From Podospora anserina (Eukaryota), in contig CM030336.1 in NCBI GenBank assembly GCA_017654855.1, positions 1,674,001 through 1,738,000 on the forward strand: a DNA stretch of 64,000 nt. The letters run 5' to 3'. A program made the position numbers and the translations under genes. Below are positions 1-64,000 of the stretch, piece after piece; within the stretch, counting starts at the first letter, position 1, and every line of letters starts with the position of its first letter. The notes under the pieces are model-generated. The model was not told where the DNA came from. It did no database searches and saw nothing but the letters and a program-made list of their open reading frames with translations.

Positions 1-588
1 CTTTCTCTACTCGGACGCCGTGACCGCCCTCGTCCGGATCGCGAGAGAGGAAGGCGTCAAAGTGTTTGGGAGGGGGCTGTCTGCCAATATCGTCAGGAGT
101 GTCCTCATGAGTGAGTTGAGCACCCCAGACAATGCCCGCAAGCTGTTTGCTGACCTCGAACAAGACGTGTCCCAGATCGCACCGTAAGCCATCGCCAAGC
201 CCCGTAGCAACCTCCCGCGCTGACGATGCGTGACTACCTTAGATATGCGGCCGCTAAAAAAACTATCCTCACCCGCACCCGGCTGAAAGACGACATCGGA
301 ACACACGCCCTGGCATCTCTCTTCGCCGGAACAGCTGCCACGACAGCGTGCGCACCGGCCGATGTGCTGAAGAGCAGAATCCAAAGCGCTACCAAGGGCT
401 CAACCGTCCTGCAGGTTGCGCGTGACGGCCTGAGGCAAGAAGGGCCAATGTTCCTCATGAAGGGGTGGACGCCAGCCTGGCTCCGCCTGACACCTCACAC
501 CGTCCTCACATTCGTCATCATGGAAAAGCTCTCCGAGCTCGTCAGCATGACGGCAGCCACCCCGGTGCCGGCTCGAGCAACCGCTTGA
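1..588 (+). CDS. Mitochondrial carrier (dicarboxylate carrier DIC1-like), 3' part; introns 111-164 and 184-242
   Basis: Spliced reading ...RSVLMNVSQIAPYAAAKK...; carrier signature PADVLKSRIQ; C-terminal KGWTPAWLRLTPHTVLTF; canonical GT-AG introns with CTGAC branch sites. The 5' end lies outside the window. Confidence 0.85.
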
Positions 589-594
589 CCCGTT

Positions 595-3297
595 TCAAGT
601 ACCAAAGTCCGGTAGGTTTGACCAGTTCAACCAATCCAACGCCGCCGCGTCGTCCCAGGGATACATGTTGAGGGCTGGGTCAAACTCGTTATTGACCCTG
701 CTGAGTGCCTCGACGATTTGATCATCCGACATGGACGAGAACTGGATTGGCTCGGACCAGATGGGCGGTTCCAGGAAGCCGGAAACAACCGGGTTGGGTG
801 GTATGGCGTCCGTCATACTAAAGCTGCCGCGGGCGTGATTGTGGTTATTGGCGTCACTGTGTCTCGCATACGGTGCTGTGGCTTGGTGTTGTTGCGTGGG
901 AGGTTCCGATTGGTGGTGACCGGTCCGGGGGCGAGGGGCGGTCTCGTTTGCTGATAGCGCCGCTTTTTTGACAATGCATCTGAGATATTTTCCGTACAAT
1001 GCCGACATGCCATCTCGATGCTTTGTTGCCGAGCCGATGCGTTCGAGGACCTCTGCTGTTTCCTCAATGAGGGCTCGGACGCTTGGTGCCAGGTTGGAAT
1101 TGCCCGGCAGCTGGCCGCTGAGACGAAGAGCAAAGCACGCGGCGAACGAGATCATGATGGCTGTGTTGTTGGGCATGCTGGACAGTTGGCTCTCGCCCTG
1201 GATTGCAGCTCGCATGACGTTGAGCGCAGATGAGAGGCCGGCCGCATGGAAAAAGTGGCGCACTTCGGTGGGAGCCGTCGGGTGGTTGATGACGCTGCTG
1301 TAGATGGAAAGCCTGGTATGGGTCACCAGGATTTGCACATATGGCGGCAGTCGATGCTCTGCCGCTTGGTCAGCAAACAGCGGTTCTGGGCTGCGCATGA
1401 AACCTTCAGACATACGCGGCCCGGTGCCGATTGAGATGCCCCATTTAGCATGCCATTCGTCAAAGAATTTGTCAACGGTCATTTGGATCCTGCTGCAAGG
1501 TCAGCCATGTGTGTGAGCGGTAACAGTTCGAGAAGGGGCTCACGAGGTGGCAATAATCCCGCCCCCGGTTCTTCCATCCCGAGAGCCATCACAGACCGCC
1601 CTGATAGACGCAAATAAATCATCCTGCGCCTGTCAGCAACAAACCTCGACCATTTCCACGGACACGCCGGATAAGCTCACCAAATCTCTCCTCAGCACCG
1701 CCATGGAAACAAGATGCCCATCCATCGTGTCTGCAATATTTGACAAATGCCACTGGTCACACCCCTTGAGGATGGGCGTGATGGGAACCGTGTAGCACCG
1801 ACCTCTTGCCAAACACATGCCTCTTTCCAAGACGAAAAGGGCAATCCAGCACCGTTCCCTTCTTCTCAGCAGCCGTCTGCCATACTCGCTGTTCGGATCC
1901 ACCTCCGAGAACCCGTCCAGCGAAAGCGCCACCTTGGGGTCGATGCAGTCTGCTCTCGGAACTTGCATCGGCATACTTCCCATGCCTTGGCCGTTTACGC
2001 TCTGTTGTGAGACCAGGATCTTGTGCAGACTGAGATCAAGCGCCATCGTCGTCGCCATGCTGACGTACCAGCAGGTTTCGTCATCGGTGCTGTGTTTCCC
2101 GGGCGCCATCCAGGGGACGTTGACCATGAAGGCAAGGACAATCTCGACGGAGCGGTAACGGTCACGGATGATGCGGTTCACGAGAGCTTGGCAGTGATTC
2201 GAGAGGCGACGGGACAGGGCCGAGGCAGCGGCCATGAAGAGGGCCGAGGCGGCGCATATTGACGTGAAGAGAAAGGCGGACCGGGAACGAGTGAACGATG
2301 CTGTGTACAAGACTGGGTCAAGGCCCCAGCGGGTATGCGCTAGGTTGTGATGGAAACTGTTGACGGTTAGAGCGAGTTGTTGATGTGGGAAAAAAAGGCA
2401 AAACATACAAAGTGAACAGTGCATCGGCCTCCTCCACGGTCATGAGGCCGAGGTCGATGGGGTCCAGATCACTCCCGACATCGAGGCTGAATTGGCTGAG
2501 CTTAAAGAACTTTTCCACTTCCGATGGCTGGTCGGGTTGCTTGGTCTGGCGTGCTCGTTGATGAGAGGCAGCTTCTGCCGGTAGGCTATCGTTCCCAGAC
2601 TTTGGGGACACATGAAGGTCGGATGCGCGCGCAAGAAGTTGGAGCGGGTTCTCAGCATCATCAACAGCAAGACTCTCCTCGACAGCGTGACCCTGGGATG
2701 GGGTCGATCCCTGCGGCGGTACACTCATGCCGTCCTGTTCGGAAGCGCTGCTGTCTCCGGCGTCAGATGAAGCGTCCGGAAGGAGCGTGTCGCTCTGTCT
2801 CGAGTCTCGGCGCGGGTTCGGCTTTCGTCCACCAACCTGGATGGTGTCGCCTGGTGGCATAGACCCTTCCGAGCCCGACCCGAGAAGTACTTTGAGCTCG
2901 GATACAACCTTGGTGGCCTCGATCCCCTGAATGCTGGTCCCTGATCTCCTCACTGCCTGCTCAACCTGGTGCAGTGCCTTCTCCAGTCCAGTTCGCTTGC
3001 TGTTAAGTGGGGGGTTAGCAGCCAGATACTGGGTAAAAAGACAAGACGTTCTCACTTCTTGACCCCTTTGCGACGTCCAACATGGAAATCAGGTCGAACA
3101 CACTGCACCCCCAACTGGAGACAACGTTGACAGCGCTCGTCGTTTGGCATGCGTCCCTTCTCGCACTTGATCTTGCTTCTGCGACACACGAGACATGCAG
3201 CGGCCCGGCGGCTGTTGTGATCCTTGGGCGATTCCCTGACGCTGTCTGTCTTGAGTGCGCCAGCAGCGTCGGGCCGGTCCGTAGAGTCGACATCCAT
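595..3297 (-). CDS. Zn(II)2Cys6 fungal transcription factor with fungal-TF middle homology region; introns about 3000-3055, 2357-2408, 1624-1680, 1490-1543
   Basis: AACLVCRRSKIKCEKGRMPNDERCQRCLQLGVQC binuclear cluster; ENPLQLLARA motif; RRRERCWIALFVLER middle region; splice sites join ORFs 3052-3318, 2318-3055, 1633-2424 and 595-1482. Confidence 0.9.
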
Positions 3298-4950
3298 TCT
3301 CGGGCGCAAGCCGACCAAGGGCGTTTCTACACCTTCAACTCCGGCCTTTTTGTGATCTGTTCCAGGTTGCGGGGAGGCCGGTCAGCCCTGCACCGACCTG
3401 CAAGTGACAAACCCCAGAGTCTCCCGAGTCCCGAAGGTTGGCGTTGGGGTAATAAGTGAGCTGAGTGGCCGCTTGGACGCCGAGCCAGCTGGCCGGCTTC
3501 GCTTGCCAGTGCCAATCGCGGTCGAGTGTGACCCTTCTCCAAGAATTGCCCCCTCTCTTAGCTCCAGGTGTTAGTGTCAGTTTCTTGTCCTCAACGTCAA
3601 TGCCGGCAACGACATATGATGATCCGCGTCCCGGAGCCGGAGTGAGGATGTTGTATGGTAGCGCCTTGAAAGTGTCGTGGTATTTTCAGAATTCTCTTTT
3701 CTTCTTGACAGGTTTGACACATGTTGTCATTGGCAATCGTAAAAAGTCGGGTGAAGGCAGGGTTACATTCCACACTCCCACACTCACAGGCTGTCCTGTC
3801 TGTCGTCTGCCAGTGCCTGTCCTCCACGGCCGCCTGGATGAGGAACCGTTTGTTCATCACCGGACCATTTAACCGTGACTGTTGAGTGCGCCTGTCGGAT
3901 TCTCCCGCCTTGGCGGCTCCCACCTGCCATCCCACCAGACGCCGTATCTTCGGAGAAATTCTGCCTATCTTAGGTACCAAACGTTGGCTTGCTCGGCCAG
4001 CCATCCACACACCCACTTGCCGGCGTTGCGGCTCGAGGGACGCGGACCACGGGCGCCCGAACCCCGCTTGTGCACCAGCCTGTTTATTCCCAGCTGTCGC
4101 CAAGCCAGCGGAAGAGAGGGGTTAGGTTGTTGAGGCAAAAGAGGCAGTCCCAGTGATTGACCTGGTGGTTATGAACAAGCAGCATCGGATGCCGGTATTT
4201 GCTGTTGTTGTTAGCCCACCCATGAGATCCCAATGTGACTCTCGCTGTCCTTGACTGTTACACGATGCAATTATGGCAGACTGTGAGGATGTCCATATCA
4301 GTCAGTTGGGTAGCATGAGGGAACCGAGAGAGGCCGGAGATATGAGCATGTTGGCAAACCCAATACCGGTTGCCACGCTGGTGGAGTTGACGAAACGGGA
4401 GTTGAGCTGCAGGGAGCTGCAGCTACCAGGTCAAGCTCAGGAACCAGCCCGCTACTTGTCGATCTCTAGACATATTTCAGAGACCCCAGATCCCTATCCC
4501 ACTTTGGCCATGTACTGTAAGTGCCATGTCTTCGATCACGATCTCAAACAACAGAAGCCTGGAGCACGATCTACCCACGCTTCGCTTCTGCATCGCCGGG
4601 TCACCCCGCATCGGAAAGTGGTGGACATCAGGGTCGATGAAGGGAGATGGACCCACAATTCCTTGGCCGATGTCCATCCATGCGCTCTTCTCATTGGTCG
4701 ATTGGTGAATCGCCTTGTGAGACCAACGCATCGCCGTTTGTGTGCGATATCAACTTGGCCATGGCCAACTGTTGCATCCATACAAGCCACGCCAGAAAGC
4801 TTGACCTGGGACGATGATGGCAAGAAATAAGAGGAGAGGCTTCGCTGCCGGGACAAATTATGTCATAGGACAAGAAAACGATAAGGGGAAAAAGGACGTA
4901 AAGACCAAAGAAAACACCCAACCTGAAGATCTTCAGCGAAAAGCGTCAAC

Positions 4951-6189
4951 ATGGCGGCATCCAATCATTTCCTCGAGGACAAAAAGATCATTGTGGTAGG
5001 CGGTGGCATCGCTGGATGCGCCTTTGTGGCCGCCCTCCACAAACTCTGGAACCCAAACTGGAGATTACCAGAGATCGTCGTCCTCGAGCGCAACCCAAGA
5101 GATGTTCGACACAACTATTCGATATCCCTACATGGCGACAGCGTCAATGGAGGTCTGGTCGCCTTGCGACAACTCGGCCTCCTCGGTGAAACACTCAGTC
5201 ACTCCATCTTCGGTCTCCGGTCGGGCCAGTTCAAAATGTGGGATGTTAACTGGAAGGAGCTGATGTCAACACAGCCTCGGCCATGGGGGGACTTGCCAAC
5301 GGGGTCCATGAGAATCCAGCGCAGCGATCTTGAACGAATCCTGGTCCGAGAAGCAGAGAGGATAAACGCAACCTTCCATCGGGGTGTTGAATGTACCGGG
5401 GCTGAGCGGTTAGCCAACGGCAGGATCCGAGTCGCGGTGGAGGATGAGGCGGGAGTCAAAGATTACCAGGATTGTGACTTTCTCGTGGTCGCCGACGGCG
5501 CTCAGAGCAGACTCAGGGCTGCTCTCCGGCCCCACGATGACCTCAAGTACGCCGGCGCGGTCCAGATAGGTGGAAGAGCCGAGTTCCCACATGGGATACC
5601 GGAGCCCATCGAGGAGAATTGGGGTATCTTGTTGTCCGGGAAGGGTGTTTGCTGTTACTTCTCGGCCGTCGATAAAGACACTGTCGTGTGGGCACTGAGC
5701 CAACAACGAGCCGAGCCGGATACGCGAACAAGCGTAGCGACGCCCGACAGATTCGCAGCCCTCAAAGAAGAAGCCCTCCGCCTCGGCAGCATGTTCTCGG
5801 AGCCATTCCGCACAATCGTCGAGTCGACCATCCCATCATCAGCCTTTGTGACTGCAGCCATGGAGAAGGAACCATTTCGGCACGACGACCCGAGCCTCGA
5901 AAGAATAGTCTTTATCGGTGATGCCAACCATGCCGTGAGTGCTTTTGCTGGAAACGGAGCCAATCTGGCGTTGAAGGATGGATGGGATCTGGCGGAAAAC
6001 ATCTGTTACCAGTCATCTCTGCACAACGCTGTGGCAGCCTACGACAGACTGGGCTTTGCACGGGCAGCTGAGGCCATCAAGTCGTCTCACCAAAAGATTG
6101 ACTTTGCCCATTGCACAAGCGTCAAGGACTCGCTGTTACGAGCTGGGCTGGCGACTGGACGATGGCTTATGCGCATTAGGGGGATGTGA
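4951..6189 (+). CDS. FAD-dependent monooxygenase (group A flavoprotein hydroxylase)
   Basis: GGGIAG Rossmann motif, ADGAQS (DG motif), IGDANH...GNGANLALKDG (GD motif); single 412-aa ORF. Confidence 0.9.
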   Translation: MAASNHFLEDKKIIVVGGGIAGCAFVAALHKLWNPNWRLPEIVVLERNPRDVRHNYSISLHGDSVNGGLVALRQLGLLGETLSHSIFGLRSGQFKMWDVNWKELMSTQPRPWGDLPTGSMRIQRSDLERILVREAERINATFHRGVECTGAERLANGRIRVAVEDEAGVKDYQDCDFLVVADGAQSRLRAALRPHDDLKYAGAVQIGGRAEFPHGIPEPIEENWGILLSGKGVCCYFSAVDKDTVVWALSQQRAEPDTRTSVATPDRFAALKEEALRLGSMFSEPFRTIVESTIPSSAFVTAAMEKEPFRHDDPSLERIVFIGDANHAVSAFAGNGANLALKDGWDLAENICYQSSLHNAVAAYDRLGFARAAEAIKSSHQKIDFAHCTSVKDSLLRAGLATGRWLMRIRGM

Positions 6190-6765
6190 GGTTCACAGGC
6201 GCAACCTGGAATTGGGTTTGTGGTGGTTGGAGTTGGATTGGAAGAGTCCGGGGGCATCTTTTGTTTTGGTGAACTTGCTTTTTCCGTGTTCATCGCGTCT
6301 TGGCACAATCTTAGGGATGGGGTTGGAGGTTGGATATAGGGTGAATAATTCTGAAAGAGTTTGATGCTTATAGGATGGAATTCCCTCGATGAACAGATGA
6401 TGAGAATCCAGCATATCATGTTTCAAGAAATGCATCACGTTCCTTTCGAAGCTGAACATGGTGCCCGACGAAAGCTTCCAGAGGCAAGAGCGCTGTGCCA
6501 AACGCCCCGCAGTGCCTTTGATAAGATAATGATAATTAGAGGATAGTGGGGCTGGCACTTTGACGCGCGAACGCGCCTTCCCTGGACCTCCTCGCGTCGT
6601 ATCGCGTCCCGCTTAGACTTTCTGGGATGCCAGGGGCCTTTGAACTAGACTTGTCCAATTCAGCGCTGTCTGCTTTCCCCTTCTCTATAGTATTCTTCTC
6701 TTCGTCTGTTGTATTCGACCATCATTCAACCCATCCATCACCCGTCTGTACAACCCGCGGCCAAG

Positions 6766-9700
6766 ATGGGAGACAAGACAGCAGCCCGCACCCCGGCAAA
6801 GACGCCGTCTACAGCTAAGAAACAGGGACAGGCACCGTCAACGGGCAAGCAGCAGAGCATTCTCGGCTTCTTTTCTAAGACACCAGCAAGCAGTGCCAAT
6901 GCTCCCAATTCTTCGCCCTCGGTCAAGCCGACACCTTCCCTCAAGAAAGCCAGCTCCTCGCAATGCCTCCAGGAGACAACCAAGTCCAACTCTGCGCGAC
7001 GACCACCCGATGCTACACCTGTCCCCAGCAGTGACGCCCCTGAGCCGACCAGCTCTCAGGAAAACAGAGACGTCAGCACTGCCAAGGCATGTGTTTTTCT
7101 TTTTTCCTATGCTCTTTCGCACTTCGTGTTGCTGACGCTATGTCCCACAGGTGTCGAAATCGAGGACGACCATGAGGGACACCACGACGCTGCCTAGCAG
7201 CCCTTCCCGAAAGGTCAAAAAAGCCGTCAACTATGCCGAATCATCCGACGAAGAAGACGAGGAGTTCATCGCCTCATTGACATCTCGGAAGAGCCGACAG
7301 CGCCGCCCGCGTGCGGCGGTCATCGACGAGGATGATGAGGACACGTACGAGGCAGGCGCCAATGAAGTTGACGAGGAGGACGGTATGCTGGAACTATCTA
7401 TCCCATTTTCTGGATCAAGGCGCTAATATGGTACAGACGAAATGGAAGACTTTGTAGTCTCGGACGACTCAGATGCTCCATCCAGATCGAAGAAGAGGAA
7501 ACGGCCGGCTGCCAAAACCTCTGCGCCACGGAAGAAGACCACCAACCCATCGCCGCCTCGTTCAGCTGCTCCAGACCTGGACGGTGACGAGCCAATGGAA
7601 GACGTCCCCCCGTCGACGTCCACCGCACAGAAGTGGAAATACGACCCTGACAGCATTGATCATGACGAGCCACAGGAGACGGTCGTCAAGGCCCCTCCAG
7701 CTGCGAAGAAGCCGTCGTCAACACCCAAACCGAAACCGAAAGCCCACACTCAGGAACCCGAGAAGAGATATCCCTGGCTGGCCAACATCCTGGATGGCAA
7801 CAAAAAGCCACCAACCGACCCAGAGTTCGATCCCACGTCCATCTACATCCCACCGGCAGCGGAGAAGCAGTTCTCTGCCTTTGAGAAGCAGTACTGGGAC
7901 ATCAAGAAGAATCTCTGGGATACCGTCGTGTTCTTCAAGAAGGGCAAGTTCTACGAGCTGTACGAAAATGATGCAACCATTGGTCACCAGTTGTTTGATC
8001 TGAAGATGACAGACCGCGTAAACATGCGCATGGTGGGTGTCCCTGAGAGCTCACTCGATATGTGGGTCAACCAGTTCGTCGCGAAAGGCTTCAAGGTCGC
8101 TCGTGTGGACCAGATGGAGTCCGCGCTTGGCAAGGAGATGCGTGAGCGTGACGCAAAGGCCAAGAAGGCGGACAAGATCATCCGACGTGAGCTTGCTTGC
8201 ATCTTGACTGCCGGCACCCTGGTGGACGGCAGCATGCTCCAGGATGATATGGCCACATACTGCGCAGCCATCAAGGAATCTGTTGTGGATGGCAAGCCTT
8301 GCTTTGGCATTGCGTTTGTGGATGCCGCCACTGGTCAGTTTTTAATTTCCGAGTTTGAGGATGATGTCGACCTCACCAAGTTCGAGACCTTTGTTGCCCA
8401 GACATGCCCTCGGGAACTGGTGCTGGAAAAGTCGCGGCTGTCCACCAAGGCGCTCCGCATCCTCAAGAACAACACTGCACCTACTACCATCTGGAACTAT
8501 CTCAAACCCGGCACCGAGTTTTGGGATGCTGAGACGTCGAGGCGGGAACTGGAGTGCAACGGTTACTTCTCCAACGCTGACAACCAGGAGGAAGTCTGGC
8601 CGGAGAAGCTCGAGAAGGTCAAGGAGAAGGACCTCTTGATATCGGCTCTTGGCGGGCTGGTTCATTACCTGCGCTTCCTCAAGCTCGAACGGAGCTTGCT
8701 CTCGCAAGGGAACTTTGAACCATACAATCCAATCCACCGCAACGGCACGCTCATCTTGGACGGCCAGACCCTCATCAACCTCGAGATCTTCTCGAACACG
8801 GCCAACGGTGGCGTGGAAGGAACGCTTTTTAACCTCCTCAACAGGTGTATTACGCCGTTTGGGAAGCGTCTCTTCCGGCAGTGGGTCTGCCACCCGCTCT
8901 GCAACATCCAGAAGATCAACGAACGTCTTGATGCGGTGGACATGCTCAGCAACGACAAGAGTGCGCTTGCCGAGTTCTCGTCCCACATGAGTAAGATGCC
9001 CGACCTGGAGCGATTGATCTCGCGCATCCACGCCGGCTCCTGCAGACCTGAAGACTTTGTCCGTGTGCTCGAGGGCTTTGAGCAGATTGACTACACCATG
9101 AACTTCCTTGGCGCTTTTGGGGGTGGCAATGGGCTGGTGGACCGGCTCATTTCTTGCATGCCCGATCTCAAAGAGCCCCTTGGTTACTGGGAGACGGCCT
9201 TTGACAGGAAGAAGGCTCGCGACAGCAAGGTTCTCATCCCCGAGCGGGGGATCGAGGAGGATTATGACAACAGCGAAGACGAGCTGAACCGCATCAAGGA
9301 AGAGCTGGCTCAGCTGCTCGAGAAGCAAAAGACGGCCTTGAAGTGCAGGCAACTCAAGTTCACCGACGTCGGCAAGGAGGTGTACCAGATTGAAGTGCCC
9401 AAGTCGACCAAGGTGCCTTCGAGTTGGCGCCAGATGTCGGCTACGGCCGCTGTCAAGCGGTACTACTTCCGAGAGCTGGAAAGCCTTGTCCGTGAGCTCC
9501 AGGAAACCGAGGAGACGCACTCCCAGATCGTCAAGGAGGTCGCGTCAAGGTTCTTTAAGAAATTCGACGTTGATTACGAGGTGTGGTTGCAGGCTATTCG
9601 CATCATCTCGCAGCTGGACTGCCTGATGAGCTTGGCCAAGTCGTCTCTTGCCCTCGGCCTTCCCAGTTGCCGTCCGGAGTTTGTTGATGACGAGCGGAGC

Positions 9701-10582
9701 GTCTTGCACTTTGAGGAGCTCCGTCACCCGTGCATGATCAACAGGGTGGACGACTTTATTCCCAACGATATCCACCTCGGCGGCGAGCAGGCCAAGATTA
9801 ACCTTCTTACCGGTGCCAACGCGGCTGGAAAGTCGACTGTTCTTCGAATGGTGAGTTCGTTGCTCAATATTCTTCTCTGCTCGACAGCTAACATTTTCCA
9901 GACTTGCACTGCCGTCATCATGGCCCAGATTGGCTGTTACGTCCCGGCTGTGTCGGCCAAGTTGACGCCTGTCGACCGTATTATGTCTCGTCTCGGCGCC
10001 AACGACAATATTTTTGCCGCCCAAAGCACCTTCTTTGTTGAGCTGTCCGAAACCAAGAAGATTCTGGCCGAGGCTACGTCTCGCTCCCTTGTTATTCTTG
10101 ACGAGCTCGGACGTGGCACCTCTTCGTATGATGGCGTGGCTGTCGCCCAAGCTGTTCTTCACCATGTGGCATCCCACATTGGTTGTGTTGGCTTCTTTGC
10201 TACCCACTACCACAGCCTGGCAACCGAGTTTGAGAACCACCCTGAGATCCGGGCGCGGAGGATGCAGATTCACGTCGACGGTGGGAACCGGCGAGTGACG
10301 TTCTTGTACAAACTGGAGGACGGTGTTGCAGAGGGATCGTTTGGTATGCACTGTGCTGCCATGTGCGGTATTCCCAACAAGGTCATCGAGGAGGCCGAGG
10401 TGGCGGCCAAGGAGTGGGAGCACACCAGCCGGTTGAAGGAAAGCTTGGAGAGGGCCAAGACGGGGTGTTACATCCCTCTCGGAGTGCTGAGCGATGTGGC
10501 AAGCTTGCTCAGGGTTGGTGGTGAGGCAGAAGTGCAGGAGCGGGGGGTGGAGGTGCTGTTGCGAGCCATTGAGGCGCTTTGA
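6766..10582 (+). CDS. MSH6: DNA mismatch repair protein MSH6 (MutS family); introns 7087-7150 (GC-AG), 7383-7436, 9851-9901
   Basis: N-terminal PIP box QQSILGFF; mismatch-binding FFKKGKFYELYE; Walker A TGANAAGKST; STFFVEL; ILDELGRGTS; FATHYH. Confidence 0.95.
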
Positions 10583-11120
10583 GTCTGTCTTTTGTTTGGG
10601 AATGGGGGACTGTCTGGTTTTGCATGGGATTGTTTGATGGGTAAAAGGTACATGTTTATGGCAGGGCAAAGCATGGGATACATCTGAAGAGAATAAGGGT
10701 AATATGAGGTTGTACAGTACACAGTAATAACGTCTTTGTAAACGCATATCGTCGTCGGGTTTCGGGTGTCTCAGATTTATGGTGCACTGCTTATGCAAGC
10801 TGTTGTGCTAGCGACTGTGCCCCCCCACCATCTTGATCCGTTTTATGGGACGCTATCGGATTATTGAATCCCAAACGGTTGTGCCCAGCAATTTTGAGCA
10901 CATTTTTGACAGTGTTTAACTGCTTGTTCCTGGGGTCTATAGGCGCTCACAAGGCTATCATTGTCCATCATTTTGACAGGTGTCCCACCTTCCTTTTCGG
11001 ACAGAGCCTGATATGACTACCGCGCCTAGGTTGCCGTCCCCGAGTCTGGTCGCCGCTGACTGACTGACGGGATCTTTGGCTGCCTAACCCCCCGGCCGAT
11101 CCCGCGGTCCTGCGCCACCT

Positions 11121-11121
11121 T

Positions 11122-11147
<26 letters not shown>
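11121..11147. repeat. (CT)n microsatellite upstream of the cytochrome b561 gene
   Basis: ttctctctctctctctctctctctctc run. Confidence 0.9.
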
Positions 11148-11152
<5 letters not shown>

Positions 11153-11301
11153 TTGTCTCTTACAACTTCAGGCTTGTTTCTTTCCTTCGGCGTCAATCAC
11201 CATGAGTTATTAATCGCCCAGGTACATACACAAAAGACAGACGCGGTGGTCTCTATGCTACATGGTACCGGATCATCAGGCGCGGCCGGCGATTCATCAA
11301 G

Positions 11302-12879
11302 ATGGCCTCCCTCACGCTCGCGTTACTGCTTGCCCTCTTCGCCCTCCTCACCTCTGCCGACCCTTCGGTACCCACACAAAACACCCAGTTCTGCAACTTT
11401 GGGCACCCCACCGGGCATGCCGATTTCTGCTTTGGTCTGTCGGTGAAAAATCACTCGAGCCCGAAGCCAAATCACGACTTTCACAAGGATTTTCACGTCA
11501 GCTTATCGATCCGCCGATCGGGGAAGCTAGGGTGGACGGCTGTTGGGACGGGGCCGACGATGGCGGGGTCGGTGATGGTTGTTGTTTACGGGGATCCGGG
11601 GAGGGGAAGGCCGGCGGTTAGTGTCAGGAGTGTGGATGGGCATCACCTGCCCGGGACTATTGATCATCAGGGTGTCGATGGGGAGGTGAAAGGGGAGTGG
11701 GAGGGGGTTGAACAAGGGGGGGTGGTGAGGGTGATGAGGGCGGAGTGGGTTCTTTTGGGTGGGGGAAAGGAAGGGAGACATGATGATGAGATGGAGGAAT
11801 GGGAAAAGCCGGACGGGCCAGCGACGCATGCCGCACGGGTGGAGGTTGTTTGTGAGAAGTGCGATACTTTTGGGAGTGTGCAGAGCTGGGGTAGTGGGGG
11901 AACAGGGGGGAGTATGCCGTGGATTTGGGCTTGGAATGATCATCAGGATTTTGAACATGATGGGGACGGGTTTGAGGTTGGGGCGAAATTGAAGATGCAT
12001 AGGCATCGTGAGGGGAGTGGGGGGTTTGGGAGGTTTTGGGTTGATATGCGGAGGGCTGCTCTTGAGGGAGGGAGACATGAGTGGGATTTTGAGGAAAAGG
12101 AAGGGAACAGGAGGGTGGGGACGAGTGATGGGCCGATTGGGGTCGGGGCTTGGTTTGACTTTGTGGTGAGGGTTTGGTCGTTGGCGAAGATTCATGGGGT
12201 GGTGATGGCGGTGGGGTTTTTGGGGTTGTTCCCGTTGGGGTTGGTGATGATCAGGATGAATAGTGGGAAGGGGAGGCCGTTTAAGAGGCATTGGAGGGTG
12301 CAGGTTTTGGCCACGACGGTTGCGGTTGTTGGGGCGATGATTGGAGGACGGTTGTCAAAGTGGCATATGCCAAAGACATCACATCAGTGGTTGGGGGTGG
12401 GCATTGTGGTAGGGTTGGTTGTGCAGAGTGTTTTGGGGTGGAGGCACCATGTTGACTTTGTGAGGATCAAGAGACGGACGTGGATTTCTCACGGGCATAT
12501 CTGGCTGGGGAGGTTTTTGGTTGCTGGGGGGTTGGTGAATGTGGTTTTGGGCATGTTGTTGGCTGGCAAGGGTGCAGGGTCGGTTTGGTTGGTCGTCGCG
12601 GTGGGAGTGTTGGAGGCGGCTGGGTTGGGCTACTGGCTATGGAGGGCTGAGAGGCAGAGGAAGCAGGCTGCTGGTGCGGGGGAGGATGGGACGGAGGCTT
12701 TGGCTTTGATGCCGAGGAGTAGCGATGGAGGGGAGAATTATTTTGCATTGGATGAGAGCGAAGAGGAAAGCTCGGATGAGGGTGAGGATGGCAAGATGTC
12801 GGATGAGGAGTCATTGCGGAAGAGATCAGTGGACTCAGCAACTTCGGTGAAGAAGAGTTTGGCGGCAACGAAGGACTAA
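11302..12879 (+). CDS. Secreted/membrane DOMON-type (CDH-cytochrome-like) plus cytochrome b561 domain protein
   Basis: Signal peptide; GWTAVGTGPTMAGS (heme Met) and WIWAWN...KMHRH (heme His); multi-TM region with His ligands IHGVVM, RHWRVQ, SHQWLG, HIWLGR; acidic tail. Confidence 0.8.
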   Translation: MASLTLALLLALFALLTSADPSVPTQNTQFCNFGHPTGHADFCFGLSVKNHSSPKPNHDFHKDFHVSLSIRRSGKLGWTAVGTGPTMAGSVMVVVYGDPGRGRPAVSVRSVDGHHLPGTIDHQGVDGEVKGEWEGVEQGGVVRVMRAEWVLLGGGKEGRHDDEMEEWEKPDGPATHAARVEVVCEKCDTFGSVQSWGSGGTGGSMPWIWAWNDHQDFEHDGDGFEVGAKLKMHRHREGSGGFGRFWVDMRRAALEGGRHEWDFEEKEGNRRVGTSDGPIGVGAWFDFVVRVWSLAKIHGVVMAVGFLGLFPLGLVMIRMNSGKGRPFKRHWRVQVLATTVAVVGAMIGGRLSKWHMPKTSHQWLGVGIVVGLVVQSVLGWRHHVDFVRIKRRTWISHGHIWLGRFLVAGGLVNVVLGMLLAGKGAGSVWLVVAVGVLEAAGLGYWLWRAERQRKQAAGAGEDGTEALALMPRSSDGGENYFALDESEEESSDEGEDGKMSDEESLRKRSVDSATSVKKSLAATKD

Positions 12880-13699
12880 GGTCACTTCCAGGTCCTTTAC
12901 CGTTTATTAACAAAGCAGACAATACAAGTATGTATGCATTTGTATGATGGGGACTATCGCTTTCTTGATCGCAACCCTTTTCATTATTTGGCTCGAACTG
13001 CAGGCCAAGTGATTGACAAGGCTGTTCTTATCAGCATCACCAGTGCACGAGGTGCTCTTGCAGGCGGCCATCATGCAGAGCGAGTTACACAAAGGTCTCG
13101 GCAGGTTGCGACACTGACAGCTCAGGTACACCATGCACTGATGATAGCTGCCGAGAACAAAAGGCTCACTTGAAAGGCATCAGTCAGTACAACATCGATA
13201 TGAATATTGGCATCGATCAAATCCATTCTGGCAATGATCAACATTTTTTTGCCACCAAGACTTTCGTCTAGACCCGACCGGACTCTTGGGTCTTCCAAAA
13301 GTGCCGCAGCTGACATCTGCCATCCCACCATCTTTCGACATGACGCTAGCGAAAGGCTTTCAGCCTCACCCTTGGGCAACTGCACTTCTTATTCGCCAAG
13401 GCCCTGGTTCACCACAGTTGGGGATCCCTTTTTCAGAATTCTTTGGATTCGAGACGGGCCTGAGGGCAAGCCACGCATGATGGAATCGTGTGGTTGTGGT
13501 GGGAGAAGCTGGGTGATGGGAGCCACATTGGTACGGTAGTGATGGGGCTGGGGATATGGGATGCTGTGAGTTGTCGGACTTGGAGGATAGGAACTTGAAA
13601 GAGGTTATAAGGTGATGGTCGACGTTGTTGCCCCGTGCAGGAGGATTTGCCTTCTGGCGCATGCCCGATCGTTAATGGGTAAGCCTTCGGGTGGGAGAG

Positions 13700-15833
13700 A
13701 TGCGCTTTCAACATCAAGTTGTGCCGCTGGTCGTGACGGCAGCGGGCTGGCTGGGTCGGGTTGAAGGGTCACCTATTGGAAGTCAAAATGGAATTGCGAC
13801 GGTAGCGCGACCAGAAACGAGTCCAGTCGGTTACGGAATACTTCGATATGCCTCACCGGACCTTCGACGAAGCTTGCTAGGGGATGAGGGAGGCGTGCCA
13901 GGTGGGCTTAGCAAGAGACAGTGTGCTGGTCAGCTTATTTGCACCGCATGGATCAACGTCTGCTGCCCGCTTGGAACGACATGCTGCAGCGCGACGACTT
14001 GCTGTCTGGCTGGGTATGGTTGCTATAGTGGGTATTGTCTCAAGGATACGGTGTAAGTTCGAGGCTCATATCTTTCTCCCGACGGGCAGTACTAGGTGAC
14101 GGTGCTGACAGAGTATTGTTAACTGAAAAAGATACACATTGACAGTCACCAGGACTGTGTGGACTACCAGATACTCAACTTACACCGACTACGAAACATC
14201 CTATTCCACCTATGTGAGCCTCAAATACGATTACACCACAGTCACAGTTCGATCGAAGAACGGAGTGGCAACATCTACAGAATGGACGACGGTCACTCGA
14301 GAAGCAGTGAAACGACGACAACTGATAGCTCCAACAGCAACAAGCACGCATGACGTTGGCCACACTCCGTCACCGACCAAGCCACCAAGATTGGAAGACC
14401 TTGGCGCTGAAACGATGGAGTCATCACCAAACCATCCTGGACTTGTCAGACGCGTTCTCGAACGAGCCGGCGTGGTAGAAAAGAGGGCCTCAACGGCGTG
14501 GATAACGGTGTGGCCAACCTGGACGACAACATTCTGGTATTATCGCACGTCCTGGTACTACAGCTATGTGACCAGTGTCAGATACAGCACCATCACCAGC
14601 ACGCAGATCATCTTTGATGGGGCTAGCTCCACAACGACGGTTCGGTCCACCACGACAGTCTTCACCCAAAAGCCACCGCCAGCTCAGACACCACCTCCCA
14701 ACAACCCCCCCGCGGCAGATCCCCCTCCGGCAAATAACACCCCCGCCCCCCCGCCAGCCGACGAACCCGCGCCTACCAAACCCCCCGAGACAGTCACCTT
14801 GACTCAATCCCTGCCCGACAATGGAGGTGCCGGCGGCGGCGGCGGTGGTGGTGATACGAACAACACCCCCCCGCCAGCACCAGACACAACACCCGTCTCA
14901 GTAACAGTCTTCGTCACACCATCAGACATCGTCCTCCCCACTGACTCGTCCGCCACCCTCAACCTCAAAACCTCCACCTCGGCAGGAACAGTCTTTATTA
15001 TCGCCACAACCGAAACCCCGTCCCCGGCTCCACCTGCCAGCGGTACGCTGCCTCAAGGAACGGTGATAGGGATAGGCGTTGGCTCAGCCTTAGGGGGTAT
15101 CGCCCTCATTGCCACGTTGGTGTTCTTCTTCCTCCGCTACCGAAGAAAGAACCCCCCTCCCTCGACCGATGACTCGACCGTGGGCCGCAACTCCCAAACG
15201 GCGGCCATTTCTGGCGGTGGAGCGGGTGGGGGAGCTGGTGGGGGAGCACACGACAGCGCGTTATACGGCATTTTCGGAAGAAAAGAAATTGATTCCAGGT
15301 CTCCAAGCGTGACCGTCAGTTCGCCCGTCGCCGGTTCACCCTCCCCCGGGAACCTCACCGGGGCCGGGACGGTCAGTTCCATGTCGCCTCCACCACCGGA
15401 GCGACAGCAAAGAGGGGGGAGTTATGTCTCTGAACTTGAACAACATGCGGGACGGAGGACACCCGGGATGGGGGAGCTGCATGAGACGACGAGGGGGTCG
15501 GAACTTTATGATACGGGGTATGGTGGCTATGGATGGAAGCCGCCGCAGGAGTTGTCTGCGAGGAGGTTCTCGCCTGGACTGCAGGAGATGCCTGAGGAGC
15601 CTGGGCATTATGCGGGCATGGGGCAGGATAGGCCTGTGCCGTATAGGCAGTATGATGGGGCTGCTGTGCCGGATTTGAGTGTTGGGTCGACGCCGCAGAT
15701 GAGGGGGGTGAGGGGGGAGGATCCGTATGGGTTGGGGGATGTGCCTTATCCGAGCGCAGAGTTGTTGGCTAGGGGGTACGGGGCTGGGCCTGGGGGTGGG
15801 CAGGGGCAGGGGCGGGGTTGGGAGGGAGGGTGA
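13700..15833 (+). CDS. Type I membrane, mucin-like cell-surface protein (signal peptide, Cys-rich module, Thr/Pro-rich stalk, one TM, cytoplasmic tail); intron 14053-14131
   Basis: MRFQHQVVPLVVTAAG signal; QCAGQLICTAWINVCCPLGTTCCSATTCCLAGYGCYSGYC; TM GIGVGSALGGIALIATLVFFFL followed by RYRRK; the phase-2 intron joins ORFs 13691 and 14139. Confidence 0.75.
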
Positions 15834-16461
15834 TGGGATGGAGTAGGGGGTTTTGGATTAATTGTCAAAACTGAGGGTTTGTGGTTCTGTAATGTATGTG
15901 GTCAGGGGCTGGAATAGGGGGTGGGATTTAGCTTGGCAACCAAAGGGTGGAGAGGGCTGGCGTGGCATCTTATCCTGGGATTTTATTCAATGCTCATCTT
16001 ATCTTAAAGATCTTATCCTGAGGTTTTTATTCGATGCTGATCTTATCATAAAGATCTCATCATACCTGGCGCTGTTCTCGATACGGGTGGCTTCTCAATC
16101 CACGTGCACAACGTGATGCCCTGTCTGCACCCACGTCTGTGTATTTGTAGCTCCGTTTGGTCTGCTATAGTGCGGTAGCATGGCCTTTGGGTGAGACAGT
16201 AAACGAATTGGCACATCTGCAAATAGCCCTGATTGCGTGTGCATCTTTCCGTGTGCAAAACGTTCAGGAACCCTCTTTACAGCCTGGAAGTGAGGGAAGT
16301 GTAGAACTTGGGTGGTCACGTGAGTTCGTGTTAACCTCCTGTCGTGGACAAAGACCGCATGCGGACCTTTTGAGTGCTCTGCTTGGCCGGCGCGGGGTAA
16401 ATTCAATTGAATCTCTATTTTCTTTGTTTGTTGTTTTCGCGTCGTGCTCCGATGGTTTTAA

Positions 16462-17425
16462 ATGAAACATCGAGCCCATGGTTCGGCGCCCGTCGACCGG
16501 TACCATGCCGGCAAACGCCCATCGCCGAATATATTTTGAGGGCCTTTTAAGGTTCTTGTAGATTCAATCTTGGAAGCTTTCTCCACTTCCCCAAACTTTC
16601 CCCTGGCATCCGGGACGGCATTAAACGTTGCCATCATCACCAGGCAGAGGCGGGAAGACCAGCCAAACGGAGACATATCTCCACGCCAGCCTTTCCGTAT
16701 CAGCAGGTAAGTTGATGGGTTTTTTTTTGAGAGTTGCTTGGATCAAAGCTAATATTGGTTCGTGTAGGTCGCGCCAGGCTTCCACATGTATGAATGCGGG
16801 GATTGCTATCGCCGCTTCCCCAGCGGCTGGCGCGCCCGTGACCAGCACTGGGAGGCCACCGGCCACAGCATTCCCGATTTTGAGTGCTTCACTTGCGACG
16901 AGTACTTCAACGACAACTGGGACCGCTCTGAGCACATGTGGGACTACCGCCATCTTCCCGACGAATACTACGAATGCGAGAAATGCATCGAGGTTTTTGA
17001 GACCCAGTCCGAGGCCACCAGACATGAGGTTGAGCGCCATCACTATTGCAACGTCTGCCATCGCACCTTCGACAATCTCAACAGATCCACCCAGCGACTC
17101 GCCTCTGATCTCGGACTGCCAGCGCCTGGCGAACAATCTTTCTGGGAATGGCACCTTCAAGTACAGCAGCTTTGGCAGGCACAAGACGCTTGCTCAGTAT
17201 GGATCTTGGTAAGTCTTTACGGTGTTTCAAGGTATGAGGATGGATAGGTACGGGTTGACTGACTGGCATGTTGGAATAAACAGCGCGTTGGGCGTTGAGG
17301 CAGATGAGTACTGGATTAATAGTATTACGCATATTGGTGATCAGGATATTGTGGAGCCGGAATACGGGAGTGGATGTGTATTACTGGGCGTTGCTGGACT
17401 CGGGAACCTAAATAGAATAATATAA
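16462..17425 (+). pseudogene. Mosaic of gene fragments: degenerate 2EXR-like N-terminus, C2H2 zinc fingers, out-of-frame Ecp2-like fragment
   Basis: FLHFPKLSPGIRDGI (2EXR-like); YECGDC...HWEATGH, FECFTC...HMWDYRH, YECEKC...HEVERH, truncated YCNVCHRTF; a different frame gives SPLISDCQRLANNL...HKTLAQYGSC|ALGVE...HIGDQDIV (Ecp2-like). GT-AG introns near 16500-16561, 16707-16768 and 17209-17283. Confidence 0.55.
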
Positions 17426-18231
17426 TATTGAAGGTTATAGGTCGACGGTCCACGGTCCCGAGAGTTATATATACGGAGGAACTAAATAGCTTGAAGATAG
17501 TTCCGCAGCATGCAATTACAAGTCACATTCGTTGGTATCAAGACTATTGTGATTGAGACAGTTTAGCTGCACCGAACCAATTGCCTAGAAGCACCTTCAA
17601 CTGAGTATTCCTTTCAGAGGTTCTGGATCGGGGTTCGTCACAATGTTGTCCGAGTCATTAGCACGAGGCTATCCCCATTTGGTCCATGGGGAGAAGGGAA
17701 CTTCAACGACAAGCGCCAACCCTAACCCTTGTGATGGATTCTGTGTTGTTTGTTTACCTTGGTCTCCTTTAGGCACTCATCTATCGTCCCATGTGTCTGG
17801 TTCTCGGGTTTCAAGAGCCGGAAATACCTGTACAACCCAGGTACAAAGGGTCCGTCAGCTCTTCACCCAAACAAAGTACCCCTCCCTCTCTCGATCGAGG
17901 CCTTCTTCCCCGCACCAACCTCCAACGGCCCCCTCACCTGAGGGCCAGTACCTATGCGATTCAAGCTAACGCAACGGCAATAAATCAACAGCCCGGGTAT
18001 CACAGCTGACCTGCATGGTCCCGCATTTGTACACGATGCCGAGTCCCAAGAAGGCGTGGTCACCGATTTGCTCCCTGCATGCTGGACGCCATGTACGTAA
18101 GTGAGGTGCAGGACATTGTAGATGGTCGATGTGACGGTGGGGTAAGCGAGCATAAGAACGACTTACCTCCCCTACGATGAACCTCTACCGAGAAGAACAC
18201 CCCTCAACTTTGAACACGCCAGGCCCTCACC

Positions 18232-19671
18232 ATGACTGACGACAACCCCCGCCCCTTCAAGAAAGTACATCACCCTCCCCAACACCCTCATCCCGTAACC
18301 ATGGGTCTGACAGCCCTCCCAAGGTCCTCATAGTAGGCGCCGGCCCCTCAGGCCTCCTCCTCGCCCTCCTCCTAGCAAAGCACTCCATCCCCGTCAAAGT
18401 CCTCGAATCCGCCTCCCAGCTCGACCAGCAACCCCGCGCAGCCCACTACGGCACCCCCGCCATCCCCGAGTTCATCCGTGCCGGCATCATCGACCAGCTC
18501 CGCGCCAACGGCCTCATCCTCTCGACCATGTGCTGGCGCGATCCTGACAGCCACAAGATCATTGCCGGGTTTGACGCCTCCAAAGTCCTCAGTGATGTCG
18601 ACGGCCAAGACCTGAGAACACACTGCTATGTCCTGCAGGATTTGGACGAGCTGATGCTGAAGGAGGTGAGGAAGTACGGTGGGGAGGTGGAGTTTGATGC
18701 CGAGGTTGTCGGGGTTGGTCAGGATGAGGATGGCGAGGTGGGGGGGAGGGCGTGGGTGGAGGTGAAGAGGAAGGGAGGGGAGGTGGAGAGGGAGGAGGCG
18801 GATTATGTGGTTGGTTGTGATGGGGCAAATAGTATTGTCAGGAGGAGCTTGTTCGGGGATCAGTTTCCTGGGTTTACTTGGGACGCGCAGATTATTGCTA
18901 CTAATGTTTGTTTACTTTTCTCATTGTTGTTGTTTTGGGCGTGGCTGGGGCTGACATGGAAACAACAGACGTTTTACGACTTTGAGGGAAAGTTTGGGTG
19001 GCATGATGCGAATTTCATCGTTCACCCGGAGAACTTCTTTGTAAGCGCCCCTTTGCTGGCAAGGAAAAAGGATCAGGATAGGTGCTAACAACTGCAAGAT
19101 GGCCGCCCGCATCACAAAAGACAACATGTACCGCATCACCTACGGCGAAACACCCGGCCTGACCCGAGAAGAGTACATCGCCCGTCAACCCATGAAATTC
19201 CAACAGATGCTCCCCGGCCACCCCAAGCCAGACGAGTACAAGATTGTCAATATTTCACCTTACAAGATGCACCAACGATGTGCCCCCAAATTCCGAGTTG
19301 GTCGCATCCTCCTAGCAGCAGACGCAGCCCATCTGTGTAACCCATGGGGAGGGCTGGGCATAACAGGTGGCTTTGTCGATGTTGGTGGCCTGTTTGACTG
19401 TCTTGTGGGGATATGGGAAAACAAGGCCGGTGAGGATATTCTGGAGCTGTACTCTGAGAAGAGGATTGAGAAGTGGCAGACTGTTATCAACCCCATTTCA
19501 CAAGAGAACTTCAGGCGAGTGTCTGATAAGGATCCGAGGACGAGATTTGAGAGGGACGAGTTTATGCAGCTGTTGAAGAAGGGGGAGACGGATGATGTTT
19601 TGTTGAAGGATTTGCTTCTCGGATTCATGGAGGTCAGGTACGACTTTACGCAGCATTATAAGGTCAGGTGA
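18232..19671 (+). CDS. FAD-dependent monooxygenase (FAD_binding_3 / PheA-like); introns 18265-18323, 18906-18968, 19041-19098
   Basis: VLIVGAGPSGLLLA, GCDGANSIVR, LAADAAHLCNPWGGLG; splice sites keep frame. Confidence 0.88.
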
Positions 19672-20747
19672 TGCTTGCGGGTAGGACTGGGTCATGAGCC
19701 ACCCTGGATGGAAGGATGCAAAGGAGGCAGGATAAGGTAGCCTTGAAAGCTTCAGTGTGATAAGGAACCTATACGGACTGTAGCTTAGTTCCACATCTTG
19801 CCCCTTCGGAAAAGCAAGGTGCACAAACACCTTGCATGAAGTCTCCGGCCGTGGTGGAGAAGGGAATTTGAGCCGCTCCAATGGAGCGTTGACCAACGAA
19901 TACTACCGTAGTTGACATCAACGCATTGCGGATCCACTGGTAGTGACTTGGGTGCCGAGGTGATATAGAGGCTCTGATAACTCCCGCAAGGTGCCGGAGA
20001 GTAGATCAAAGACGCGCGTCCGTCCAGGAATTGTTCTCCACAAAGCTTTCTGAGGACTCCTCCTCACCCAGCGTCAGCGGCAATCCCCTGGCAAAGTACA
20101 ACATGGTGTCGTCTTGGATTCGTCCAAAGGCACCTGACGAAGGTGACTGCCTCATTCTCGTTTATATCCTTATATCCGGTGCCTGGCTTCCCAGGCGCAA
20201 CATCAGTGTGTAAAGATATGAAGACTCAAAAGAGTAGGAAGGAGAGTCTGGGTAGGTTTAGGATAGGTCGGCATAATGTCACAAGGCGATGGTTGTGTTG
20301 ACGTAACAGCATGTTGTATTGGCAGGATCACTAGTATCAAAGGCGAGAGCCGCTTGTGGTGGGGCGTAAGCAGTACTAAATGCGAGCGTGGCTACTCCGA
20401 CTGGCGAGCAGGCAGCTATCTGTTTGTGATGTAACCGACTGGCTCTAGATCTCTAGAAGGATTCGAATACTCCATAACACTAAGTTCATTCAGCGAGCGC
20501 TGTCAGGCTGTCCGTAAACCAACGTTGAATCAGGCTAGTATGCAAATACAAGGCTAAGGAAGTCCGATGTGTAGTCCGAGATGGTCGCTCCAGCCTTGTT
20601 GGCTCTGAAAGATATGTCTAGGGAGGTAGGTATAAAGTCTCTTCTTCTGCTCCTTTTCAGACTGGATATCTCACCACCAAGCTCTCACAGACCAGCTCTT
20701 TACTAGGACTTCAGCCATCTCAGCCTATTCCATTCCACTCGTCGAAC

Positions 20748-21394
20748 ATGCATTTCTCTCAGATCATCCAGTTCACCCTCGTCCTGGCCGGACTGGCCTG
20801 CGCCGCTCCTCAGTCCAACCCCCTCCTCGAGACCGTCATGCTCTCCAACGGCGAGACCACCGTGGCCGTCCAGGTCGAGGCGATGTCCCCTGCCAGCACC
20901 GGCCCCCATATCGGCGGCGAGATCCTCGCCCGCGGCCAGCTCGTCTCCCGCCAGGACTCGATCAACTGCAAGGGCAGCAGCTTGTGCAGCAACAGGCAAG
21001 GTTTCAAGGACAGCTGCACCACGGCCAAGAACAAGATCGAGGACACCACGTACGCGAGTGGTGGCACGTAAGTCCGCCTTTAGCCCTTTTCTTCCTTTTA
21101 TTCCTCCTCCCAATGGCTGGTACCTAACACAGTCGGCACAAACAGTAAAAGCGGCACGTGCAGCGGAAACTGCGGCATCTTTGTTCAGGGCAAGGATTGC
21201 ATCGCGACCGGAGCTGTTATGAGGAGCGCCTACAACGCGATCCGCAACAACGGATGCCAGGCTTGCGGGTCAGCCCACTGTAAGTCACAATGTCAATCCC
21301 GACAGTTTCAAACGCGCTTTGGTTCCTAACACGACGGTGTTGCACAGGGAACAATGGTTGCTACATCACCATCAACTATATCACCGGTTGCTGA
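20748..21394 (+). CDS. Small secreted Cys-rich KP4-like (killer toxin family) protein; introns 21068-21145, 21280-21347
   Basis: Signal peptide plus propeptide; predicted mature part QDSINCKGSSLCSN...SGTCSGNCGIFVQGKDC...IRNNGCQACGSAHWNNGCYITINYITGC fits the KP4-type INCxGS..C / GCxxCGS / GCx(L/I)TxNY pattern; TATA-like tataaa at 20631. Confidence 0.75.
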
Positions 21395-21856
21395 TCGGCC
21401 CTCTTCCAGCCTGACACCGGACAGGTTCTTTCGTGATGGCCGTGACCTTGACAGAATCAAGAAAGCACGCTAACGTTTGCTGAGAGCTGTGATGAATATG
21501 GGATTCCGTTGTGAATCAGAGATCGGGTAAAGGGATGATGAGGAACGAAGAATGCGGGGGTTGAGAAATAGAAAAAGAGATTGCGTGGGCAGGTACATAG
21601 TCTAGACCCGTTCGTAAATATACATCATATATCTCTGGCTTTCTTATAGCACCTATCTGGTAAACCAGGTGCCTAGCTAATGTGTAAGAGTGGGATGGGC
21701 TTGCTCCTCGGGCTACCTATCTCTAGATAGACAGGTGAGCTCAAGGTACTGGTGTGTCAGGAAAAAGCATTGTTTGGCATTAACTAGAACTAAAGTAAGG
21801 AAAGGAACAACAGGATCAGTTTGTCGGAAAAGAAAAAGCACAGCCGTTTTTTGTCA

Positions 21857-24800
21857 TCATTCGTCATCCTCGTCCTCATCGCTTCCAGCTTTCTTCCCTT
21901 TCTTGTTTTTGTTGGAGCCGCCTTTCCTCCCCTCGCTCTTCATCCCCTTTGTATCTTTGCACTTTTTGCCAGTCTTGCTGCCCTCGCCACCCTTTTTCTT
22001 CACTTTCCTCTTGTCCTGCTCATCCGGCTCCTCTTCATCGCTGTCCTCCTCAGTCTCTGTCTGATCCTTACTTTCGGTTTCCTCAGAGTCATCGGCCTCA
22101 CTCTCGTCAGAATCGAAGTAGTCCTTGTTCTTCTTTTTTATCTTTCTCATGAAGCTGTCCTCTCCGGCCTGTTCCCGCTTCGTCAAACCCCCTTGTTGCT
22201 TTAAGGTATGCGTTGAATTCAATTGTCACATTTGGCACGATTTCGAAGCAACGCTTGGTCAACACTGGCCTTGTGTGACAAGGGCTGCAATATCAGGGCT
22301 TGGAACTCATGGTTCAATTCAGACTAATAATCTTCAATGGCCTCGAAGTCTGTGATACTGAAAGTGAAGAAGGAAATACAGTCTTGATGATCCTGAACGC
22401 GTATTTTATCTTCCCTCGCGTGGCCCGTGCCCTTGTTGGCCTCAGGCCATCGCCAAGTCCTCCAATATCCTTCTGGGCCAGTGGGCTTTCTTTGATAACC
22501 GCCTTGCCTCTGATTGTCTGCCTCACTCTTGACGAGAGGCTCACGACGTGCAGCTTCCCCTCCTTAAGGTGATATTTGGCGTTGTTGTTGGTCATGGTTG
22601 TTGGTGGTTGGTGGTCGGCATTTGCCGTGTGACACCTTGGATCCTGGCCATCGCTGGTTTGTTTGCGCTTGGCTTTGAACTCAGCGAGTGCCATGACAGT
22701 CTGGAAAGAATTCCTGATCTGGCGCCCGTTCCAGCGGAGCGTCTTCCATTGCTCGTTAGCTCATTCGACTATTCTGTCTTGCTGATCCTTGTACTCAAAC
22801 GGCGGGAGGTTGTGCTCCTGACGGCCCTCGTTGATCTTCTCAAGGCGTTCGAAGTTGTGCCTGAAGATTTCGATGGTCTGGTCGCTTCTGGGAGTCGGAT
22901 GGCAGAGTGTCAGATGAAGCCAAGAACGAAAGGCGTCATCAATCGCTCCGACCGGGTTAGTGGCGAGAAAACGAATCCCAGAGTAGCACTCGAGGATTCG
23001 CAGAAAAGACAGAGACTAGGCCGTTACTGTTGGACATCTCGTTGCTGCTTTTTTTTTGTTGCGAGTCGCCTTTTCAGCTACCAAGGGCTAGGGCAAAACT
23101 CACCTCCCGTCTGGCAAGAAACACGTCCGCTTCCATCAAGGAGAAGGACACAACCCCATTTGTGGGCAAGCCTGAAGTGGTCCTCCATGTTCCTCTCAAC
23201 ATCCTCAGGATTGTATCCAGTGTCGCCTGTCGCTAGTCAGAATCAGATATGAATTTGGCATTTTGGACACATATCGCATGTGATGGGATAGAGCGGCTTC
23301 TTTGTGTGAGCAGCAACGCACTCTAGCTCTAGCGTTAGGTCCTCGATCCACAAACGTTGAGATGAAAGGAGAGTGTTTTGCCTACCAGCCGTGGATGTTT
23401 TTCCAACCCCAAGGACACCGTGTAGAAGAAGTATGATGCAGCCTTTGCCTGGAAGGCAACGTTATGTGTAAGCTTTCACAATGTTTCAAGACGGATTGAA
23501 AGCCATTAACCGGTGTACGCCTTTTCCACTCATCTTTTCCAGGCACCGCGTCCATTTCCGGTGGCCGGATGACCATCTGGCTTGTCAGTCGCATGTGTTT
23601 CAACCATGGCCTGCACCACTTTCCGATGGCCTGGGGGTAGAACAAGGTCATTCCAGCCGTAGTTGTGCTCAACCTGGCGTAGCTTCGATAGCTCTAGTAA
23701 AGCTGCAAGGGAAAAGGTTTTAGTGAGCACACCCATATTCTCCTCAACAAACGAAACGGCATAGGTAAGTGGGAAACACATACCCTACCCCATTTTCGAT
23801 TTCGTAGAGAAAAGCCAGGCACCGTCCCGGGTAGCAAATGGAGCATTTTTGGTCTCAAATGGTCATTCACGAAGCTGTTTTGAGACTCGGCCAGCAAACT
23901 CCCGAGTCCCCTTCTTATAGTTGGGTCCCGCCTCACGGCTATTGCCATGGTGTATGGACCGAAGGAATACCCCTCGTTGACGTGTGCGCGACACCACCTA
24001 TTGCCGCAACTTGGCGCGCCGGTAATGCAAGCTTCGTCCGGGTCTGTCATGCTGTACCTCGCCATTTCCCTAGACTCTGTTGGCTTCGTAAATATTGGTA
24101 GCTGCATGCCTGTTCTTTCCTAAGACTGTTTGTCCTCGACGAAGGCCATCCACATATCGATAATAACAGGGCTATCGATCTGTGGAAGAATGCGTAATCA
24201 GATGTTAGAATTATAATGTTTGATAAGACGAGAAGTCTCAAAGAGCCACAAAGATGGGATACCTATCTTACCTCGTCGCGGCTTGGTCCCACCGTAAGGC
24301 CCTGGTGCTGCATGTGTGATACACTTGTAGCATCGACGAACCTCTCGCCCCGAATATCAAGCTTCTTCTTGTCGAAATAACTCATGGGATAAGCCTCCAG
24401 GCTGCGGATGTCCATTTCGCCTTCGAATGGTTTGAATACGAACAAATCATCAACACAGCCATACTCATGGCCATTGAAATCCAAATGAGAGCAATGAACA
24501 ACCAAGTCCGTCATAACCCCTCGGACTTTCAACAACGGTCTGGTTCCTGCAGGTCGTTGCGAGGTCGATGATGTGGTAACATGATCCTGCTCTGTGAAAT
24601 CGGTGGGCTTCAAGGTACTGAAAAACACTACCAGGCTTAACGTGGACGTCGTCTTCGGGTACGGGCAAGGAGCTCTCGACAAAGGTGCCGGGCACCCATC
24701 GAATCGCACGTCGGTACGAGCCTCCCTGGCCAGATGTACGTTCCAGCTTTCTGCATCATCTTGTTCTTGTTCCGATAGGTCAAAGAAATGAACCGTCAGT

Positions 24801-25633
24801 TGTATATCTTGTGCCTTGCGCCGTTCTGGTACAGTGTGCGTTGTTTGAGATGGGCGTTCCAAAAGCCTCAGGCAAAATTCCAGATTACTTAAAGATTCCC
24901 CAACATCAATGGCGCTGATCGGTGGTGCGGGGGGGTAACGGCACGTGTTCTGGGTTGCGAAACCTGGCCCTGGATTCGCCGTCAGAGTCGTCCTCAGATT
25001 CATTACTCAGTTCGTCTAGGCTACCATCGTCAGACGGTTGGTGTGTAGGGTCCTGGCCATCCACAAGCACTCTGGAGCTGTTCTCCGTCGCTTCACAGGG
25101 GGGTATGTCTGCCTCGTCCCTGGAATCGCGTTGTTGTTCCTCGGTCTCAAGCGATCCAACCAACCTGTCGATCTCCGATTAAGGATCTAACATGCAACCA
25201 GGAGTTAGTGTGCACAGTTGATAAAGGGGGAACTGAGGTGATATCAACTTACCATGCTTGATGCTATTTAGAAGGTCATTGCAGGCTGAATACATCTGGT
25301 TTCCTCAACTATGAGGTTAGAGAAGTACACAGCAGGGATAACCGGCAGCTTCCATCTCAATTGGAGGAATAAAGACGGCTTGAATAACTGAAAAGAAAAG
25401 TCGAACCAGCGCTCAGTGCAAAGTGGTACGACAGAGGCAGCACCTTGGCACGACGTGGACAACGCACTGGCAGTGCTTCGTCGAGTACGACTCCAGGTCA
25501 AGGGAAGCCTGGGGGTTTGTTTAACATTTGGAATAAATGGTTGGTGGAAAAATATGGACGCGAGAGCTGTGTTCTTCAAATTTGAGTGTCGCGGTTGAGA
25601 CGAATCCAGAAACTGGACGACCTGGAAGCTCAT
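21857..25633 (-). pseudogene. Degenerate fungal AAA+ ATPase (DUF7025-associated type); 5' boundary uncertain
   Basis: Fragments PGTVPGFSLRNRKW, YGWNDLVLPPGHRKVVQAMV, Walker A GKGCIILLLHGVLGVGKTSTA (about 23387-23449), Walker B LLLD/EADVFL broken by a +1 G (about 23133), FLRILECYSGIRFLATNPVGAIDDAF; multiple stops and frameshifts; Lys/Asp-rich tail. Confidence 0.8.
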
Positions 25634-26174
25634 GTTCTCATAGATTCGGGCTCTTGCAGGGCATGAGCGCTCAAGTTCAACTCGAGCATGTCACATAAAG
25701 CTGCAGAGGAAGTGAGACCTTGTGGTATAGTGAGTTAGTTGGTAACGAGGCGGGAAATGCCTTCCCGCAAAGAACAGAAAGCAAACCTGTTTCAGGTTCT
25801 TGAAGCCAGCCGCCTCCCCCGCCCAAACAGAACACCAAATCTGCACCCTCGCGCATGTTGTCCTTGACCCCTTTGGTGCTTTCATCTCGGGAGGCTTCGC
25901 TGTGATATTGGCTGTGAGCAGATCCACCTCCAGCGAAAGCAACCTCTGCTAACGAGTGGGAAATTAGGCAGTTGAGAAACATGTCAAAGAAAGAGACACT
26001 ATCCAAAACTTTCTCGCCAATATTCCCGAGAGATTGAACAGCATCCAACGGCTTTCTGACATGTGTGCAGAGACCGAAAGCTTTCATGTTGAAATGAATG
26101 GCGTGCTGGTGTCCATCTTTGGGGTGTTGGAGAGTATTGTCGAGAAGCTGACAGATACATGGACCTGTAAGTGT

Positions 26175-28277
26175 TCAACCGAGGACAATATCCCGCACCT
26201 CTGGGTTCTGTCGATCCCAGCCCTCCTTCCAAATGGTACCACATCCCCTTCGATATGCAATTCCCTCCCTCCGCTCAACCCACAAAACATTGTAAAACTG
26301 GAACTCCTCCAGCTCACGAGTTTCCTCGTTCAGTCCCCATTCCGGCAGGTATATCTCCTTGAGCCACTTCGACCTCGTGTAGTATGCCTTCCCTTCCGAT
26401 ATCACGATACACTCACACAGCGCATCCTTTTCCAAAACCGGATCCTCCCTCGTGAAAGGAACCTTCAACCTGCCCACTATTTTCCCAGAACTATCCACAA
26501 AATGGTAGTTCACAAACGGCGCCATCTCTTCTTCCCAGGCAACCCTGACCAGCTTGCTGGTCTCTTCCTTCTCAGGCTGCACCCGAAAAGAAGCCACCGA
26601 CACACTCCCATGAAGAAGCCAACCCAACTTCTCCTTCTCCACCGTAAGCCCGCCTGTATCAATCGTCGGCACATCAAAGAACTTCAAATCCAACCCCCCA
26701 ACACCCCCTTGCTTGAACATCCGAGCGAGATGCGGAGTGAGGTTGACAAAGCTGATCGGCTCATCAGCAGGAGCATGATACCACCTGACCACCGGAGTCA
26801 GCTCGATCGAAGGGTTGTTCCCAAAAGTGTGATCGCTCAAGTTGTTCGCCACACTCCCCTGGAACGAAGCCCACGACCAGCTAGGAAACATCAGCTCCCT
26901 GCTCCCCGGCGCGACAAGCCTCGGTTTTGACCCCGCCTGAGGCTCCCACAACATGGCCACGTCGAAGAACATCTTTGGCATCCCATGCAGAAAACCACCA
27001 TCATAAGTCCGGCTGAGGACATCCAGAATCCCAGAAAAGGCCCGAAGACCGTCTGCTTGGTACGTCATCCTTCTCCGTTGATACTGCCTCACCAACCCCT
27101 CGAAATAGCGAAAGTCGGGCCTCTTGGGGGTCTTGAGCTCAAAGGTGAAGTGCCTATCAAACGCCAGATGCGCCGGCCTTTTCTTCTCCGTCCTCCATGT
27201 CTCATCAACCACCATCCCATCCGGCTCCGCGGCGGCCCCTTCAACCCAGACGGAGCACTTGCACTGCCAGATCACGCTCCCCCTAAAAAAAACGAGCGAC
27301 CTCCTCGACAGCAACCGTTCTTGGAACGTCCAAGCTCTGTTATGCCACGTGGTGAAATACCTCGCCTCCTCTGTCTCCGGCCCCGGACGCATCCGGCACT
27401 CGGGGGAAAACTCCAGGATTGGAAGCTCCGGAAAGGGGCGGGAAGAGCCCACGCCATGGAGACCAGTGTTGGCATCGGCTCCGTCAGCGGCAATGATGGT
27501 GAACTGGGAGTTTGCGTAGATGGAGGCCATGGAGGCGATTTGCTGGGATTTGTTGGCCTCGTCGTCTTGGATGATGCAGAGTCTATCCACCCAGAGGTAG
27601 CGCTCGCCCATGTCGCGCGTGACCTTGATGGCGTCTTGGATTGTCAGTGGGAGCCGGGGGAGGATCTCTGGGGAAGCGAGAGAGCTTGGGAGCTGGAGGG
27701 TTGAAAAGTTGGAGATGCGGGTTTCGAGGATGTCGGGGAGGACGCCCCAGACGTAGCTGAGGGTGGTGTATTTTGGGGGGGTGCCGGGGAACTGGACGAG
27801 GCGGTGCTCGTCGATGTCGATTAGGATCATGTCTGTGACGGGCGGTTGAGTGGGGGTGGGTCGGCAGTCTTCGTGGTGCTGTTCGCAGTATTCCGGCCAT
27901 CGCTTGAGGGAGCTGATGTCGATTGTGTCTGCGTCGATGATCTTGTAGTGGACCGAGGTCGGAGCAAGTTCTGATGAGGGAAGCAGCTCGAGGTGATAGG
28001 CTGAGTGGTCCCAGCAACCACATCCGGTTCGAAAGAAGAATCGCTTTTGGGGAAAGCAATCGAGTCGTATAGGACAGGTCAGTTGGAGGGGCGAGTTTGG
28101 CGCTAGACGAGCGAAGGAGTCGAGGGTGTATTTGCAGGTGGCACATTTTGGATCGAAACTTGCGGCGAGTCTGATGATGTTCTCACCGACTGCTTCTCCT
28201 CGAATGGTCTTGAGAATGGCCTCTGAAAAGAAGGCGCAAGTCTTGCAGCCAACTGCCGGATGCTCGCTTGAGGCCAT
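26175..28277 (-). CDS. HET-domain protein (heterokaryon incompatibility, TOL-like)
   Basis: LIDIDE...YTTLSYVWG, LPLTIQDAI, YLWVDRLCIIQDD, QIASMASIYANS, WHNRAWTFQERLLS, FPSWSW, YNVLWVE..GIAYRRG; intronless. Likely ATG at 28277; the ORF is open to 28418. Confidence 0.92.
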   Translation of the reverse strand: MASSEHPAVGCKTCAFFSEAILKTIRGEAVGENIIRLAASFDPKCATCKYTLDSFARLAPNSPLQLTCPIRLDCFPQKRFFFRTGCGCWDHSAYHLELLPSSELAPTSVHYKIIDADTIDISSLKRWPEYCEQHHEDCRPTPTQPPVTDMILIDIDEHRLVQFPGTPPKYTTLSYVWGVLPDILETRISNFSTLQLPSSLASPEILPRLPLTIQDAIKVTRDMGERYLWVDRLCIIQDDEANKSQQIASMASIYANSQFTIIAADGADANTGLHGVGSSRPFPELPILEFSPECRMRPGPETEEARYFTTWHNRAWTFQERLLSRRSLVFFRGSVIWQCKCSVWVEGAAAEPDGMVVDETWRTEKKRPAHLAFDRHFTFELKTPKRPDFRYFEGLVRQYQRRRMTYQADGLRAFSGILDVLSRTYDGGFLHGMPKMFFDVAMLWEPQAGSKPRLVAPGSRELMFPSWSWASFQGSVANNLSDHTFGNNPSIELTPVVRWYHAPADEPISFVNLTPHLARMFKQGGVGGLDLKFFDVPTIDTGGLTVEKEKLGWLLHGSVSVASFRVQPEKEETSKLVRVAWEEEMAPFVNYHFVDSSGKIVGRLKVPFTREDPVLEKDALCECIVISEGKAYYTRSKWLKEIYLPEWGLNEETRELEEFQFYNVLWVERREGIAYRRGCGTIWKEGWDRQNPEVRDIVLG

Positions 28278-28582
28278 TGTGAACGATGAGCCCAAGGCAT
28301 GTGGCTTGAAGATGAGGACGAGCTTTGAACTTGGCACCAGGCTCTCGGGTCCCGGGGCCTTTTCTGTCAATCCGCAGAAGCCATAGCCATAGCCATCGGG
28401 CAAAGCGGGGCTTTTCACTAGTTTGTGCGGCTGAGCATGGCTTCACTCCAGGGTGGTATTGCCGGCATGAAACGCTCCGAGGGGAAACAGCTGCTTACAT
28501 CCGATGTCGACAAAGACTTCAGGAACCACGTACATGTATGTATATGTCTCTGCCGTTGAAATCTACAACCATGTCCCAGCCA

Positions 28583-30524
28583 TCATACATACAAAAAGTC
28601 CACGTCCCCCCACTGCACAAAGTGATCATACAATACCGATGCTTTGACAGCCAACTGCAGCTCCTCCTTGGCAGCCATCTTCTCCCCTCTCCTCCAGTAA
28701 ATACTCGCCAGCTGATAATGGGAACACCGTGCCAGCACCTTCATCTCAGCGGCCATCTTTGGCGACGGGGAAGAGCCGGTCTTTGCCTGATCAATCAGCG
28801 CCCTAAACTTGACCTCGGCCTTTAAATCATCTCCATAGCCCGCCAGCCAGATCCCATGTTCCAACAACTCAACCCCCGTATCCTCCTTCGTATTCGAAGA
28901 AGGCGGCTCGGGAGAAAGCAAACAGCTCCTCCAAGCACACCCCGCCATCGTGCCCCCCCTCATCCCCCTCGGCTTCCACTCCCCAACCGCATCCCCCACC
29001 CCATGTATATCCCCCATCAAAACCACCCCCAACGGCACCTCCAGCCCAACCTCCCTCACCATCCGCCCCAACACCGCCATCAAAAACCTCCCTGCCATCT
29101 CCCCGACCGACATCCCCTCCTCCATCAGCTCATCCACGGAGTCAACCTCCATCTCATGCCCATCCCCATCCCCCCCACTCAAAACCCGTCTCAGATCCCC
29201 CCCAAACCCCCCCCTATCCCCCTCCCCCCCACGGAAACATTTGACAACAATGTCCTCCATCAACCTCCCCGCCAGCTCTTTCAACGCGCCCCCGTCCGGT
29301 CCAGCGTGAAAGCACCCGAGAAAGTTAACAATATAAAACATCCTACTCCCTATCACGCCTTTACTCCCCGGTTCCAAGACCGCAAACGCGCGGTTGACAG
29401 CTTTGAACTGTTTAATCTCTTCACTACCCTCACTCCCATCCAACCCGTCAACGAGAAAAGATTTATTGATCGCGAGGGCGTACCGGATGGTGGAAAGCCA
29501 TTCCAGTGAGCGCATGTTGCGGAGGAAGAAATCTGTTGTTCCCCAGGCTCGTTCGCCGTCTTGGAACATTGTTGTTTTGTAGAGGCGGGAGAGGAAGAGT
29601 TGGAAGGATTGGGGGGTTGTGAGCTGGGTGCCCGTGGTGTATTGTGTTGGGAGTGGTGGTGGTGGTGGTGGTGGTGGTGGTTGGGGGGGGTATAGAGTTG
29701 GGAGGAGGGGTGGTGGTGGTGGGGGGGTTACGATCGGTAATGGGGGTGGTGCTGGGAAGGGGTAGGAGGGTCGGCGGAGGGGGTTGTTGGTTTGGTCGAG
29801 AGGATGCGGGAGTTGAGGGGATTGGTGGATTGTTGTTGTTGTTGCGGCCGGAGAGATCGGGGGGAAGGTTGTGGGGAAAAGGTTGTTGGTGTTGCTGCTG
29901 TTTGGTGGGGATGGGGAGGGCGAGGAGGAGGAAGGGGAGGATACCCTCAGTAAGTTGACATCCACATCTCTGGTGCCGGTTGGTCTCCCATCTTCTGGGG
30001 GTGGTGTAAAACACGATATTTCCCTCGCGCATGGACTGACAGTGCCGGCGCTGGAGGCGAGAAGCTGGGTGATATTCAGCCCCTTTCTTCTGACATAGTT
30101 TTGCACTCTGTCCCAGTCGACTTCTCGACCTCGGATCATGTACGTTGTTGATCGCTTCCCGACTCTGTCACGCTCGTTTCGGACACGGAATAGCTCTACC
30201 ACTTCGCACTCCTTAAAGTTCTTGTCGAGACCCCAGGATTTTATACGTGTCTTGTACATTCGTTGTCTGTAAGATCAGTGGTTCTGGCTTGTCAGAGTTG
30301 GCGATTCCGAACAGCGAGGATCGAAACGAAAAAGAAAAGGAGGGCTCGTACGTTGCTCGGAAGCCATGCTCCTCCTCCATGACCTTCATGACATCCTTGA
30401 GCGGTAGGTTCTGCGTCTGGTATAGGTCCTGTATCGTCGTCCTCCACGGGTCCCATTCATCCCCTCCAACCCAGCTAACAGACTGGCGTCTTCCTTGATC
30501 CGCAACAGACTTGGACATGGCCAT
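28583..30524 (-). CDS. Clr5-domain protein with Pro-rich linker and C-terminal helical (TPR-like) segment; intron about 30270-30351
   Basis: WDPWRTTIQDLYQTQNLPLKDVMKVMEEEHGFRAT|..MYKTRIKSWGLDKN is the Clr5 motif; C-terminal ARCSHYQLASIYWRRGEKMAAKEELQLAV resembles a TPR helix pair. Confidence 0.8.
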
Positions 30525-33240
30525 ATTGGTATTGTTGTTGATGATGATGATAATATTCTATGTTCCCGCTGAGCTGGAAGTGACATGTTCCTGTGTCCCA
30601 GTCGTCGAACCATTCTCCCTCGAGGAGGTAAAGCCTTATGGGAGGAAGGATGAGGGGTAGGTCCCCAGAGGTAGGGCGTCCACACAAGGCAGCATCCAGT
30701 TTGTCGAGGAATTTCCACAGGTCTGCTGCGCCACAGCCTTGGACTATTGGCTCCAGAAAGAGGTCGACAACAACACGTCTGAAGGCAACTATTTCTCGAT
30801 GAGGGGCTGCTTGCCGCTAAATGTACGTGACGAAATGTTGGTCCCGCTGCCGGGTCACTGATATTGGGGGCCTGGAGCCGGGCGCCAAGTCAGGTTGGTA
30901 ACCTAGATACCTAGGAGGGAAGAGTAAACGACAGTCTGCGATCGGTGATGGCATCTGGAAGAAGCCGATCTCCTTCTTTTGTCACTGTTACTCACAGTGG
31001 CTGATGCAAAAGGGGTGACGAATCTGCTGCAGTCACGAAACACGTAGAGAGACCCGCAGCAACCACTCGAGAAGAAGGCAGGTAGGTACCTTGGTCTCTC
31101 TATTTTAATGATCCTCCAAAAAAAAAAAAACCGTTGTTGAAAAGTAACGGACCGGCACGGACCTTCGGACTTAAAAGTGCGAATCGGAACCTCAGCGGCC
31201 TTGTCCAGAGTTTGGTAGCAGTCCGATCTGCGATGTCAATCTTCTCTTGGGGGGGGGAGGGGGCGGTACAAAGGTTTCTATTCCTTTTTGGCTGCTTTAG
31301 GCAGCTCCCGCTATCAACTTACAAGGGAGATGGGATGACACACATGTACACGACATTCTTCCAACAGCCGTTCGTGCCGTTGTCTTACATGCCTTTGCCA
31401 TCCCTGCTTCCCATGTCTTTGCCGGGGCCCTAACTTTCCAGCTCACCTCTGGGGTAATGTGTCATGGATGGAATCTTCCCATCTTGGGAAATGTCGCCTC
31501 TGTAGGGTCTCGTGTCTGCCATCCAGGGCTCGAAATCCATCAGTGCTAAGGAACTTTCTCACATCTCCAACAGATCCCACCGGCACCTTCTCCGAGAAAT
31601 TCTGACTAGGGTAGCACCCAACACAGCCACAATCAACGATTGGGTAGCAGCAACGTCCGCAAAAGGCCCGCACATCAGCTTACGGCATGAACAAGGGTTG
31701 AGTGTGAGAAAAAGAAAAGAGAGAACAGATTTCCCACGACAGCATCTGTGTTGTCACGTTGCAAAACTCTCCGATGGACAGTTTCCAGAAGGAATCGCTT
31801 CAACCCCCAAATCTATCAAAAGGAGTTACCGCGCGGGCGACAAAAGGACAATGCAGTCAGTGTTCAACAACCCTCATTCAGTATCATTCCTGTTTTTCGA
31901 TTAAATGCGAGATTCCCCCAAACCCAGACATTTTATCCCAGAGCAAAAAGGTACAAAGGACACGGAGCAATATACCCTCCGACACCCCCCCCCCCCTCAG
32001 CTGCACCTACTGGTACTTAGCATGCGGCTCTGCCCTCCCGCTATTTATCCCACTTTTCCCTAACCGGGGTGAGGGGAGAGGGGAAAGGGGAAGGGGGTTT
32101 AACAACACTCCACATCAAACAGGCAGCTAACTAAGGTACATGCTGCACTATTCCTGATATCGACTCGGGCTCGGATTTCAGGCATGCGAGGGCAAAACCT
32201 CGGCTAAGTACGAGCAGGCAGTGTCTTGATGGGGCTACTCCGACACTCTTGGTCAAGGTACATATCTCATGTATTGGCAGCTGGTTTTTGGTGATAGTTG
32301 CTAGGTAGTCGGTCGATATCCCTTGTCATGTCAACGCATTCGAGAAAGGTGTACTGTACCTAATAGATCAAGCCCGTCCATCAAGTGTGTGTGGGGGCCA
32401 GAACACAACAACACGCATTTTACCAATCAACCAACTAACAAGAACAAAATACAACCCAGCACCAACAGCCCGCACGGACAAAGTGGAACATTTGGTTATT
32501 AGTCCCCCCCCCCAAAAAAACTATTAACCTTGAGAAACAAAAAAACTCGGGTGTACAACATTTTCGAAAAGGACCCGGAGAACAAAAAGATCCCGACGGG
32601 GCCACAGCAGCCAGGTACTTATGCATATGTACTCGGCGGCTCAGTTGAGGCAGGGTAGGTTTTGTGGGGCATCACCTCCCCCCTCATCCCGGTTCAGTAT
32701 CAAAAAGAGCAACAAATCAAGATCTGGACATTATATTTCCAACTGCCGCTCCTGCATTTGCATGAGCCACTCAATCGTGATGATGAAGCTTTTCCCAAGA
32801 CGAGTCCTTGTGTTGCCGATGATCAACAACGGTGAGTGGAAAAGGATATGCGGTGAGTTCGGAAGGATCACCGAGATTTTGCCTTTTGACGATTGACAGC
32901 AAAAAGGCAAGGTACTCTGCTAGGTGCTTGGCTAGGGGCTGGCCTGTTCGGACTGTGGTTGCACCCGCTAACGGGGGTGACAGTTGGACGCTTCGAAAGA
33001 CGTGAGTGAGATTTTAGAGACCAATGCAACAATTTAGTATTTCTTGCAGTCACGAGCCTCACACTCTGTTCTCCCTCCTGCTTTTTTCCCTGTGTAGTGG
33101 CAGCTACTGTGTCCTGCAGTATGGCATGTTTGTCAGAGGTTGTGTACTACCATCCACTCAGAATCGTGGTGTACTGGCACGATGATACATACCTACCCCG
33201 GACCGCACACTCAACCCACAGTGATGACCAAGATCGGTTT

Positions 33241-33270
33241 GGTGGTGGTGGTGGTGGTGGTGGTGGTGGT
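33241..33270. repeat. (GGT)10 microsatellite
   Basis: ggt repeated 10 times. Confidence 0.9.
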
Positions 33271-33699
33271 GAAGAAGAGTGGATCGATTGTGATGAATGC
33301 GGATACACAACATAGTCACCCGGGGTGGCGTTTAGATCAAGGTACTGTACATACATACCTCAACCACCCAGCAAACCTATCCCAGACGGCAAGTTCCGGA
33401 CCAATATCTCGGTCCTTTCTCGCTGCCACTGGCCCATTGACCAATCCCCAGACCAAGATCAGATGAGGCCGGCCACGCGTACGTTTGATGCATGAGCGGC
33501 AGCGGGGCCTGGTTGGACGAGAGCATGCGGGATATCATGCCGCGTGCTTCTTGCGATGTCTCCTTGGTCGTAAGTCGGGCGTAGATAGGGTTGCAATCTT
33601 TGGTCAGGTGTGACCTGCTTCACAACACGCCCGTTTGTGCTGAATCGCAAGGGGGCTATGGTTGCTGAAATCAAAATGAGGGCGAAGCTTGATAACGAC

Positions 33700-35330
33700 G
33701 TCATGTCATCTATTCAGAGCGTCGTTTGAACCAAGTTCTCGAGCATGGAACCAAGAATTTGGGCAGGCTGACATGTCATGTCACAGCCATGTACATCGAC
33801 ATCGTCATGTCTTCATACGGCGCGCACCCGGTCTTTCCAACGGCCTGGTGAGAGATTCAGGAACAGGTGCGGGAGGCGGAGATCCTTCCACCTTCCCGCT
33901 CTACACAACGTCATGCCTGCCCGTTGTAGAACCCCATACAGACACACCCCCAGACAAAAAGAGCGGAGTAGCCGGTTGTGGCATCTTTGGTTGAGACGGG
34001 CGTTTGTTCATGACAGCCTCACTTTGGCTTTGCTTTGCCGCTCGAGCCGCTGCCATTACCGCCGATGACCGCTGGGGGCAAGTCTCCAAAAGTGAGACTA
34101 CAAAGAGCGCTCTCCGTCATCTCAAGCGACAGCGAGGAGTAACATCAAGCCTGATGTGACCACGTTGGGAAGCCACAATATCCGTAATGTAGGTCGCAAT
34201 GAAAAGGTAACATCTCTTGATGTACATGGCCGAGATAGGCGAACATTCTTGTGGCTTGCCTTTCACCTTTCACAAACATCGGTTGTTTTGCAGTACGCCA
34301 TTGGCGAAGCCAAGACAGTAGACTCCATCGACGACAAACCATCTGTATACCTCGTGATGAAAACACACGATCAAGTATGTTGCTATGCCTCATGGTCTCA
34401 CTCACTGTATGAGCATCAAGGCACATAGCAGTAGCCTCCATCAAAGGTTTGACGTGCCGCCCTCGCCGGTTCCCTCCCCAACAAAGATGCATAAAGACAT
34501 CCGCGATGTCCGTGTTGAGCTTGGGGGATTCAGACATGAATGATTCTCTCCGCCGCCCTTTCCACCGTCCTGCGTCATCGCGAACTTCTACGAGAATGAA
34601 GCCAAAGTTTGCATTCCAAGATTTGTTGTGTGAGATGTCGGAGACGGACCAAATCGTAGTTGACGAGTGTACAGACAGCACGACTAGTGATGACGCCAGA
34701 CATCCGTGATGTCCGTGTGAATTATCTGACAAAATCAAACAGGTTATACCCGTCTCATCGCCCACTTGATTGCGTCTCCAGAGTCGCAATCATGGTCGAA
34801 TTCACCGCTGTCGCAGACGAAGATAAACTTCATGTTGGAGTGTTGAGGCCGATGGGAGTTGGGGAGGTGAAGTCGGAGACGGAGTGATTTTTCGCTGACT
34901 CCGGGTCCGCCCCTACTATATGTGCGCCATAGCCGCCGCCACAGTTGCACGGCCGTTATGAAGCCGTCGTCGCCGCTCAAATGTCTCATCGAAACAAGTG
35001 AAACAAAGCTGTTCGTGTCGTTGTGCCTCATCTAGCGTCTACTTGCTCTGCTAGTTGGATCTCAGATGTGTTGCCATGCGTACGCGTCCCATTACAACAG
35101 CCAAGCGAATAGTTGATCTCCCTTGACTCATCAGCGAGGAGCTGAACTCGCTTCGATCCTTCTCATGGATTTGATGAAGTGGTGCAGCATGAAAACAGAT
35201 TGCATCCGCAACGTCACTGAGGTCTGGATGTCGTCCAATGCAGCATAACTTGAGAGCCGTTGAGCAGACTGACATGAGCGAAAGAGAACCCTGGGGCAGT
35301 CAGTATATCGCCATGATCATTGCGGGTGAT
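33700..35330 (+). pseudogene. Possible highly decayed ankyrin-repeat gene relic
   Basis: Scattered fragments in different frames resembling the ankyrin consensus: LDVHGRDRRTFLWLAFHLSQTSVV, HIAVASIKG, LSLGDSDMNDSLRRPFHRPA, NQTGYTRL, SSCLHTAR. Confidence 0.3.
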
Positions 35331-35548
35331 GTTCTTACCTGATAGGAGCTACCCTTCCAGATCATGATCTAGCAACAAACGATGCGCCCAACACTTCACG
35401 AAGTAGAAAAAGCAAAAAGGCCAAGCAGTTGTCAAGCCACGCTGCGTTCATCCATAACCGTGGTACACGCCCAACAGTTCAACATGCAATGTGTGAATCC
35501 AATGCTCCCTGGCCTCATTCGTACAGAAGTGCCGCGGCACCATGCTGA

Positions 35549-37555
35549 TCATACATGCTCCGCCAAGAACTCAGGGGGGACCTCATTCTCGCTCAAAGTA
35601 CTCTCTCTGCTGCACGTACGATCCAATTCGTTCCTGGCGCCAGCAGTCGACGAAGACACCAGCAAGTCAGGAGGCACCTCATTGTCACTCTCTTCAGTTC
35701 TGTGCCCATCCTCGACATCGTGCACGCCAACGAGGTTCTTTCCCTCGGCTGATTCAGATGATGATGACGACGACGACTTGAAGCGGATGGCGGAGCGTTG
35801 TAACCCTGAGCTACCAGACATTGACCGCCCAAGATGCGGTGTCGAGCCCCCGTCTCCGTCCACATCCCTCTCGTCGTCCGAACCGTCCTGTACTTCCAAG
35901 CCGCCGGCTCGTAATCCCTTCACCAAGAGTCCTTTTGCGAGCTTGAGTGCCTCCACCTCGGCACCAATGGCACAGATCAAGAGATTCCACCCATTCTCCT
36001 CCACCAACCGGAGCTTCCCCTCCATATCAGCAATGACACCCTTCATGTCACCAAGCACGTCCGACATGGCCTTGACCCACTCCCGATTCGCCTCGTCGTT
36101 ATCGTGTTTGCCTGCCCAGTGTTTCATTACCGCTGCCACGCTCAACTCAAACTTGTCCACCAATTGCAACGTCTCCCTCCACACTTCCACACCCTCTTCC
36201 AAGGCTAACCGTTCCCTATCAACATCAGCTTTCCTCGCCGTGAGCAATGAAACCTCGCCCTCCCACCACTCCTTGGCCATCTCAGGCGTCCTCCTCTCCG
36301 GTCTTAGCCTCAGAAACTCCAATCCTGACAAATGCGATCCCCTATCCACTGGTTGACCAGGCCCAATCACACCCTCCAAGTCCAGTGGTTTGACACTGGG
36401 TCTCGTCAGGATCCCGCCCAGTTTCCCATCCACATCCTTCAGAGCCCCACGATAGCCACTCAGACCTGCGTCCCTCTTGCTCTCCACATCGGCCACCTTG
36501 GCATCCAGGTACCTTTTTCTGTTCCGCAAGCCAACCAGCCTCCCTTCCAACTCTTTTATCTCACTTGCCACATTACTCCGTTCTTCTGTCAGCTCCCTGA
36601 TCTCCTGTGCAAGAGGCTCCTCTTCGTCTTGCTCGATCTTCTCCAACTCGCCGGTGATCTCCTCCCGTTGCCGGCATAGCTTCCGCAGCTGGGCAAGAGC
36701 ACGCTTCCTCGTTGACAGAGCGGCAGTCAGATTGGCGTCCTCCTCTGCTTTTAGATCTGCCAGGAGTGTCATGTGCCTAGCAAGTCCTGTACGAGCTTCG
36801 CGTATAGATGGACGCTTCGTCTTGGGTTGTCTCACCGGTATCACGTGTCCCGTGTGTGTTGTTGTAGTCTGAGCAAAGCTTACCCGGCGTGCTGTAGACA
36901 TGGAATTGGTGCTAGCGTGTAATGTGCTTGTAGGGGTGGTGGTGCCTGCATCACTGGCCTGAGGGCTTCCTGTAGACCCTGCTCTCCCAACTTGGGCTGA
37001 TAGGCACGCTGACTGGACATCCAGGATATTCTGGAGCTCCTTCTGAAGCTGGCGTTCCCGGTGGTGAAGGTTGCGCCACACTGCATCCGGCTCATACTCG
37101 TTGTAGTTTACCGCATCACGCCCTCTTGTGTGGGCTGAGGAGCCGTCCTGGCGGTCGAATAGTACGCCGCCAACATTTCGAGCAGTAGATGCCGCTGTGT
37201 CGAACGGGCGGTATGACTGTGGCTCCTCCTCATCCCTATAGAGTATCCGGGACGTGGCGATGGGGGGAGGAGGACCGTGGAAGAGAACCGGGGCGTTGGG
37301 CTTGGATTTGGAAGCCGAACCAACACTACTAGCCCGATCGCTCGTGCTATGGTCGATCGATGGCGAGATTTGTCTGCGATTTCGGGAGCCCTCGGAGGGC
37401 AACAAACTGTCATCGGGTCGTGGTGACAGGTCATCCATATCGTGCTCGCTCGGCTTCTTGCGGATGGTGGGGCTTATTGGGTTGTGGAAAGGGATGCCGG
37501 GGCTTTCGGAACGAGACAATGAGAGACGGGGAAGGAACATAGATCTGGACGTCAT
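35549..37555 (-). CDS. Coiled-coil protein, autophagy-related Atg28-like
   Basis: 668-aa intronless ORF with long heptad region; RERQLQKELQNILDVQS, VIPVRQPK, ESKRDAGLSGYRGAL, GWNLLICAIGAEVEAL resemble filamentous-fungal Atg28-annotated proteins (recalled, not searched). Confidence 0.6.
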   Translation of the reverse strand: MTSRSMFLPRLSLSRSESPGIPFHNPISPTIRKKPSEHDMDDLSPRPDDSLLPSEGSRNRRQISPSIDHSTSDRASSVGSASKSKPNAPVLFHGPPPPIATSRILYRDEEEPQSYRPFDTAASTARNVGGVLFDRQDGSSAHTRGRDAVNYNEYEPDAVWRNLHHRERQLQKELQNILDVQSACLSAQVGRAGSTGSPQASDAGTTTPTSTLHASTNSMSTARRVSFAQTTTTHTGHVIPVRQPKTKRPSIREARTGLARHMTLLADLKAEEDANLTAALSTRKRALAQLRKLCRQREEITGELEKIEQDEEEPLAQEIRELTEERSNVASEIKELEGRLVGLRNRKRYLDAKVADVESKRDAGLSGYRGALKDVDGKLGGILTRPSVKPLDLEGVIGPGQPVDRGSHLSGLEFLRLRPERRTPEMAKEWWEGEVSLLTARKADVDRERLALEEGVEVWRETLQLVDKFELSVAAVMKHWAGKHDNDEANREWVKAMSDVLGDMKGVIADMEGKLRLVEENGWNLLICAIGAEVEALKLAKGLLVKGLRAGGLEVQDGSDDERDVDGDGGSTPHLGRSMSGSSGLQRSAIRFKSSSSSSSESAEGKNLVGVHDVEDGHRTEESDNEVPPDLLVSSSTAGARNELDRTCSRESTLSENEVPPEFLAEHV

Positions 37556-38545
37556 GTTGGCGCCTTCGTGTTTGCTATCTGTGTTGACATACTAGCGGTT
37601 CAGGAGGTTAGCTTCCACCAAAAGACATCGATGGCGTTGCAGAGGGCGCTCGTGGTGGGGAGGTACCGTACCAGTATGCTTGCCCGACATTGGATGGCGC
37701 GTTGAGGTATTCAGTTGCAGATGTCTATATATATGTCGGTTGATGCTCCAAGAGTACTGAATACGTCGACGGTGTTTCCGAGAGAGCAAGGTGGAGAGTG
37801 TTTGTCTGCCCGTCCCAAGATTGGGATAATAATCGATGCCTGGATGTTTGGAGTGTCAAGTGTTCACAAGAGCTGTGGCATGTGCCTCTGCCCACTGAGA
37901 CCTGCAGCTCCAGCGCGTCTGCTGATTGGCTGTGCTGGCCCAACCTGACATGTCCTTGTGCAACGTCACTGTGGGCCTGACTTCTAGCACGAACAACCCT
38001 AACCCCTCTGGCATTGTTGACCAAAACTCCCAAAACTGACATGCCATGAGCCTGCTTGTCAGGTCAGAATCTTGCTATAGGTAGGCCTCGTCAATTGTTC
38101 TACAGTTCATCTTTCTCTCCGATTGGGTTGTAATGCTTCAACGGCTCTATGTGAGCAACACAGCATGGCCACTACGCAAGGCCTTCACTTGGCGTGGATC
38201 AAGGCGACTCTCGAGGCGACCGCCTCTTCACAACCAGACGCACCATCAAAGAATCCTGATTGACACACCAACCGAAATGAACCATCGACCGCAACATACA
38301 TAGCACCCATAGTGATGGCAACACATTCTCTTCGAAAGCCTTCAATCTGACAATCCGAGAGCACCAAGTAGCCCCTTATTGGCCAGCACGCCGTCTTTGC
38401 CCCACAAACACCGCCCAACAGCTTCGGCGCCTGTTAGTCTTAGTGGGCAGTGCTCGACTACTGTCATTATGGCTGCCTGAAAGCTGCGAGAGACATCTCA
38501 TCGCTCTCGTAGTGAAGAGGATGACAATCGCCGCTCGTTTACACG

Positions 38546-41500
38546 ATGACCTGGTTTTTACAGTACTCAGTTCGGCCTGAAACGATACTGACGGTACTCG
38601 CCGTGGCCATCTCCGTGGACCAACTTGTCACCATCGTAGCGACTACTGGAGCAGTCGTTCTATCTTTGTGTTTCTGGCTACATATAATTGGGCTCTCGTC
38701 GGACTTCTTCCCGACCTTGGGCCAGCATGCGCGGCTTCAACCTGACTCTTTTTCACAGGAGCACCTCTCTCAGCGCCAACTCGAGGAAGAGGACTTACAG
38801 CCAAAGGCGGTGGGCGAAGAAATGAAATCAAGGGAAGAGTTGTCTTCGACACCCGTCGGGGGAAGCTCAGTGAGTAGTTCCGACTCGAGAAGTCAGTCAG
38901 AGAGTGAAGCTTTGGAGGAGCAGGCAGTGGAGCAAGGCTACCTCGGAAAAGTCCCAGCTGAGTACAATCTACCAGAGGACGATGTCAAAGGACCAGTATG
39001 AGATCGTCCACATGCTTCCCATTATAATGCTTCTGCTGACTACCTGCGCAGTTGGAAGTGCCCATCTGGTTTTTGAATTACAACCTGAAGACAACGAGTG
39101 AGCTTGCCAACCACATGCCCAAAGTAATCATCAAGGAAGACGCGCCAGATACAGCATACGGTGAGGATGCCGTTTTTGAAATCAAATCAGCTGTGTACAA
39201 CAACCTTTGGTCTGTCTTGTCAAACCCGAGCCAGACATGGGAGTCAGCAAACGAAGAGAATGTGCCCTTCTTCAGGAGGGCGACCCTTCTCCTGACCGCG
39301 ATTAACACCATGTACGGGGCTCGGGGCCACCGCGCCTTCTTTGAAGCTGTCGTCGAACAGTTTGCCACTGACATTGGGGCTGATCTTATCGCACTGGACA
39401 TTGAGGATGTTTTGGACTTGGGTGAGTACTGGTTAAATGGACCAGAAAGTCGGGGCTGTGTACCGGAAGGCAAAAGGGACAAGCCGCTGTTGTTCGCACA
39501 TACATTGCTCGACGTTCCAGACCAGAGGATATTCAGGCACGGTACCGGTAGCGTCACGCCTGAGCGTCGACCATTGATCATACACATTCCAGATGTTCAC
39601 CACTTCGACATACCCGACGATAATGACTTCCAAGGCAGCCCAAGATGGTTCGACTTCGCCGACATCAAAGAAATACTCGACGTGATACTGCTAGCCATCA
39701 TCAATCAAGCGGGAGGGAACGGTGCCACCTTGCTTGTGCTTTCGAGTCGCTATTACACCACATCCCACAGAAACACTGACATTCCCCTCGTAAATGCGCT
39801 TCTTGAGGCCGAAGAGGACATAACACTGGTGCCACTGAAAACTCCAAGCCAGGTCAAACTGCTTGAAGAAGGACTTCCCAACTGCGATCGTCATCTTCGC
39901 ATAAACATCCGTTCATTCCAGCGACAGATAAGGGCCACTATCGGGGACTTTACTTCGCCGCTATTGCAGCCTCACACGGCATGGGAGTTCATCAATGACT
40001 GCGAGACATCGAGGAGGTTTTGCCTCGGGCACCGGCAACATGAGGAAATCATATCAGTTGGGAAGAAAGTTGCGCTTCAAGTCGGAAGACATGGAAGCGT
40101 CACTGCCGATCATATTCGACAATCACTTATTTCAGTGGCCTCGCACGGAGAAATGCTAAAAGATTGGGACATTGTGAGTAGTGTTGATGACGTCCAGTCG
40201 CGCTGGGCTCAATTTTCGCCACATATTAGACAAAAGCTCGAGCAAGCTGAGAACGGGAATAATGACGCTGAGAAACAATTATTGGATCTTGTTGTTGATC
40301 CCGGTTCGTCACCACCGGCGTTGGGGTCCTTGACTGCTCTGAGGCTAACATCGCAACAGGGTCGGTCATGCACGGATGGTCGAATATCCAGCTCGATTTG
40401 GACACCAAGGATGCCATCGCCCAGTTGATTTACCAGGCAACAGGGACTATTTCGTCCCATATCCGGTCTGGAATCCTCGCAACTGTCAAAGTCGGCGGTG
40501 CTCTACTCTACGGCCCCCCAGGGACAGGCAAGACTCATCTAGCAAGAGTGCTGGCCCACGAGCACGAGCTGGTCATGATTTCGGTATCTTCGGCCGACAT
40601 TGAGTCGAGTCGTGTGGGTGAAACAGAAAAGACCATCCAAAACCTCTTTAGTCTAGCTCGCAAACTCCATCCAAGCATCATTTTCATCGACGAAGCGGAC
40701 TCCCTCCTAAAGCGCAGGGAACCACACGACCACACGTGGGAGCGTGCTCGACTGAACCAATTCCTTGCCGAAATGGATGGTCTCAAACAGGACATGAACT
40801 CGCCGTTTGTTATCCTGGCCACCAACCTTCCACAAGCACTTGATGACGCCGTTCTCCGTCGCGTTCCTGCAAGATTGTTCATGGGCTTACCGCGGGCGCG
40901 GGCGAGGCGAGAGATTATTGCAATCTGCCTCCGCGAAGACGTTGTTGCAGACGACGTGAACGTTGATGACCTTGTACGACGCACCAAGGGTTATACAGGC
41001 TCCGACCTGCATACTCTGTGTGTCCAGGCTGCTTTGATCTCAGCGGCCGAATCCCAAGCGTCGAGGTCTGTTAACAACATGACCGGGCTTAGTAGCATAC
41101 AGCGAGTTCACTTTGAAAAGGCACTGAGACGATCAGCACCTACGAGCACTGGACACGCACTGGCTGCGATCCGGGAATTTGCCAAAGCAAGCGACCCACA
41201 AGCATTGGCTCAGTTTACAGCGCCTGACAATGATGAGGTAGAACAAGCATCGACATCGGCAGAGCCTTCGTTGCCGCGCCAGAAGACGGGAATCACGACC
41301 GGTACATTGACACCTCCGGATCAAAGTATTGACAACGTAGGAGATTCGGGGTCTGTGACAGAGGGTGAAGCCGCTTCTGACTTTGCATCGCCTGAGTTCG
41401 GAGTCCCAGAAGCTCCAACATCGCATAAAACAACCTCTGCCTTGGGGCCGCTTTACACACCCCTGAAAAGCAACAGCCGACAAATCAGAGTGCTATCCAT

Positions 41501-43730
41501 CACGCCACAGTCACCCAAAACTGAGGACAGTTGGATAGAGTGCAGGCTTGAGACGGTCGACCTCGATGACATGGAGGTGTGGTACCACGAGCTGCGGACC
41601 ATACTCCAAGCAAACGATGGCGAGTTCCCATTTGATGTGACCAAAACACCTCCGGCATGGATTCTAGCGACAGCTGCAAACGAGCTGGCCAAGGAACAAC
41701 CAAAAGACACTGAGATGCACTGGGCATATGTTTTGGAAAAGTTCAACTCGATCCCTGAGCTGAAGACGTTGAAATCAGACGTACCATTCGAAAGGTTGAC
41801 AAGATGGAAGGAGTTCGCTCCGAGATATGAATGGGGGGACTACATAGCTATGAGTTATACCTGGGTGAGCACTGTCATCATCGTCAGCTATGCGGTATTC
41901 ACGCTGACACCTTTATCTCAGGGACCTCCCGAACCTTCTCACACCATCTTGGTGAATAATCACGAGGTACAAGTTGGTGGCAACCTTTACCAGATGCTCT
42001 TGAGGCTCAGTAAGTCAGTAGAGGTCAAACAGTCACATCTCAAGGTCTGGATTGATGCCCTCTGCATCAACCAAAATGACGACAAAGAAAAGGAGACCGA
42101 GGTGCAAAAGATGGATGTGATATACAGCATGGCTCTGGCAGTTCGAGGGTGGATAGGTACCCCGTCCTCGGCAACACCAGGGTCCCGTTTTGACACCGCT
42201 TACACATTGGTGCGACAGTGGTTCAGTCAGCATCAGGGAATCCCCAAGTCTTACATTTCCGACCCCACACTATACCCTCAGTCACTACTTCGGTCGTTGC
42301 GAACTGTGGCCTTTGAGCTCATCAGACTGCCGTACTGGAGTCGCACTTGGATCACACAGGAGATTGCGCTCGCTAATTCTGTTTGTTTTTGGTACGGTGA
42401 TGACTACCTCTTTGTACCCGGAGAGATAAAGCGAGCGCTCGAACCGTTTGTCGACTTTAGCTCGGCACTCAATCAGCCATCAGACTTGCACTTTATGTGG
42501 GATGACGGTGAGCTTGACTCCAGCTCTGATCTCCCCTCGATCCAGGAACAACGGATGTTGTCTCAGCACGTCCATCGAATCTTTGTCAAGTTTGACCTTC
42601 GGGAGCTCCCCAGGGTTAATAACACCGGACTTCTCATCACGATTTTGACTTTGGCCCAAGCATCCGCCGCCACCGATTTGCGCGACAAAGTCTATGGGAC
42701 ACTGGCCCTGCTCCCCCTCTCCATCAGAGACAGTGTCAAACCCAGCTATGCAGAGTTTTATGCGGCACTCGATGCTTACGCAGACTTTGCTAAAGCCTGT
42801 ATCCTCGGCCTGGGCGATCTATCAATATGGACCTACCTAACCCGGTTACAGCCCCGTCCAGGGGGTAGCTCTCTACCGAGCTGGGCCATCGATCTCAGTA
42901 GTGAGGCGGACGATGCTTTGGTTCAAGAACGTACGACCCCACCATCACGTCCTGGTTCCCGCTTCAACGCCAACGCGGGAAAACAACAATGTCCTGCCTT
43001 TTCTCACGACGGACGCATCATGTATTGCGAGGGACTGATCATCGACTCCATTGACACGTTGACGATGTCGCCCTCGCGCGCAAGGGAAATCACATTACAG
43101 GATTCGTATTTCAACCCGTTGTCTTCAGTGACCAACCCCCCCGCTGCCCCGTCGAACATGCCCAACGAAGATGCCAGGACGGCTTTAGCACGCGTGCTGC
43201 ACGCAGAACCCGAGTATGACATATCCAATCCAAGCTGTCTCCTCAATCTGGCCTGGGGTCTAAAGGAAGATCGTCCGCCAGACGGGCTCAACTGGCAAAG
43301 ACTGGAAGCCAACATCAAGGACGCTTCTGAACTAGCTCACGCCCACATGTCCTTGTTGTGGTGGCGCGCCCTTCTCCATGCCAACTTCGACTTTATGATC
43401 AAAGGGTGCCCACTGCACAGCTACTTTTCTTCAGGTGCGGCACAAGAGTTCCAACCACACGAGTACACGTACCAGGATCTATCTCAGACATCTTATCGAA
43501 GACTTTGCATGACTTCAAATGGTCGGGTTGGGATGGTGCCAGGTCTGGCCCAAGCCGGCGACAAGATTGTCGTTCTCTTTGCTTGCCAAAAGCCGGTGGT
43601 GGTTCGCCCCAAGGGGAAGCATTACGAGTTCATCGGCACCTGTTTTGTGGACGGGCTCATGAGGGGGGAGGCCGTGGCTGATATGGAAAGCGGGGGCAAG
43701 CTCAATCCTGAGATGATTTCTTTTTGTTAG
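38546..43730 (+). CDS. Fusion protein: N-terminal hydrophobic anchor, degenerate AAA-like region, classical AAA+ ATPase (Msp1/spastin-like), HET-6-type HET domain; introns 38996-39051, 40304-40359, 41865-41921
   Basis: Walker A GPPGTGKT, Walker B IIFIDEAD, sensor-1 ATN, SRH LDDAVLRR, lid GYTGSDLHTLC; then LYTPL..RQIRVL, YIAMSYTW|G, WIDALCINQ, YWSRTWITQEI, ATDLRDKVYG, LPSWAID, GDKIVVL, FIGTCFVDGLMRGE. All three introns are canonical and phase-compatible. Confidence 0.88.
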
Positions 43731-43755
43731 GTACCACTTCTTCCTAGTAAACTTG

Positions 43756-44938
43756 TTACAAAATCCCCCCCTCGCTCCACCCCTCCCAATCCTGCTCCCA
43801 GTCAACATCCACCATCTCCTCATCAGCATCAATTGCCAACCTCGCCATCAGATCCCCCAGCTCCTCGGCCAACTGCTCGTCAAAATCAACATAAACATCC
43901 ATATCCTCCACCCCATACCTCGCACTAAACTCATCCAGAATACTTCTCCCCTGTTCGGTTCTCTGGTCAGCCAAAATATCAACATGCACCGCCCCTTCAA
44001 TCCCGCCAAAATACTCCTTTCGCGTCTGCCCATCTTCATTCTCCTCCAACCAAGCGGTAAACTCGTCCACCACCCTTACAAGCTCGCTTCTCCCCCTCGC
44101 GGAGTTCATCCACCCTATTTTGACCCCGTGCTCCCTGTCCCATAATCTAGCTTCAACAGTCATCAACACCAAACCATGAAGGACCTCCCCGGTGACACGT
44201 CCAAACCACGCCTCGGGTTGGTGTGCGATAACCTCCTCCCAGAATAAACTCTGATCTTCCAGGCTGCGCATTTTCTATTGGTCATCAGCATCGTTCTGTT
44301 TCCAGTCTGGTTTGATCTCACCATCCCCTTCCCTTTCAAAACCCCCAACCCAGCCTCGAAAACAGAGACCAATCCCCTCTCTACCACTTTTTTGTCCAGC
44401 TCGTTGGCCCCCGCGCCGAATGCGTGCAGGAGAGCCCTTCTTTCACGTCCCTCCAGGCCGGCTAACCTCCTTTCTAGCTTTCGGCTGTGCCGGTTTCGGG
44501 TTTCGCGCACCGGCCAGGAGAAGCCGATTTTGGGGAGCAGTTTTCGAAGGGATGCTGGTGGGCGTTTGACCTTTTCTGCTGACAAGGCCTTACTGGTCTG
44601 TACCGGCGGGGTGGATGGCTGAGCAGCGGCACGACGAGGTGGTGATATGGGAGGGGAAGGGGGGGGGAGGCTCATCGCTGAGCAACGCCTAGCAAGTGGC
44701 ATCCTTTCCGACGGCGGCAACCCTTTTTTTCGGCTTTGACAGAGAGAATAAAGCTGGGAAGATGTCGTTTTCCTATTCCTTAGACACCGCCTCTGTCTCG
44801 GCAAGCTCGATCTGGAGGTTGCTGTCGGCAAACAGCCAAGTCTCCTCCTCTTTCTCGGGCGGGGGTTCACAGGCCTGCCATCATCTTCCCCATTCCCACC
44901 ACCACCACCACCACCACCACCACCTCGACCACCTCGAC

Positions 44939-44977
<39 letters not shown>

Positions 44978-45062
44978 TATCATCATTATCATCATTATCA
45001 TCATCATCACGGTGTCGAGGTTCTGAAAACCGGCCGAGCGGAACAGCAACTTCCTGAGCCAT
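43756..45062 (-). CDS. Hypothetical protein with poly-Asp/poly-Gly tract and basic NLS-like PRPRKRRR; intron 44275-44321
   Basis: ATG 45062 (MAQEVAV); a phase-0 intron gtgaga...ctgat...tag joins ORF 44163-45380 to ORF 43756-44271. Confidence 0.6.
44895..45010. repeat. Compound (CAC)n/(CAT)n trinucleotide repeat inside a CDS
   Basis: Runs of cac and cat(cattat); encodes poly-Gly and poly-Asp/Asn on the minus strand. Confidence 0.9.
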
Positions 45063-45569
45063 ACCTACCTGAGTTAAGCTTGAATTGGACGACGAGCAGA
45101 GGGGAGACACAAAATAGTCGATCCGGTGGTCCAGGTAGGAGCAGGCAGCTGAAACAGGTAGCAAACAGGACGAACAACCAAAAAGTCTCTCCACGACAAT
45201 ACTCAACTCCCGAGAGACGACAGCTACATATATACCCAACCCAACCAAACATGTCTCACATTCAACAATGCCAACCCCCCCAGAAAGAAAGGCCTTGGTA
45301 CCCATCAGCAACAAAGCATTGGTTTTGCCTGTACTGATGGAAGGCTTCAGTGGGCACCAGATACTGCTAGACCTCAACAATGGTTCATTCAGCCCACAAC
45401 TGCCTTGTACAAAATCTGCGAAACGATACAGCCCAACTCACACAGAGCCTTTACCCCTCCTTGCATGTTCTGCCACAATGTAGCACTACCTGCCTAGTCA
45501 TTGACCAAAAAAAGGTCAAAAGGAAACTCAGTTTCTGAATCTTCAAACATTGTCACTCAGCCACTGCAC

Positions 45570-45640
45570 TGCGCCAGCCGCGAATCGAACGCGGGGCCCA
45601 TCGATGGCAACGATGGATTTTACCACTAAACCACTGGCGC
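45570..45640 (-). tRNA. tRNA-Gly (anticodon GCC), intronless
   Basis: Reverse complement GCGCCAGTGGTTTAGTGGTAAAATCCATCGTTGCCATCGATGGGCCCCGCGTTCGATTCGCGGCTGGCGCA: acceptor stem GCGCCAG/CTGGCGC, D-loop TAGTGGTA, anticodon arm CATCG-TTGCCAT-CGATG, T-loop GTTCGATTC. Confidence 0.96.
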
Positions 45641-45938
45641 TATGAGGGATTTGATGTGCTTGTTGGCATGGAAGAGACCTTCATCACGTCTTCGCGGGTG
45701 TGGGGGGTACAAGGGCCGGAGTCCGGGATAGCCTCGCCCTGAAATGGAATATCACGCATGGTCATCCCGGACGTCCGTCTCAGCAGGTACATAACTCACG
45801 GAACCGAGAAATACAGCAGCATCAACTGAGGTCATGAATCTATTGGAGCCCAACCAGGCCCTTTTGGCAGAAAAAAACTACAAACTGGGTGCAAAAACTA
45901 CATGCCGTCCCTTCATTATACGCCGTCCCAAAACCCGT

Positions 45939-47875
45939 CTACTCCAGCTGGCCAATGCCGAGGTGGTCCACATCGGCCTTAACGATACGCAGAGTGTTTG
46001 TGTTGCCCATGCCGCCCTTCCAGCCCTGGACAACCACCACCGTCTCACCCTCGTTGAGAACACCCAAGTCGATAGCGTGGGTAAGACCCCACTTGATGCG
46101 GCGATCCACATCCTCCTGCCAGTTGACTTTGCTAAAGTCGGGCTTGGCCTCTGGGAAGGAGAATGGGTATACGCCGCGGTACAAGTGGGCATATCTCGAG
46201 GCCGACGCGTTCCGAGTGATCATGATGATGGGGCAAACAGGGCGGTACTTGGAGATGAGGCGGGCAGAGACCCCCGAGGTGGAGAGAACGAAGATGGCCG
46301 AGGCGTTGAGGTCGAGAGACGTCCGGACAGCCGCCATGGCGCAAGACTCGACAATGGAGACGGGGCGCTTGACAAGGGCGCACAGCTCCTCGAAGTGGCT
46401 GACATATGGGATGGTGTTCTCGGCCTTGAGGCAGGCCTCGCTCATCTCACGCACAGCCTCGTTGGGGTAGCTACCCTTGGCTGTCTCACCGGAAAGCTAG
46501 GCGATGTTAGTGCCTGGGTGCAAACAAGACATCTTTGCTGCAAACATACCATGACACAGTCGGCGCCGTCAGTAACTGCGTTGCCAACATCACTGATCTC
46601 GGCTCTGGTTGGCCTGGGGTTCTTGATCATGGACTCGAGCATCTGAGTGGCGCAAATGACGGGCTTGCCAGCAATGTTGCACATGGCAATGATCTTCTTC
46701 TGAGCGGCGAACACCTCGGCGGCGGGAATCTCGATACCGAGATCGCCACGGGCAACCATGACACCGTCGGTCTCCTCGAGAATCTCGGCAAAGTTGTTGA
46801 GACCTTGTCTGTTCTCAATCTTGGCAATGATCTGAATGTGCTTGCCCTCCTCGCCGAGGACCTCACGAATGTCCTTGATGTCTTGCCCTCTGCGGATGAA
46901 AGCTGTGGCAAATCAAAAAATTAGCACATGTCGTTACAGCCAGCCATGGGCGTACATACAAGCAAAGACCATGTCGACATTGTTCTTGACGCCGAACAGG
47001 AGATCGGCCTTGTCCTTCTCGGAGAGGGCGGGCAGATCGACATCGGTGTTGGGCAGGTTGACACCCTTGCGGGAAGAGATGAAACCATTGTTGCGCGCCT
47101 GAACCTTGATGGTCTTGTCGTCGACAATCTCGAGCACATCGAACGCCAAGACACCGTCGTCGACGTAAATAATTCGGCCTGGGGAGATGACCTTGGTGAT
47201 GTTCTTGTAGTCGACGTACCTGGTGCAGTGTCAGTTTAGGAGGTTCGTGGGGGGTGAATCGGGGGAGCTTACATGTTCTCGGTGGTGCAGGCCGTGGCAT
47301 ACTTCTCATCGGTGGTGATGTTCAAGATGGCGCCGGCGGAGATGGGGAGATCGGCATCGTTGACGGTGTTGCCGGTACGGATCTCGGGGCCCTTGGTGTC
47401 GAGGGCGATGGCGACCTGACGGCCCTTCTGGGCCTTCTCGGCAGCGCGAGCATTGTCAATGACAGACTCTGCAGTCACAGACTGTTAGCACCGACGATCA
47501 AAGGAAGACAAGACTTGTGCCAAGCATCCGTGGATGGCCAGGCGGTGGTGTCTGCGGGTCGCCCAGGTGGAACCAGGGAAAGCTGGACCTGAGCGGACCT
47601 CGCGACCTCTCCACCAAAGCGCATCATCGAGGCATGGATAGCGCAGGGAACATACGGTGGTACTCGTAGCTGCCGTGGGAGAAGTTCATGCGCACCACGT
47701 TGAGGCCAGCCTCGCGGAGCTTGTTGATGGCCTCAACAGAGTTCGTCTTGGGGCCAATGGTGCAGATGATGGAGGTGCGGCGGAAGTTGCGGGCAGGCTG
47801 GAACGCGGTATCGAGCTGCGAGAGCCATTCGATCTTGCCCCCCAAGTTGAGGTGGTCGAGAGCTGTGTTGACCAT
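45939..47875 (-). CDS. PYK1: Pyruvate kinase; several introns (about 47470-47656, 47219-47271, 46903-46960, 46497-46549)
   Basis: [80 protein letters not shown]. Confidence 0.96.
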
Positions 47876-47953
47876 GTTGAAGGACTGTAGGGGAATTCTG
47901 AGCGAGACTCGGAACCCGGAAGGAGGAGATAGAGGTCGGACTGCTAAAGATTC

Positions 47954-48230
47954 CTGGAGATGAGGTCTTGTCAGCGGGACGGGTTCGAAATCCAACGATG
48001 GAATTGCTGAGATGTTTGCTGAGGCGGAAACAAGAACACAAAATCGAGTTCCGGCCGGAAGTCGAGCATAAGAAGGCAACCCCTCGCCCAGCCAGGGTCC
48101 CGTCGGACTGCAGCGATAACGGAACACCGGATGCGCTGACGCCGCAACCCCCGGCCAGCCAACGAGAGACAGAAGAGACAGACGAGACAGAAGAGACAGA
48201 AGACAGAAGAGACAGACGAGACAAACTCAC
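47954..48230 (-). other. Probable 5'-UTR intron of the pyruvate kinase gene
   Basis: Minus strand aagag|GTGAGT at 48230 ... GCTGAC branch ... ctccAG| at about 47954, upstream of ATG 47875. Confidence 0.6.
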
Positions 48231-50504
48231 CTCTTAACAATGCGATGTTCAAGAGTGGTCGAGCAGGTGAAGAGAGGAAGGGAGAACGAGAGGGATGGAT
48301 GGATGGGAAAGTCGAGGAAAAGTTGAGGGAATTGGGTTTGTATCTAGTTCTGGAAGTTCTGCGCGAAAAAAAGAAAAAAAAACAGATGCGGTTCAACCAA
48401 AGCCCAGCCAAACTGGACTTGCCTGCCTTCGGGCATGGAGGGGAAGCTTCCCCCCCAAAAGCTCTTCCCAACAATCATCCCACTCAGCTCTTGCCAAAGC
48501 CCCACGCACCCCTCCCCTCCCTGGACAGTGAATGGGTGGATGGGGTCTTGACGTGGGCGGTTAGGTTAGGTTCGTCTCCCCTTGCCATTGAGGTGGCCTT
48601 GTCAAACCTGGAACCCATCGCGGTGGCTTGCATCGGCCATGCATGATGAAGATACGAAGCCCCGATATCCAGCTCCCGTAGTAGATTGACTTGACCCCTA
48701 TTTATATGCATGTAGCATCTCTGTGTCCATCACATCGTTCGTCCATGGCATCGCTGCCGTGAGTGTTCCTGCCAAGGCCCCTCACCAGATGAAGACCCAA
48801 AAAGAACGCGGGGGTTCTCATCAGATTACCCCACCTTTCTGACGGGCGGTGAGAGGGCCATTGGTGGCGGGGGTGGTGTTCTGTCGTTTGGGTGACACAG
48901 AGAATGTCAACCAATCGCTGACAACTCTGACGGCATGCGGGGCAGAGTGAGGGAAAAGCGGGACAATTCCAAAGGGGTTTGGCCTGCTTTGCTCGTGACT
49001 CCGCACGTGCATCCTTCCTGGCTGAGCTGCCCTGCTGAGGTAAGGCAGCCTTGAAGTGGTCCAAGCTCTCGAATCGGCGGCTGCGCACGGGGCACACGGT
49101 GGCTGGAAGAGGAGCTGAGTCTTGCTGGTGTCTGTCGTTGTCGCTTGCTTCTGATCGCCCGACCGACCCCCCGCTAAAGATTCCATACCGACATCACCAG
49201 AACCGCATCACCATCGCTATCCTCCCCACATTCCTGTCGAGACTGCCCTGCGCCGCCGATATCTGTCCAACTCTCGTCCGTTGCGAAAATAAATTTGTTC
49301 TCGGTCGACTCGATTCACCATGGTCGTAAGTATTCGCCCCCTTCGAGTGTCATCACCGCCTCTTTCTGCTCGGCGGTCTCTGTGTCGCTTTCCGAGTCTA
49401 AGAACCATGCCGTCTTCCAGCTCCTCGACTTACTGACATTCGGCCTCTGGTCAAAGCTGGCAAGGTTGACTCATTATGCCTTTGATGCTGTGCTCGGTGA
49501 GTCGCTGCCCACACCTCTCGCCTGCACCGCCTTTGCTTGGGCTCTCTGTCGGCTAACCCAACATACCTAGTTTCCACCATCCTTGCGGGGATGAAGCGCT
49601 CGACCGGCCTGACGTGAGTCGATTAACGAGAACATGGAAAGAACCGAATAAAAGTGCTGATGGTTCGGAATTCGCAGTTTCCAAGCCGATCAGATTGGTG
49701 ATTCGGACCAGGACCCCTTCAGGAAGTTCATGAACCGCTACCTAGGTGTCGGCGAGTGGGTGATGGATCAGTCGGTTGCCATCGCAGGCTCGAGCAAGTG
49801 GTTCAAGAGAACCCGGTAAAGCGCCTCCATGCTTTCATGACGAAACGATCGAAACCGGATGGCGGGGAAACAGGCGGTCGAGGCGAGGGGAGCATATGGA
49901 CGCCAGCCTCCCTATGGCTCAACTGGTTTGGGGCTGGCGGAGGAGATCATGATCATGATCATGTTCATGTTATGACCGGGCCGGGTACATGCGGGCGGTT
50001 TTCGGGGTGCTTTTCTCGAGTCGCGCGGTCTTTTTTTGTTGGCGGCGTTCAGGGACTCTCCTTGACAAAGAGGGGGATGCATTTTCTCCTCTTGGGATTT
50101 GAATATCGGATTTGGTCCTAGGATTTTTGCGCAATACCATTGGAATTTTCCCATCTCTGTGTCCTGGTGATGCAGGAGGCTCCTGGGGTGTGTTTCTGTC
50201 CGTCTCCCGTTCTGTTCCGATGCCCCATCCGGGGTAGCATTAGCCGAGGCAATCCATAGCAGGTCTAGTTCTGCCAGCTGTGCCAGCCCACGGGCCGCAA
50301 GTTCACAACACCACTCACACGACAGACACCACGACATGTTTCGAGTTACATACACATAGGGCACGGCTTGACGGTTCAATGGCTGGATTATGTTGATCTA
50401 CCGCCCTTGAAACAAGGCCTTCTCTGCCGGGAAGAAGCACTCTTCGTCTGGCGGCAATACATCCTCTTCTTCCTCCTCCCCCCACTCCTCCGAGTACATT
50501 TGTT

Positions 50505-51545
50505 TCAGCCTCCTTCTCGCCCAATAGAGATACTCCCCCTTGTCCTCGAGATAATCAACGAAGATGTTCCAATTCTTGCTCCCCGCAGCAACGGCCTAAT
50601 GACTTTGCGTTGCAACCAGTCGCAGGCTCTCTGGCTTTCCTGACATGTCGCGCTCTCCTGCAGCGCTTCCCACTCCAAGTCTGTTTCCGTCTTCTCCATC
50701 ACGGGCGCGAGAGCCGTCCTCGCCTCGGGCTCGGACATGGCTTGCAGAACCATCATCTGACGCTTCAGATCCTCGAGTTCTTCTTCGTCCAACTCCATCG
50801 GATCAAACGGCTTGCTCAGCCTGTCTCTGGCGTAGCGGTGGAGAAACTGGAGGAGGCTGATCACCTCGGACAGGTAGCGGAGTCTGTCGTCCGCGTCGCT
50901 GAGCATGTTGGTGAGATCACGCAGGGTTTTTCGCATGTTCCTGAGCCTGCTTTCGAGGTAGAGGAAGGGTGGGCGGCCGTGGCGGTTTTGGGGTTTTAAT
51001 TGGGCTTCGATCGTGCTGGGGAGGGTTGGGTATGTGGTGAGGGGGGGCTGGCTGATGCGCAACCTGTCGTCGGTCAGGACGGGCAGGAACTTTGGGGCGG
51101 AAGTGTCGGAGTGGGCGATGAGGCGGTAGATTGTTTTGATTCAGGTGCCGGTTATGCCGGGTTTTGATGCTACGTCGTAGGAGCCGGGTTGACGGCCGGC
51201 GATGGCGGTGGTGAGGGAGATGAGGCGGAGGATGGAGTGGCCGACGCGGCCGGACTGGCTGGTGTTGTGGTTCTGCTTGGTGTTGTTCTCCTGCGTGTTG
51301 TTCTCCTGTGTGTTGTTCCCCTCAGTGTTGTTCTCGCCCATGCTGTTCTCGCCCACGTTATTCTTCTTCATCTTTCGAAATGATTTGAAAGAGGCTCGCC
51401 AGTCATGGGTGATCAGGTCCATCCTTTCATATTCTTTTCCTGCCGGAAGAAGCTTGTCGAGGAAGCTTTCCACCTTGCTGGTCGTGTCATAGGAAACCAG
51501 AAATGACAGGTCGCTTTTCATTGCGGGCGGTTTGTTGGGTGCCAT
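50505..51545 (-). pseudogene. Hypothetical coiled-coil protein interrupted by one in-frame TGA (51141-51143)
   Basis: ORF MAPNKPPAMK...KPGITGT* continues in the same frame as IKTIYRLIAH...RLRISQPP... to 50505; coding-like composition on both sides; internal 15-bp repeats (ENNTQ). Confidence 0.5.
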
Positions 51546-51666
51546 TGGTCTGAGTTGAGGCTGGTGTAAGTATTGGACCTGTGGTCTGAGTTGAGAGTGG
51601 ACCAAGTTGGCACTGGACTGACCCAGTTGAGAGCAAACTGAGTTGAGACCTGTGGTCTGAGTTGAC
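51546..51666. repeat. Degenerate direct repeats of (tggt)ctgagttga(g) directly upstream of the ATG
   Basis: Copies at about 51546, 51582, 51622 (partial), 51637 and 51653. Confidence 0.7.
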
Positions 51667-52508
51667 ACCTCGAGAATGGTATGGGTTGAGAGTATGGAGG
51701 AATGCAAGTGGTTGCATAGATCGGGGGGAACCCGACGAGAGTATATATAGTCGTTTTTAAATACTTTACCAAAGTTTTTCGCGCGACCGCTCTGTTTAAA
51801 ACTCTAACAGCGAGGCGTTGGCATAGACTGACAGGCTGCAACTCAGACGGTGAGGTGGTTTAGGTTAGGTTTGGCAGCTCACAACACCACCGGAATAGAA
51901 CCTGAACTGGCTGAATCGATCGCAACAGAGACCATCTCCTTTGATTGTCGGAAGCCCTTGACCATCTATCACTTTGCTTCTCTTCTGAGACCAATTCATC
52001 TTTACTTAATTGTAGCGAACATAATATGTCTATGAGCCCATGTTTCCTTGCGATTGTGAGCGGTAGGTGGGAGGCTCCCGTGGGGCACCAGTGTTTGCAA
52101 ATTGCTTTTCGCTGTGTGGGATCCAGAAGCTCCACGATGGCTTTAAAATGACAGAGGGGATTGATTATCAAGTACACAAGAGTTCAGGGCTACCATACCC
52201 TGCGTACCAGCAGCATCGATATGCGGGTCAGGGTTGTGCATTGTAGTCATGATGAGAGCTCATTGACACAAGACTTCTTTGTTCACCCACAGACATACAA
52301 TGTGCAACGTAGCCATGTCGTATCATTTTGGCCATTTTGTTTGAAAAGATAAAAATGAAATAAAAACACATTTGATACCCCCAAGAAAGCGTTCAGTCAC
52401 AGTTGCCATATCACTTGCCCCGGGCAGTGATCATCTCTCGTCATCTGCAAACTGACCAATCACAAGCCGCCTTGCACACAGTGTAGGGTGCAACTCTGAT
52501 AACAAATC

Positions 52509-53777
52509 ATGTCCTTCATGGACATCATCCAGGACGACTTTTCCTCCCTCGACCTTCACGAACCACTATCGCCATCTCATTCCGGCCAACCAATCAATAA
52601 CGACAGATTAGCCCGCATCATGGAAATCCGACGCCTCGAAAGCCCAGATCTCAACCCGCCCAGGTACCACGACCCATCAACACCACCCTCCTCACCACCA
52701 CAGCCATCTTCCACCTCATCATCCCCCGGAACACCCGGATCACCACCCAAACTACCACCATCCCCCCCTCAATTCCCCCAATTCTCCCTCTTCCCAGGTG
52801 AACTCCAAAACCTAATCTGGGACCACGCCGCCCAGCTCCTCTCCTCCCCAACCTCGACCCCAGGAATCCACTTCCTCCTCCAACCCCCCCTCTTAAGCCC
52901 CAACACCCCCCCTCTCATCCGCCCGGCCCCCTTCCAGCTTTCTACTCCATGGCTCACCAACGACCTCGACCTCATCCCAACCAGAGACTCCTTCTGTCTC
53001 AACCTCGCAAACCTCCTCCTCACCTGCCGCGCCTCTCGCGCCGCCATTCTCCGCAACAACGCCTCTTTCCCATTCGCTCACAACAGAACTATCCTAAGGT
53101 CTCTCCCCCAAAAGGGGTATCCAGTGTTGTGCCCCGCAAAGTCCGTCGACTTGTCCCTCGACCTCCACCGAGATTTGGTGTCACTAACCTCGGCCAATGG
53201 CACCTGTGACGAAGTGAGGAGGATGCTCGATTTTACCGACGGTAACCACTTCATCTTTTCGGCGGCGAGGAAATTTGCGGTGAGGTATGGGTTAGGCTGG
53301 GAACTGCCGACTCCGGGCCCGTTTCAGCACGACAGGCGGTGTCCGACGGGGTGGATGGGGATGAGGGGAGGTGGGAGGCCGGGGTTTTGCTCGAGGTGTG
53401 TGGGGAGGTTGGTTGAGCGGTTCAGGAGGTTGGAGGAGGTTTGGGTTGTGGTTGATTTGCCTGAAAAGGGGTGGAAAAGGGTTGATGGCGGGTGGGGGAG
53501 GAAAAAGGAGTTTGAAGGGTGGGATAGGCGGTGGTTTGCTGTTGAGGGGGTGGGCGTTGTGGGGGAGGAGGGGAATGGTAATGGGGGGGTAGTGGAGGAG
53601 GGGTTGGAGGTGCTGGAGAGGGTGAAGAGTAATTTGGTGAGTTCTTTTTGGAGATATAGGTTTGAGATGGAGAGGGAAGTGGTGCTGATGAGATGACAGA
53701 AAGATCCGAGGTATTATCATACGCCGTGGGTGAGCGAGTTGAAGTTTGGGTTGTTGGGGTGGGAGAAGTCAACATGA
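52509..53777 (+). CDS. 2EXR-domain protein; intron 53637-53699
   Basis: FPQFSLFPGELQNLIWDHA and LLLTCRASRAA are 2EXR/F-box-like motifs; LEEVWVV; the terminal exon KDPRYYHTPWVSELKFGLLGWEKST* is in frame. Confidence 0.75.
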
Positions 53778-55929
53778 TGAATGGTTGAAGAGAACTACAA
53801 AAGGTTACATGGCCATGCGATAAGAGTGTGTTGGTTGCAGTGGACTATGATCCGCATTGCACGAGGTGTTGGACATCATATGAATATCTTGAGCAAGGAA
53901 GACACCCGGGTAACAGGACACATGGATTGGATATCGATCATGTCTTTTGGCTAAAGTGGTAGGTTCAGTGCGATGAAGCTTGGACACCCATGCTTGCAGA
54001 TCTTGGAGAAAACTGTGTCGAGAGTAGGTAGTGTATATTTCAGTACGGAGCGGCATACATAGACAGTACAAGCATACTCAAGTGATAGTGATTATAAAGG
54101 ACATGCATGAGAGTGAGCTACCAGCGTTGTTTAGACAAGTGACAAAAGATCAGATGACTGACCGAGATGGGATGACAGGCCTCATGGTTTATGAAGATAA
54201 GATAGGCAAAGGCTCGTCGGCGCGGCACTCCGACAATTCCACCAACTTCACGATGGCATTGCTGGAGTTGACAATGTTGGAGGCTCCCATGACGTCTCGG
54301 GCCTGTCTCACAACCTAGGGGCAGCTTGTTTGATCAGACCCGATCGGCTCTAGCGCATCGCCTGAGTGGCTGACAGGGGTTGGGGGGGGTCAGATCGCCA
54401 GGGCGGAACCGTAGCGAGCACCATCCGAACCGAGTTCTAGAAGCTTAGCGCTCCAACCGCCTGAACCTCCAGGTGTCTTTGCCCCCACTCGCTGTGCCAT
54501 TGAAGCTCGAAAATCATGAGGAGCGCAGGATGAATGGCATCACAAAGGAAGCCTGTAATCTAGAATTCCATGCTTTGCACCCAAGGCAAGACAATTTCAA
54601 GCATCGTCAGAAGACAAGCCAGATCTGACGACGGGACCAGGCACCCAGGCAAAGGCCACTGGGACCCGATGAGCGGGCAGGCACCTTTGATGCCCCTTGT
54701 CGCCGTCACGGGCACTCTGATCCACGCGCGCCACGGTCTCGACCCAAAGCCACCTCCACAGTTGATTGTTCTACCTGAACCTCGCTCGAACTTGGTCAAA
54801 GCAAAGCCCTGATCAGAGATGATGACGGTGCACATTGCCATCGGCTATATCTCGTTGTACACTTGTCATTCCACCTGCCTCGCCGGCCAGCCGGGTTGTC
54901 AAGGCTCGTTTCGAGCATCATTTGCGAATCACAACGGTCAAGCAGCGCACCAACCACCGCCAAAATGAAACTGGTGCGACGTCAACAGCGATCCACTCCG
55001 ACGACAAGGAAACACGCTCCACCACGGGACAGCACCTCCTGAAGGAAGAGACAGGAAGCAATTGAAACTTTTTCCTCAGGTATCTCGTCACCCGTGTTCT
55101 CGATAGCAAGCGCCCGGGAAGCACCAAGGCCGACGGAGATGGCCATCTCGGGTGACCACCTCACCCACCCTACCTTAACCATCATCCAGCTCGGTGAACA
55201 ACTCTGTTATACAACCAAATGACAAAGAAAAGACGACAGGAACAAATACGGTGAGGCTCGAAACGACATCAACTGTGGAGCGGCCCAGATTCTACCACCA
55301 CCCTTAAATCCTAATCCTCACCTCGGATCCCGTGAATCCTGACCCCCAACGCCCGACTTCAGACGCCCAGGCAGGGGGGCACGGTACCTGCCGGGGATCT
55401 GAGCAACGGTGTGACCTGGCCGCCGGGGCCCCCAGAGCCAAGGAGGCTCAAGGAGGCTCTTGGCTCGGCGCAGGGGTGCGCTCACTGAACCTCAACCGCC
55501 GTCCTGCGACACAAGCGACGTCGACGTCCCCTTCGAGATGGAGCACGGCTCGACCATCCCATTTTGGGCCTTGTCGTTGCCATCCAAGTGCCAGTATGAT
55601 CGCCATTAGGGGGCGCCTTTCACTCTCCTTTCCCTGGGCCCTGGGCCCTGGCTGCTTGGGTGTCATCCCGTCTCTGGAGGATTGTTCTATATAACCTCAA
55701 GTTTCCCATCCCTCTTGTCTCTTTTCTTTCCTTCCTCATTCCATTCAGCAAGTTCATCGCTCTCTTTTCTTGTTTTCTTCAGTCTTTTCAGTTCTGTGAA
55801 CTCTTCGTTTCGTTCCGCTCTTTCGGCATTTACACATTCTTTACAACCGCTCGGCCGGTCCTTTACTTCTCCGCTACACCATCCCTACAAAAACAAGTTT
55901 TAGTGCGATAACTTCTGTTTGTCATCACC

Positions 55930-56463
55930 ATGTATTCCAAGGCTGCTATCGTCGCCCTCATGCTGGCCGTTGTCGAGGCCCGTTTCGGTCAAGAGGGTGC
56001 CGTCCAGGGCGCCGTCCAGGCTCTCGGTGCCTTTGGCAACCCCGGTGCTGCCGGCACCTTGGCCGGTCAGACCCCCAGCGTTCTCCTCGCCGGAGCCAAC
56101 GCCTGCGCGAAGCTCCAACTTGCCGACCAGATCGTCCAGGAGCTCGGCACTGACGATGCCGTCATCGCTGCCGCCAAGCTCCTCGTCCAGGCCGAGAAGA
56201 ACTTCAACCCCTTCGCCGTCTCCATCCCCAGCATCTGCTCTGATGCCGGTCTCCCCGCCACCGAGGCCCTCCGTGGCATCATTCCTCTGGTCGACCCCGA
56301 TGTTCCCGGCGCCGCTGAGCAGAACGCCCGCTCTGCCCAGTCCCTGAACAACCCCTTCAACGCCAACGGCCTGTCTGTTGCCGACATCACCGCCGCCCAG
56401 GGCTTCACTGACTTTACTGCTCAGAGCCTTGGTGGTGCCAACGCTGCTCCCCCTGCCGGTGGC

Positions 56464-56511
<48 letters not shown>

Positions 56512-56988
56512 AACAACAATAACAACAACGGCGGCAACGTCAACTGTGGAGCTCCGCGCACCCTCACCACCGTGATCGTGGCCGCTCCCACCGCCACTCC
56601 CGCCCCCGCTGCCGGCAACGGTAACAACAACAACAACAACAACAACAACGGTGGCAGCAACGGTGGCAACAACGCCGCCCTCGACTTCGGCTCCTGCGTG
56701 CCCACCATGAACTTCCTCGGCGGGCGCGGCAACCGGCCCGCGACCGAGTTCACCTTCAACGCCATCGACCCCGTCATCCTCTCGCGCCAGGGCGAGGCCC
56801 TCAACCCCAACATCATCACCAACCGCATCTGCGACGAGCTCACCAACATCTGCGGTGCCAACCAGGCGGCCAAGGACGCCTGCCTGGACGCCAAGGCCCA
56901 GATCCAGGCTCTCGGGACCAGGGACGCTTCCACCGCTGTTGCGTGGAACACTCTTTTGGGGTTCCCTGATGTGAACGTTAATGTTTAA
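55930..56988 (+). CDS. Secreted protein with two Cys-containing domains separated by poly-Asn/Gly linkers
   Basis: Signal MYSKAAIVALMLAVVEA; RFGQEG; GANACAKL; EKNFNPF; DFGSCVPTM; ALNPNIITNRICD; strong codon bias. Confidence 0.85.
56463..56529. repeat. (AAC)n coding repeat (poly-Asn); a second run lies at about 56624-56649
   Basis: About 22 Asn codons, mostly AAC. Confidence 0.9.
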
Positions 56989-57569
56989 GGGACCAAGGAT
57001 AGGAGGTGTTGTTTCTTCTTGTTGTGAGATATGATGATATGATTCATTTCTTTACCGTTGTTTTTTTGTTTCTTTTTTTTTGTTGTTGTTGTTGTTGTTG
57101 GAGTTTTTTCCGGGGGGGGGGATGGAAGGAAGGAAGGGGTAATGATAGTAGCTAGTTAGTGTGAATTGACTGGTTGCATGGGTATACTTCTCTGTCTGTC
57201 TGTTTTGCTTGTGATGTTGATATCTTCCTGTGAAAATGCGCATACCGTGTGACGAAGCAGCAAACACTGACTGACTTACACCACCACAGGGCAGGCCAGG
57301 CATGTGGGGCACTGTCTCGGCTCCCCCACCACACTTGGTTCATCCGATGATGCAATCCATTGTGAACCCATCAGTTACTGGGTTTGTCATCAACACTCGA
57401 ATTCCCCCCCCTTCTTCCGGTTCGAGTTTGTGATTTCATATTTACCGTCACTCTTCCATTCCCCAAACTCACAATACACAACATACCTCCCTACTCTACC
57501 TAGGCTTTTTCACAACTTTAATTCCCAAACCCCATTGACCCCCCAAAACAATTTTACAAGCCACCAAAA

Positions 57570-58515
57570 ATGTCCCACCACGTCCTCCTCCTAGGCGGCC
57601 ACGGCAAGGTAGCCCAGCTCCTGACCCCTTTGCTCTTGAAGCGCTCCTGGACTGTCACGAGCGTGATCCGGGCTCAGGAACAAGTCCCCACGATCAAGAA
57701 GTTGGGGGAGAGCCAGAATGGGAAGCTGAATGTTCTCGTCAGGAGCCTGGAAGATGTCAAATCTACAGATGACGCCAAGAAAGTCATTGAAGACGCCGGG
57801 AGGGAGGGAGAAAAGGGGGTGGACTATGTTGTTTGGAGTGCCGGTTTGTTTTTTTGTTTTTTTTTTCTTTTTTTGTTTTTTTTCGTTTCCCCCCTGCGAT
57901 GAGATGAGATGGGTGCTGATAGGGATGCAGGTGCTGGTGGGAAGGGTGGTCCGGAGAGGGTAAAGACTGATCAATCCACCTTGTAATGTGTTATGGGGAT
58001 GCTAACAGGGGTAGACCTACGCCATCGACCGCGACGCCGCCATCCACTTCATCCGCGCAGCTGCCTCCACCCCCTCCATCACCAAGTTCTTGATGGTGTC
58101 TTATCTTGCTTCTCGCAAGGCAAAGCCTGCGTGGTGGAGCGAGGAAGAGTGGAAAGCCGCCCAACATGTCAACAATGAGGTCTTGCCGACGTACTACAAG
58201 GCCAAGATTGCTGCTGATGAGGAGCTGTACCGTGTTTCGAGGGAGAGTGAGACGCTTGTGGGGATTAACCTCCGTCCTGGGACGTTAACGCTGGAGCCGG
58301 CCGGGAAGGTGGAGTTGGGGAGGACGAAGGGGTCGGGTGGGGATGTGAGCAGGGAGACGGTCGCTGTTGTTGCTGATGAGTTGTTGGCCAGGGAGGGGGT
58401 GAGGAATGGTTGGATTGATTTGTTGGATGGGGCCGAGGGGGTGAGGGAGGCGGTGGAGAGGGTTGTGAGGGAGGGGGTTGATGCTGCGGAGGGGGATCCG
58501 GTTTACGATGAGTAG
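57570..58515 (+). CDS. NAD(P)-binding Rossmann-fold protein (NAD_binding_10 / YMR090W-like); introns about 57844-57930 and 57960-58014
   Basis: LLLGGHGKVA, VVWSAG|AGGKGGPER|TYAIDRDAA, MVSYLASR, YYKAKIAADE, LRPGTLT, VSRETVA. Confidence 0.88.
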
Positions 58516-59214
58516 GTACGGGTTGTGGTATAGATTTATGGTGGATTTTGTCTACTCGGGAGGATCTGCGTTGGGAATGATTTAAGTGTTCGGTGAAAGA
58601 AAATCTGCGGTTTGTCAATGAATGCCGACAAGAGACCGATTGACGAGAGCCGTGGGAGCAACCAGACTGCCTGACCTACGGGGGGCAACCTCCATATAGC
58701 CCTCCACCAACTCGGCCGTGTAATCAATAGTCATTTGGATCGTACGTAAATTCGTTTGATACCGGGTCACTCTCCCATGTGCCGGTCAAAGTCAGTCACG
58801 CAGTTCAACCGAAAGGCGGCAAAAAGTGGCCGAGATATAACCTAGCATTTGATATCTCTTTGGCTGCGGTGCCCGAGTCGGCCTTTAGACAGGCCTTTCC
58901 TGCAGCTTGCCGATGAAACAGCTCGTGATTTTTATGTGGCAGAGGGCTGACATATGACAATTGCAGCTCCCTCTACTGAAGAAAGAGGTGATAGTATTCC
59001 ATCTGAGGCACAGGGAAAAGCTACAAACAAGCAAATTGAAGACTGGCGGAAACCCTGAGAGCAACCTGCCCGCCTGGCCCAAAACAGGGAGCACTTCATT
59101 CTCCCACACGCGAGGAGTAACTCAAAATGGGCAGGCATACAAGGTCAACTCATTGTCTCTGGCGTCCTCAATCTTCACCTCGGTCACCACCTTTGAGTCG
59201 TCCTCGTCGCCAAC

Positions 59215-59934
59215 ATGAAGGCGTCTCCCCTCACCACCGGGCTCCTGCCCCTCGCCTCCCTTGTCTTGGCCGTCCCAGTTCCCGACCCCATCACGATCAA
59301 ACCTCCCCGGTGCTGCCACGCCGGTGATCATCCCGCCTGCCACCGGCAGCGGTTGCGTTTCCGGACCGCTCGGGGAGGATAAATTCAAGACTAACCTCGG
59401 ACCGATCGGCATTGCTCCCCAGAGACCGAATAATGGGACGGGGTATAACCCCCGCTGTTTGTTGAGGGATCTCTCCCCCGCGATCAGCTAGCAGGCGTTG
59501 CGGCCGAGCAATGTGACTTTTTTGCTTGAGCAGGAGTGTTTTGCGGATTTTAATGTCAATCTGGACGCACCGCCGAATGGGCTTGGGGTGCACCCGGGGT
59601 GGGGGGGGGGGCATCTATCGGTTGGGATGGTGGAGTTGGGTGTGTTTGTTAGTCCGGGGGATCCCGATCTTTTATCTCATCATGGGAATATGGATAGGCA
59701 GTGGGCGATTTGGCAGGGGGCAGGATCAGGAGGGACGGACAGGGGTGGTTTGGGGCACGCAGACTACGGGGAATGGTGAGTTTTATCTTTTTGACTTTGC
59801 CCGTATGTCCTAGTGCCAACTTCACGCTTGACACGGCCGGTGCCGTTTGGGTATCTTTCGCAGGATGTGCCGCTTTTTTAGGGAGCTGGATGGAGTTTAC
59901 GATCGAGGGGCCGCATTGCTACATCTATGAGTAG
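59215..59934 (+). pseudogene. Tyrosinase / di-copper-centre protein pseudogene (internal deletion, nonsense codon)
   Basis: Signal peptide MKASPLTTGLLPLASLVLA jumps out of frame to GSGCVSGP...NLGP, YNPRCLLRDL; TAG at 59489; CuB-like GVH..GGH...SPGDP...HHGNMDRQWAIWQ; end GPHCYIYE. The CuA half is absent. Confidence 0.75.
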
Positions 59935-60748
59935 GCAGGTATGTTATGTATGTATGTACGGGGTTGCAACCCGTGGAGATGAAGAAATGACAATGAATCC
60001 TTATCAATCAATGTATTGCCCGTGTGCTTTTTCCCACTTGTGGGGTTGTGTGACAAGGAAGTCTGGATATGCGGGTAATGCCACGTTTCTCGGAGGGCCA
60101 TCCCACCGGCACCGGGTGGTAAGGTGAGTGGTAGTATGCCGACGGCAAGGCCGGGGAAGAGTGCCGTAGCGGGGCCGCGGCGGTGACCTTTTGCTGGAGA
60201 GAATGGGTTGGTTTTTTTTTTTCCTTGGCTTTTTTTTTCTTTTTTTCTTTTTGTTTCTTTTTCTTTGTTGCTTACCAAAGAGACCACCCGGAGACATATT
60301 TTGACACAAGGTCCTCGGAGACAGAAAAGGAGACAAAAACCTCGGCATGCGTCTCATTAATGGCCCCGTACCGGCATCGATTTTATGTTCGATTAGTAAG
60401 GTGACGGTGGGACGGCGAATGTTTTGGTAAAAACCGGGCAAGAACATGACCCCGAGACCCCCTAACTGCCTCGGTGGGTAACGGTGGGGTGGCGGGGTGG
60501 GAATGGGCAACCCCAATGTGTGCCCAGGCCGGAATCTTGGATCAGTGTGATTGTGTGCGTCATATATCAAGGGGAACGACGACGTCCGACTGAGAAGAGA
60601 TCAGCTTTTCCCCGCAGTGGTGTTGATATTTGGAGTTCACTTTAACTACCTACCACACCTCACCTCATCTTATCACAACACTCTCATACTACCACCACCT
60701 GCCATCACGTCAATCCACGTTGAATAACCTCACCACCACCGGCCAAAA

Positions 60749-61795
60749 ATGAAAGAAGCCCTCGTCAGCAAAGGCCCTCAGGTCGAGATAGTTAACACCC
60801 CCATCCCCTCCCTCCCCTCCCCGGACCACATCCTCATCCGCGTCGTCGTCACCGGCACCAACCCAAAAGACTGGAAACTCCCCGACCTCTACGAGCAGGA
60901 CGCCCGCACCAACCCAGGCGATGACATCGCCGGCATAGTCCACACCGTCGGCGCCAACGTCTTTGAGTTCAAGCCCGGTGACCGCGTCGCCGCCTTCCAC
61001 GAGATGCGCACCCCCCACGGCAGCTTCGCCGAGTACGCCGTCGCCTGGCAGCACACCACCTTCCACATCCCCAGCAACATCTCGTTCGAGGAGGCTGCCG
61101 CTCTGCCCCTCGCGGCCATGACCTCTGTTGTGGGGTTGTACGACCGGTTGAGGCTCCCGCAGCCGTGGTCGCCCGAGGTGAGCAGAGACGAGGTGACGGA
61201 TATTCCGCTGCTGATTTACGGCGCGTCGTCCGCGGTGGGGTTTTACGGGTTGCAGTTTGCGCTGAGGAGCAACATGCACCCTTTGATCTGCGTGGCTGGG
61301 TCGGCGAAGGAGTATGTGAGGGGGTTTATCGATGAGTCAAAGGGGGATGTGGTTGTTGATTACAGGGATGGACCGGAGGCGACGGTGGAGGGGATCAAGA
61401 AGGCGCTGAAGGGGAGGGAGTTGAAGTACGCTCTTGATGCGGTTTCGTTGCCGGAGAGTCTCGACAATATTGCCGAGGTGCTGTCGACGGATGGGGGCCA
61501 TGTCACTCTTGTGCTTGGACATCCGAAGAAGGGGTTGAAGGAGGGGCAAAAGTACAGCGTTACCATGGTGGGCGATGTTCATAACGATCACAGGGATTTG
61601 GGGTATGTTTACTTTAGGTATATTGCTAGGGGGTTGGCCGAGGGCTGGTTTAAGCCGCAGAGGGTTGAGGTCGTGCCCGGTGGATTGGGGGGTGTTCGGA
61701 AGGCGTTGGAGGACTTGAAGAAGGGGAGGGCGAGTGGAGTCAAGTATGTGATGAGGATTGAGGAGACGGAGGGGTTGGTCAAGGGGGATAGGTGA
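60749..61795 (+). CDS. MDR-superfamily (GroES-like) trans-enoyl reductase / quinone oxidoreductase-like protein
   Basis: GTNPKDWK, GDDIAGIV..VG, FKPGDRVAAF, GSFAEY, LIYGASSAVG, GRASGVKYV. Confidence 0.9.
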   Translation: MKEALVSKGPQVEIVNTPIPSLPSPDHILIRVVVTGTNPKDWKLPDLYEQDARTNPGDDIAGIVHTVGANVFEFKPGDRVAAFHEMRTPHGSFAEYAVAWQHTTFHIPSNISFEEAAALPLAAMTSVVGLYDRLRLPQPWSPEVSRDEVTDIPLLIYGASSAVGFYGLQFALRSNMHPLICVAGSAKEYVRGFIDESKGDVVVDYRDGPEATVEGIKKALKGRELKYALDAVSLPESLDNIAEVLSTDGGHVTLVLGHPKKGLKEGQKYSVTMVGDVHNDHRDLGYVYFRYIARGLAEGWFKPQRVEVVPGGLGGVRKALEDLKKGRASGVKYVMRIEETEGLVKGDR

Positions 61796-61946
61796 GTCCC
61801 CCCAGTGGATGTTTGTCAGAATGACTGGAAGTTGGTGTGAGGAGAAGAGTAGACTCGTAGGCAAGGCCTTTAGACTCGAGTAAATAGATTGTTATGTGCC
61901 ATACCTAGCTTGTTGAAGCACTCCAACCAAGGCCTGACTGTCTCTC

Positions 61947-62640
61947 ATGCTGTCAAGTGCCCTTTGTCATTCATGCCATTCGATAATGAACCCTAGTGTC
62001 CCCGCCATCTTACCGCCGTTTCTTTCCCGCAATTTGATCATCGGGGACGATCCAGAAAGACGTTGGTTGGACTCTGCAGGGCCAACACTACGCCACATCC
62101 CCTTTCCGTATGCCCAATTTGAAGATCCGGAGCTTGTGCGTGAAGCTTTCCAGGACCTACCGGAATCTCAGAGGATACCGCTCTGGTCGGTAAACTCCCG
62201 AAAGTGTTTTGGCTGGGTCCTTTTAACCAGCCATGAAATCATGGCGCTGTTTATTCAGTCTTACTGTGGCAAAGAAGCGAGTAGAGCGAAAGACTTTACG
62301 TAAGTCGTGTGGAAATCGATGCTTTCTACGGCCGCAGTTTTTTTTTTTCATTTTTTTTTTTTTCATATATACACACTCTGGCCTATGAGCAACAGGGCTG
62401 GGAAGTATGTGTTGACAGAGTTGGGTCCACATTAGGAATCATTGTTTCAGTTCGACAAATGGTCGGTGTAGTGTTAGTGGTTAGTGAGAGGGGCGTAGTG
62501 CATCCCAAAGTCCGAGGTCTATCCAACTGCTCGCACTTGACAGCATTCCTCGGGTAAGGCTGATAGATGACTGCCTTATCGAGATTGAGACTACAGTCAC
62601 CGCATAAGCTGCCTGCATACCTTGAGACAGGGAATATGGG
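61947..62640 (+). pseudogene. Probable HET-domain gene relic (N-terminal part)
   Basis: MLSSALCHSCHSI (LCxxC N-terminus typical of HET proteins); donor GTAAGT at 62300; downstream IPRVRLIDDCLIE then taa-gct-gcc-tgc-ata-cct-tga, resembling a decayed YAALSYxWG; many stops. Confidence 0.4.
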
Positions 62641-63100
62641 GCGTTACTAAGGATCTTCGACATCATGATCATTATGATCGCACCATGAGCGAGGCCAAGA
62701 ACAGCGCCTCACCTAATCAGCCCTGCGGTGCTACTTTCAGCTGTCGTTGCAGCTGAAGACAGCGTGTAGAATCCTAAACTTGATGTGGATCTTGTTGCTG
62801 CTGATCGGGAACGGCCAGTCATTCACTGCTTCTCGTCGGGCCGTCAACGTATCGCATGAACGAGCAGAACGAGATGTGGTGGTGTATCAATCCTCAAGGA
62901 AGGCATGGTGATGGACCATCATTCATGATTCCATACCTCATAGCCTTTGTCACTGAACAGAGGGTACAACCAAGACGTCGAATTTGAGTATAAGAAGCCA
63001 CGAACACGCTCGCCATCACTGCTCTTTCTTTCACCATCAGTCTCTCAGACATCACCGTCTTCTCACACACAACTTCACACCAACGCCAACCTTCAACAAA

Positions 63101-63631
63101 ATGCAATTCACCACCGCCCTCCTCCTCGCCCTCCAGGCCACCTTCGCCCTCACCAGCCCCGCCCCCGCCCCCGCGGCCGACCTTTCCACCGCCCAACTCG
63201 AAGCCGAGTGCGGCAGTCTCCACGCCAACACCTACAACGAGACCGCTCTCCCCTCCGACGTTGATCCAGCCCAGATCCGTCACTGGTAAGTGATCCCTTT
63301 CCCCTACCTAACCGAGCGGTTTGCTAACCGCAGACAAAAAAGCGCCGAACACCCCTCCGGCACCGCCACCGAGGAAAACACCCTCGGCAAACGCGACTGC
63401 GTCCCGGGCAGCGCGGCCCAGTACGGCTGCGGCAGGGGCGGGTACTGCTGGAGGCGCTGCGGCGGGAGCGGGGGCTCGTGGTGCTGGCAGGCGGTGAACA
63501 ACGGCTGGGGTGACTGGATCAAGTGCACTGCGAACAGCCAGTGTGCTCCGAAAAGCGGGTGGGGGTGTGGTCAGAGCGAGGGGGATTGCAATGCTTGCGG
63601 GTGCTCTTGCACGGGTGGTTTGCCTTTCTAG
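63101..63631 (+). CDS. Small secreted Cys/Gly/Trp-rich IDI-2-like protein; intron 63286-63342
   Basis: Signal peptide; AECGSL...LPSDVDPAQIRHCAEHP; Kex2 site KR; DC...YGCGRGGYCWRRCGGSGGSWCWQAVNNGWGDWIKC...CGCSC, matching my recollection of the Podospora IDI-2 family pattern. Confidence 0.7.
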
Positions 63632-64000
63632 ATGATGAGTTGGCAGAGGAGACGGCTCAGTAGGGGTTGAATAGGATAAGGGGACGGGAAAGACATTGGA
63701 AGGTCAAAAGCAACAATGATGGATCGCTTCCAAGGGGTTAGAAGTGGTGTGAACAGTAGCTAGGTACCTAGTTTTGTCTTTCTCTCATTCATCACCAACA
63801 CACAGAATTGAAAATTTGGATAAACATCGTCGGTGTGTGCACGTAACCCTATCGGTTGGTCTCGTAGCTCATAATCATTGACATATCCCTTCCCCTTCCT
63901 CTCATTCCCAACTACCCACCTACCTAAGTAAAAGACATAAACAACCACCTCATTCCCAACAAGGACAACAGAATATTAACCACCCACCACCACCCTCCCT

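What the first reader, a model, noticed from the sequence alone, without database searches (positions are those of the whole stretch)
38546..43730. Putatively membrane-anchored classical AAA+ ATPase fused to a complete HET domain: candidate non-NLR fungal immune receptor
Seen: one 4-exon gene with canonical, phase-compatible introns. The AAA module and the HET domain share one uninterrupted reading frame (40368-43730). A Ser/Thr/Pro linker joins them, and there is no Met between the AAA lid (last Met about 41079) and the HET start (LYTPL, about 41451), so the HET part has no obvious start of its own. The N-terminus has two hydrophobic stretches followed by a degenerate AAA-like region (VVEQFATDIGADLIALD, PLIIHIPD). 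Established: HET domains are TIR-related cell-death effectors of fungal allorecognition, usually standalone or N-terminal on NACHT/NB-ARC NLRs. Msp1/spastin-type AAA proteins form hexamers, and Msp1 is membrane-anchored. Inference: ATP- or ligand-driven AAA oligomerisation could cluster C-terminal HET domains at an organelle membrane. That would be an inverted-architecture guard or decoy receptor. I do not know this architecture as characterised, but I cannot confirm novelty without a search.
Basis: partly seen in the sequence, partly recalled or inferred. Interest (0 to 1): 0.8.

Follow-up and report, generated by a model that had tools for sequence, protein, structure and literature searches.

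The report
Two-ring AAA ATPase fused to HET
This is a real, transcribed Podospora anserina gene that joins an ATP-driven ring-forming motor protein to a complete fungal cell-death (HET) protein, and the same unstudied fusion recurs across four classes of filamentous fungi.

Summary
Window 38546-43730 (+) is one 4-exon gene encoding 1671 aa. Its product is identical to the annotated Podospora anserina protein apart from one mis-annotated in-frame intron. Spliced RNA contigs from 4 runs in 4 studies remove all three introns, and single contigs span from the AAA part into the HET part.

The protein has four parts:
- a hydrophobic N-terminal exon found only in the Podospora complex;
- a degenerate AAA fold with no P-loop (D1);
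- an intact classical AAA domain with its lid (D2);
- a disordered linker followed by a complete HET-6-type protein (HET plus Het-6_barrel).

The fusion is not strain-specific. In a HET-blind search with the AAA domain alone, 31 of the 55 nearest single-AAA relatives carry HET. They come from Sordario-, Dothideo-, Leotio- and Lecanoromycetes. The AAA and HET trees share subclades, so the fusion is old.

Function is inferred only. Most likely it is a regulated-cell-death effector controlled by its own ATPase. The membrane anchor is lineage-specific. The pore-loop aromatic residue is lost here. I saw no hypervariability among sister species.

The parts
38546..38995 (+). Exon 1 (residues 1-150): start codon, hydrophobic N-terminus, then an acidic/Ser-rich stretch. 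Specific to the Podospora anserina species complex.
   Evidence: The splice to exon 2 is seen in 4 of 4 runs. No homologous region in other fusions.
38585..38710 (+). Hydrophobic segment, residues 14-55. Candidate membrane anchor (one long TM helix or a hairpin).
   Evidence: KD19 windows 2.22 (14-32), 2.17 (27-45) and 1.74 (37-55); the only such windows in the protein. Prediction from hydrophobicity only.
38996..39051 (+). Intron 1, 56 nt, GT..AG.
39052..40303 (+). Exon 2 (residues 151-568): family-conserved N-domain.
   Evidence: Homologous in 12 of 58 proteins compared by BLASTP. Found in 70 family proteins by phmmer.
39052..39876 (+). D1: degenerate AAA alpha/beta fold (residues about 151-425), with no Walker A.
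   Evidence: AF2 model pLDDT 81, pTM 0.80. Foldseek top hits are all classical AAA, E 5.5e-07 to 2e-05. VIA Z 10.2-11.9, rmsd 3.0-5.3, 158-196 residues aligned. 0 of 70 family proteins have [AG]xxxxGK[ST] upstream of D2.
40304..40359 (+). Intron 2, 56 nt, GT..AG, splits a Gly codon.
40360..41864 (+). Exon 3: D2 AAA, lid, C-terminal helix, linker and first part of HET.
40503..40886 (+). D2 AAA ATPase core (Pfam PF00004; P0068 residues 616-743). Walker A GPPGTGKT at 40512-40535, Walker B IIFIDEAD at 40677-40700.
   Evidence: Motif conservation over 79 family rows. PDB sequence matches to p97, spastin and katanin.
40602..40628 (+). Pore loop 1 (ESSRVGETE). Arg stands where 69 of 79 family rows have W, Y or F.
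   Evidence: Role of the aromatic residue: PMC7018516, passages.
40953..41057 (+). AAA lid (PF17862).
41205..41450 (+). Ser/Thr/Pro/acid-rich linker with no Met. Poorly conserved.
   Evidence: Translation and DNA. 1-6 substitutions per 100 residues among sister species.
41451..41864 (+). HET module, N-terminal part (LYTPL ... YIAMSYTW).
41865..41921 (+). Intron 3, 57 nt, in frame, GT..AG, between W and G of SYxWG. Retained in the 1690-aa reference annotation.
   Evidence: Skipped in 4 of 4 runs. The 19-aa insert is seen only in P0065. pLDDT is below 50 when it is translated. HET score rises from 80.0 to 88.5 bits on splicing.
41922..43730 (+). Exon 4: rest of HET (to about 42362; WIDALCINQ and WSRTWITQE blocks), helical middle region, C-terminal barrel, stop codon.
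43497..43727 (+). C-terminal beta-barrel (Het-6_barrel, PF26639).
   Evidence: Strands at model residues 687-762 with pLDDT 95-97. PF26639 is precomputed on the 97%-identical cluster representative. Atlas nearest clusters carry PF26639 Het-6_barrel in 74-82% of members, score 0.98-0.99.

Best explanation
Shown. This is the Podospora anserina gene whose sister-species orthologues carry locus tags ending in 503950. It is expressed and encodes one 1671-aa polypeptide. The polypeptide consists of a lineage-specific hydrophobic N-terminus, a nucleotide-dead AAA fold (D1), a catalytically intact classical AAA domain with lid (D2), a disordered linker, and a complete HET-6-type protein (TIR-like HET domain, helical middle region, Het-6 barrel). 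It belongs to an old Pezizomycotina family in which about half of the D1-D2 AAA proteins carry this HET module.

Inferred mechanism. The HET-6 module is the executioner of a regulated cell-death or defence response, and the attached ATPase is its switch. Classical AAA domains of this kind assemble into ATP-dependent hexamers on a bound polypeptide or partner. Assembly of D2, with D1 as scaffold or docking surface, would bring six HET modules together on their flexible linkers. That would turn them on by induced proximity, as oligomerisation turns on TIR domains and the HET domains of NLRs. In most family members the aromatic pore loop is kept, so the trigger is probably engagement of a substrate protein. 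In Podospora the pore-loop aromatic is lost and a membrane anchor is gained. This suggests a derived, membrane-tethered version that relies on assembly rather than threading.
For: - Gene, splicing and single transcript.
- D2 catalytic set is intact and conserved over 79 family rows: Walker A exact in 67, Walker B DE in 78, sensor-1 Asn in 79, the two SRH arginines in 77 and 79.
- D1 has an AAA fold without a P-loop.
- HET scores 88.5 bits over the full model length. The query keeps 64 of 64 columns that are at least 90% conserved in a 37-row HET plus C-terminus alignment.
- Het-6_barrel.
- Strong, old linkage of the two halves: 31 of 55 nearest single-AAA relatives carry HET in a HET-blind search. 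Subclades are shared between the AAA tree and the HET tree: {P0068, P0002, P0003}, {P0004, P0005, P0017, P0018}, {P0007, P0008}, {P0016, P0079, P0080}, {P0012, P0074}, {P0013, P0015}.
- Established knowledge, read as passages. [quoted passage not shown] HET alone is sufficient to induce death when overexpressed (PMC10197012; PMC12881547). [quoted passage not shown]
- Weak fold echo: the HET core hits TIR domains and nucleoside 2-deoxyribosyltransferases at Z 4.1-5.3.
Against: - No experiment bears on function.
- About half of the same AAA family (24 of 55) lacks HET, so the ATPase has a role that does not need HET.
- The fold similarity of HET to TIR is below the tool's own noise level. The best Z is 5.5, and Foldseek found nothing at E <= 0.001.
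- No repeat or other obvious sensor domain.
- No excess divergence among 5 sister species. Substitutions: HET 5-8 of 290, C-terminus 3-9 of 421, AAA 3-11 of 285, N-domain 9-18 of 425. Nothing here points to an allorecognition locus under balancing selection.
- This protein's pore loop 1 lacks the aromatic residue, so substrate threading may not apply to it.
- HET sits C-terminal to the ATPase, the reverse of NLRs, so the analogy is loose.
- How HET domains kill is unknown (PMC10890737).
Confidence: 0.45

Rival explanations
1. Fused guard-guardee pair (Rosetta-stone reading). Stand-alone HET-6-type proteins work with a separate, often linked partner protein. Here the D1-D2 AAA protein is that partner. 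It would be a cellular machine that is monitored, and the HET-6 module fires when the ATPase is modified, blocked or hijacked. Oligomerisation as such would not be the signal.
For: - HET and non-HET forms are interspersed in the AAA tree: 21 label changes, at least 7 forced by starred branches. HET-only proteins are nested among fusion HETs: 10 of 18 lie inside the 48-row clade. This is what repeated fusion and fission of a two-gene system would give.
- The C-terminal half is a complete stand-alone-type HET protein.
- In het-B, a HET protein recognises an adjacent-gene product through its C-terminal domain (PMC10890737).
Against: - I could not see the gene neighbourhood of any AAA-only relative, so adjacency of a HET gene is untested.
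- Some 'HET-only' or 'AAA-only' rows may be truncated gene models or short contigs.
- Nothing shows that this AAA family is a target of anything.
Confidence: 0.2
2. Safety-catch reading. The active AAA domain keeps its own HET module off, for example by holding it apart, remodelling it or disassembling HET oligomers. Death then follows when ATP falls or the ATPase is inhibited.
For: - Intact hydrolysis motifs.
- A flexible linker long enough for the tail to reach its own ring.
- AAA proteins of the Msp1/ATAD1/spastin kind are disassembly machines (PMC7018516, for Msp1).
Against: - Pore loop 1 of this protein lacks the aromatic grip.
- There is no evidence of a cis-interaction.
- It does not explain why half of the family lacks HET.
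Confidence: 0.1
3. Not a death or immune protein. The fusion serves organelle or protein quality control, with the HET part acting as an enzyme or binding module without killing.
For: - Only 4 of 132 P. anserina HET genes are het genes, and the role of the rest is unknown (PMC10890737).
- Orthologues are conserved without hypervariability.
- The gene is expressed in ordinary RNA data sets of 4 studies.
- The AAA family exists without HET.
Against: - Every HET domain tested so far induces death (passages).
- The family is patchy, confined to Pezizomycotina in named hits, and expanded and contracted like other HET genes. It does not behave like a universal housekeeping gene.
Confidence: 0.15
4. 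Annotation or assembly artefact: two genes read through, a strain-specific stop loss, or a pseudogene.
For: None found. The only anomaly is the retained in-frame intron in the 1690-aa reference protein.
Against: - Spliced contigs from 4 studies span the junction.
- Six Podospora species have full-length proteins of this gene with no gaps: five of 1671 aa, and P. anserina's own annotated at 1690 aa with the intron retained.
- Fusions occur in four classes.
- All conserved columns are kept.
Confidence: 0.02

Closest known systems
HNWD NLRs of Podospora (HET-E, HET-D, HET-R): HET-NACHT-WD40
   Same: A HET death domain is covalently joined to a P-loop ATPase that oligomerises. Same species. HET is regarded as the executioner (passages in PMC13449251; PMC3689799).
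   Different: - The ATPase here is a classical AAA (PF00004), not a STAND NACHT or NB-ARC.
- The order is reversed (HET C-terminal).
- There are no WD, ANK or TPR sensor repeats.
- A dead AAA tier precedes the active one.
Stand-alone HET-6-type HET proteins (N. crassa HET-6 and the many HET + Het-6_barrel proteins; compare P. anserina BH, which is HET + HAD + lectin fold)
   Same: The C-terminal ~740 residues have the same layout and are alignable end to end with 590-800-aa HET-only proteins.
   Different: - Here the whole HET protein is the tail of an ATPase.
- There is no lectin-fold domain.
- There is no sign of the allelic divergence seen at het-B, where allele products are about 60-70% identical (PMC10890737). 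Here orthologues in sister species are 97-98% identical.
Msp1/ATAD1, spastin, katanin (single-ring classical AAA proteins)
   Same: - They are the best single-domain sequence matches in the PDB: katanin MEI-1 137.9 bits and spastin 136.4 bits.
- Walker A and B, sensor 1, the two SRH arginines, the lid and a C-terminal helix are shared.
- Source names on relatives include 'ATAD1-A' and 'spastin-like'.
- This protein has an N-terminal hydrophobic segment, as Msp1 does (recalled for Msp1).
   Different: - 1671 aa, with an extra dead AAA tier and a HET tail.
- Pore loop is S-R-V-G here and K-(W/Y)-V-G in the family. Msp1 has a doubly aromatic K-W-Y-G (PMC7018516).
- The anchor is not homologous and is lineage-specific.
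Type II AAA proteins with one inactive tier (p97/Cdc48, NSF, Pex1/Pex6, AFG2) - recalled
   Same: Two stacked AAA folds of which only one is a competent ATPase. These are among the best overall PDB sequence hits.
   Different: - D1 here has lost the P-loop altogether and is only 20-30% identical within its own family.
- No N-terminal cofactor-binding domain of the p97 type was detected.
TIR-domain death and immune proteins activated by oligomerisation (SARM1, plant TNLs, bacterial TIR filaments) - mechanism recalled
   Same: A TIR-like domain is tethered to an oligomerising scaffold. Weak structural hits of the HET core to TIR domains: SARM1 Z 4.2, SpbK 4.2, IL-1RAcPb 4.5.
   Different: - No NADase activity has been shown for any HET domain (PMC10890737).
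- The fold match is below significance.
- The scaffold is an AAA ring rather than SAM, NB-ARC or a filament.

Membership tests
Classical AAA ATPase (PF00004 clade) | Walker A GxxGxGK[ST] and Walker B hhhhDE | tested here: met
   GPPGTGKT and IIFIDEAD are present. Pfam AAA 112.9 bits against a cut-off of 21.2.
Classical AAA ATPase (PF00004 clade) | Second region of homology: sensor-1 Asn and two arginine fingers, plus AAA lid | tested here: met
   ILATN and AVLRRVPARL. AAA_lid_3 34.7 bits against a cut-off of 27.2.
Classical AAA ATPase (PF00004 clade) | Pore loop 1 K-aromatic-hydrophobic-G | tested here: not met
   The query has S-R-V-G. 69 of 79 family rows keep W, Y or F. Motif definition from PMC7018516.
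Classical AAA ATPase (PF00004 clade) | ATP-dependent hexamer | not testable with these tools
   No assembly was modelled for D2. Inferred from family membership only.
Msp1/ATAD1 orthologue | Single AAA domain behind one N-terminal TM anchor, with a doubly aromatic pore loop | tested here: not met
   - An extra D1 tier and a HET tail.
- Pore loop S-R-V-G.
- The hydrophobic segment is present but lineage-specific and not homologous.
HET domain (PF06985) | Pfam match above the gathering score over the whole model | tested here: met
   88.5 bits against a cut-off of 22.5, model positions 1-146 of 146, on the spliced protein.
HET domain (PF06985) | Three conserved blocks (SYxWG; WIDxxCINQ; WxxRxWxxQE) | tested here: met
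   SYTW|G (restored by splicing), WIDALCINQ and WSRTWITQE are present. 64 of 64 conserved columns are kept.
HET domain (PF06985) | Induces cell death when expressed | not testable with these tools
   Known for other HET domains (passages). Untested for this one.
HET-6-type HET protein (HET + Het-6_barrel PF26639) | C-terminal Het-6 barrel | tested here: met
   - PF26639 is precomputed on the 97%-identical representative P0001 and on most fusions.
- Atlas feature score 0.98-0.99 to clusters with PF26639.
- A confident beta-barrel in the model.
- My own Pfam scan gave no hit for this region.
NLR / STAND receptor | NACHT or NB-ARC nucleotide-binding domain | tested here: not met
   No NACHT or NB-ARC hit. 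AAA_16 scores only 22-23 bits against a cut-off of 32.6.
NLR / STAND receptor | C-terminal superstructure-forming repeats (WD, ANK, TPR, LRR) | tested here: not met
   No repeat family in Pfam. Tandem Repeats Finder returned 0 rows.
TIR domain | TIR (flavodoxin-like) fold | tested here: inconclusive
   TIR and nucleoside 2-deoxyribosyltransferase chains hit at Z 4.1-5.3 over model residues about 129-390, below the tool's noise level. Foldseek found nothing at E <= 0.001. Remote sequence homology is published (PMC4986451).
het (allorecognition) locus | Highly divergent alleles or trans-species polymorphism | tested here: inconclusive
   Sister-species orthologues differ at 28-50 of 1671 residues. 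4 RNA runs show 1 listed SNP. No population sample was examined.

The most novel reading that the evidence does not exclude
The D1-D2 AAA module is a non-STAND counterpart of the NOD module. That would make this family a previously unrecognised class of eukaryotic cell-death receptor, in which a classical AAA hexamer senses a target protein by engaging it. The hexamer would then switch on six tethered TIR-like HET-6 modules. The AAA-only relatives would be the same sensors working with unlinked effectors.
Probability: 0.25. Interest if true: 0.85.

Novelty: new variant of a known kind. Interest (0 to 1): 0.6.

Why it matters
HET is one of the most abundant and least understood domains of filamentous fungi. 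P. anserina has 130-132 HET genes, of which four are known het genes, and how HET kills is unknown (PMC10890737). So far its only known regulated context is the NLR.

A conserved family in which a complete HET-6-type protein hangs on a classical AAA motor would give a second, mechanistically different handle on HET activation. The Walker A, Walker B and pore-loop residues are obvious sites for mutation. The gene sits in a genetically tractable, non-pathogenic model fungus.

It also widens the list of ATPase scaffolds that eukaryotes have coupled to TIR-like death domains. If instead the fusion turns out to serve housekeeping, that would show that HET domains have non-death roles, which is also an open question.

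Tried and rejected
- RNA run search. No listed holder is on record as RNA. The runs were labelled 'RNA? (a guess)'. Their RNA nature follows only from the spliced contigs.
- Whole genome. Not held, so paralogues in P. anserina could not be searched.
- Word-indexed search with residues 1-575. It found only the protein's own cluster. N-domain homology appeared only with BLASTP, phmmer and alignment.
- Metagenome scan with an alignment of AAA-only relatives. It returned 80 loci of generic AAA genes (30-40% identity). None of the 80 has an N-domain, HET or C-terminus match. The question of whether a HET gene lies next to AAA-only genes therefore stays open.
- Foldseek of the 763-residue HET plus C-terminus model against the PDB. 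Nothing at E <= 0.001. The wide VIA search gave a best Z of 5.5.
- Complex prediction on three copies of the HET core (residues 932-1250). No verdict; score 0.00 in two runs and the alignment was not used.
- Earlier findings of the scan. Nothing for this genome, and one unrelated note elsewhere.
- Rejected readings: Msp1 or spastin orthologue (architecture and pore loop); NLR (no NACHT or NB-ARC, no repeats); two-gene read-through.
- Literature. 'Pa_5_3950' gave 0 papers. 'HET domain' with 'AAA ATPase' gave 1 paper, whose text was not opened. PF06985 with PF00004 gave 3 genome surveys, of which one was read in passages and lists the two families separately. Heterokaryon incompatibility with ATAD1 or Msp1 gave none among the 15 listed.
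- Supplementary tables were closed. The lists of P. anserina HET genes (PMC10890737) and the expression tables (PMC3689799) may mention this gene.

Full report
**1. What is there**

The stop-to-stop ORF 40299-43730 (+) is 1143 codons long. It carries AAA (E 1.3e-32), AAA_lid_3 (8.6e-09) and HET (3e-22) in that order. Reading the DNA gives four exons: 38546-38995, 39052-40303, 40360-41864 and 41922-43730. The three introns are 56, 56 and 57 nt, all GT..AG, each with a CTGAC or CTAAC branch-like site. The CDS is 5016 nt, giving 1671 aa plus stop.

The product equals stored protein P0068 at 1671 of 1671 positions. It also equals P0065, named 'Podospora anserina S mat+' (CDP29360.1, 1690 aa), except for 19 residues that P0065 reads from the third intron. 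Full-length 1671-aa orthologues with locus tags ending in 503950 are annotated in P. comata, P. pseudoanserina, P. pseudopauciseta, P. pseudocomata and P. bellae-mahoneyi. They differ at 28-50 residues and have no gaps. So the window comes from P. anserina or something indistinguishable from it at this gene.

**2. Transcripts**

The run search listed no holder on record as RNA. However, contigs of four runs from four studies, laid on 38200-44000, skip exactly 38996-39051, 40304-40359 and 41865-41921 (GT..AG). Single contigs run from exon 1 to beyond the stop. X9 covers 38534-43780, and X1 and X2 have contigs of about 6.4 kb. Contigs without introns can only come from spliced RNA.

This confirms the model. 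It places the AAA and HET parts on one assembled transcript. It also shows that the in-frame third intron is removed. Contigs cannot exclude an additional internal transcript. But there is no Met between the ATG at 41079 and the one at 41571, and the latter already lies inside the HET module.

**3. The third intron**

It sits between the W and the G of the HET motif SYxWG. In a 37-row alignment, S, Y, W and the G after the intron are each at least 90% conserved. Splicing raises the Pfam HET score from 80.0 to 88.5 bits. When the intron is translated, its 19 residues are the lowest-confidence stretch of the structure model. The 1690-aa reference annotation is therefore wrong at this point.

**4. 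N-terminal half**

Exon 1 holds the only strongly hydrophobic windows of the protein: KD19 2.22 at residues 14-32 and 2.17 at 27-45. An acidic/Ser-rich stretch follows. Exon 1 has no counterpart elsewhere. All BLASTP alignments of residues 1-575 to other fusions start at query residue 144 or later (12 of 58 proteins matched). None of 37 other family members has an N-terminal TM-like window. The anchor is thus plausible but lineage-specific, and it is supported by hydrophobicity alone.

Exon 2 has no Pfam hit and no PDB sequence match. With a 27-row alignment it folds confidently (pLDDT 81, pTM 0.80). Foldseek's top hits are all classical AAA ATPases, E 5.5e-07 to 2e-05. VIA-align gives Z 10.2-11.9, rmsd 3.0-5.3 Å over 158-196 residues, to TRIP13, Msp1, katanin, spastin, p97 D2 and ATAD1 for model residues 1 to about 275. 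None of 70 family proteins has a P-loop-like motif upstream of the active AAA domain.

The protein is a two-tier AAA protein with a dead D1 and a live D2.

**5. The active AAA domain**

PDB sequence matches cover only residues about 559-845. They are to p97 D1 and D2 (about 112-117 bits each), AFG2, NVL and Rix7. Among single-domain proteins they are to katanin MEI-1 (137.9 bits) and spastin (136.4 bits).

Over 79 family rows the counts are as follows:
- Walker A is exact in 67.
- Walker B DE is kept in 78.
- The sensor-1 Asn is kept in 79.
- The two SRH arginines are kept in 77 and 79.
- Pore loop 1 keeps an aromatic residue in 69.

This protein is one of 10 rows without the aromatic, and one of 3 with Arg (S-R-V-G). 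In AAA translocases that aromatic residue grips the substrate, and Msp1 has two (PMC7018516, passages). The family as a whole therefore looks like a competent unfoldase. The Podospora copy may have given up threading.

**6. C-terminal half**

After a Met-free Ser/Thr/Pro/acid-rich linker comes a complete HET-6-type protein:
- a HET module starting at LYTPL (41451);
- the three classical HET blocks;
- a helical middle region;
- a C-terminal beta-barrel.

The precomputed Pfam of the 97%-identical representative lists PF26639. The Atlas names PF26639 Het-6_barrel and places the last 443 residues next to clusters carrying it, with scores 0.98-0.99. The query keeps 64 of 64 columns that are at least 90% conserved in the 37-row alignment.

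The AF2 model has pLDDT 81.6 and pTM 0.85. It has no significant Foldseek match in the PDB. A wide VIA search gives only weak hits of the HET core to nucleoside 2-deoxyribosyltransferases and TIR domains, Z 4.1-5.3. That is in line with the published remote HET-TIR homology (PMC4986451, passages), but it is below the tool's noise level.

**7. How common the fusion is**

- Search with AAA plus HET: 19 of 59 hits carry both PF00004 and PF06985 at 31-57% identity.
- Profile-free scan of 1.84 billion representatives: many more were found.
- Pfam re-check of large members: 6 of 6 confirmed as AAA, lid, HET in that order.

To avoid bias from a query that contains HET, I searched with the AAA domain alone. 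Of the 120 listed proteins, 65 have several AAA domains and are unrelated prokaryotic or Cdc48-like forms. The other 55 are single-AAA family members. Of these, 30 have HET by my phmmer and one more has it by precomputed Pfam. The remaining 24 lack HET, and all 24 have the D1 N-domain.

Named sources span four classes:
- Sordariomycetes: Podospora, Magnaporthiopsis, Xylaria, Nemania, Colletotrichum, Microdochium, Paramyrothecium.
- Dothideomycetes: Kalmusia, Bimuria, Lophiotrema, Zasmidium, Lasiodiplodia.
- Leotiomycetes: Hyaloscypha, Stipitochalara, Coleophoma.
- Lecanoromycetes: Squamulea, Gyalolechia.

The class was checked for one genus of each class; the other assignments are recalled.

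**8. History of the fusion**

The AAA tree has 84 rows. I left out 9 near-identical Podospora-complex rows, all proteins with more than one AAA hit, and all AAA hits shorter than 235 residues. It puts all 79 fungal family rows on one 100*-supported branch. Fused and unfused forms are interspersed: 21 label changes, at least 7 forced by starred branches. The query sits in a 12-row subclade made only of fusions (support 81).

The HET tree has 64 rows, 46 fusions and 18 HET-only. It gives a 48-row clade (100*) with 38 fusions and 10 nested HET-only rows. It also gives a second, very distinct 7-row clade made only of fusions (100*), whose members also cluster in the AAA tree.

Small clades recur in both trees: {P0068, P0002, P0003}, {P0004, P0005, P0017, P0018}, {P0007, P0008}, {P0016, P0079, P0080}, {P0012, P0074} and {P0013, P0015}. 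The two halves have therefore diverged together. The fusion is old, with later losses, splits or truncated models. The root is not inferred, and some 'only' rows may be incomplete gene models.

**9. Variation**

Among the five sister species, substitutions per domain are as follows:

| Domain | Substitutions | Length (residues) |
|---|---|---|
| Exon 1 | 1-8 | 150 |
| D1 N-domain | 9-18 | 425 |
| D2 AAA | 3-11 | 285 |
| Linker | 1-6 | 100 |
| HET | 5-8 | 290 |
| C-terminus | 3-9 | 421 |

The four RNA runs show one listed SNP. Nothing resembles the 60-70% allelic identity seen at het-B (PMC10890737). No population sample was examined.

**10. Surroundings**

Neighbouring ORFs on both sides have no Pfam hit. 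Another HET-domain ORF lies about 10 kb upstream at 26178-28442 (-). That is unremarkable in a genome with about 130 HET genes.

**11. Interpretation**

The identity of the gene is secure. Function is inferred.

The best reading is a regulated-death or defence effector whose HET-6 module is controlled by its own AAA switch, most simply through ATP-dependent ring assembly that clusters the HET tails.

The rivals are:
- a fused guard-guardee pair;
- an ATPase that holds HET off;
- a non-death role.

What argues for caution:
- half of the AAA family lacks HET;
- there is no sensor domain;
- there is no hypervariability;
- this copy has lost its pore-loop aromatic residue;
- how HET kills is unknown.

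**12. Novelty**

The proteins are in public databases under generic names such as 'AAA+ ATPase domain-containing protein' and 'protein of unknown function'. I found no paper that names the gene or describes an AAA-HET fusion. A 2023 review states that no recent evolutionary analysis of fungal HET proteins exists, and that HET is often the sole identifiable domain (PMC10197012, passages). Supplementary tables were closed and may list the gene.

I class it as a new variant of a known kind: a HET-domain death protein with a new type of ATPase partner.

Noticed in passing
window 41865-41921: The P. anserina S mat+ reference protein (P0065, 1690 aa) translates this in-frame 57-nt intron. RNA contigs of 4 studies and the five sister-species annotations splice it out.
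   Followed up: yes
window 26178-28442 (-): A second HET-domain ORF (755 codons stop to stop; HET at residues 225-375, E 1e-30) lies about 10 kb upstream of the gene.
   Followed up: partly
window 47627-48226 (-): ORF fragment matching the start of the pyruvate kinase barrel domain (PF00224, E 7.1e-19). Presumably one exon of a pyruvate kinase gene.
   Followed up: no
window 44700-45100, both strands: Long homopolymeric coding-like runs (Asp/Gly runs on the minus strand, His runs on the plus strand) in ORF 44166-45437 (-). That ORF has no Pfam hit.
   Followed up: no
window 10001-14000: Strong positive GC skew (0.16, then 0.33, in 2-kb bins) compared with values mostly under 0.1 (at most 0.16) in the other bins. 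The only tandem repeat found there is a short (TC)13 at 11122-11147. Long ORFs at 11206-12879 (+) and 14127-15833 (+).
   Followed up: partly
P0068, P0103, P0008 (pore loop 1): Three fusions that lie apart in the AAA tree have Arg in place of the pore-loop aromatic residue (S-R-V/A-G). This hints at repeated loss of threading in HET-fused copies.
   Followed up: partly
P0252 (Lasiodiplodia mahajangana, 1822 aa): An AAA-lid-HET fusion that continues into an Amidase domain (PF01425, E 8.1e-66) at residues 1505-1772, in place of the usual C-terminus. It may be a merged gene model.
   Followed up: no
P0181 (Dendryphion nanum, 1128 aa): A D1-D2 AAA family member without HET that carries an SH3 domain in an N-terminal extension.
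   Followed up: no
window 43756-44274 (-) and contigs of X1/X2: The 6.4-kb RNA contigs run about 640 nt past position 44000, over the convergent downstream ORF. The 3' ends of the two genes probably overlap.
   Followed up: no
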